Assembly (NCBI GenBank): GCA_051453625.1
Contig: JBOZIK010000001.1
Span: 11,133,067 to 11,168,877 of the forward strand
Direction: 5' to 3'
Length of the DNA stretch: 35,811 nt
Source: Welwitschia mirabilis
Taxonomy: Eukaryota
The position numbers were made by a program, and so were the translations under genes. The notes under the pieces were generated by a model. The model saw nothing but the letters and a program-made list of their open reading frames with translations, had not been told where the DNA came from and did not search any database. Below, piece after piece: positions 1-35,811 of this stretch. Positions within the stretch are counted from its first letter, which is position 1, and each line of letters starts with the position of its first letter.

Positions 1-61
<61 letters not shown>

Positions 62-84
62 CATATATATACATATACATATAC

Positions 85-114
<30 letters not shown>
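1..114. repeat. Compound microsatellite (CT)n-(AT/AC)n
   Basis: Directly visible: ~29 CT units followed by mixed TA/CA dinucleotides. Confidence 0.98.
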
Positions 115-115
<1 letters not shown>

Positions 116-117
116 AA

Positions 118-1122
118 AGTTAAAAGAAAACTTAAAAAATGTTTTAGTAGAGTGGATCAACAATTAAAGGATTAATGGAAAAATCCTTTGTCAATTTAAA
201 AAATGATACTAGATTAATTTACCCAAAGTCTACCTAGGCCATTATTTAAAATTTAAAAAAGGAAAATCTATAATTATTACATCAAAATCATATGATGGAG
301 GCTCTAATCAAAAAAAGAATGGTCTTTGGTTTTGAAGAATTAGAGTTCCCCAAAGTTTAGACTATTATCTACCAAATTATATGATTTTATAAATAGTTTT
401 CAAGAATAGCTTTAAAATATAAGACAAAAACCTTTAGGAGGCGGAACTAAGATCTGCTAATTTTTTGAAAGCTATTGCTAATAGTTACAGAGATTTAAAA
501 ATAATATAATAAAGAAAGAGTTAGTGTATCTGTGGATGAAACAAGAAATCAAATAAATACCATAGTCATTAGATTTAGTAAAATTATGGAAGAATGTAAA
601 GTAAATGTAAGCTTATTTGGAGTCTCTTGATAACATATATATTAGCTTAAGCTTCTTTGAGAAATAATTTTAATTAATATAAACATGATAAGAGGTACCT
701 TTGCTGATATTTTTGTAAAAGTTGAAACAAGTAATACTTTATTAGTTTTCCTTCTGGGCAAAGTTCTGAAAAAGGAATCAAGGAAAAAGCTACCTTGATA
801 CATGTCTCTAACCATCCTCTACATGGCCTCTAGTGACTAAGATAAAGAACCCTATTATGTTAAAAAAAAAAAAGAAACTCAAACTACAAGGTCTTCTTCT
901 AGAGGCAGATATAGAGGAAAAGGTGTAAAATCTCAGAAAGCTTCAAATCCTCAAGAAGAAAAATCAATAAATTTGGATGATTCTGCTTTCAAAGAGGAAT
1001 AAAGAAATAGAATGGAGTTGATAGAATAATAAATAAAATCAACCCCACCAGTAGAATAGTTGGAAGAACAAGAGTTCCTTGAGAAGCAAACCTTTATTTT
1101 CAAGAGAAGGATAAAGAAGTAA
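118..1122 (+). pseudogene. Decayed A-rich coding remnant of unknown family (two successive ORFs; possibly an endogenous pararetrovirus or TE accessory ORFs)
   Basis: 823-1122 reads as 100 codons with no frameshift: MASSD*DKEPYYVKKKKETQTTRSSSRGRYRGKGVKSQKASNPQEEKSINLDDSAFKEE*RNRMELIE**IKSTPPVE*LEEQEFLEKQTFIFKRRIKK*. All internal stops are TAA/TAG, i.e. one C>T change from Gln. Upstream, 118-800 has similar long readable stretches (EAELRSANFLKAIANSYRDLK; ERVSVSVDETRNQINTIVIRFSKIMEECKV). Family not recognised. Confidence 0.45.
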
Positions 1123-2640
1123 ATGTACTTTATGCTTTGCATTGTGTTATGGGACTAACAAAAATTTGAGTTTAGGAAAAATTAATGAAATAAACTTATG
1201 TAAAAATAATTAATAAATTTTTAGATGTTTCACATTTTTGATAAGTGTGTTTTCTTATTATTAGATTAATAATTTATTTAATATGATTAGTAATATGATA
1301 TAATATAAGGATATATGTGAATATATGCAATGTATTATACACCAAAATATCCTTGAGTAGGTAAAAGAGGTGTCACTTGATAGGAAGATGTAAAGGAAAT
1401 AACAAAATGGTTGAAACATAGGATTACCACTCCCATGTAGCTACTTTTTAAGAGTAAGAAGAGGGATAACCTTGGAAAGGGGTCAAAGTACAAGGATAAA
1501 AGAAAAAGATGAAAGCAAAAAAAAAAAAAAAAAGATATTTAGTAGGAAGGGAAAACTAGTAATAGTAGAGGGGAACCTTAGCTAAGGATCTAAGAGAAGA
1601 GCTCTAGTGCATTCTGAAAAGAGTGACTAGCATCTCCACAGCTCTAGTATCATCTAAAAAGGGAAGCAGTTTTAATTTATATTTTACATAATCATAGTAC
1701 TAAATTTAGTTATAGCTAAAAACCTACCTCATGCTATGATAAATTACTACATTACTTATAAAAGTAGTGTTTTATTTCTTAGCTCTTGTATCTGCTGCTG
1801 ATAAATACTAGAATATAACAATACTTAGAAATAGTTGTTATCCAACATTATTTATAAATGATTCCATGTTACTTAACCCTCAATTTGTACTATATGTATA
1901 AAATATTTTTTATTCATGCTTCTAATCAAGTTAATTTTCATCCTAAGATGTTGGAGTGACTATTCTTAAGAGCTAATCTTGGCAACACGACTTAAACTAA
2001 ATTGGTTGGAGGCTTAACCACCTTATTTAGTTTTTTAATAACGTTTTATTAACTTTACTAATGATTTAGCTTATTTACAGCACATAACCAGTGTTTCTAG
2101 TATCTTTATTATATAAATTGTTGCTATTTTTATACTTTTATTTGCATAATAAGTCAAAGTCAATTACTCACCAATCACATCCACTAAGTATAATACATGT
2201 TATTTATTTTTTATTCATCTTATTTATATTATAATTATTTTTATTTTTATTATTTTAAGCTATTAAGATAATATTTAATATCAAAACACATAATGTTATT
2301 ACACTATGGAAAATGAAATCACTTTTATAAATACTAAAGCATAAACTATTATTACTTTATGTGAAATAGGCTTTGTACATTTTGACAAATAATATCTAGT
2401 ATTAAACTAAATCTATTTAATGAAAATAAGGCATTACAGTAAAAAATAGCATAATGGCACAACAATAATCCACAAGTAACATTAGGGTATGTGTTATATT
2501 TACACATCAAGGGTTAGTAATTTTCTCATTTAGGTTAGCGTCCTATCTAATTAATTATTAATGTTACTTTTTAAAGGTGGTTAATTTTTTACATTTACTA
2601 TAATCGTAACTTATTAATTAAATATATAGTTCAAAGAACT

Positions 2641-3328
2641 TTAATCCCCTCATTCAAGCTTAAAATATTATGGTTATTAAATCATACAAATAATCTAATT
2701 GATACTAATAATAATAAAAACTAGAAAGAAAATGTCCTTGAGAAAATTGGAGTGTAAAACCAAAAATAATCAACCTTAAATTAATATTTGGCTTGAAGGC
2801 CTCAAGTACTAGATATTCAATTTTCTAGTATACTTTATCTTTCTAACTTAAGAAGGCCTAATGTTATTTATTCTTAGAAGATCTTTGAATTGTTTGAATT
2901 TAATTCTATCATATGGCTTCATCAGAGTCTGCAATCTAATTTTCTAATAAAAGGTGCTACATGTATATCATACCATTATGAACTAGTTTACATATTTTGT
3001 AAAATGTCATTACAAGGCACTTGAATTGAGTACTTAATTATTTATAATACAGATGATGGTTTAATTATTCACATATAAGTTCGTAACTTCTTTATGCAGA
3101 ATATTTAAAATATCTAATATTTTCCTTATCTAGATCATCTACTTAATTTTTTGAAATGTTACTGTATACTCTTATTTAGCTAGTAACTCTATTATTATCT
3201 TTTATCACTTTAATCTCTAACAGATTAATTAAAATCACAAAAATGTCAGGTATCTTGCTACATATTACCTTATGTTTAGACAACACTAAGGTCTAAGTTT
3301 AAGAAAGAACTAAGATTGAAGTTATCAC
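2641..3328 (-). mobile_element. Ty1/Copia remnant, RNase H/3' part (left half of the element split by the Gypsy insertion)
   Basis: Minus strand gives GDNFNLSSFLNLD (cf. L.GYSDADW), MI*IRKILD (cf. IWIRxIL) and a PPT-like AAGCTTGAATGAGGGGA near 2645-2661. The frame joins the right half across the TSD. Confidence 0.7.
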
Positions 3329-3333
3329 CCCAC

Positions 3334-5297
3334 TATTGCGAGTCCAATCGATGATATTTAACATTATGTTTAGAGTATGTTTCAAGCATATTTAATAGGT
3401 TTCCAAGATATACATGAAAAATTTGAAGCTCAATCAACATGATCACATAGACACCAAATTCAAAGATAATGAATCCTTTTTTGGACATATTTCACACTTT
3501 CTAACTTTTCCAGAGCATCATGAATCCAGTGCAGAATGATGGATGATGATCAAAAGGCAAGAGGATGAAGAAAAGGCTATCATCCATGCCATAATCTAGA
3601 TGAAATTTAAGCAGACGATCAACAAAATCAACAAACAGAGAAACCAAGTTTCTGTTGATAGTCATTTACCATGTTATCTGAATGACTTTCTAGAGGAAGA
3701 TATCCATTGGAGCACCCAAATCACATTCTGAAGATTTACGAGGAAGATAATAGAGTATACCATCAAATTTAAATTCTTGAAAATATACAAGGATGTGTTA
3801 ATTAACTCAAAATGCATGTTCAAATTCAAAATAATGTCAATCTTAATCAATGTACTTGCAAAATATAAAAGAAGACTAATTCTAGTAAGAAAAAGATTCA
3901 TATGCCAAGAGTGAAACCAATTATAACATAAGTAATCAAAATAAAACTAAAGATCATTTATCATTCACTTAGTCATCTGAAGGATACTTAAGATGGCTAA
4001 CAAGATCAAAAGAGATAGAATTTATAATTTTACTACTGATAGTTGTCCACTTAGACATTTGGATGGCACTCAGGATGACACCTCATCTATGAAACTCAAT
4101 CATCATCAAGAAGGTACGACAAGGACAAGAAGCCATTAGAAAAAGAGGGACAAAAACCTCATTCACCATATCATTCAGATGATACCGAACCAGATGACAG
4201 CTATAAAGAATACAAAATGAACTCCATTAGTTATGAAATCATTGTTATGATCATCTCTGGTCTGTTATAACTCTTTAACGATCCTAATGGTCATCCCAAA
4301 TTCATAAATACCCTACTAAGATCCCTCATTTTTCATTATTATTGTATCAATTAACTTTATGACAATTTAAGGATTATTTGAGTAAGGGATCCTTCCTAGT
4401 TGCAGATAAGGATGTTTCTTGGTATTGGGTTGTGTCTCCTTCATTAAGGAGTTCTTACTTTATAAAAGGGTATGAACATTTTAATTGATAAAGTTACTGA
4501 TTTAAGTGTTATTGTCAAATTACTTTTTGATATTTCTTATAGTTTATGTTAATTACATTTAAGTGATAGATATTTGTAATTGACATAGATTATGAGGGTC
4601 AACTTAGGCGATAACAAGTTTATGCACTTGGTTAAGATTTTTGCATAAAGATAAGTCATTATTACTTCCTCTATGTCTAACTGTCAAAAAGGTAATAAAA
4701 ATTGATGAGGACTAGGAGGAACAGAACTAGTTATGTAATAAAATGATTTCATTAACACAAACAACATTTTTTAACAAAATTAAAATTCATAAGCAAATTC
4801 ACTTCAAGGCTTTCCCTATGTATCTTATTTAGAATTAAAATTAACTTTGTATTAACCAATATTTAGTATAAGAGACTTAATGTTGTGTTATACTTGAATA
4901 ACAGAGCTGATGAGACATTAAGCCTATAGTATTCCATGGAACAAACTTGTAGTAACCATAATGCAAATACAATTTTTAAATGCAAAGTAATAAGAAATAA
5001 GAATCATTCAAATCTTGTTGAAGTAAAATTAGGTTGCATCCATTATTACATCTTGCATTCATTGCTTCATTGCATTTTAGTTCTGAAGTTAGATTAGGAA
5101 ATCAATTCTGTTTTGTTCTTTTTTATTCAAGCAACCTTCTAACTTCCTCATTAGAATTCCTCTCTAAAGTATGACATTTAGGTTACCTCCCATATATCAA
5201 TGTGTTTTGTGTGAGTTTATTAAGATTTGTAGGTATCAAAGATAAAAAATTCATTAGAATAAAATACAAGATTGATCACATGATTTACACATCAACA
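3334..5297 (+). repeat. 5' LTR (~1.96 kb)
   Basis: Aligns by eye with 12999-15171 (tattgcgagtccaatcgatgatatttaaca vs tattgtaagtctaattggtcatatttaaca; shared ttagaattcctctctaaagtatgacatttaggtta). Ends ...atcaaca immediately before the PBS. Confidence 0.9.
4461..4467 (+). promoter_or_regulatory. Candidate LTR TATA box (TATAAAA)
   Basis: ctttTATAAAAggg in the middle of the 5' LTR. Inferred from position and motif only. Confidence 0.35.
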
Positions 5298-5320
5298 AAT
5301 TGGGGTTATTGCTAAGCAGG
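5298..5320 (+). promoter_or_regulatory. Degenerate primer binding site (tRNA-Asp type, as in Athila)
   Basis: aattggggttattgctaagcagg directly after the LTR end resembles Athila TGGCGCCGTTGCCGGGG after deamination. Confidence 0.6.
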
Positions 5321-6894
5321 AATTCAAGGAAGTCTAAAAGGTTGATTTTCACTATTTAAGTAAGCAATTTAATTTTAAGATGTTTACTTGTGTAGTATTT
5401 ATATATAATTTTTATTCTTCTTAGGTTAGTTTGCACTTTTACTTTCTTAGTTAGATTACTTTTCCAAGTTTTAGTAGTTTTACTTTTGGATATTACCATC
5501 ATTTTTCATAAACTTGATCTACACTTCGTGCTACATCCTTTGTTAGTATAGCCTTGTTCTTACACTTCATGTGATCTAGAAGGGAGTTTTCCACTTGGAT
5601 GTAAAAAAATGTAAAGTAATGATTACCTAGAAAAAGCCTCAGGGGAAAAAGTAATCTGTTAGCCAAAAAATTAAAGAAGTATTAACGAACCTTAATTCAA
5701 TAACTCAAGATAAAAAAGTTTCATTTCAATCTAGAATAGAGGAAGATGATTTTTTTGCTTTTCAAATTTCTGAAACTAATTTAAATATTTCTAAAATTAA
5801 TTTCTTTAAACCATTTTCCTCTTCAAATCCCATCTTTCAAGCATTTGTTTTCTTTAAACCTACAAAAATATCTACCTCTGCTTCTATTCCTACTTCTACT
5901 TTAACTCTCAAGGAACTTATAGCTCAAAGAAAAATAGAGATCCAAAACCCCTTTGATCTACCAAATGAAGATGATGTAGAACTCAAAAACTTACAAAACT
6001 ACCCTTCCTTCTTAGGAGAAGATAAAGAAGACCCCTTTCAACACTTAGCAAAAATAGAATAATTCATTCTTACTTCAGAAAATGGGAAAAAGAAGATAAA
6101 TGATAAAACTTACATGATTATTTTTCCTTTAATCCTTAGAGGTAAAGCTAAAAATTATTGAAAACTATTTCACCTAAAAGCCTTAAGACTTAGAGTCAAG
6201 TTCAAGATGCATTCATAAAAAGATGCATGAGTGAAGCAACCATGAGGAAAAGAAAAAAAGAGATCACCAACTTTGCACAACAACCTCATAAGGATTATGC
6301 TATAACTTATGAAAGATTTTTAATTGATACCTCATTTAATCTTGTAGATGAATTTTCAAGAGTAGAACTTGTTAACTACTTCTATAGTAAACTAAAGAGT
6401 AAAACTAAATAACTAGTAGATTTTGCATTAAATTTAGTGAACTTAACTTTGGAGGATGCTTGGAAAATTTTGGAAGGATTAGTGGAAATTAGTCAAACAC
6501 AGCCTAAAGCAATCATTAAAAAAAATAGAACTATAAGGCACATGTTAAAAGACATTAAGAAAGTACAAAATGAAGAGTAAACTAGCCCTAGAAACCTAGT
6601 TCAAGATTTACTAACATATTAAAAAATTACACCAAGGACTTAGATGATGCTAAAATAGTAAATCAACAACCTCAACTGTCAATACCTTATTCTTCTTCTT
6701 ATGAAATATATGAAGACAACTCCCATTACACCAAATATTGCTCTGCTTTTCCAATATGTAGATAAATAATTTATCAAAAATCATGTGCATTCAATCGAAG
6801 ATCTAATACTTCAAAAAACAATCAGTAATTTCAACCATAAAATATGAGATACAACCAGCCTTTAGACCCTATTTTCATAACAGATATAAAAGCA

Positions 6895-6970
6895 ACAATT
6901 TTCATCCTAATAACTTTCAGCTAAATAGCTTTCATTCTAATAATTTTTAGCCTCATAACTTTCAACCCAA
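6895..6970 (+). repeat. 15-bp minisatellite encoding (Q/H)PNNF-like pentapeptides, copy 1
   Basis: NNFHPNNFQLNSFHSNNF*PHNFQPN. Confidence 0.8.
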
Positions 6971-7257
6971 CTCCCTTAGATATTTAATGAAAGAAATGAA
7001 AAATATGTAATAAAATACCAATAAAAATTTAGAAAATATGATTGGGATCTTTTAATAAACCATCTTAGGAAACCAAAGACTCAAGGATTCCTTGCAATCC
7101 AAACCCTTCCCAACCCCAATGATGTTAAACACAATTGGAAGATAGTGACAAGAAGTTGACATGGTATGACTTCCAATGAAGCAACCTCCACTTCTCATAA
7201 CTAGGAAGATCTAGACCATGATGATAACATAGAAATTATTTATCAACATATCTTTCT

Positions 7258-7357
7258 NNNNNNNNNNNNNNNNNNNNNNNNNNNNNNNNNNNNNNNNNNN
7301 NNNNNNNNNNNNNNNNNNNNNNNNNNNNNNNNNNNNNNNNNNNNNNNNNNNNNNNNN
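7258..7357. other. Assembly gap (100 N)
   Basis: N run; falls between the two gag duplicate blocks. Confidence 1.
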
Positions 7358-7448
7358 AACCCCATACCTTTATCATTAATTAACAATTTCAATAGCAAAA
7401 TATGGAATCAGTTTTTAGATCCTTTTTTGATAATAGATATAGGAGAAA

Positions 7449-7585
7449 TAACTTTAAATCTAATAATTTTTAGTTCAAAATTTTCAACCCAACAAGTTTC
7501 AACCTAATAATTTATAGTCTAATAATTTTCAATCCAAAAAATTTTACTCCAATAATTTTTATCCCAATAACTTTCAATCTTACAA
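7449..7585 (+). repeat. 15-bp minisatellite encoding QPNNF-like pentapeptides, copy 2 (longer)
   Basis: Units such as caacctaataattta, tactccaataatttt, tatcccaataacttt. Confidence 0.8.
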
Positions 7586-8129
7586 CTCTTCTAAGGATTA
7601 TTTCCTTAGAGTCCTTCAAAAAAAAAAAGGAGAAAACCTTATAGGTATATTTTAACAAAACATGCTAGGAAATCAAAGACCTAATTCTTCCTTATAACTC
7701 AAACCATTCTAATTCAAAATGATATTAAAAATAATTAAAAGATAGTATTAAAAAGTAGACAACTCCCAATGAAAAAGCCCCACTTCTTACAATCAAAAAG
7801 ATCTAAACCATCATGATGACATAGAAGTTCTTGATCAACCTAGCCTTTCTTTATCTCATAAAGAAAAATCCAATCATAGCATAACCAATGAGAACATGAG
7901 AAATAAACCAACTCCTTCTTGGTTAGAAAGACTAAAGAGTAATCCCACCTATTATGATTACCTTAAGGCAAGTATGCAAGATGTGAGTATCAACCTATCT
8001 TTCTAGAAAATACTGTAAGATAATCATAGATACAACAAAGTCTAAAAGGATTTAGTCAAGAGAAAATAGAAAAAAACCATACCAAGTAGGGTGTTCATTG
8101 CTAATCCCTTTCTAATTTACTAGCATAAA

Positions 8130-8540
8130 AATATCCAAAATTCAAAGATGAAGGGGGTGCATAGTTAGTGTTATCTTAGCAAGAAGTAAAAAAGTTAAGA
8201 AAGCATTAATAGACATAGGAGCTAATATCAACATTATATCATTTCACATCTACAAAACATTTGGACTAGAAAATAAGATTAAATCAATAAAAATTGTGTT
8301 GGAACCAGTTGATGCAACACTTAGAAAACCAATTTAAGTCATCAAAGATCTAGTCATATAAATTGAAGAGGCCTTTTACAATAAATATGTGGTTATTATT
8401 AATGTAGAACATAAGAAAGAATTCCATTACTCTTAGAAAGAGATTTTTATGCAACAGCCTATTGCATTATTGACACACAAACAAGAATGATGGAATGTCA
8501 AGTAGGAAATAAGAAATTCATTATTAGAGTCTTTGATGTG
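8130..8540 (+). pseudogene. Aspartic protease domain (Gypsy pol)
   Basis: KALIDIGANINIISFHIYKTFGL (cf. ALCDLGASINLMP.SIY..LGL). Confidence 0.85.
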
Positions 8541-8839
8541 GATGAAAGAGATATGGGAGAAAATTTTAATCTTAAACAACAAATAAACCCATAATGCTTA
8601 TCCAACATCATCCTTTATAAGAAAGCATTCTCACTTTACATAACCCCACTTTATTCAATGATCTTGAAGAATGTGAAGAAATCTTAAGAAGCCTTAATTC
8701 CTCGAATTCATGTAATTAATAATTACCTCTTAAGTAATAACTTGAATGAGAAAATAAATGAAAACTTTAAAAACAATATAAAACCTTCTATGTCAAGATA
8801 GGATTTTAACAATAATAATGGATAATTTTGATTTAGAAC

Positions 8840-10260
8840 CTAAAAGAACTACCAAATGGACTGAAATACATCTTTTTCAATAATGACCTTCAGAAACACT
8901 TTATCATTAATGCATGTCTTCATCCTTTCTCAAGAAGAATCATTACTTCAACTTCTCAAATCCAAAACACATTATTTTACTTAGACTCATAAGGATATTT
9001 TAGTCATTCCTTCTTCCATTGTTCAACATAAAGTTTATCTGGAAGATAATGTTAAGCCCACTAGCTAACCATAAAGGAGATTTAACCCTACTCTTAAGCA
9101 AGTAGTAAAGGAATAAAACATCATATTTATAGACATAGAAATCATTTATGCCATTTATGATAGTGAATGGATTAGATCTATTACAATAGCACCAAAAAAA
9201 GATAGAAAGTGATGAGTTTTCATTAATTTTATAAAGGTTAATGATGTCATCCAAAAAAACTATTATCCCTTACCATTTCTAGATCAAATTATTGATAGGA
9301 TTTAAGGCCATTCATATTATTGAATTCTTGATGAATATAGTGGTTACAATCAAGTACGCATAGCCAATAAAAATCAAGTCAAGACAACTTTCACCTCTCT
9401 TTTTGACACATTTTCCTTTAGAAGAATGTCCTTTAGTTTATGTCATGCATCCAAAACCTTTTATAGTGCTATGATTGGTATATTTTTAGATATGATTAAG
9501 GAATCAATAAAAATCTTCATAAATGAGTTTTTAATTTTTGGAGATTCTTTTCAGTAAACTTTAGAAAGATTAGAAAAAGTCCTTAACTGATGCATAAAAA
9601 ATGGCCTTCATTTGAGTTAGGAAGGGGATGGGATATTCTTAGGTCATCATATTTTTAGCAATGGTATTCAAATGGATCTTACTAAAATAGACATCATTAG
9701 AAACCTTCCTCCTCCAACCAATGTAAAACAAGTCAGCCTTTTCTTGATCATGCTGGTTTTTATTAAAGATTCATTAAAGATCATGTTAACTTGTAAACCT
9801 ATTCATTCTCTCTTAGAAAAAGATATCGAATTTTCTTGGAATAAGTCTTGTCAACATGCCTTTGAAAATATTAAAGACAAAATCACTTAAACACCAATTA
9901 TACGAGGACATGATTGGAATAAAGATTTTGAACTTGTATGAGATGTAAGCAATATCGCTGCAGGAGATGCGTTAGGATAAAAACATCAAAAAGATTACAA
10001 TGTTATTTGTTATATCAATCAAATCCTTTCAAGAGCTCAAATTAATTATACCACTACTGAAAAATAAATGATTGCCATCATCTTTTATCTTAATAAACTT
10101 TGATACTATCTTCTTGGTTTTTAACTAATGTCTATATTAATCACACTACCATTTGATATCTCATGACCAAGAAGGATTCTTATGGAAGACTTATTAGATG
10201 GATATTATTAATGTAAGAATTTAACCTAACCATCATTGATAAAGAAGGGAAACATAATTG
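8840..10260 (+). pseudogene. Reverse transcriptase + RNase H (Gypsy pol), degenerate
   Basis: YYPLPFLDQIIDRI*GHSYY*ILDEYSGYNQV...KTTFTSLFDTFSFRRMSFSLCHA; catalytic FMDDF decayed to FINEF; RNase H motifs FELV*DVSNIAAG and AQINYTTTEK. Confidence 0.92.
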
Positions 10261-10539
10261 TACTACTAATCATTTATCTAGAATCCCTCATGAAAAACAT
10301 CCCTTACATTTTTCTCTGTACCTTTCTATCTAAGATAATTTTCCAAATGAACAAATCTTCGCCATTATACATTTTTATTCCATCTGATCTAAACATCCTA
10401 CCCCTTGATATGTTGATATTGTTAACTATTTTGTTACTCTGAAAACCCCTAAACATTGGACTTACAATCAGAGAAAAACTTTTCTTCATAGAATAGGAGA
10501 TAAGTGGCATGAACCTTATCTTTACTAAAGATGTAAAAG

Positions 10540-11545
10540 TCAAATCATGCACAAATGTGTGCTAGACTAGAAGTAATATGATATCCTTACTCTTTGTCAT
10601 CATAAAGTATGTGGAGGTTATTTTAATGGCCAAAAGACTTCTATGAAAATCTTTCATGCAAACTTCTATTAGCCTATCCTCTTCAAAGATTTATTTAACT
10701 TTAAAGAAAATATTATGCTTGTAAATGTTTTGGTAGTATTTCCAGATCTTAAGACATGCCTCTCCAACCTATCTTAGAGTGTTATCCTTTTGATTATTGG
10801 GGCATAGATTTCATAGACCCTCTTACACCATCTTCTTATAATAAAAATGACATCCTAGTGGCCATGGCTTATCTGACCAAATGGGTAAAAGTCATTCCTA
10901 TAATCATAAATGATATCAAAACAATGTGTTCTTTTCTTAGATCTAATATTTTCCATGGATATAACTTTCTTAGAATCTTGATTAGTGACAAAGGCACTCA
11001 CTTTATAAATAAGATTCTTAGAAAACTTATCCTCTCTATTAGAATTAAGCATAGAATAGTAAATGCTTATCATCTTCAAACTAATGGTACTTTGATCTTA
11101 TTGTACTACTTATCATCACTTGGTTTTTTTCCTTATGAACTTGTGTATGGTAAAGCCTTTGTTCTTCCCATTGATGTGTGCTATAATTCTTATAAAACCA
11201 TCCATCAACTTAATGTTATAGATTTTTATGATAATATACAGCATACACTAGTCCAACTTCAACATCTTGATGAGAAACACAATCATGCTATTCATAAACA
11301 ACTCATCAAAAACCTTAAGAAAAATTTTACCATGACAAAAAGCTTATCTCTACATCTTTTCAACTAATTAGTTGGTTCTATTATTTAATACTTAACTACA
11401 TATTATTCATGATAAATTGGCTTTTAAATGTCTAGGTCGTTAATGAATAGAGGAAGTACATATTAATGACATTATTGAGATTTTTAATTTAAACACTCAT
11501 GAAATGTTCAAAGGAAATGGACAATGGTTGAAGTTATATAAATCA
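10540..11545 (+). pseudogene. Integrase (Gypsy pol), degenerate, with internal deletion
   Basis: CHHKVCGGYFNGQKT zinc-finger region; MPLQPILECYPFDYWGIDF; ILISDKGTHF; YHLQTNG; PYELVYGKA; FKGNGQWLKLY (cf. FKVNGQRLKHY). Confidence 0.92.
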
Positions 11546-12986
11546 CCTGATGATTGTCATTATACCATGGATATGATTGAAGAAATTGAATTAAATGATC
11601 CCCTTACTCAAGAGAAACATCTTTGCTTTACCATTATCTAAATAGTTTCTTAGCTAGATTCTTTGATTGATTTATTTACTATTTGATCATTTATTAATTT
11701 GGATATGCATTAGATTTCCTATAAGTTTTCATAAAAGTAATTTTTTACTTTAGGAGTGTAGAATGATAAAGATTGGATTTTAGTTAATCTAGGACATTCC
11801 AATGTCTATGAACTTCAATGTCTATGATAGCTTCTGCTTAAGTACTAATTACGTCAAATCAGATACTAATTTACAACTTTATACATAGTTAATTTATTAC
11901 TTCACTGATCAATCAAGATTTTCAAAAAAGGAAATCATAGCCTATTCTTTTAAGGAAAAAGAATCTTTGAATTAAAATGACATACAGAAAAAATGAATTT
12001 TCTAAATAAATTCCATGATGTCCTACTATAAGCATACTAGGATAATTTTTTTTGAAAGGGACCTTTCATAGTATGATATGGTAACTGTAGAAACTTCGTT
12101 AAAGAGTTAGTTGACCATGATTTAATCTCAGCTTATGAGTCCTTACTCTTTTGGTAGTGGTTTCACTTCCTTCATCATAATGGATGATGTTTCTTAACAC
12201 TTGATTGACTTAATTTCTATAACTCTGAAGCCATATCTCAAGGGCATGATAGAACATATTGATCATTGAATGATATATCAGCCAAAGTTTATTATTTCTT
12301 TAGCAAATGATTAGATTAATTTTTAGTCCTAATATTATATTAATACCTTGCAAAAGAATCATTTGACATTGCTAAAATCATACTCCCTATCACATGAAGC
12401 TTATTATGGTTTAGAACTAAATGATGCATCTTTACTATCAAGTAGTTTTACGATGAAAACCATTAAGTATGATTAGGTGAATATTCAGGGTAAACAATTA
12501 ATCTTCTTCATATGCCTTTTTGTCCATTTATATTTTGCATCTTCTTAACTATTTTTTGGAAGTGTTAAATCCATTACTACATTTTACTCTCATCTTAATA
12601 AGATGTCTATATTTTTAGCTTGTCATCAGCCTTCTCTTACCCATATGCTTTCTTTCATCTTTGACCCTCAGTTTCATTTCCATATTATTTTTTTCTTTTC
12701 ATTTTCTAGTTGTGTTTTCCGATTTTGTTTTTCCTTTCTTATTTTACATCTATTGCTCCTTTTATCTTGTTCTTTTTTATCATCATAAGTAAACTTACTT
12801 AAAATTTAGGACAAATTTATCTTTTTCATAGATGTAAAATAATAGTTGTAGGAATATCTTTTTAATATGCAATCTTTGTTTACCAACATAAGATATTTTA
12901 TGCTTGAGTGTTATGTTTTATCCTTTTTCTAAATTGGCTCGCTTCTGTCCTTTTTTGCTTTCTTTGTTAGGGACTGACAAATGCCT

Positions 12987-12998
12987 AGTGGAGGGCTA
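12987..12998 (+). promoter_or_regulatory. Polypurine tract
   Basis: agtggagggcta abutting the 3' LTR, preceded by ttgttagggactgacaa, similar to the Athila pre-PPT motif. Confidence 0.65.
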
Positions 12999-13674
12999 TA
13001 TTGTAAGTCTAATTGGTCATATTTAACATCATGTTAAGAGTAATTTTCAGGCATATTTAATAGTTTTTCAAGCTAAATAGGAAGAATATGAAGCTTAATA
13101 AAGATGATCACATAGAACACCAAATTTAGAGATAATAAGCCCTTTTTTGGACATATTTCACACTTCCTAAATTTTTTAGAGAATGATGAATCTAGTGTAG
13201 GATGATGGATGATGATTTGGATGCTAGAGGAAGAAGAAAAGGATATTATCCACCTCATCACCTAGATGATAATCATGTGGAAAATAATCAAAATCAATAA
13301 ATAAAGAAACTAGGATTCTACTGACAGTTGTCCACCATGTCATCCGAATGACACTTGAGAGTATGATAGTTATTGAAGCACCTAAATCAGATTTGAAGAT
13401 GTACCTGGAACATAACAGTGTATACCATCAAAATTAACTCCTCTGGAAGATGCACAGACATGCTAATTAGCTCAAAAGCCATGATCAAATTAAGGAGAAC
13501 ATCGATCTTAGTTAATTTACTTGCAAAAGGTGAAGAAAGATTAATTTCAATAGGAGAAAGCTTAATATGGTAAGAGGGAAGCCAATTCTGACATAAATAA
13601 GTAGAAAATACTAAAGATTATTTGTCATCCATCTCGTCTTCTAGACGAGATTAATAGAATCAAAAGAAATAAAA

Positions 13675-14257
13675 NNNNNNNNNNNNNNNNNNNNNNNNNN
13701 NNNNNNNNNNNNNNNNNNNNNNNNNNNNNNNNNNNNNNNNNNNNNNNNNNNNNNNNNNNNNNNNNNNNNNNNNNNNNNNNNNNNNNNNNNNNNNNNNNNN
13801 NNNNNNNNNNNNNNNNNNNNNNNNNNNNNNNNNNNNNNNNNNNNNNNNNNNNNNNNNNNNNNNNNNNNNNNNNNNNNNNNNNNNNNNNNNNNNNNNNNNN
13901 NNNNNNNNNNNNNNNNNNNNNNNNNNNNNNNNNNNNNNNNNNNNNNNNNNNNNNNNNNNNNNNNNNNNNNNNNNNNNNNNNNNNNNNNNNNNNNNNNNNN
14001 NNNNNNNNNNNNNNNNNNNNNNNNNNNNNNNNNNNNNNNNNNNNNNNNNNNNNNNNNNNNNNNNNNNNNNNNNNNNNNNNNNNNNNNNNNNNNNNNNNNN
14101 NNNNNNNNNNNNNNNNNNNNNNNNNNNNNNNNNNNNNNNNNNNNNNNNNNNNNNNNNNNNNNNNNNNNNNNNNNNNNNNNNNNNNNNNNNNNNNNNNNNN
14201 NNNNNNNNNNNNNNNNNNNNNNNNNNNNNNNNNNNNNNNNNNNNNNNNNNNNNNNNN
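13675..14257. other. Assembly gap with identical 50-bp flank overlap
   Basis: 13625-13674 is repeated at 14258-14307. Confidence 0.95.
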
Positions 14258-14591
14258 TCATCCATCTCGTCTTCTAGACGAGATTAATAGAATCAAAAGA
14301 AATAAAACTTATAATTTCACTACTGATAGTCATCCACCTGTTTGTCTGAACAATACCTAGGATGGTACCTCATCTATGAAACTCAAATGTCATCAAGAAG
14401 GCCTATGGATGATCAGAAGCCATTAGAAGAAGAGAATAACCATCATCCACCATGTCGTCTGGACGATATCCAAGTGAACAATAGCTATAAAGAACAAAAA
14501 ATGAATACCATCAATTATGAAATCATTGTTATGATAACCTCTAGTCTATTACAACTCTTTAGCAACCCTAATAGTCATCCCAAATCCATGA

Positions 14592-14673
14592 ATACCCCAC
14601 TAAGTCCCTCATTTCTCATCTTTGGTGTATCGATACCCCACTAAGTCCCTCATTTCTCATCTTTGGTGCATCG
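14592..14673 (+). repeat. 41-bp tandem duplication (2 copies, 1 mismatch)
   Basis: ataccccactaagtccctcatttctcatctttggtg(t/c)atcg x2; single copy in the 5' LTR (~4308-4350). Confidence 0.95.
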
Positions 14674-16439
14674 ATTGGTCTTGGGACGATTTTGGAGATT
14701 GATTAAGTAAGGGATCCATCCTAGTTGTAGAGAAGGGTTAATTAATAAAGTTATTGATTGAAGTGTTCTTGTTAAATTACTTTCTGATCTTCATTATAGT
14801 TTACGTTAATTACATTTAAATGATAGATATTTCTAATTAATATAGATTATGAGGGCTAACTTGGGTAACAACAAGTTAGTGCACTTGATTGGGATTTGCA
14901 TTTAGATTTGCATCCATCATTGCATCTTGCACTCGTTGCATCATTGCATTTTAATTCTAAAGTAAGATTAGGAAATCAATTTAGTTTTATTCTTTTTTAT
15001 TCAAGCAATCTTCTAAATTCCTCTTTAGAATTCCTCTCTAAAGTATGACATTTAGGTTAAATCCTATATGCTCGTGTGTTTTATGCGAGTTTATTGAGAT
15101 TTATAGGTATTAAAGATAAATAATTCATTGGAAGAAAATATAAGATTGATTACACAATTCGCATAATAACACCCATTGAAACAAAATTCCCAAATTACTT
15201 ATTCCCTTCATATACTTTAAAACTTTATAATTAAATTTTGATAATTCTATTTTGATTTATAAATCTATCCTGGTAATATTCCAACAACATGAAAAATATT
15301 AAAATAAGTATTAATGATATATATAAGGTTTATAATCAAATTTTATTATAAATATTTATTTTCATCTAGTAATTCTTCATCAATAGTTAGCTCAATGTTT
15401 TATTTCATTAGGGTAAATACTAATTTTTTATTATCCATGACAAGTTTATTTAACATCTTACCTATGTCATTTAACTAATTAAAGAAAATATAGTTATTTA
15501 TTTGACCTAGTTTCACATCAAAATAGTATTTCATGAATTCCAAATCCATGATGTTGAACTATTTACAAGCTATTTCATCACTTTTACAATATTCTCTTGA
15601 TTGTTTTTACTAATCAAAATATCATCTAAAGATATAATAAGATATGTCCCCTCACATTTTACATACTCACGTATCTCAAAATCCATTATCACTGAGATTT
15701 TTTAGCTTAACGAATCCTATACATGGCTCTTAATTACTTTAAATCATGGAGTGACTTATTTAGTTTACATGCCTTATCACTTTTATTCCTTTACCTTTAA
15801 ACCTTTAATTTGTGCCACATAAATCTCTTTCTTAAACTACTTACTCAAAAATGTTGTCTTTAGGTTGAGCTAATACATCTTTTATCCTCTATAATGTTAA
15901 TGCATCCAAGGTTCTAATGGTTTATTGTTTTTTTTATTAGTGTATAAAATTTGTGTAGTTAACTTCTGCTTCTAAGAAAATGTTTTTCAAGCAATTTGAT
16001 CTTACATTTATTAAGTATTCCATCAAAATTATTGCAAAATGTTTATTGGTTTTTTACAAATTTAATTTTCCTAAAAGTGAGTTCACTAGTTTTAAAGTTA
16101 TGTTTTATGCTTCATACTTATGGCATGTATCCACTATGAATAATTTACTAATCCTTTGAATGTTGTTAATTCATTGGCATAAGTGAGATGAAATTCTGAA
16201 GGATTAGTTTCAATTTTAGGTTTTTTCATCCTTGCATACCTTTTTCTTTCTTTTTCGTTTTTTGAATAAGTTAAAATTTAGTTCTATGATGGCTAATGCA
16301 CTACTAATTAAAACATATTTACTTATTGGTAAATTAGAACATAATTCTTCAAAGGAAAAAAAGGATAACATGCTTCATGACATCCTTTACATATAAGAAT
16401 AGCCTTAACAATTTGTGACTCATAAGCAAGCAGATGATT

Positions 16440-16535
16440 TTTTGTGTGATTTATAATATGGAATCCCTACATATGCCTCCTTTCTCCCTGCCACGCATAG
16501 GTGGGTGTGGGTTCTACCCCCTAGTTATGGTGGCT
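16440..16535 (-). mobile_element. 96-bp retroposed fragment (5'-truncated SINE/LINE tail) with 12-bp TSD
   Basis: GC-richer block flanked by aagcagatgatt (16428-16439) and aagcaaatgatt (16536-16547), with a T-run at the left end consistent with a minus-strand A-tail. Confidence 0.55.
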
Positions 16536-17427
16536 AAGCAAATGATTCCTTACATCCATGTTGTTATTATTAAAGCTTTTTTATTAGAAACCTTGTCATA
16601 AGAATTTAAACTTAAAGAAACTTTCCACACTTTCTAATTGAGCTATTGAACATTTTATTATTGTGTAACTTTACATTTAGGTATCTAGTAAAGCCTACAA
16701 TATGTGAACTATATTTGTAGCTAATCATAACATTTAAAATATTACTACCCCTCCAGAATTGCAATTTGTGTAAAATGATTATTAACTTTCTTGCCTTTAT
16801 GTTTTACCTTATGGTTCTTTATTCTTTTAGCTAATCTAATAAGCTCTTCTTCATATTTTATAATTATTACATTATAAGATAAAATGATTTTTCATAATTT
16901 TAACAAAAAGGTTTTATAATTTTCTATATTGACTCTATAGTAAATGAATATGCTTTGCTAGGGATGGGTTGTAAGATTTTGTGATTTTGTGAAAAGACAA
17001 ATGTGTAGCAATACTAGTTAAATGTTTTAAAGCATTTTCTACTTCTAGAATATCTTATCCATAACCCATTAAATGCCTTTAATCATTCCTTAGTAGATTT
17101 TTCAACTACAGAGTAGTATCTAATTTCACTTCCTATAAATAAGCAAGTAACTTTTTGTAGACAAGTACTTATTACACAGTATTAAGAAGTATACAGTTCA
17201 TTCTATTTATAATATGATTTTACTTTGTTGTGTTTATAAGTATTATTTAGTGAAGTATTTCTTTTACCTTTAAAACTTATTGAATTATTTTGAGATATAC
17301 TACCATCCATTCTTTAATTATGTAACGTATTAATCTTTTAATCAATATTCTTTTCAATGTAACTCTTCCAATATTAAGAAAGATTGAAACTTGTTCCTTA
17401 TACTAAAAATGAATTATCCATACTTTC

Positions 17428-17848
17428 ATATTTCTCACCACTACCGAGGTTTGAACTTTGGACGTCTGGGTCCATTTGTCTATGACCTTACCACTATAGC
17501 AAACAATCATTGACTTATTTGAAGAGATAGCGGGGAGGTAATTTTGTGCAATACAAATGTCGAGTGGCACTTTGGGTTTATAGAATCTATTTTGTTTGGA
17601 TTCCTTACTAATAGTTAGTAGGTAATTTTATGTTACACAAATGTCCAGTGGTACTTGGGCTTATGGAATCTATTCTATTTGTATTCCCTACTAATAGCGT
17701 GTAGGTAAGTTTATGCCACACAAATTCCTAGTGGCACATAGGTTAAGGAATCTATTCTATTTGTATTTCCCACCACTGTTGGGGTTTGAACTTTGGACCT
17801 CTGGTTTCATGTATCTATGACCTTACCACTCTGGTAAGTAGTCATTGA
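17428..17848 (-). mobile_element. Composite tRNA-derived SINE-like element: two Pol III heads flanking three ~83-bp repeats
   Basis: Minus strand tcaatgactacttaccagagtggtaagg (A box)...gaggtccaaagttcaaacccc (B box) at 17848-17770, and a second similar head at 17513-17430. Repeat units at ~17527-17610, 17611-17693 and 17694-17775. Confidence 0.7.
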
Positions 17849-18968
17849 TAAATTTTATTGTTACTAAGTACATGAATTAAAAGGCTTTAATTTCATGATG
17901 ATAGCAACATATGAAAAACTCAAGGTAACTAGCAAAGGTAAGATCTGTTTTATTGAAAGAAGATTTTAAGGTTCATGAGTGTTTTGAACAACCCTTTCTC
18001 TAGAGCAAAAAGTAGTAGTATAAGGTTTAAACTATTTTACATGTACGATTTGAAGTTTTCATATTTTTGTTATTATAAAGAAGCAAATCAAAATTTCTAC
18101 TATGTGTAAAATAAAATATTAAATTAGATGTTTGTTAAGATTACACTAAACATAAAATTAAAAAAAATGTTAATATCTATTAATGTTATAATATCAAAAA
18201 TTTTCTCTCTCAACTTTAACATCCCTTAAGATGGCACTGCTAAAACTAGGTTTTCAACTTTGATGCATGTTAGAGTTACAATATGAAATTTGCTCCTTTG
18301 ATTCTCATCCTTCAAATTTCACTTCCTCAACTTGATTCTTGTCATAGTTGCACCATTGTACCTATCACAACATGAAAAATTGCTAATGTAAAATTAAGTT
18401 ACTTTTAATAAATAATAATCACTATAGTGATAGTAGGTAATTACCATTATGATTTACTTTTAGATATGATAAGGCATGAAATATTTCAAGAGATAACATG
18501 ACATGGAAAAACTAGAAATATAAGTTATTGATCAAAATAAAACTCTAATTTGATCAAAATTGAAAAAGTAGTAAATAAAAGAACCATGACTTTGAAAAAT
18601 TTTAAAAATAATGAGATTTACTTAATTTTTTAAAATAAAAATAAGAATATATCAAACTAGAAAATTTACATTGGGGAGGGGGGCGTGGGAGAAAGGAGTA
18701 GGAGTGAAAATGCCCTAGCATAATGGAAGGAATTAAACTATTTGACAAAAAGGAGAATATTCTACAGGATACTCAAAGAAAGACTGAAAACAAAACAAAA
18801 TTGGGGGTGTTGGTTCCCTTGGGTAGAATAACTAGTAGAAGCTAAAACTAAACTAGGAAAGCAACCTGAAAGAAAAGGAAAATTTAAAAAGGGAGACAGG
18901 AACATCCTAATTAGGTGTGAAGAAGAAAATTGAATAACAAGAAGGGGAACATTCTGCAGAAAACGTAG

Positions 18969-19837
18969 NNNNNNNNNNNNNNNNNNNNNNNNNNNNNNNN
19001 NNNNNNNNNNNNNNNNNNNNNNNNNNNNNNNNNNNNNNNNNNNNNNNNNNNNNNNNNNNNNNNNNNNNNNNNNNNNNNNNNNNNNNNNNNNNNNNNNNNN
19101 NNNNNNNNNNNNNNNNNNNNNNNNNNNNNNNNNNNNNNNNNNNNNNNNNNNNNNNNNNNNNNNNNNNNNNNNNNNNNNNNNNNNNNNNNNNNNNNNNNNN
19201 NNNNNNNNNNNNNNNNNNNNNNNNNNNNNNNNNNNNNNNNNNNNNNNNNNNNNNNNNNNNNNNNNNNNNNNNNNNNNNNNNNNNNNNNNNNNNNNNNNNN
19301 NNNNNNNNNNNNNNNNNNNNNNNNNNNNNNNNNNNNNNNNNNNNNNNNNNNNNNNNNNNNNNNNNNNNNNNNNNNNNNNNNNNNNNNNNNNNNNNNNNNN
19401 NNNNNNNNNNNNNNNNNNNNNNNNNNNNNNNNNNNNNNNNNNNNNNNNNNNNNNNNNNNNNNNNNNNNNNNNNNNNNNNNNNNNNNNNNNNNNNNNNNNN
19501 NNNNNNNNNNNNNNNNNNNNNNNNNNNNNNNNNNNNNNNNNNNNNNNNNNNNNNNNNNNNNNNNNNNNNNNNNNNNNNNNNNNNNNNNNNNNNNNNNNNN
19601 NNNNNNNNNNNNNNNNNNNNNNNNNNNNNNNNNNNNNNNNNNNNNNNNNNNNNNNNNNNNNNNNNNNNNNNNNNNNNNNNNNNNNNNNNNNNNNNNNNNN
19701 NNNNNNNNNNNNNNNNNNNNNNNNNNNNNNNNNNNNNNNNNNNNNNNNNNNNNNNNNNNNNNNNNNNNNNNNNNNNNNNNNNNNNNNNNNNNNNNNNNNN
19801 NNNNNNNNNNNNNNNNNNNNNNNNNNNNNNNNNNNNN
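18969..19837. other. Assembly gap in the LINE 3' UTR
   Basis: N run; aaacgtag occurs on both sides. Confidence 1.
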
Positions 19838-19990
19838 AAACGTAGGGACATACTATAAAAAGGGCAAAATTGGGACCAAAAGAGCCCCTTAAGAAATGAA
19901 CTAACAAAAAACTGAATCTAAACTAAGTAAAAAACTTGAAAGGATAAGCGACTAGTATCCCATATATAGGGGAAAGAGATTGTCATGATT

Positions 19991-20173
19991 ATGCTCTAGT
20001 AAAAAGCGTCCCATTTCGTCAGATAACACCTTAAAGGCCTAATTAACCTTCTTAAATTATTTAGCTCCTATTTCATTCTTGTCTGGGTGTAGTCTAAGTG
20101 ATTTCTTCCTATAGCTTGACTTGATTGCTTATGGTAAGACTTCATGAGACATTCCCAGGGTTACAAATGAGTA
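19991..20173 (-). other. DnaJ/Hsp40 J-domain coding segment (HPD at 20089-20081)
   Basis: YSFVTLGMSHEVLP*AIKSSYRKKSLRLHPDKNEIGAK*FKKVN*AFKVLSDEMGRFLLEH matches the J-domain consensus YYxxLGv...IKkAYRklal.yHPDKN....F..i..AyevLSD...R across its whole length. The three stops are TAA/TAG. Confidence 0.92.
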
Positions 20174-21113
20174 TCTCTTTAGCTCATGAATTGTGGCAAG
20201 CATAAACTCCCTTTTCGTAGTTTCCATGTCTATGTCTTCCTAAGAATTATGTTGGCTCACTTCTGATGTAAAATTTATAGTCAACCCTTAGATGGAACTA
20301 GGACTCCTCTTCGGCGAGGTATCCCCTTAAGCCTGGCCAAGGGGTTGCTCCCTTTGCTCTTAGGATTTAGTTGGAAAATTCTCCTGAACTGTCTCTTCCT
20401 GCATTAGAGGTGAATTCGGCTTTTCTATATGAGGTTTTGGGGATGGAATTATCTTTTTCTAAGAGCTGGGATTTCCCTATTCAACATTCCCCTCAAAGTG
20501 ATACGCTTCATCTGTGGTTGCTTTCCTCTTGGACTTTCTTTTAGAAGGAGTCTCCTAAAGGTGTCGCTAGGGGGAGAAGGGGTCTCTCACATCCTAATCT
20601 CACTGGCTGCTTTCTAAAGCATCATGATTAATCTGGAGTATCTTACAATGTCTTTTCAACATAATGCTAGAAAGAAGAAGAAAGGTAGGTTAACATGGTA
20701 TCCTAGATCTAGGGCTTTAAGAAATGCAAAGTGAATGCCTGAAAGATTTAAGTAGCAACTAGATTGAATGAAGTATCGACCTATTAATTTGGCACCCAAG
20801 CCCTAAGGGGCTAATGTACCCACTAGGCAACTTAGGAACACCACTAAGAAAGAAATGGAGTGCCTCTCATTATCCTTTACTTCTAAGAGGAATTCTTTCA
20901 CCAGCTGCCAGAATTTTTAAAAGTCTAGAAAGAGAGTCTTTAGTGATTTTGATGGATATTGTCCTAAAGGTGGTATGCTACCCTCTTCATCTTCTGTAGA
21001 ATGGGATAATATCGACCCTTGGTTCTCCCTTGAGTTTGTGCAGGAGGGTTCCCCATCCCACAGCTTACACCTTATCCCACAACTTAGAGCATCCTTTGAA
21101 CAGGTCAGGATCA

Positions 21114-21213
21114 NNNNNNNNNNNNNNNNNNNNNNNNNNNNNNNNNNNNNNNNNNNNNNNNNNNNNNNNNNNNNNNNNNNNNNNNNNNNNNNNNNNNNNN
21201 NNNNNNNNNNNNN
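21114..21213. other. Assembly gap (100 N) with 93-bp flank overlap
   Basis: 21021-21113 is repeated at 21214-21306 with one mismatch. Confidence 0.95.
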
Positions 21214-21337
21214 GGTTCTCCCTTGAGTTTGTGCAGGAGGGTTCCCCATCCCACAGCTTGCACCTTATCCCACAACTTAGAGCATCCTTTGAACAGGTCA
21301 GGATCAGATGATTCAATAGTAGGAGTTGCTCCCATAG

Positions 21338-24300
21338 CTATGCTAATTTGGAAATGATATCATTTGATTATCTTAATTATATTTATTAGAAATAAAAGGG
21401 GGTGTTATTAAAAATCAAATCATTTTTTGTACGCCAAATCTGCCAATAAGTCAAGAAAGTCCTATCATTCATGTATGTGTCAGATGCATTATAGAGATTT
21501 CAGTAACTCATAATTATCATTAAATCATCACTCCATTTGCATTGATAAAAAAGGTGATTAGCATAGTCAGGACAAGCATGGCAGATTAGATAAGTAGTTT
21601 TAACTTAGAAGCCCCTCTTGTGCAGTTAGTTTCTTATGAGAATTTTGTTATTATCCTTCAACCAGAAAAAGACTTTAATTTTATCTAGAATTTGGCCCTT
21701 CCAGAATTTCTTATTAGTGTCATCTTTTCCATTTTTTTTTTTTGAAGAATCTTCTTGGTTGTATCTTTATGGTAAATGTTTAAGTCTATCAGATATCTGT
21801 TATCTCTACATAGTTATTTTATTAGATAAGATTCTCCCTGAACGGTGTTCCAATTAGGGTATTTAGAACTAATTAAGCCACTCCATAGCTGTTCTCCCTT
21901 GAACAGCCTTTTCAGAATCCGGTGAGCTCCTGTAAGGAGATAATCCTCTGGTCTCTAAATACTCCAACCTCTAGAGTCCTTTCGTCGAGCTATTGTCTTC
22001 CATTTGCATAGATGAATGCAATTTTGATCTTCACCTCCCAACTAAATAAATTCCTTTAGAATTCCATTGATTTTTTGAATGACATTCTTTTAGAAAGCAG
22101 CGGGGCGGCGGGGGACGCGGGGGGAGGGTGGGGGGGGGAATGGTTGGGAGGGGGAAAGGGGGCGATAACAAAATCTATGTATCTAAAAGAAGAGATTAGA
22201 CATGAGTTTGTTAAGATAATCTTTTCTTTAGAGGAGAGGAAGTTATTCTATCAAGATTTAAGAATATAGTTCCAAGTGAGGGTCTTATGCTAATTCCGTA
22301 ATGGGATTCCCAGGTAGATGTCTGGAAGGTATCCTAATTTGATGTTGAAACGTCTAGTGATTTCATCCCCGCCAATGCGATTTCTACCCAAGGGATGAAT
22401 TTTGGCTTTACTCCACTTAGTGTGGAGACCTGTAGCTTCTACAAAAAAGTTCATGGAATTCTTAATTGCTCTTTCTTGTTGACATAAGACCTTGGTCATG
22501 ATGATAGTGTCATCTGTATAATGGTTATTAATGAATGTTTGACCTCTTATCTTGATACCAGAAACTCCATTAGTTTTAAAAAACCCCTGTAAGATGTTTA
22601 TGACAAATAGGAAAAGATATAGGCATAGATGGCCTTCCTGTTTTAATTCTTTACCAACTAAGAAAAATTTAGAATTGTGGTCATTAACCTTCACACTAAA
22701 TTCAACTGAAGCTTGCATGTATAGCTAAAGGTTTATGATCTCTTGGTGAAATCTAGTATTTGTAAGAATACAACCTAAAGCTAGCTAGCTAATAGAGTTA
22801 TAAGCTTTTGTTATGCCTAATTTAGCAATAAGAAGAGAAAATTTATGCTTTTTAACAAAATTTATAATTTCATGAGTCAAGAGGATTTGGTCCTAGATAT
22901 ATCTAGATAGGATGAAGTCGACTTCATTTTCAGAGATCACCTTGAGTAGCAAGAGGGGTAATACTACCTACCCTGAATTTCACAAAGATTCTATAAATAA
23001 CTTTGCAAATATTTAAAGGTCTAAAGTCTTTCAGTTTATTGGCATCCCCTTTTTTTGGAAACAAGAATGATCCTAGTTCTATTCATTTCCATGGGAATGC
23101 ATTTGTTGTGAAGAATATCTTGCATGACATGTTGAAGGTTGTGCCCCAAGATAGAGAAGTAAGATTTGAAAAGTTCAACTTGCCACCCATCTGGTCCTAG
23201 AGCTCCATTATTCTTCATTGACCTAATAGCTAACAGGACTCCATCTCTGCCCAGGGGTTTAGTGAGTTGGGTATTATTCTTATTGGAGATTCTCTTATTT
23301 TTTGAAATAAGATCAGGGGTGATATCATCCCTTTCCGAGATTCTTTTGAGATGAACCTACATTTCATTAGATATTTCTTGTTCATTTTCACTTATGTGGT
23401 CTCTAGTGATAAGCCTCTTGATCCTATTATCAGCTTTATGCTAATTAGCTTGCTGAAAGAAAAACCTGATGTGTTTGTCCCCCTTCTTAAGCCACTTAAT
23501 CCTTGATTATTTTCTCTAATAGTTTTCCTCATTAGCATATATCTCTTGGAGTTTGATGAGGCATTGATATTCCTTGTCATAGAGGCTGTCTTGGTCTCCT
23601 CCCTCTTCCTACTTAGTTTGGATTCTTTAGATCTCTTTTTCAAGGTCATTTTTGAATTTAAATCTTTCTTTGTTTTTCCTCGTCCAGTCCTTTATATGGG
23701 CTTGTAAGGTGTTAAGACCTCTGTAGAGGAAAGTTTATGGATGAGTATCATCATACTGACTTCAAATTTTTTATTAGAGTTCTGGGGTTTCTATCCTAGT
23801 AATCTAGTAACGTTCCATGCAAAATGGAATCCTCCAGGGTATTATCGCGCCAATTCTGTATTTGATTGGATGGTGATCCGAAGCTATCTAATTCAGTCCA
23901 TAGGCTTCGATTGAGAGCTTTACTAAGTTATTTTCTATGAGAATTCTGTCAATTTTAGACATTATCAGATTGCTTATCCTTCTATAAGACCAGGTGTATT
24001 TACACCAAGCAAGTGTAACATCTACAAGGGCATTCTATGCCATGAAGTCTTTAAGAATTGAAGCCCCTTTGGAATTCCAGTTTTCATCCCTTAATTTCTC
24101 CCAACGATGTAGGCATTGATTAAAGTCTCCCACTATGAGCCACTTGGATTTCCCTATCGCAATCTACTGTAATTCCCCTAATGTGGAAGCTTTATCTTGA
24201 TTATTTTAAGGACTATAGATGTTAGTTATAGTTCAGCCTTATTCCTTAAGAAAAATAGTTAGGTGGTTCTTGCTACTTTTAAGTAAGTCTGCCTCCTTAT

Positions 24301-24511
24301 TTGTGATAATCATGAGGCCTTCTGAGTTTCTTTAAGATGCAAAGATAAAAGTATTCCACTACTACTATAGATTCTTTAGTTTCATTCCATCCCTCATTTT
24401 TGTTTCTTGTAAACAAACTAATTTAATATTAAAATGGTTGATAAGATTTCTTAGGGTCTTTTTCTTGCAGGAGGACCCTAATCCCCTATAGTTCTAAGAG
24501 AGACAATCCAT
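21338..24511 (-). pseudogene. LINE ORF2 (APE endonuclease, RT, C-terminal zinc-binding region)
   Basis: MDCLS*NYRGLG...LVCLQETK; WLIVGDFN; SDHHPI; ALGPDG; DFRPL; HYTDDTII; YLGIPL; HLFYQC; YWQIWRTKNDLIFNN. No RNase H domain seen. Confidence 0.92.
22097..22164 (+). repeat. G-rich low-complexity tract (potential G-quadruplex) interrupting LINE ORF2
   Basis: gcagcggggcggcgggggacgcggggggagggtgggggggggaatggttgggagggggaaagggggcg. Confidence 0.85.
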
Positions 24512-25602
24512 TAGGTCTGTTTTTGCCTTTTTTTGGAAGCTTAACCTTTTTTTAGAGTATCTTCGATGGTATCTTGGGAGCTACTGGCCACATTCTCTAT
24601 AGTTTCCCTTTCTCAGAGGGTTCTGCTACTAGGTTTTTCTCTCATTTGAACTTTCACATCATTCGACTCTTCTATGTTTGATGGATTTTGAGGTTGATAA
24701 GTGTCCCCTTCTTCCATAAGAGGTTGGAAGGAGTTGTACTTCCTCTCTTGTTCCTTCTTCTCTTTGCTTTCCTTGGTTTCCTTGGGGAAAATCATAGTGC
24801 TCTTCACCACTTTTTCCTTCTTCTGTTTATGCTGATAGATGCTCTGATTTTGTTCAGTTTTTTGACAAAAAGAATAGATTTCTTTTCGTTTTTCTTCAAT
24901 ATCAATTAACTGTTTTCCACATTCTTCCCTTATATGGCCCATTCTCCCACAATGAGAACATCTCTTTTCTGTAAAAAGGCATGTTCCTGAGATGTGTCCT
25001 TATTTTTCATAAATTTTAAATGGAACCAGGAGGTTCTTATAGGTAACTTTAAGATCACATATGCCCCATTTGGATCTGAACTTTACAGATTGTATCTCCT
25101 TTGTGTCTTCTAAGCTCATCCAAATGTAAAATCTAGCAAGGACTAACCTTGTCTATTTAATGGTTATTATATCAAGCTTAATCAGTTCACCAAACTGGGA
25201 TGTGATTTTCCTTAGGAGCTCTTCATCCCAAAACTCTAAAGGGAACTTGTGGATGTGGATTCATATTGACAGTTTCCTGAAAAGATTCGGGTCCATTTAG
25301 CTAGGGTGAGTCCCCTCACTCTAGAAAGCCAAGGTCCTCTCGCTATGATCTCATCCCAATCTCATTCATTGTCCAACTAAAAAAGCACTAATCCTTCTAG
25401 CATAATAACTTCAACTTTACTAACTCCTGTCCATTTTGTTGTTACTCATTCTCTCATAAGATCAAGCCTTAGGTATTGGATTGGATGAAACGAACTCACC
25501 GATTAAACTGTATTGGAGTTTCTTCTCTGTCTTCAAGCAAGCACTTTCATTAATATCTAAGACTAGGATTTTTCCTTTCCTAGAGATCTAGGTCTTCTCC
25601 AT
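24511..25602 (-). pseudogene. LINE ORF1 (DUF4283-type region plus CCHC zinc knuckles)
   Basis: MEKT*ISRKGKILVLDINESACLKTEKKLQYSLIGEF; IIARGPW; IHIHKFPLEFWDEELLRKITSQFGELIKLD; CSHCGRMGHIREEC preceded by a decayed second knuckle (GHISGTC); ends SKKRQKQT*. Confidence 0.85.
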
Positions 25603-27349
25603 TTTGGGGAACAAGCCCCTCTTTAAACCCTAAATTAAATCAATGTAGCGGTAACAACGAAATTTCATAACTTACCCGAAGAGTGTCTGTCTGGTGGCCA
25701 ATATCACCCCTTGCACACTGTAACTTCCCAAAATAGAACTACCCCACAAATTCGAAGTCTTCCAAACCCTAGCTCCCTCCTGTGCTCCAGATTCGCCGAC
25801 TGCAATCCAAAATCATTTGACATAGGTGTAATTTCGAGATTTACTAGATTAAAAAAATACATTTTATACTCCTTTTAATTACATTTCCATCCTTCTTTCT
25901 CCTTTAATACTCTGGAGATTGATCAATAGAAATCTTGATGTATGAAATTGAGATTTACTTAAAAAACCATTGAATATGCTATAAGAAGTTATAAACATAA
26001 GTTATGAACAATATAAAATTTATAAAATCTATATAGTTCAATATGTAAATGAGTATTATAGATTGGATATTCTTTAATAATAGACGATATAATACCATTT
26101 TAAATGATGTTAGGTTTCCATGAAATGAGTATATTTTTTTTTTTCTCCCTTAAAAAGGATTTTCATAGTTAGATACATTCAACTATGCATAATAAGAAGA
26201 GATATTGAATTTAAAAGTTTTAATGTACATACCTACCCTTAGAAGCACAACCACCATGAATATTCAAATGAATAATGTAATTATGTCTAGTGCCTCATAG
26301 TGTACAGAGTGACACATTGAAAGATTCTAACTTTCCACCTATTAAATAAAGAACAAGTGTTCCACTTGGGTTACCATCTTAGTTGCATGTTATTATTATT
26401 GTTTCATTAAATAAATGATTATAATTATCATTACACATACATACAATTCTAAGAATGCTTTGCAATTACTAAATATCTTCTATCATCTATTATTTGAGGA
26501 TATCCAACTTCTAACACAAGATGAAATCATTCCATGGATATCAATGCTCATTGACAATTGCCATAAAATTGCAAACTCAATAATAAACAATAATAATATC
26601 ATTAATCAATTACAATAATATGATTACTCGTTATGATAACAACTTGCAGAAAATTAAAAATCGTCTAGAGAATGATGCACAACCTCATGCAACCATTAAA
26701 GAAGCACGAAAGAAAATGCGAGAATCTTTAGAGAAAGAAAGGAAGTGGAAACTAGAAACATTAAATAAGTCAGAAGCCAAATAAATTATGCTACTTACCA
26801 TCCACTGCATAATTCAAGGGATAAAAACCTATCTTATGATGCATTGTACATTTTTTGCCCATGAATCAATGTGTATTAATATGTATGTTTTAGTTTATAA
26901 ATTTTACAAATACCACTTTCATAAGATCCAAAAATGTCTAAAAACAGTATTATGAAACCAGTTTAAGCTATGTCATCTAACAACATACTTTAGAAGATTT
27001 TAGATGTCTAAAGGAGAAATGTAACAATGAAATCTAATTTTGCATCCTAAGTTTTTCACAATGTCATCTAACATTATACCTCTCATAGTATCTTAAGTTT
27101 GCCAAAGAAAATATTAGTGCTACTCTTCTATGTTAGGCAATTTTCTTCCTTTATAGCTACAAGCAAAAATAATAGTTCTTTTAAAAATGTGAATACAAAT
27201 TGAAGCTTCTAAGGAAAAAGGGGGATAAAACAATTTATGGAATGATTATTGGGGGTGTTGAACTTGAAACATTTAATCACCCAAACAAATGATTTAGTTA
27301 CACTCAGACCTTATAGTTCTGAAATTATTATCGTCTCATTGAACCCTGA

Positions 27350-28450
27350 TCATTTAGAGTTTCTCCACAAAGTAAAATCTTGCCATCGCTGTAATGTGCG
27401 TCCACGAACAATATAGTAAAAATGCTAACAGATTAGATATAAGTAAACTATTTTGATAAATGATTTGAAAATTTAACTTAAAAGCCTTTTCTTTTATTTT
27501 AAATTTTAATGTATTGAGAGATTCTTGTAAGGTGGTCCAATACAAAAGATTCTTCCAAAGCTTCTAAACGAAACAAAGCTCAAGGAGAAGCACATGAAGA
27601 ATCGACATTCCTGTCGAGAAAAGCGAAAGTAACCGGTTATGGTGTTCTAGATATTATTTACAGCTCAAAAGAACGTTATTTGATTCTGCAGTCTCTTTCG
27701 TATTCCTCCCGATCATTTGAAATTGTTTCATTTTAGCCGTGTTATTTATATTTCCCGTCTCTCGTTCACCCATGTAAGTGTCTTTTGAGGATGGCGAAGT
27801 TTTTGAATTTAGTCTTTGTTCTAGTTCTCGCGATTACTGTCACTGCAAGTGGAAATCCACTGGACAGTTCTAATGGCGACTTTGACGTTCGTCAACATCT
27901 CGGAACCTCCTCCAGGTATTCATTTTCTTACTTCTTTTCTCCACATTCCCCAGGAAAGATCGAAGCAGGGCTCTTATTTCAGTTCTCACATCCCTGTTTT
28001 ACTTATCCTTGCAGCCGAGGGCTTTTCTAGCGTTTGTGTTTTACTGTAAGAAGGTGTTTGCATTATAAATATGTATTGAAATGAGTACCTTAAGGACCAT
28101 CCATGTCGAGTTTTTGTCGAAAGCCGGAATGGAGGAAGACGGGGATGAGCAACCTTTATGATAACTGCATAGAGAGTTTAAAAGAATATTTTAGGCAATT
28201 CTGCGTGCAGAGATTAGATTCATAGTGAGATGATTGGTAAAGCAACTTCATAAACATTTGATTTTTATTAAGAATTCCAAAAGCAGAAAAAGGTACAGGA
28301 GATGCGACCTACCTTAGTCACACTCGGAAGGTGGTGGTTCATATTGGCAAACGAAATGGGTGTTGATACGGGATTTTCTGAAGAACCTACATTCTGGGTC
28401 TATGACATTTCGAATCCATTGGAAGACGGAAGAAAGGTGAGTATCTTGCA
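27350..28450. promoter_or_regulatory. CpG-retaining promoter/5' region of the MINPP-like gene
   Basis: CG dinucleotides are visibly more frequent here than in the flanking TE DNA, suggesting low methylation. Not quantified. Confidence 0.5.
27791..27915 (+). CDS. MINPP1: Exon 1 of a multiple inositol polyphosphate phosphatase (histidine acid phosphatase/phytase family) gene
   Basis: MAKFLNLVFVLVLAITVTASGNPLDSSNGDFDVRQHLGTSSR: a signal peptide followed by FDVRxHLxTxxRY, the N-terminal motif of plant MINPP proteins. Phase-2 donor AG|GTATTC at 27915/27916. Lies in a locally CpG-retaining region. Downstream exons (RHGxRxP) were not found in the window. Confidence 0.85.
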
Positions 28451-30310
28451 GATACTACAGAGTCTGAGCCATAGTTTAGAAGCTAGAAAATAATTCTAAA
28501 AGACACGCTTAATGCCATCAACCATGTGAGAAACTGCACAGATAAGATCGGCAAATTCCCATAGTGTTTGGAGATTAGGATCTTTATGAACAAGCACCAA
28601 CAAGTAAGGAGGAAAAAAGAAAAAGAAGAAAAAAAGCACCCGAATTATAATATTAAAAAACCATTTCCTTAGCATGCATCATTCCAATTAAGCTGCCTAT
28701 AGTGTTAAGACTTCTGAAACGGTGCGTTTTAGGGTTAAAGCAATTGAAAGATTTTTACAATGAAAGTCACCAAAGGAAGATTTGTCTGACATTCCATTCA
28801 TCGTACAAGAGTATTTTGTCGCCCAAGCTCTGATATGCTAAAACTGATGAATATTTTATTTCAACCACGAGGACATTAAAAATAAGTATTGACATTGGGT
28901 AAAGCTTTCATATTTACAGAAGATGCTTTATGTTTTTTCTGAGTAGAATTTTCCATGGTCTTTTGCCTTCTAGAGATGCGACAATCTGCTCGGGAATCCA
29001 TAATATTCCTGTTGTTTCCACAAAATAACATGGCAAGCAAACCTTCTCCAAAAGACATTGACAAATCTACCTTGCCACCTGGTGAAAAGGCTTTTGTTTG
29101 AGTTCCAAAACAGTTCTGCAAAACTTGAACAAGAAATTCATAGGAATCTTTTGAGTGCATCATAAATAAAGAGTAACATATAAACTGGTCTGAGAATATT
29201 GAGTGACTACACTTAAGTCCCCAAGAAGAGCATTAGGTTATGGTTGCTGATATGTCAAGCCAAGTTGTCTTTATTTTCTCTTAGCCTTTCTAATATTTTA
29301 ATTAAAAGAGTGATTTTTAAGTCACCCTGGGAAAGTACAAATCAATTAAAGTAAAATTTCTTTTTTATGTAGCGTTTTAACTTTTAAATTACAGTTCTAG
29401 TGACCACTTATTTAAAATTACTATAGAAGGGGCATTCTTAAGTTTTGTCAAATTTTAGTGATGTGCCTGTGAGGAGTCAACTAACTTAGAATCATGTCTC
29501 AGAGGCACGTTTAGATTGTACAATGATAATTAGGTTAGCACTTGGCCTGGATCAAAGTTTTGTGTCATGTGAAAGGAGAAATACACTGTTGTGAAATTCT
29601 GTGCTGAGATAGTGAGGTGCTTTAGTTAGTGTAGAGCTTGTTCATGATTAAACCTACTTGTAAAAACTGAGAGTTTGAAAATGAAACTAAAATGGAAAAT
29701 TAAATAGGACATAGGACTACATGGTTAGGAAGGGGAAGAGATCAGGAGCTTGTAGTTGTGCTCTTAGAGGTATTTGGGTGTGCTGCATCTCCTATGCATG
29801 ATGTTTGGGACCTTGCATGTTCCCCCAGAAGGTCTAGGTATGTGTCTCCTGTCATATTATTGTTTTCTAATTATTTTCTAAGCAAGTTGCCCCCTAAGGT
29901 TGGGAATTGTAATGACTATTTTTATAGGGAAATATAAAATATTTATTTTCATTAAAAAGTTCTCCAGTGTTCTTGGTTTAAGGCACCACAAGTTGCATCA
30001 AAGCTCAATAGGATCCTTAAAAGGGTAACAGGAGGCAAAAGAAAAGAGCCAAAAGTAAGTTGGGGGGGTAATTGGAGGAACTCTTCACAACATGGCCCTT
30101 CGTCATAAATATTGGGTTGGCTCTTGCGAGGGATCCCCTTCAGCCACTGCATCTTCTTGCAGTGAGGCAAACTAAAGAACCAAAACCATATTGGTACAGC
30201 TGCAAAACATCTTCTTTCACTATCCTTATAGTCTTGACATCCTGATGGGAATAAGAATACTGCTACAAATCCATGAAAGGTGATGGTAAAGCTGTGTAGT
30301 TCCTCCAGTC

Positions 30311-30398
30311 CAATGGTGTTACTGTGAGCCACACTATCTGCCTGTCAGTGACAACAATGGTGTTATGGTGAGCCACATTATCTGCCTCTGAGTGACAA
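30311..30398 (+). repeat. 44-bp tandem duplication
   Basis: caatggtgttactgtgagccacactatctgcctgtcagtgacaa / caatggtgttatggtgagccacattatctgcctctgagtgacaa. Confidence 0.9.
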
Positions 30399-30439
30399 TG
30401 CTTCATCTATGCCTTGATTTGGACACATTTCTCCTGAAG

Positions 30440-31229
30440 ACGACCCAGCTATTCCTGCAAACTGGAGCATGTATCTTGCATAATGGTGGAACAAAAGTAA
30501 GAAGACTGGATAAAGAAAAGTTGCAAAGGAGAAGGTGGTCATTACCTACAAGTATCATGGCATCTGTAGTATGGGTATGCCTCCTCCTTCAAACTCTGTA
30601 TGACAGACTAGAGAAGTGACAAGTGGCCCTCACTTGTGTAGAGGGAGGGATTGATGAAAGACGAGAGATTGCTGCCTCAAGAGTAACCATGGAGTGAAAC
30701 AGAGAAGTAGAAGTCTCAGTGCACTAACGATAGTTAGTTTGAGAGACACTAGGAGATTTCCTTTAGGATATATTTTTATTCTGTGATGGATAAGCACTCG
30801 GCTAGTGTCTCATGGAGGATTAAGTGCAGCTCTTTTTATTACAGAAGCTGAATATGTCGTTTTGAGGGATGCTGAAAAATGAATGATATGGCAAAATATA
30901 TTTTGGGTTGATTTGGACTTCAACATGCCAAATTCATTATACATTGTGATAGTTGGAGTGCTATTCACTTGATAAAGAGTTTTGCATATCGTGCAACAAT
31001 GACATATTGATATAAAGTATCACTTATCAGTATTATCAGGTAGGTGACTGAAAACAAGAAGCTGGACATTGAGAAAACACATAATCAGGCTAACCTAGCA
31101 GACTTCTTATCCAAGGCTATTGCTGCTTCCAAACAACAATGTATTTGATGATTTGTGCTTGAAAACATGTTCTTGGAGCTTTTGGAAGCAATGGATCTCT
31201 GTTCAACAATTTGCCTTTAAATGGGAGAG
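30440..31229 (+). mobile_element. Intronic Ty1/Copia remnant (integrase trace, RNase H, PPT; RT apparently deleted)
   Basis: GYIFIL, ITEAEYVVL...MIW, IHCDSWSAIHL, HIDIKYH, IEKTHNQANLADFLSKA; PPT atgggagag followed by TGTT at 31230; weak HNGG/CKGEG integrase traces at ~30480-30540. Confidence 0.85.
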
Positions 31230-31811
31230 TGTTATTTGTGAAGCCAAATTGTCCTAATAACTTTGTTTTTCTCGTTTGTTACATTTTAATATCATGAGAC
31301 AATGTTGTAAGTGTTCAGGTTATAAGGCCACATTTACGGGCATTTTGTTTCATTACTGGAAGTAAAGTGGGCTTAGAAAAAGGAGGAAAAACATTAATGA
31401 TCTTTCAAAGTATTCGGCTGTTTGGGAATGAATTGATAACTTTTCTTGTCATTTGGCAATAGGATTCACTTCTGTGAGTGTTTTTTGCGTGCTTGTACTT
31501 TTCTTTTTGTGTTAACTTAAGCTTTGCTTCCTGTTGATGTTTTCCTTTGTATGAGGGGGACTTATCATGTTAACTCTTTGTGAGTTTGCTGTTTCCATGT
31601 CATCAGGTATTTTCTTTATTTTCATAACACATGTTTTTTCAAATATAAGATTATTACAAAATCTAAAACATAAGAATAAAGAAATATTGTTAATTGTCAA
31701 ATTAGTTTTGGTTTGGAAATAATGAACTAATGCAAGAGATGAAAGCTTTGACATTCAAAATCTAGGAAACAGAAGTATTTTTTCCCATTGTATTGTGCAA
31801 AGGGATCGTTA

Positions 31812-32253
31812 CAACTGGTGTAGTAAAGCTCACACCAAACTTGTTGAGTTGGGGTGAGTCCTGTGTTTGATGCATAAGGCGACTCTACAATATGAAATTC
31901 TCTGAGACAAGTCTGGCAGTCTTGGAGGAACCAAACTTACTAGACTCACCAGACTTGGAGAGTTCAGTGAATTTTGTGAATTCATCCCTGAGAAAATATA
32001 AGCTAGTGTTCATCAACAGATGTTAGAGGTTGGTACATATTTGGTTGAACTCATTGAGAGGAGTGTGGTGATCTTGGACTTGTCAGACTTACTTGATTGG
32101 CCAAACTCGACAAGTTTGGTAGCTTGTGCTAGTTTACGAGGTTCAAATTCGCCCAAGATAGCAGAAGTTGGTTTCCATTGGGAGAGTTCAGAGGTTAAAA
32201 CATATTGGATACAAATCTATCTAAGTATCTGATGCCGTTAAGCGACACTACTG
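31812..32253. mobile_element. Possible decayed non-autonomous DNA transposon (hAT/MITE-like) with dispersed aaactc/gagttt motifs
   Basis: Recurrent ccaaact(c/t)g...agtt, gactcacc and gagttc motifs in both orientations; a similar cluster lies at ~35410-35515. TIR and TSD not convincingly resolved. Confidence 0.3.
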
Positions 32254-34032
32254 TATTCTTTGCTATAATTATATTTATCAAATATATGGAGACATGTCAT
32301 TTGTAACCATCTCCGAGGCCATCCAAGATATATGAAGAAGTTTCTTTAGAAAACTTAAAAAAAATGGTGCTAGATCTGTTTTATCTATCATATCATCATA
32401 GCTATAACTTTCTCATATAAAATACTTTTAAGAAGCTGCAAAATGTTTGGAATCCTTGTTTAACGAAAAAGCACTCAGAAATCTTTTCCTTTGGAGGTCA
32501 TTGAATAAGGGAGACAGGCCAAACTTTTTGTCAAAACCATTTTATCAGCATATCCTTTATACTCTTTTGATGTAGGTCTAATATCATTTAGGCTTGCTAG
32601 TTTAGAGTTTGGAATACAAAACTATTAAGTTCCACATCTTATGTATATATCACAGCTCACTTATCATACAATTGTTTGTTTTGAGCATTTTGTTAAAGCA
32701 AGAGCTGCTTTAAAATTTAAATAATCAGAAGTTAAAGAGAAAGTTTACTAAAACTCATGCGCCACACTTATATCTTACTTAGAAATGCTCTTTCTCCTGT
32801 TTGAATACATGAAAATCCTTAAAACTAATGAAAACTTCATGTTGTTCTAGGCTTGTTGCCTTCCTGAGTCTATCATCAAGTTTGTTGATTTTTGCTCAGT
32901 TTGGGTGGTGACTCTAAGTTTGATGAGCAAAATGAGTTTGCTACTATGGTTGTAACAGAAGGATGGAAAGATAAGATTCTGTTAATATTTTAGAACTTCT
33001 TTATATCAACATATGAAAAATGGTTTATGGTCAAAGATAGATGAATCAATGTGATAATTTTTAGGAGATAGGGTATCAGATTCCTATCTAGATAACTTGA
33101 AAATCCAACTAGAAAGAAATGTATTTGCACCTGCAGAAAGTATAGAACCAAAGAAAATGGGACCTTTGATAGGTTCTTCCCAGAGTCTTTTTGATTGATT
33201 ATTCTCTTACTTAGGCCAAAGGATTTCTGGCTATTCCTTTTACTTGCGTATAATGAAATTGAATTCTTGTCTTTATGTATAGAAGTTGTTTCTTTGTTTC
33301 TATGGTTCAAGTTATGTAATAATCTTACATTTCATACAAGACGTAGTTTGTACATTATCAAATTTTGTCCTGCATGACAGCACTTTCTATTGAATAGAAA
33401 GACACATATTTTTTAATTTCATACCACTGTTCTGTTTCTTGTTTTCTTGAGTATTAGGCTAAAAAGAATTTTAATTTGTTTCCCTCATTCTCTTTCCTTT
33501 ATGAGTGCATACATCCAACAAATTTGGTCCTCAGTGCTATGTTCAAATTATTTTGGCTACTTTTGGTTGCTACTCAATTTACATGACAACCTTTTCATTA
33601 CAGCATAATGTCTGTTAATTCTGTTTTGTGTACTGCCAGTGGCTTATTGGTGGATATGGTGCTTTCAAGTTATTATCTGCACATTGCAATTATTCCTTTG
33701 TTCAAAGCTCTTTATTATGTCGCCTCCGATCTTCTTGAGGAGAAGGCAATTGATTACTAAAAAGGAAATTCTCCATTATTGCTTTAATTTTTAGTTTACT
33801 TGTCCATACATTAAAAGTTGCGTTTTTTGATTTATTAAAGGTTTCTCTTACTGGGATGCTCTGGTTATCCAAAAAGAGATATCAGCTATAAACTTTCACA
33901 GCTGTGTGTCATCTTCCATTAAACAGTTCATACATGAATCAAGACTCTTATGTTTGTATCATCTAGAACCAATACCTGATTAAAATTTCAGAACTAGTAA
34001 CCATCTCACAATGAAAGAAATATTAATCTTTC

Positions 34033-34763
34033 NNNNNNNNNNNNNNNNNNNNNNNNNNNNNNNNNNNNNNNNNNNNNNNNNNNNNNNNNNNNNNNNNNNN
34101 NNNNNNNNNNNNNNNNNNNNNNNNNNNNNNNNNNNNNNNNNNNNNNNNNNNNNNNNNNNNNNNNNNNNNNNNNNNNNNNNNNNNNNNNNNNNNNNNNNNN
34201 NNNNNNNNNNNNNNNNNNNNNNNNNNNNNNNNNNNNNNNNNNNNNNNNNNNNNNNNNNNNNNNNNNNNNNNNNNNNNNNNNNNNNNNNNNNNNNNNNNNN
34301 NNNNNNNNNNNNNNNNNNNNNNNNNNNNNNNNNNNNNNNNNNNNNNNNNNNNNNNNNNNNNNNNNNNNNNNNNNNNNNNNNNNNNNNNNNNNNNNNNNNN
34401 NNNNNNNNNNNNNNNNNNNNNNNNNNNNNNNNNNNNNNNNNNNNNNNNNNNNNNNNNNNNNNNNNNNNNNNNNNNNNNNNNNNNNNNNNNNNNNNNNNNN
34501 NNNNNNNNNNNNNNNNNNNNNNNNNNNNNNNNNNNNNNNNNNNNNNNNNNNNNNNNNNNNNNNNNNNNNNNNNNNNNNNNNNNNNNNNNNNNNNNNNNNN
34601 NNNNNNNNNNNNNNNNNNNNNNNNNNNNNNNNNNNNNNNNNNNNNNNNNNNNNNNNNNNNNNNNNNNNNNNNNNNNNNNNNNNNNNNNNNNNNNNNNNNN
34701 NNNNNNNNNNNNNNNNNNNNNNNNNNNNNNNNNNNNNNNNNNNNNNNNNNNNNNNNNNNNNNN
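34033..34763. other. Assembly gap within the presumed intron 1
   Basis: N run; could conceal an exon. Confidence 1.
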
Positions 34764-35811
34764 AAAATGTAATCAATAGAAATAATATACTGCAGGATCA
34801 AGGATGGCCTGTGTTTTAAGTGTACAACTCTTCCTCCTTTAGATTTATTTTGTCTTTTGGATTGCTCTTGGGACAAACTCAGCAAAATATTGTTTATGAT
34901 ATAATGCTTATTCATATTGTTTTAATTCTTTTATTTTTTTCCCCTTGCATTTAATGCTCAAAATTTTCATGGTCAATGAACTGCTTTTGCCCCATGAGGT
35001 AGAAAGCCATATTGGCTCCCAAATAACATGTCTGGAAACAGAGCAGTCCTGTATTAATATCAGCCAAGAAGGCTACACAAGCATTAGCCACTAGGCAGTG
35101 CATGGCAACTCTTTCATGTAGAGTAGCAGGCAAGAATTTAGAATATTAACATAACCTCATAGAAACTATGCAGAGCAAACTATTTCACTTGTAAAGAAGG
35201 TATGTTTTGTTCTTTAGGAATGTTAGATATTAGAACACTAATGGTAGTATTTGACCAAATTCACTTCCCTAGCAATGGTGATGTAGCATTTCTTATTTAC
35301 TTCATGTGCTACGATTATTTGCTTCAGCATCATATCAATTTATATACGTGAATGTGAAATTCATCAGTATTCTATATTATGTGAAGTCTGAACCATACTT
35401 GTCAGATTAAGACCTGTCACCAAACTCAGAAGGCAGTCTGGACTGGGACTCACCATTCAAACTAGGCAAAACTTGGCACACTCGGTGCAAACTCGGGAAG
35501 GCCAAAAGAGTTTCGAATAACATGCATTTTCATTAGTTTTAAGGATTTTTATGTATTTAAACAGGACAAGGAGTATTTTGAAGTAAAATATAAATGTTGT
35601 GTAATCCAAAATCATAATTAACGCGTGATAAACACATTCACCAGTTTCAGTAATTGTTGTCTTCAGCTGTTGATTGTCTAAACTTTGAAGTATCAAGTGC
35701 TTTAATAAAATACTCAAAACAAGCATAAATCTTTTGTAGGACACAGTTTTGACCTAAATGCGTAGTAAGGCCCAAAACCTTCACAAGGATCTTTTAATGA
35801 CTCAACAGTAA

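What the first reader, a model, noticed from the sequence alone, without database searches (positions are those of the whole stretch)
19952..20550. A LINE retrotransposon appears to encode its own DnaJ/Hsp40 J-domain
Seen: the minus strand reads YSFVTLGMSHEVLP*AIKSSYRKKSLRLHPDKNEIGAK*FKKVN*AFKVLSDEMGRFLLEH. This is a complete J-domain with an intact HPD, in one uninterrupted frame with ~125 upstream codons of a P/S/E/K-rich linker that includes a basic NLS-like KRKSKRK. Every stop is TAA/TAG (Gln after C>T), which is why the ORF track misses it. It lies between LINE ORF2 and the candidate 3' end/TSD. Known: J-domains stimulate Hsp70 ATPase through HPD, polyomavirus T antigens carry J-domains, and Hsp40/Hsc70 activate hepadnaviral RT in vitro. 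Canonical L1 elements have only ORF1 and ORF2, and I know of no J-domain in them. Inference: this LINE family captured a co-chaperone domain that may recruit Hsp70 for RNP assembly, RT activation, stress-coupled mobilisation or counter-silencing.
Basis: partly seen in the sequence, partly recalled or inferred. Interest (0 to 1): 0.92.

Follow-up and report, generated by a model that had tools for sequence, protein, structure and literature searches.

The report
Broken J-domain inside a plant LINE
A dead plant LINE retrotransposon carries in its long 3' tail a broken remnant of a J-domain (the part of Hsp40 proteins that switches on Hsp70); the remnant is repeated many times in the genome and is most likely a captured host gene piece, not a working LINE gene.

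Summary
The J-domain is real. Pfam DnaJ gives E 1.8e-11 and 44.4 bits against a cut-off of 27.8, and the HPD motif is intact at 20089-20081 on the minus strand. It is decayed, with 3 in-frame stops, and the match covers profile positions 5-58 of 63.

The "uninterrupted frame" with a 125-codon linker does not hold. That frame has 6 stops in 124 codons, and the other five frames have 4-9. Nothing upstream of the J-domain has detectable homology.

The remnant lies about 1.0 kb 3' of the ORF2 stop of a decayed plant L1-type LINE, on the same strand. It sits inside an insertion bounded by a 14-nt target-site duplication, with an A6 tail before the 3' copy.

In DNA contigs of two organisms the J segment is repeated. 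Its summed depth is roughly 25-80 times that of the flanks, similar to the ORF2 3' end, and other copies are about 80% identical. A one-off retrocopy is therefore excluded.

Best reading (0.5): a host J-protein gene fragment was captured into the 3' region of this LINE lineage, by read-through or template switching, and co-amplified as a passenger. A functional LINE-borne J-protein is not excluded (about 0.15). I could not obtain sequences of other copies.

The parts
25949..25962 (-). 5' copy of the 14-nt target-site duplication (TTAAGTAAATCTCA)
   Evidence: Exact 14-nt match to 18625-18612. 0 of 375 random same-sized window pairs reach 14; the maximum was 13.
25826..25948 (-). Low-copy 5' leader inside the duplication. 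It contains a near-copy of the junction motif at 25856-25827, including a 10-nt AGTAAATCTC at 25845-25836.
   Evidence: Depth in bin 25826-26126 is 8.3/17.3, against 1796/877 in the next bin. The motif near-copy matches at 24 of 30 positions with two gaps.
25129..25463 (-). LINE ORF1 remnant: DUF4283, split over two frames
   Evidence: PF14111 at 21.1 bits (profile 4-65) and 26.5 bits (profile 69-122). Each is just under the 27.2 cut-off.
23873..24493 (-). LINE ORF2 endonuclease (Exo_endo_phos)
   Evidence: PF03372, E 5.9e-10, 39.7 bits against a cut-off of 24.5.
22395..22946 (-). LINE ORF2 reverse-transcriptase remnants, frameshifted
   Evidence: RVT_1 below threshold in two pieces: E 0.09 (profile 34-97) and E 0.039 (profile 130-192). 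One homologue, P0152, carries RVT_1 + zf-RVT (E 9.1e-5).
21527..21742 (-). zf-RVT, the plant LINE ORF2 C-terminal zinc-binding domain
   Evidence: PF13966, E 2.8e-11, 44.4 bits against a cut-off of 27.5.
21383..21388 (-). Double stop that ends the ORF2 frame in this copy
   Evidence: Frame translation.
21114..21213 (.). 100-N scaffold gap whose flanks overlap (21021-21113 equals 21214-21306, 93 nt with 1 mismatch); most likely artefactual
   Evidence: Contigs join 21084 to 21300/21325 in X1 and X3.
20168..21382 (-). Spacer and 'linker' between ORF2 and the J-domain. No recognisable domain on either strand and no coding signal. About 1.0 kb once the gap artefact is collapsed.
   Evidence: Pfam finds nothing. 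The segment is repeated, with depth 263-1665.
20009..20161 (-). J-domain remnant. HPD is at 20089-20081. In-frame stops are at 20131-20129 (TAA), 20059-20057 (TAA) and 20041-20039 (TAG).
   Evidence: PF00226, E 1.8e-11. Best solved match is 2och DNJ-12 at 42.9 bits. Diverged copies about 80% identical were seen in X1 and X3 (records 2 and 10).
19952..20227 (-). Candidate stand-alone frame around the J-domain. It runs from ATG 20227-20225 (G at -3, G at +4) to TAG 19954-19952, 91 codons broken by the 3 stops.
   Evidence: Read. Hypothetical only.
18969..19837 (.). 869-N scaffold gap; the flanks overlap by 8 nt, so it may also be artefactual
   Evidence: 3 of the window's 5 gaps have overlapping flanks (50, 93 and 8 nt).
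18760..18968 (-). Repeated T-rich 3' region after the gap
   Evidence: Bin 18602-18902 has depth 608/384. The unique flank contigs stop at 18759/18758.
18626..18759 (-). Low-copy 3'-terminal segment that ends in A6 (18631-18626)
   Evidence: It is covered by the flank contigs X1 record 1 (0 differences) and X3 record 9. This is the only A run of 6 or more between 21400 and 18560.
18612..18625 (-). 3' copy of the 14-nt target-site duplication

Best explanation
The window holds one old, dead, full-length plant L1-type LINE on the minus strand, at 25948 to 18626. It is about 6.25 kb if the two overlapping-flank gaps are collapsed.

Shown: its 3' region is unusually long, about 1.7 kb after the ORF2 stop. 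About 1.0 kb after that stop it contains a roughly 55-residue J-domain remnant. This is the only recognisable non-LINE coding piece there.

Inferred: an ancestor of this LINE lineage picked up part of a cellular J-protein gene. This happened either by transcription reading through the element's own 3' end into neighbouring DNA (3' transduction) or by the reverse transcriptase switching template. The chimeric RNA was retrotransposed and became a source element. The fragment then spread with the subfamily as a passenger and decayed along with the rest of each copy. In this copy it encodes nothing.
For: LINE anatomy on the minus strand: DUF4283, endonuclease, reverse-transcriptase pieces and zf-RVT.

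Insertion boundaries:
- A 14-nt duplication flanks the whole block, and 0 of 375 random window pairs reach that length.
- A6 lies directly before the 3' copy, and it is the only A run of 6 or more downstream of ORF2.
- The J-domain lies inside this block, on the same strand.

The J segment is repeated:
- Summed contig depth is 914/689 for the J bin and 652/382 and 409/263 for the linker bins.
- The ORF2 3' end has 1008-1197/688-811. The unique flanks mostly have 7-18; the outliers are 1.8 in X1's last bin and about 50 in bin 26127-26427.
- 8-36 distinct contigs cover four linker positions, against 11-69 at ORF2 3' positions.
- Two listed contigs cover the J-domain at about 80% identity (62 of 310 and 67 of 341 letters differ). 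That is like the listed LINE-body pieces, which differ at 14-20% of letters.

Only the J-domain has homology. No other part of a J-protein is present in the window, and the linker shows no coding signal.

The last 134 nt before A6 are low-copy. That is what a further, copy-specific read-through would leave.

Both junctions are present in contigs of organism B and the 3' junction in organism A (records 1, 9, 16), so the insertion is real and not private to this assembly.
Against: - No other copy's sequence could be read. That other J copies sit behind the same LINE is inferred only from similar depth. The tool itself warns that summed depth is not a copy number.
- No parent gene was identified, and the J-domain subtype is undetermined. 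7 of 10 hand-picked hits have the DnaJ + DUF1977 (DNAJB12-type) architecture. However, the best solved match is class A DNJ-12 at 42.9 bits, against 24.5 bits for DNAJB12.
- The J side and the 3' end lie on opposite sides of an 869-N gap.
- 2-3 contigs per run join 18764 to 19974 instead, which is unexplained.
- A second, 10-nt candidate for the 5' duplication lies at 25845-25836, next to the repeat boundary, so the exact 5' end is ambiguous.
- The J remnant keeps 44 of the 75-96 bits that ten intact J-domains score. The reverse transcriptase keeps about 27 of the 99 bits of one intact relative. The J-domain was therefore not obviously more decayed than the LINE's own genes at insertion, which a long-neutral passenger should be. 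This is weak evidence from few references.
Confidence: 0.5

Rival explanations
1. The J-domain is, or was, a working accessory gene of this LINE subfamily. One form would be a small third ORF of 91 codons, from ATG 20227 to TAG 19952. It would recruit host Hsp70 to the element's ribonucleoprotein. This copy is simply dead.
For: - The remnant is inside the duplication-bounded unit, on the sense strand, and repeated at about the depth of the ORF2 3' end.
- HPD and the basic helix II are kept.
- 2 of the 3 J-domain stops fall on Gln positions of the best solved J-domains.
- An ATG in good context lies 19-20 codons upstream of the domain.
- The J remnant is no more decayed than the LINE's own domains.
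- Retroelements are known to acquire extra domains: an R1 LINE helicase (PMC4686597, abstract) and an orchid Ty3/gypsy AlkB (PMC9289625, abstract and passages).
Against: - The J frame has 3 stops in 59 codons; the other five frames there have 3, 9, 6, 8 and 3.
- The frame is not joined to ORF2. The spacer has 12 stops in 187 codons in the J frame.
- No predicted protein with this J-domain exists among 1.84 billion representatives. The best hit scores 53 bits and is a generic J-domain.
- Two RNA-seq runs of organism B put a mean depth of 0.87 or less on the J bin. 185 of 205 and 87 of 93 laid reads were under 90% alike.
- Helix IV is truncated.
- No paper describing such an element turned up.
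Confidence: 0.15
2. The J-bearing segment, roughly 19838-21000, belongs to a different repeat: another transposon or a multi-copy pseudogene family. It landed in the LINE's 3' region after insertion, or only happens to adjoin it at a few loci.
For: - Depth is uneven along the 3' region, from 263 to 1665.
- The two listed diverged J contigs align only over 19980-20289 and 20060-20400, and then run on unlike the window.
- Homology among copies seems to start at about 19974-19980 (joint and record 2).
- The spacer has no LINE-like feature.
Against: - No terminal inverted repeats, long direct repeats, own A-tail or own target-site duplication flank the segment.
- It is on the same strand as the LINE.
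- High depth is continuous from 25825 to 18760, with no drop to flank level between ORF2 and the J-domain.
- Its depth and contig counts resemble those of the ORF2 3' end.
Confidence: 0.2
3. Scaffolding artefact: the J-bearing contig was wrongly placed between the LINE and its 3' end.
For: Two N runs (21114-21213 and 18969-19837) bracket the 1276-nt J-bearing piece.
Against: - The flanks of both gaps overlap (93 nt with 1 mismatch, and 8 nt), as at a third gap in the window.
- Contigs of two runs bridge 21084 to 21300/21325.
- Contigs also link 19974 to 18764.
- The 14-nt duplication pairs the LINE's 5' end with the far side.
Confidence: 0.05
4. One-off processed pseudogene of a host DnaJ mRNA beside the LINE.
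For: LINE machinery makes retrocopies, and the fragment is intron-free over its 55 residues.
Against: - It is repeated. The J bins are about 25-80 times flank depth, and diverged copies exist at about 80% identity.
- It has no A-tail or duplication of its own.
- Only the J-domain of a J-protein is present, with no 3' part of any such gene.
Confidence: 0.03

Closest known systems
3' transduction and exon shuffling by LINE-1, and gene-fragment capture by plant retrotransposons (Bs1, Rider, TRIM)
   Same: Extra non-element sequence lies between the element's coding end and the A-tail plus target-site duplication. The captured exon-sized host fragment is then carried along. The mechanism and the plant LTR examples were read in passages of the review PMC13317346, which cites Goodier 2000 for L1.
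   Different: The plant examples in the passages I read are LTR elements, and I saw no plant LINE case there. Here the captured piece appears amplified to many copies, not a single event. Neither a source locus nor a parent gene was identified.
Retroelements with acquired accessory domains: insect R1 LINEs with a helicase domain (PMC4686597, abstract only); orchid Ty3/gypsy with AlkB (PMC9289625, abstract and passages); plant L1 with an RNase H domain (recalled, not read here)
   Same: A host- or virus-derived domain sits downstream of the reverse-transcriptase region of a retroelement lineage.
   Different: In those cases the domain is in an open frame, conserved across copies and, for AlkB, enzymatically active. 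None of that is shown here.
Cellular J-domains: C. elegans DNJ-12 / DNAJA1 class A, and the DNAJB12/HLJ1 type (DnaJ + DUF1977)
   Same: Helices I-III and HPD are present. The alignment to 2och is gap-free at 42.9 bits, and identity to the DNAJB12-type protein P0008 is 53%.
   Different: It is only a fragment. There is no Gly/Phe region, zinc-finger, C-terminal domain or DUF1977 anywhere in the window. It has 3 stops, and the subtype cannot be assigned.
Viral J-domains (polyomavirus T antigens; recalled, not tested)
   Same: A mobile genetic parasite carrying a J-domain to use host Hsp70.
   Different: Those are expressed, essential N-terminal domains of a viral protein. No expression or intact frame is shown here.

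Membership tests
J-domain (Pfam PF00226 DnaJ) | Significant match to the family profile above the curated cut-off | tested here: met
   44.4 bits against a cut-off of 27.8, E 1.8e-11. 23 solved J-domains match at E <= 1e-3.
J-domain (Pfam PF00226 DnaJ) | HPD tripeptide between helices II and III | tested here: met
   The sequence reads L-H-P-D-K-N, with HPD at 20089-20081.
J-domain (Pfam PF00226 DnaJ) | Full four-helix domain in an open reading frame | tested here: not met
   Only profile positions 5-58 of 63 match, and there are 3 in-frame stops.
J-domain (Pfam PF00226 DnaJ) | Stimulates Hsp70 ATPase | not testable with these tools
   Needs a biochemical assay.
DNAJB12/B14/HLJ1-type J-protein | J-domain followed by a membrane span and DUF1977, with a conserved pre-J segment | tested here: not met
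   A profile of 7 such proteins matches only positions 67-162 of 373, and no DUF1977 is found in the window. The pre-J match is not significant: 317 of 2000 shuffles reach it. The solved DNAJB12 J-domain scores only 24.5 bits.
Plant L1-type LINE | ORF1 (DUF4283 / zinc knuckle), then ORF2 with AP-endonuclease, reverse transcriptase and zf-RVT, all on one strand | tested here: met
   Endonuclease at 39.7 bits and zf-RVT at 44.4 bits are above their cut-offs. DUF4283 (21 + 26 bits) and RVT_1 (13 + 14 bits) are fragmentary and below theirs.
Plant L1-type LINE | A-rich 3' end and target-site duplication | tested here: met
   A6 followed by the 14-nt duplication; 0 of 375 random pairs reach 14. The tail is short, and a 10-nt alternative exists on the 5' side.
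LINE-encoded accessory domain (true element gene) | Open frame, in ORF2 or an ORF of its own, in at least some copies | tested here: not met
   Not met in this copy: stops in the J frame, the spacer and ORF2. Other copies could not be read.
LINE-encoded accessory domain (true element gene) | Present in most copies of the family and under purifying selection | tested here: inconclusive
   Only summed depth and contig counts are available. They are similar for the J module and the ORF2 3' end. No sequences of other copies were obtained.
3' transduction | Non-element sequence between the element's own 3' end and the new A-tail/duplication | tested here: inconclusive
   There is about 1.7 kb after ORF2, including a low-copy last 134 nt. 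The family's canonical 3' end is unknown.
3' transduction | The transduced piece matches the flank of a source locus or a parent gene | not testable with these tools
   No genome is held for this window.
Processed pseudogene | Single copy with its own A-tail and duplication | tested here: not met
   Repeated, with no tail or repeats of its own.

The most novel reading that the evidence does not exclude
An L1-type LINE subfamily of this plant carries its own small J-protein gene, about 91 codons downstream of ORF2. Active copies would use it to draw host Hsp70 onto the element's RNA-protein particle. This would be the first co-chaperone module known in a non-LTR retrotransposon.
Probability: 0.13. 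Interest if true: 0.85.

Novelty: new member of a known kind. Interest (0 to 1): 0.4.

Why it matters
If the passenger reading is right, this is a plant LINE lineage that captured an exon-sized host gene piece and multiplied it. That process is well documented for human L1. In the review passages I read it was illustrated for plants only by LTR elements (PMC13317346). It would show how LINEs scatter chaperone-domain fragments that could seed new genes or small-RNA targets.

If the functional reading is right, it would link retrotransposition to the Hsp70 system through an element-encoded co-chaperone. That would be a new kind of LINE accessory gene.

Either reading can be settled quickly with the full genome, by cataloguing the J-module copies.

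Tried and rejected
- **Whole-genome search:** no genome is held for this window.
- **Word-index protein searches:**
  - J plus linker at near lengths gave 0 hits from 21 candidates.
  - The ORF2 C-terminus against longer proteins gave 0 from 154.
  - The reverse-transcriptase ORF against longer proteins gave 1 from 104: P0152, with RVT_1 + zf-RVT and no DnaJ.
  - None of these is informative about LINE-J fusions.
- **Exhaustive representative search:** only generic J-domains. There is no close relative, and no long LINE-like protein among the best 150.
- **Metagenome scan:** 9 loci, all generic J-domains at 37-48% identity; not used further.
- **Earlier findings of this scan:** nothing by place, words, sequence or relatives.
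- **RNA evidence:** no RNA holder was listed by the run search.
- **RNase H or any other domain in the spacer or tail:** none on either strand.
- **DNAJB12-type origin:** rejected as unproven. The pre-J helix match is not significant, and the solved-structure ranking disagrees.
- **Tandem duplication of the tail across the 869-N gap:** weak. The score is 43 against a shuffle mean of 31.7 (sd 5.0, maximum 49).
- **A second J-domain hidden at the gap edge:** not supported; 170 of 300 shuffles reach the score.
- **Other copies inside the window:** none.
- **Protein-atlas look-up of the J frame:** I did not pursue it elsewhere.
- **Literature:** five searches found no paper describing a LINE, or any other retrotransposon, carrying a J-domain. 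One further search failed on term syntax. Supplementary files were not consulted.

Full report
**What is in the sequence.** The window is AT-rich, transposon-rich plant-like DNA with five N runs. No whole genome is held for it.

On the minus strand at 20161-20009, with every stop read as X, Pfam's DnaJ model matches at E 1.8e-11. The score is 44.4 bits against a cut-off of 27.8, over profile positions 5-58 of 63. The same match appears in a 3000-residue frame translation and in a six-frame scan of the whole window. HPD is intact at 20089-20081.

Three stops interrupt the domain: TAA at 20131 and 20059, and TAG at 20041. In gap-free alignments to the two best solved J-domains (C. elegans DNJ-12 at 42.9 bits, and DNAJA1), two of the three stops fall on Gln. 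The end of helix IV is missing or diverged.

**The linker claim fails.**
- In 20176-20550 the J frame has 6 stops in 124 codons; the other five frames have 8, 8, 7, 4 and 9.
- Further upstream the J frame has 12 stops in 187 codons and a TGA.
- The exhaustive search of 1.84 billion representatives gave 221 hits at E <= 1e-3 and none at 1e-10. The best scored 53 bits, and all hits were driven by the J-domain.
- An apparent pre-J helix resemblance to DNAJB12-type proteins is not significant: 317 of 2000 shuffles reach its score.
- The strand is 37% A here, and another frame also yields a basic run.
- So only about 55 residues are homologous to anything.
- The subtype is open. 7 of 10 hand-picked hits are DnaJ + DUF1977 proteins. 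The solved DNAJB12 J-domain, however, scores 24.5 bits against 42.9 for class A DNJ-12.
- No other part of a J-protein is present in the window.

**The LINE.** The same strand carries DUF4283 (25463-25129, split over two frames) and an AP-endonuclease (24493-23873, 39.7 bits). It also carries two sub-threshold reverse-transcriptase pieces (22946-22395) and zf-RVT (21742-21527, 44.4 bits). The ORF2 frame ends in a double stop at 21388-21383. This is the anatomy of a plant L1-type LINE, heavily decayed, with a CpG observed/expected ratio of 0.25.

**Boundaries of the insertion.**
- A 14-nt word occurs at 25962-25949 and again at 18625-18612. 0 of 375 random window pairs of the same sizes share 14 nt; the maximum was 13.
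- The 3' copy is directly preceded by A6, the only A run of 6 or more between 21400 and 18560.
- The insertion is therefore 25948 to 18626, and the J-domain lies inside it, about 1.0 kb after the ORF2 stop.
- A caveat: a 10-nt part of the word recurs at 25845-25836, next to the repeat boundary, within a 24-of-30 near-copy of the junction. The exact 5' end is therefore ambiguous, but both options enclose the J-domain.

**Assembly.**
- The 100-N gap between ORF2 and the J side has flanks that overlap by 93 nt with one mismatch.
- The 869-N gap after the J side has flanks that overlap by 8 nt.
- A third gap has flanks that overlap by 50 nt.
- Contigs of two public runs join 21084 to 21300/21325.
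- The gaps therefore look artefactual. With both collapsed the element is about 6.25 kb, with about 1.7 kb after ORF2.

**Repetition.** Logan contigs of one DNA run each of organisms A and B were laid at 80% likeness or better.
- The flanks mostly have summed depths of 7-18 (18000-18601 and 25826-27000). The exceptions are 1.8 in X1's last bin and about 50 in bin 26127-26427.
- The block 18760-25825 is high throughout. The J bin has 914/689, the linker bins 652/382 and 409/263, and the spacer 1665/931.
- The ORF2 3' end has 1008-1197/688-811, and the conserved ORF2 parts reach about 8000.
- 8-36 distinct contigs cover four linker positions, against 11-69 at ORF2 3' positions.
- Two listed contigs cover the J-domain at about 80% identity. 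The listed LINE-body pieces differ at 14-20% of letters.
- The tool warns that summed depth is not a copy number. Even so, the J segment is clearly a dispersed repeat of about the same abundance as this LINE's 3' coding end.
- Flank contigs cover both junctions in organism B and the 3' junction in organism A, so the insertion is shared.
- The first 123 nt and the last 134 nt inside the duplication are low-copy.
- Two RNA-seq runs of organism B put almost nothing on the region. Mean depth on the J bin is 0.87 or less, and most laid reads are under 90% alike.

**Interpretation.**
- A one-off retrocopy is excluded. The segment is repeated and has no tail or duplication of its own.
- A mis-scaffold is unlikely.
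- The best reading (0.5) is capture of a J-protein gene fragment into the 3' region of this LINE lineage, followed by co-amplification as a passenger. The low-copy terminal 134 nt before A6 suggests that this lineage does read through its own 3' end.
- A nested or merely adjacent unrelated repeat (0.2) cannot be excluded without other copies. No termini of such an element were found.
- A functional LINE-borne J-protein (0.15) remains possible. An ATG in good context at 20227 opens a 91-codon frame around the domain. The J remnant also keeps about half of an intact domain's score, which is no worse than the LINE's own domains.
- Against the functional reading, there is no open frame, no expression and no homologous predicted protein.

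**Literature.** Five searches found no retrotransposon with a J-domain.
- The review PMC13317346 (passages) describes 3' transduction and plant LTR-element captures. I saw no plant LINE example in those passages.
- Domain acquisitions by retroelements are reported in PMC4686597 (abstract) and PMC9289625 (abstract and passages).
- PMC3753637 (passages) lists chaperones and a DnaJ homologue among human L1 ORF1p-associated proteins.
- Supplements were not seen.

**Verdict.** This is a new member of a known kind, gene-fragment capture by a retrotransposon. A small but testable chance remains that it is a true LINE accessory gene.

Noticed in passing
window 13675-14257, 18969-19837, 21114-21213: At three of the five N runs the left flank's end repeats as the right flank's start (50 nt exact, 8 nt exact, 93 nt with 1 mismatch). 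These gaps look like unmerged contig overlaps, not missing sequence.
   Followed up: partly
window 18764 / 19974: 2 contigs (X1) and 3 contigs (X3) join 18764 to 19974. That joins the end of the J-domain almost directly to the low-copy 3' terminal segment and skips 18765-19973. This could be an alternative haplotype, another copy or a source locus; it is unexplained.
   Followed up: no
window 25826-25948 and 25827-25856: The first 123 nt inside the 14-nt duplication are low-copy, and the junction motif recurs 115 nt further in (24 of 30 positions). This could be 5' extra sequence (5' transduction) or a small local duplication at the 5' junction.
   Followed up: partly
window 3451-5297 vs 13117-15171; ORF 10753-11367 (+): Several direct repeats at 77-85% identity are spaced about 9.7-10.3 kb apart. 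Between them lies a 204-codon ORF that reads like a retroviral-type integrase core (by eye only). This is probably an LTR retrotransposon with its two LTRs.
   Followed up: no
window 6878-6965 and 7431-7592: Arrays of a 15-nt period A/T-rich repeat lie on both sides of the 7258-7357 gap.
   Followed up: no
window 32764-32834 / 35527-35597: A 71-nt inverted repeat, 87% complementary, with arms 2.7 kb apart spans another N gap. It could be the termini of a DNA transposon.
   Followed up: no
window 19838-26000: The CpG observed/expected ratio is 0.25 across the LINE block. Transitions dominate the differences to other copies: C>T 491 and G>A 483, against 14-112 for each transversion type in X1. 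This is consistent with methylation-driven decay.
   Followed up: partly

Follow-up and report, generated by a model that had tools for sequence, protein, structure and literature searches.

LINEs are mostly described as having one or two open reading frames (ORFs), and extras such as the primate ORF0 are rare and have attracted notice (PMC5203782). In plant L1 elements, DUF4283 is the dominant domain of ORF1, and the additional L1 ORFs named in passages of that account are ORF0 and reverse ORFs, with no ORF3 at the 3' end among them (PMC5203782). When we searched open-access papers and preprints for a J-domain encoded by a LINE or another retrotransposon, no title or abstract describing one was found. 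Among other selfish elements, polyomavirus T antigens use a J-domain of their own to engage host Hsp70.

Here, we analyzed a 35,811-nt stretch of a Welwitschia mirabilis contig (referred to as the window), the minus strand of which carries an L1-type LINE followed by a third ORF that includes a J-domain. Our analyses indicate that a LINE family with three genes is probably real and that it is seen here as a dead copy.

RESULTS

An L1-type LINE on the minus strand of the window

Pfam matches to DUF4283, Exo_endo_phos, RVT_1, and zf-RVT, arranged on the minus strand in the order ORF1 to ORF2, identify the element as an L1-type LINE (Table 1). The DUF4283 match in ORF1 (PF14111, E = 1.9e-6) scored 28.0 bits relative to a cut-off of 27.2. 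The APE-type endonuclease and the reverse transcriptase (RT) that follows it agree in strand and order, with their frames disrupted through decay, and no match to RNase H (RVT_3) was found behind zf-RVT in the minus-strand frames of 19900-25400. The Pfam scans covered this interval of the minus strand and positions 5298-12998 of the plus strand; a Ty3/gypsy element was observed in the latter. Self-BLAST of the window did not find a second copy of either ORF3 or the LINE; its sole match was a 93-nt overlap that flanks an assembly gap.

A 14-nt direct repeat encloses ORF1, ORF2, ORF3, and the 3' UTR and is a candidate target-site duplication. Its 5' copy is preceded by a T6 run, which resembles a TTTT/AA-like endonuclease site. 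Matches of at least 14 nt arose by chance in 6 of 300 shuffles and in 6 of 600 random pairs of window regions (about 1 to 2%). A 10-nt part of the repeat recurs at 25845-25836, and the 869-N gap of the 3' UTR lies inside the enclosed unit.

Table 1. Features of the LINE copy in the window, listed from 5' to 3' along the element
Feature	Position	Strand	Remarks
Candidate target-site duplication, 5' copy	25949..25962	-	TTAAGTAAATCTCA; exact 14-nt match to 18612-18625
Putative 5' UTR	25603..25948	-	Between candidate duplication and ORF1 Met (MEKT at 25602)
ORF1 remnant	24613..25602	-	DUF4283 about 25290-25129; CCHC knuckle CSHCGRMGHIREEC at 24960-24919; stop 24615-24613 (direct reading)
ORF2 remnant	21338..24511	-	Start MDCLS at 24511; many stops and frame changes
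ORF2 endonuclease	about 24493-23873	-	Exo_endo_phos, E = 2e-10, 41.3 bits (cut-off 24.5)
ORF2 RT	about 22946-22395	-	RVT_1, E = 2.9e-6, 27.6 bits, slightly below cut-off 29.6
ORF2 zf-RVT	about 21742-21527	-	Pfam, E = 5.9e-10
Junction TAG-ct-ATG	21333..21340	-	Direct reading
ORF3 remnant	19952..21335	-	396 codons with gap and 93-nt overlap removed; terminal TAG 19954-19952
ORF3 N-terminal part, 91 aa	20870..21335	-	Homology to P0001; spans gap 21114-21213 and duplicate 21214-21306
ORF3 middle	20162..20869	-	Without Pfam domain; second half rich in K, R, P, S, and E in the confirmed frame
J-domain (DnaJ)	20009..20161	-	Pfam PF00226; HPD retained; three internal stops
Putative 3' UTR	18626..19951	-	Includes 869-N gap 18969-19837; ends in ...TATTTTAAAAAA
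Candidate target-site duplication, 3' copy	18612..18625	-	Directly behind A6 run

ORF3 begins directly behind the ORF2 frame

The tail of the ORF2 frame reads ...TYWQIWRTKNDLIFNNTPFYF followed by two stops, I, a stop, LR, a stop, and SNDIISKLA before it reaches the TAG at 21340-21338; the letters "ct" separate this TAG from the ATG at 21335-21333 that opens ORF3 (MGATPT...). The initial annotation had ORF2 ending at this TAG and ORF3 starting 2 nt later. The letters are as it described, but four earlier stops lie in frame within the 17 codons ahead of the TAG, the first two forming a TAA TAA doublet at 21388-21383 and the other two being further TAA codons. Given these four stops, the working ORF2 stop may sit about 45 to 50 nt ahead of the ATG, and its true position, from 2 to about 50 nt ahead of the ORF3 ATG, is uncertain. 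The translational coupling of ORF2 and ORF3 proposed in the initial annotation is a prediction from the stop/ATG spacing. A scan for bacterial promoters and terminators at the junction was discarded as meaningless for a eukaryote.

Since the tail is full of stops in this copy and the real end of ORF2 is uncertain, the locus could also be read as one long ORF2, with the N-terminal domain and the J-domain being C-terminal domains of ORF2p and the intervening stop and ATG being products of decay. Plant L1 ORF2 is known to have made C-terminal gains such as RNase H (PMC5203782). However, the ORF3 frame differs from the ORF2 frame at the junction, the TAA TAA doublet ends the ORF2 frame, and the ORF of a homologous transcript (P0001, described below) starts at the same Met without any upstream continuation. 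We therefore consider a single long ORF2 very improbable.

A 100-N gap (21114-21213) near the start of ORF3 lies between two copies of a 93-nt sequence (21021-21113 and 21214-21306, 99% identical), which represent the overlap of two contig ends. With the gap and overlap removed, direct read-out gave 10 + 386 = 396 codons for ORF3, in agreement with an earlier estimate of roughly 395.

The N-terminal part of ORF3 has a relative among Welwitschia transcripts

Using the confirmed frame from 21112 to 20251 as the query, with the J-domain left out, an exhaustive HMMER search of 1.84 billion proteins returned one match, P0001, a 91-aa ORF from a Welwitschia mirabilis transcript (E = 2.8e-24; 47 of 80 residues identical, 59%). 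P0001 begins with MGATPT, the same Met as ORF3 of the window, and at the level of sequence it confirms the N-terminal reading frame beyond chance. Since P0001 ends one residue past the window's TAA TGA (20872-20867), the ORF3 of the family may stop there at 91 aa, which would leave the J-domain as a part of its own or one reached by read-through, or else it may be the transcript contig that stops at this point. An intact full-length ORF3 was not found in word-index protein searches (0 of 677, 0 of 77, and 0 of 16 candidates scored), and none of the pattern matches in viral (0 of 1), prokaryote-genome (0 of 144), or metagenome (0 of 25) contigs was confirmed as a related locus.

The N-terminal motifs singled out in the initial annotation proved to belong to two frames: GWGTLLHKLKG and ITKDSLSRLLKI..GE lie in the frame confirmed by the homologue, whereas LIGRYF, HFAFL, and VNLPFFFF lie in the +1 frame and found no support in either the word-index protein search or the language-model look-up. 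A +1-frame stretch (20802-20659) was tried as the second half of a PF20167-like domain and was rejected (language-model recognition 1191, best score 0.78). We also dropped stop counts as a guide to the frame. The confirmed frame is richer in stops (5 in 82 codons) than the +1 frame (1 in 81), and thus such counts cannot reveal the frame here.

A likeness of the N-terminal domain to PF20167 (Transposase_32) or PF03078 (ATHILA ORF-1) had also been suggested. At E ≤ 1, Pfam hmmscan of all three frames of the minus strand over 19900-21500 matched neither profile, and the intact homologue P0001 matched no Pfam family at E ≤ 10. The named clusters nearest to P0001 in the language-model look-up were PF20167 at 0.89 (49% of its members carry the family) and ATHILA at 0.88, both under the 0.9 line used for this look-up. 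AlphaFold2 run on a 3-row alignment (A1) gave a mean pLDDT of 42.7 and a pTM of 0.29, which is too poor for fold comparison. The likeness to these families is accordingly a weak lead.

Contig depth is continuous across the ORF2-ORF3 junction

Depth was summed over the DNA contigs of two organisms (X1 and X3) along positions 19838-25800; by this measure, which is not copy number, ORF3 had a depth of 317 to 1711 in X1 and 185 to 994 in X3, and the last kilobase of the LINE had 507 to 2861 and 361 to 1507, respectively. No dip was observed in the bin spanning the junction (21231-21429), where depth was 1365 (X1) and 771 (X3). Along the rest of the stretch, X1 depth was 886 across 19838-20036, at the boundary of the 3' UTR and the ORF3 end; it was lower, at 317 to 333, across 20236-20633 in the ORF3 middle, and it was still 1306 to 2935 across 25410-25800, on the putative 5' UTR side. 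The depth of the ORF3 region is of the same order as that of the LINE 3' part and continues through the junction. Because the two depths correspond, a passenger sequence would have been carried by the spread of the family, not by one copy.

Another letter is present at 21342 in 67 (X1) and 62 (X3) contigs, and in the best of these it lies 86 (X1) and 127 (X3) letters from the contig end. Among the 23 best-supported loose ends listed, none lies near 21340, with the DNA rows there carrying 28 to 69 contigs. A break at the junction may nevertheless occur in some copies, as a further 7266 loose-end rows and 998 joints lie beyond those listed.

These observations bear on whether ORF3 derives from another repeat that the LINE only abuts, such as an Athila-like LTR element with an accessory ORF. 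PF20167 has been reported in the 3' accessory ORF of Athila (PMC11728184), the two named clusters nearest to P0001 are PF20167 and ATHILA ORF-1, and a Ty3/gypsy element is present elsewhere in the window. Nevertheless, direct reading found neither an A-tail nor a UTR between the ORF2 tail and the ORF3 ATG, and a foreign element would not start precisely at the ATG of its ORF. LINEs are seldom cut at their 3' ends. Moreover, LTR, gag, and pol signals are absent from 19900-21500 by Pfam, depth does not fall at the junction and no best-supported loose end is listed at 21340, and the candidate duplication surrounds both the LINE and ORF3. Chance adjacency is thus highly unlikely and, in our judgment, the least likely of the readings considered here; the earlier claim that ORF3 is not a chance neighbor is supported by the seamless junction, the Met shared with P0001, the unbroken depth, and the candidate duplication around both parts.

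The ORF3 frame includes a J-domain

The J-domain that had been proposed for ORF3 is present: the match to PF00226 (E = 6.5e-11) scored 42.6 bits versus a cut-off of 27.8 and covered profile positions 5-58 of 63. Its HPD motif is intact (LHPDKN at 20092-20075) and aligns to the HPDKN of Caenorhabditis elegans dnj-12 and of DNAJA1, the best solved relatives of the domain (E = 9.4e-11 and E = 5.2e-8, respectively). The ORF3 frame stops 18 codons past the Pfam match, and at E ≤ 1 the minus-strand frames of 19900-21500 matched neither DnaJ_CXXCXGXG nor DnaJ_C, such that the zinc-finger and C-terminal substrate-binding domains that lie behind the J-domain in class A DnaJ proteins are not seen here. 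The J-domain is in frame with the N-terminal part, whose codon start is 21112, at a distance of about 950 nt, and so the frameshift that the initial annotation had assumed between them is unnecessary. The ORF3 middle that separates them had no Pfam match at E ≤ 1 and no protein relative.

ORF3 is not open in this copy. The 386 codons behind the gap include 21 internal stops (9 TAA, 9 TAG, and 3 TGA), and the ORF3 frame is not open from ATG to stop, as an intact third cistron would be; our base-by-base reading is that of one genomic copy, a dead one. Stops of the window copy fall opposite Q, W, and G residues when aligned with P0001 or opposite Q when aligned with solved J-domains, which is the pattern that C>T and G>A decay would produce, and the differences among copies in the DNA contigs are mostly transitions. 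Judged from these letters, the window copy is a dead L1-type LINE decayed by apparent cytosine deamination.

DISCUSSION

We favor, with moderate confidence, the reading that the window contains a dead copy of a three-cistron L1-type LINE family whose ORF3 combines an N-terminal domain with a C-terminal J-domain. In the family, ORF3 would comprise about 396 codons, encoding an N-terminal domain restricted to the lineage and, at the C-terminus, a J-domain of the DNAJA/B sequence type, with a charged linker between them.

The third frame might instead be a passenger, a piece of a host gene or of another element (the N-terminal domain and a DnaJ exon) acquired by a LINE subfamily, through 3' transduction or template switching, within its 3' region; it would then have spread as noncoding 3' UTR, with ORF3 never having been a working gene. 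We consider this scenario unlikely, albeit consistent with several observations. All ORF3 stretches seen are decayed, the sole homologue is a 91-aa ORF (P0001, found with a query that lacked the J-domain), the J-domain is of an ordinary host DNAJA/B sequence type, and a duplication enclosing the entire unit, such as the candidate seen here, is predicted just as well by 3' transduction. In addition, RNA reads on the region, which cover the stretch in part, are few and mostly less than 90% alike (183 of 198 in X14 and 87 of 93 in X17). On the other hand, the ATG lies directly behind ORF2, and the transcript ORF of a 59%-identical copy shares that Met; the two domains still share one frame across about 950 nt, the HPD motif is retained, and the depth of ORF3 matches that of the LINE 3' part.

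Within the three-cistron reading that we prefer, ORF3 of active elements would be translated from element RNA, either through reinitiation past the end of ORF2 or by way of a shorter transcript. The J-domain, presumably captured from a host DnaJ gene, would recruit host Hsp70 to the element ribonucleoprotein or to a host target of the N-terminal domain, and this recruitment would aid retrotransposition. A more specific proposal can be made, which we hold only tentatively: the family would represent a gnetophyte L1 lineage with a true third cistron, made up of a lineage-specific domain and a captured J-domain, that supplies the ribonucleoprotein with an Hsp70 co-chaperone of its own. As part of this proposal, the N-terminal domain may be a distant relative of the accessory-ORF proteins of Athila.

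If this proposal were true, the element would be without known precedent among LINEs, and among plant retroelements at large, in encoding a J-protein, and it would parallel the J-domains of polyomavirus T antigens. An Hsp70-recruiting third gene in a high-copy plant LINE would constitute a new retroelement use of host chaperones, and it would connect LINEs with the accessory ORFs found in plant LTR elements, which are poorly understood.

Relative to known systems, the element resembles plant L1-clade LINEs in having DUF4283 and zf-CCHC in ORF1 and an APE endonuclease, RT, and zf-RVT in ORF2, all in the same order, as well as a 3' terminus ending in A, with a candidate target-site duplication around the unit. 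It differs from them in that RNase H is often present there, whereas here a J-domain is found in a separate third frame instead. Like the accessory ORFs of plant LTR elements, such as the Athila 3' accessory ORF (PF20167/ATHILA ORF-1), ORF3 lies behind the replication genes (PMC11728184), and its N-terminal domain may be distantly similar to theirs, which is a lead only. In contrast with those accessory ORFs, its host element is a LINE instead of an LTR element, the ORF3 domain is not assigned to PF20167 or PF03078 by Pfam, and a J-domain is absent from the accessory-ORF features named in the relevant passages of that source (PMC11728184). ORF3 shares the HPD motif and the helix II/III consensus with class A and B J-domain proteins, such as DNAJA1 and C. 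elegans dnj-12, but its J-domain is C-terminal and lacks a Pfam zinc-finger or DnaJ C-terminal domain, and it belongs to a high-copy repeat rather than to a host gene. The comparison with polyomavirus T antigens is an analogy of mechanism only, in that ORF3 would likewise use a J-domain to engage host Hsp70; the two differ in element class, in the position of the J-domain, and in the kingdom of the host.

A decayed LINE with a third reading frame

The window is AT-rich (~32% G+C) and contains five N gaps. Remnants of a plant LINE of the L1 type span 25602 to 21338 on the minus strand, and its first two reading frames, ORF1 and ORF2, are both interrupted by numerous stops and frame changes. Between the RT and zf-RVT regions of ORF2 lies a G-rich stretch, read on the minus strand as a proline-rich peptide, that is a hypervariable spot of the LINE family: many contigs from other copies skip 72 to 84 nt there or carry unrelated short sequence instead. 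The Ty3/gypsy element is unrelated to the LINE and its third frame, ORF3.

Features of the window (coordinates count along the window)
Feature	Coordinates	Strand	Evidence or remarks
Ty3/gypsy LTR retrotransposon, old	~3334-15171	+	direct repeats with RT_RNaseH_2 match (E 2.7e-18) between them
Ty3/gypsy direct repeats	3334-5297 / 12999-15171		74-85% alike, ~9.7-10.3 kb apart
~15-nt repeat array	6867-7597		TTTCA-rich units, both sides of 100-N gap 7258-7357, within LTR element
50-nt duplicate	13625-13674 / 14258-14307		100%, flanks 583-N gap 13675-14257
92-nt direct repeat	17429-17520 / 17764-17855		79% alike, flanks 83-nt tandem repeat
83-nt tandem repeat	17527-17767		2.9 copies
14-nt direct repeat	25962-25949 / 18625-18612		exact, TTAAGTAAATCTCA
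ORF1	start MEKT 25602, stop 24615-24613	-	DUF4283 E 1.9e-6; CCHC knuckle 24960-24919
ORF2	start MDCLS 24511	-	AP-type endonuclease E 2e-10; RVT_1 E 2.9e-6 (slightly below Pfam cut-off); zf-RVT E 5.9e-10
Hypervariable spot	22063-22176	-	within ORF2
ORF3 (pseudogene)	ATG 21335, TAG 19954-19952	-	396 codons, gap and overlap taken out
93-nt duplicate	21021-21113 / 21214-21306		99%, flanks 100-N gap 21114-21213
J-domain of ORF3	20161-20009	-	Pfam E 6.5e-11, exceeds cut-off
71-nt inverted repeat	32764-32834 / 35527-35597		87% complementary, arms 2.7 kb apart, 731-N gap between; possibly DNA transposon ends

Reading frame of ORF3

The 100-N gap within ORF3 and the 583-N gap in the Ty3/gypsy element are overlapping contig ends, not absent sequence, each being flanked by a duplicate. 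The two 93-nt copies differ at one position, where a CAA (Q) codon of ORF3 becomes TAA. The frame contains 21 internal stops and is therefore a pseudogene rather than an ORF.

When 1.84 billion representative proteins were searched exhaustively with HMMER, the query being 21112-20251 translated in the frame that codon 21112 sets, a single match was returned (E 2.8e-24). This protein, P0001, is a 91-aa ORF labeled in EukProt as deriving from a Trinity transcript of Welwitschia mirabilis. MGATPT opens both P0001 and ORF3, 47 of 80 aligned residues are identical (59%), and the window's stops in the aligned stretch pair with Q, W, and G of P0001. The frame and start of ORF3 are confirmed by this homolog. 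P0001 ends one residue past the in-frame TAA TGA of the window (20872-20867, minus strand), which may be a true shared stop, whether of a short 91-aa ORF3 or one that is read through, or may just reflect the end of the transcript contig. Differences between copies of the LINE family are mostly C>T and G>A. This bias is consistent with PMC8275611, where cytosine deamination over long periods is described in Welwitschia, whose genome is GC-poor. The window is probably of gnetophyte origin.

Since Q, W, and R codons decay into stops, stop counts (5 in 82 codons of the confirmed frame and 1 in 81 codons of the neighboring +1 frame) are uninformative for the choice of frame. The frameshift assumed in the initial annotation is unnecessary, as the J-domain is in the same frame as the confirmed N-terminal part, and the peptides LIGRYF, HFAFL, and VNLPFFFF that it quoted are +1-frame peptides without support. 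A protein search with the +1-frame stretch returned no relative, and its language-model look-up (recognition 1191) gave a best score of 0.78; the +1 frame was dropped as evidence for a PF20167-like second half.

Relation of ORF3 to the LINE

Read directly on the minus strand, the tail of the ORF2 frame runs ...YWQIWRTKNDLIFNNTPFYF, TAA TAA (21388-21383), three codons including two more TAA, SNDIISKLA, and TAG (21340-21338), followed by "ct" and the ORF3 ATG; the TAG-ct-ATG first quoted for this junction is present. The working ORF2 stop may be this TAG or the TAA doublet ~45-50 nt ahead of the ATG. Direct reading found no A-tail, UTR, or terminal sequence separating the ATG from the tail of ORF2. 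ORF3 might also be read as a C-terminal extension of ORF2, which we regard as improbable.

Two DNA runs bearing two organism labels, X1 and X3, were aligned as contigs to 19838-25800 at a likeness of at least 80%, as were two RNA runs in the form of raw reads. This placed 25,197 contigs of X1 (14,521 of them <90% alike) and 24,133 of X3 (14,471 <90% alike). Summed contig depth, which does not equal copy number, was 317-1711 (X1) and 185-994 (X3) across ORF3, 507-2861 and 361-1507 across the last kilobase of the LINE, and 1365 and 771 in the junction-spanning bin 21231-21429. An alternative letter at 21342 was carried by 67 (X1) and 62 (X3) contigs; in the best of these, 86 and 127 letters separate it from the end of the contig. 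No loose ends near 21340 occurred among the 23 best-supported rows (7266 further rows exist), the DNA rows among them representing only 28-69 contigs each. A chance juxtaposition of ORF3 and the LINE is likewise an improbable reading.

The 3' copy of the 14-nt direct repeat is preceded by ...TATTTTAAAAAA and the 5' copy by a T6 run that resembles an L1 endonuclease site; the enclosed unit includes an 869-N gap. Shuffling gave a match this long in 6 of 300 trials, random pairing of window regions gave one in 6 of 600, and a 10-nt portion of the motif recurs at 25845-25836. If the repeat is a target-site duplication, ORF1, ORF2, ORF3, and a 3' UTR would have inserted as one unit ~7.3 kb long with gaps included. 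The LINE unit has three parts, the two ends of ORF3 lie in a single frame, and ORF3 is probably an integral third cistron of the family.

Domains of ORF3

The J-domain was the sole Pfam match in the ORF3 frame, which closes 18 codons past it; no zinc-finger or DnaJ C-terminal domain was reported by Pfam for the ORF3 region. Its top matches among solved structures were Caenorhabditis elegans dnj-12 (E 9.4e-11) and human DNAJA1 (E 5.2e-8), and two of its three internal stops pair with Q or K of relatives. The picture of ORF3 rests on one dead copy and one 91-aa homolog. The J-domain retains its HPD motif, within LHPDKN (20092-20075). ORF3 might have been carried as a passenger that was never functional, an unlikely history.

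For the N-terminal domain, Pfam gave no match to the window frames at E ≤ 1 or to P0001 at E ≤ 10. Language-model look-up of P0001 (recognition 2745) found unnamed ~90-aa clusters at 0.94, in the best of which, the only one with taxa recorded, Streptophyta were commonest. Among clusters with a name, PF20167 Transposase_32 (0.89, the family being assigned to 49% of members) and ATHILA ORF-1 (0.88) came closest, neither reaching the score above which the tool counts a match as anything beyond a lead. The initial annotation had likened the N-terminal half to accessory ORFs of plant retroelements; the look-up points in that direction, as a weak lead to possible membership. In a sunflower Athila element, PF20167 has been reported from a 3' accessory ORF, and it is said to be related to Athila ORF1 (PMC11728184). 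An AlphaFold2 model built from a three-row alignment had a mean pLDDT of 42.7.

Proposed mechanism and comparison with known elements

Active elements would produce a polycistronic RNA. Ribosomes might reinitiate at ORF3 once ORF2 has ended, the mode that mammalian L1 ORF2 is held to use, or ORF3 might be translated from a shorter transcript. The J-domain, which may have been acquired from a host DnaJ gene of class A/B, could then stimulate host Hsp70, either at the element ribonucleoprotein or at whatever target the N-terminal domain binds. In open-access papers and preprints, judged mainly by title and the start of the abstract, we found no retroelement-encoded J-domain. ORF1 and ORF2 are of the ordinary type for plant L1 elements, whereas many plant L1s, as described in PMC5203782, carry an RNase H domain where this LINE has its third frame.
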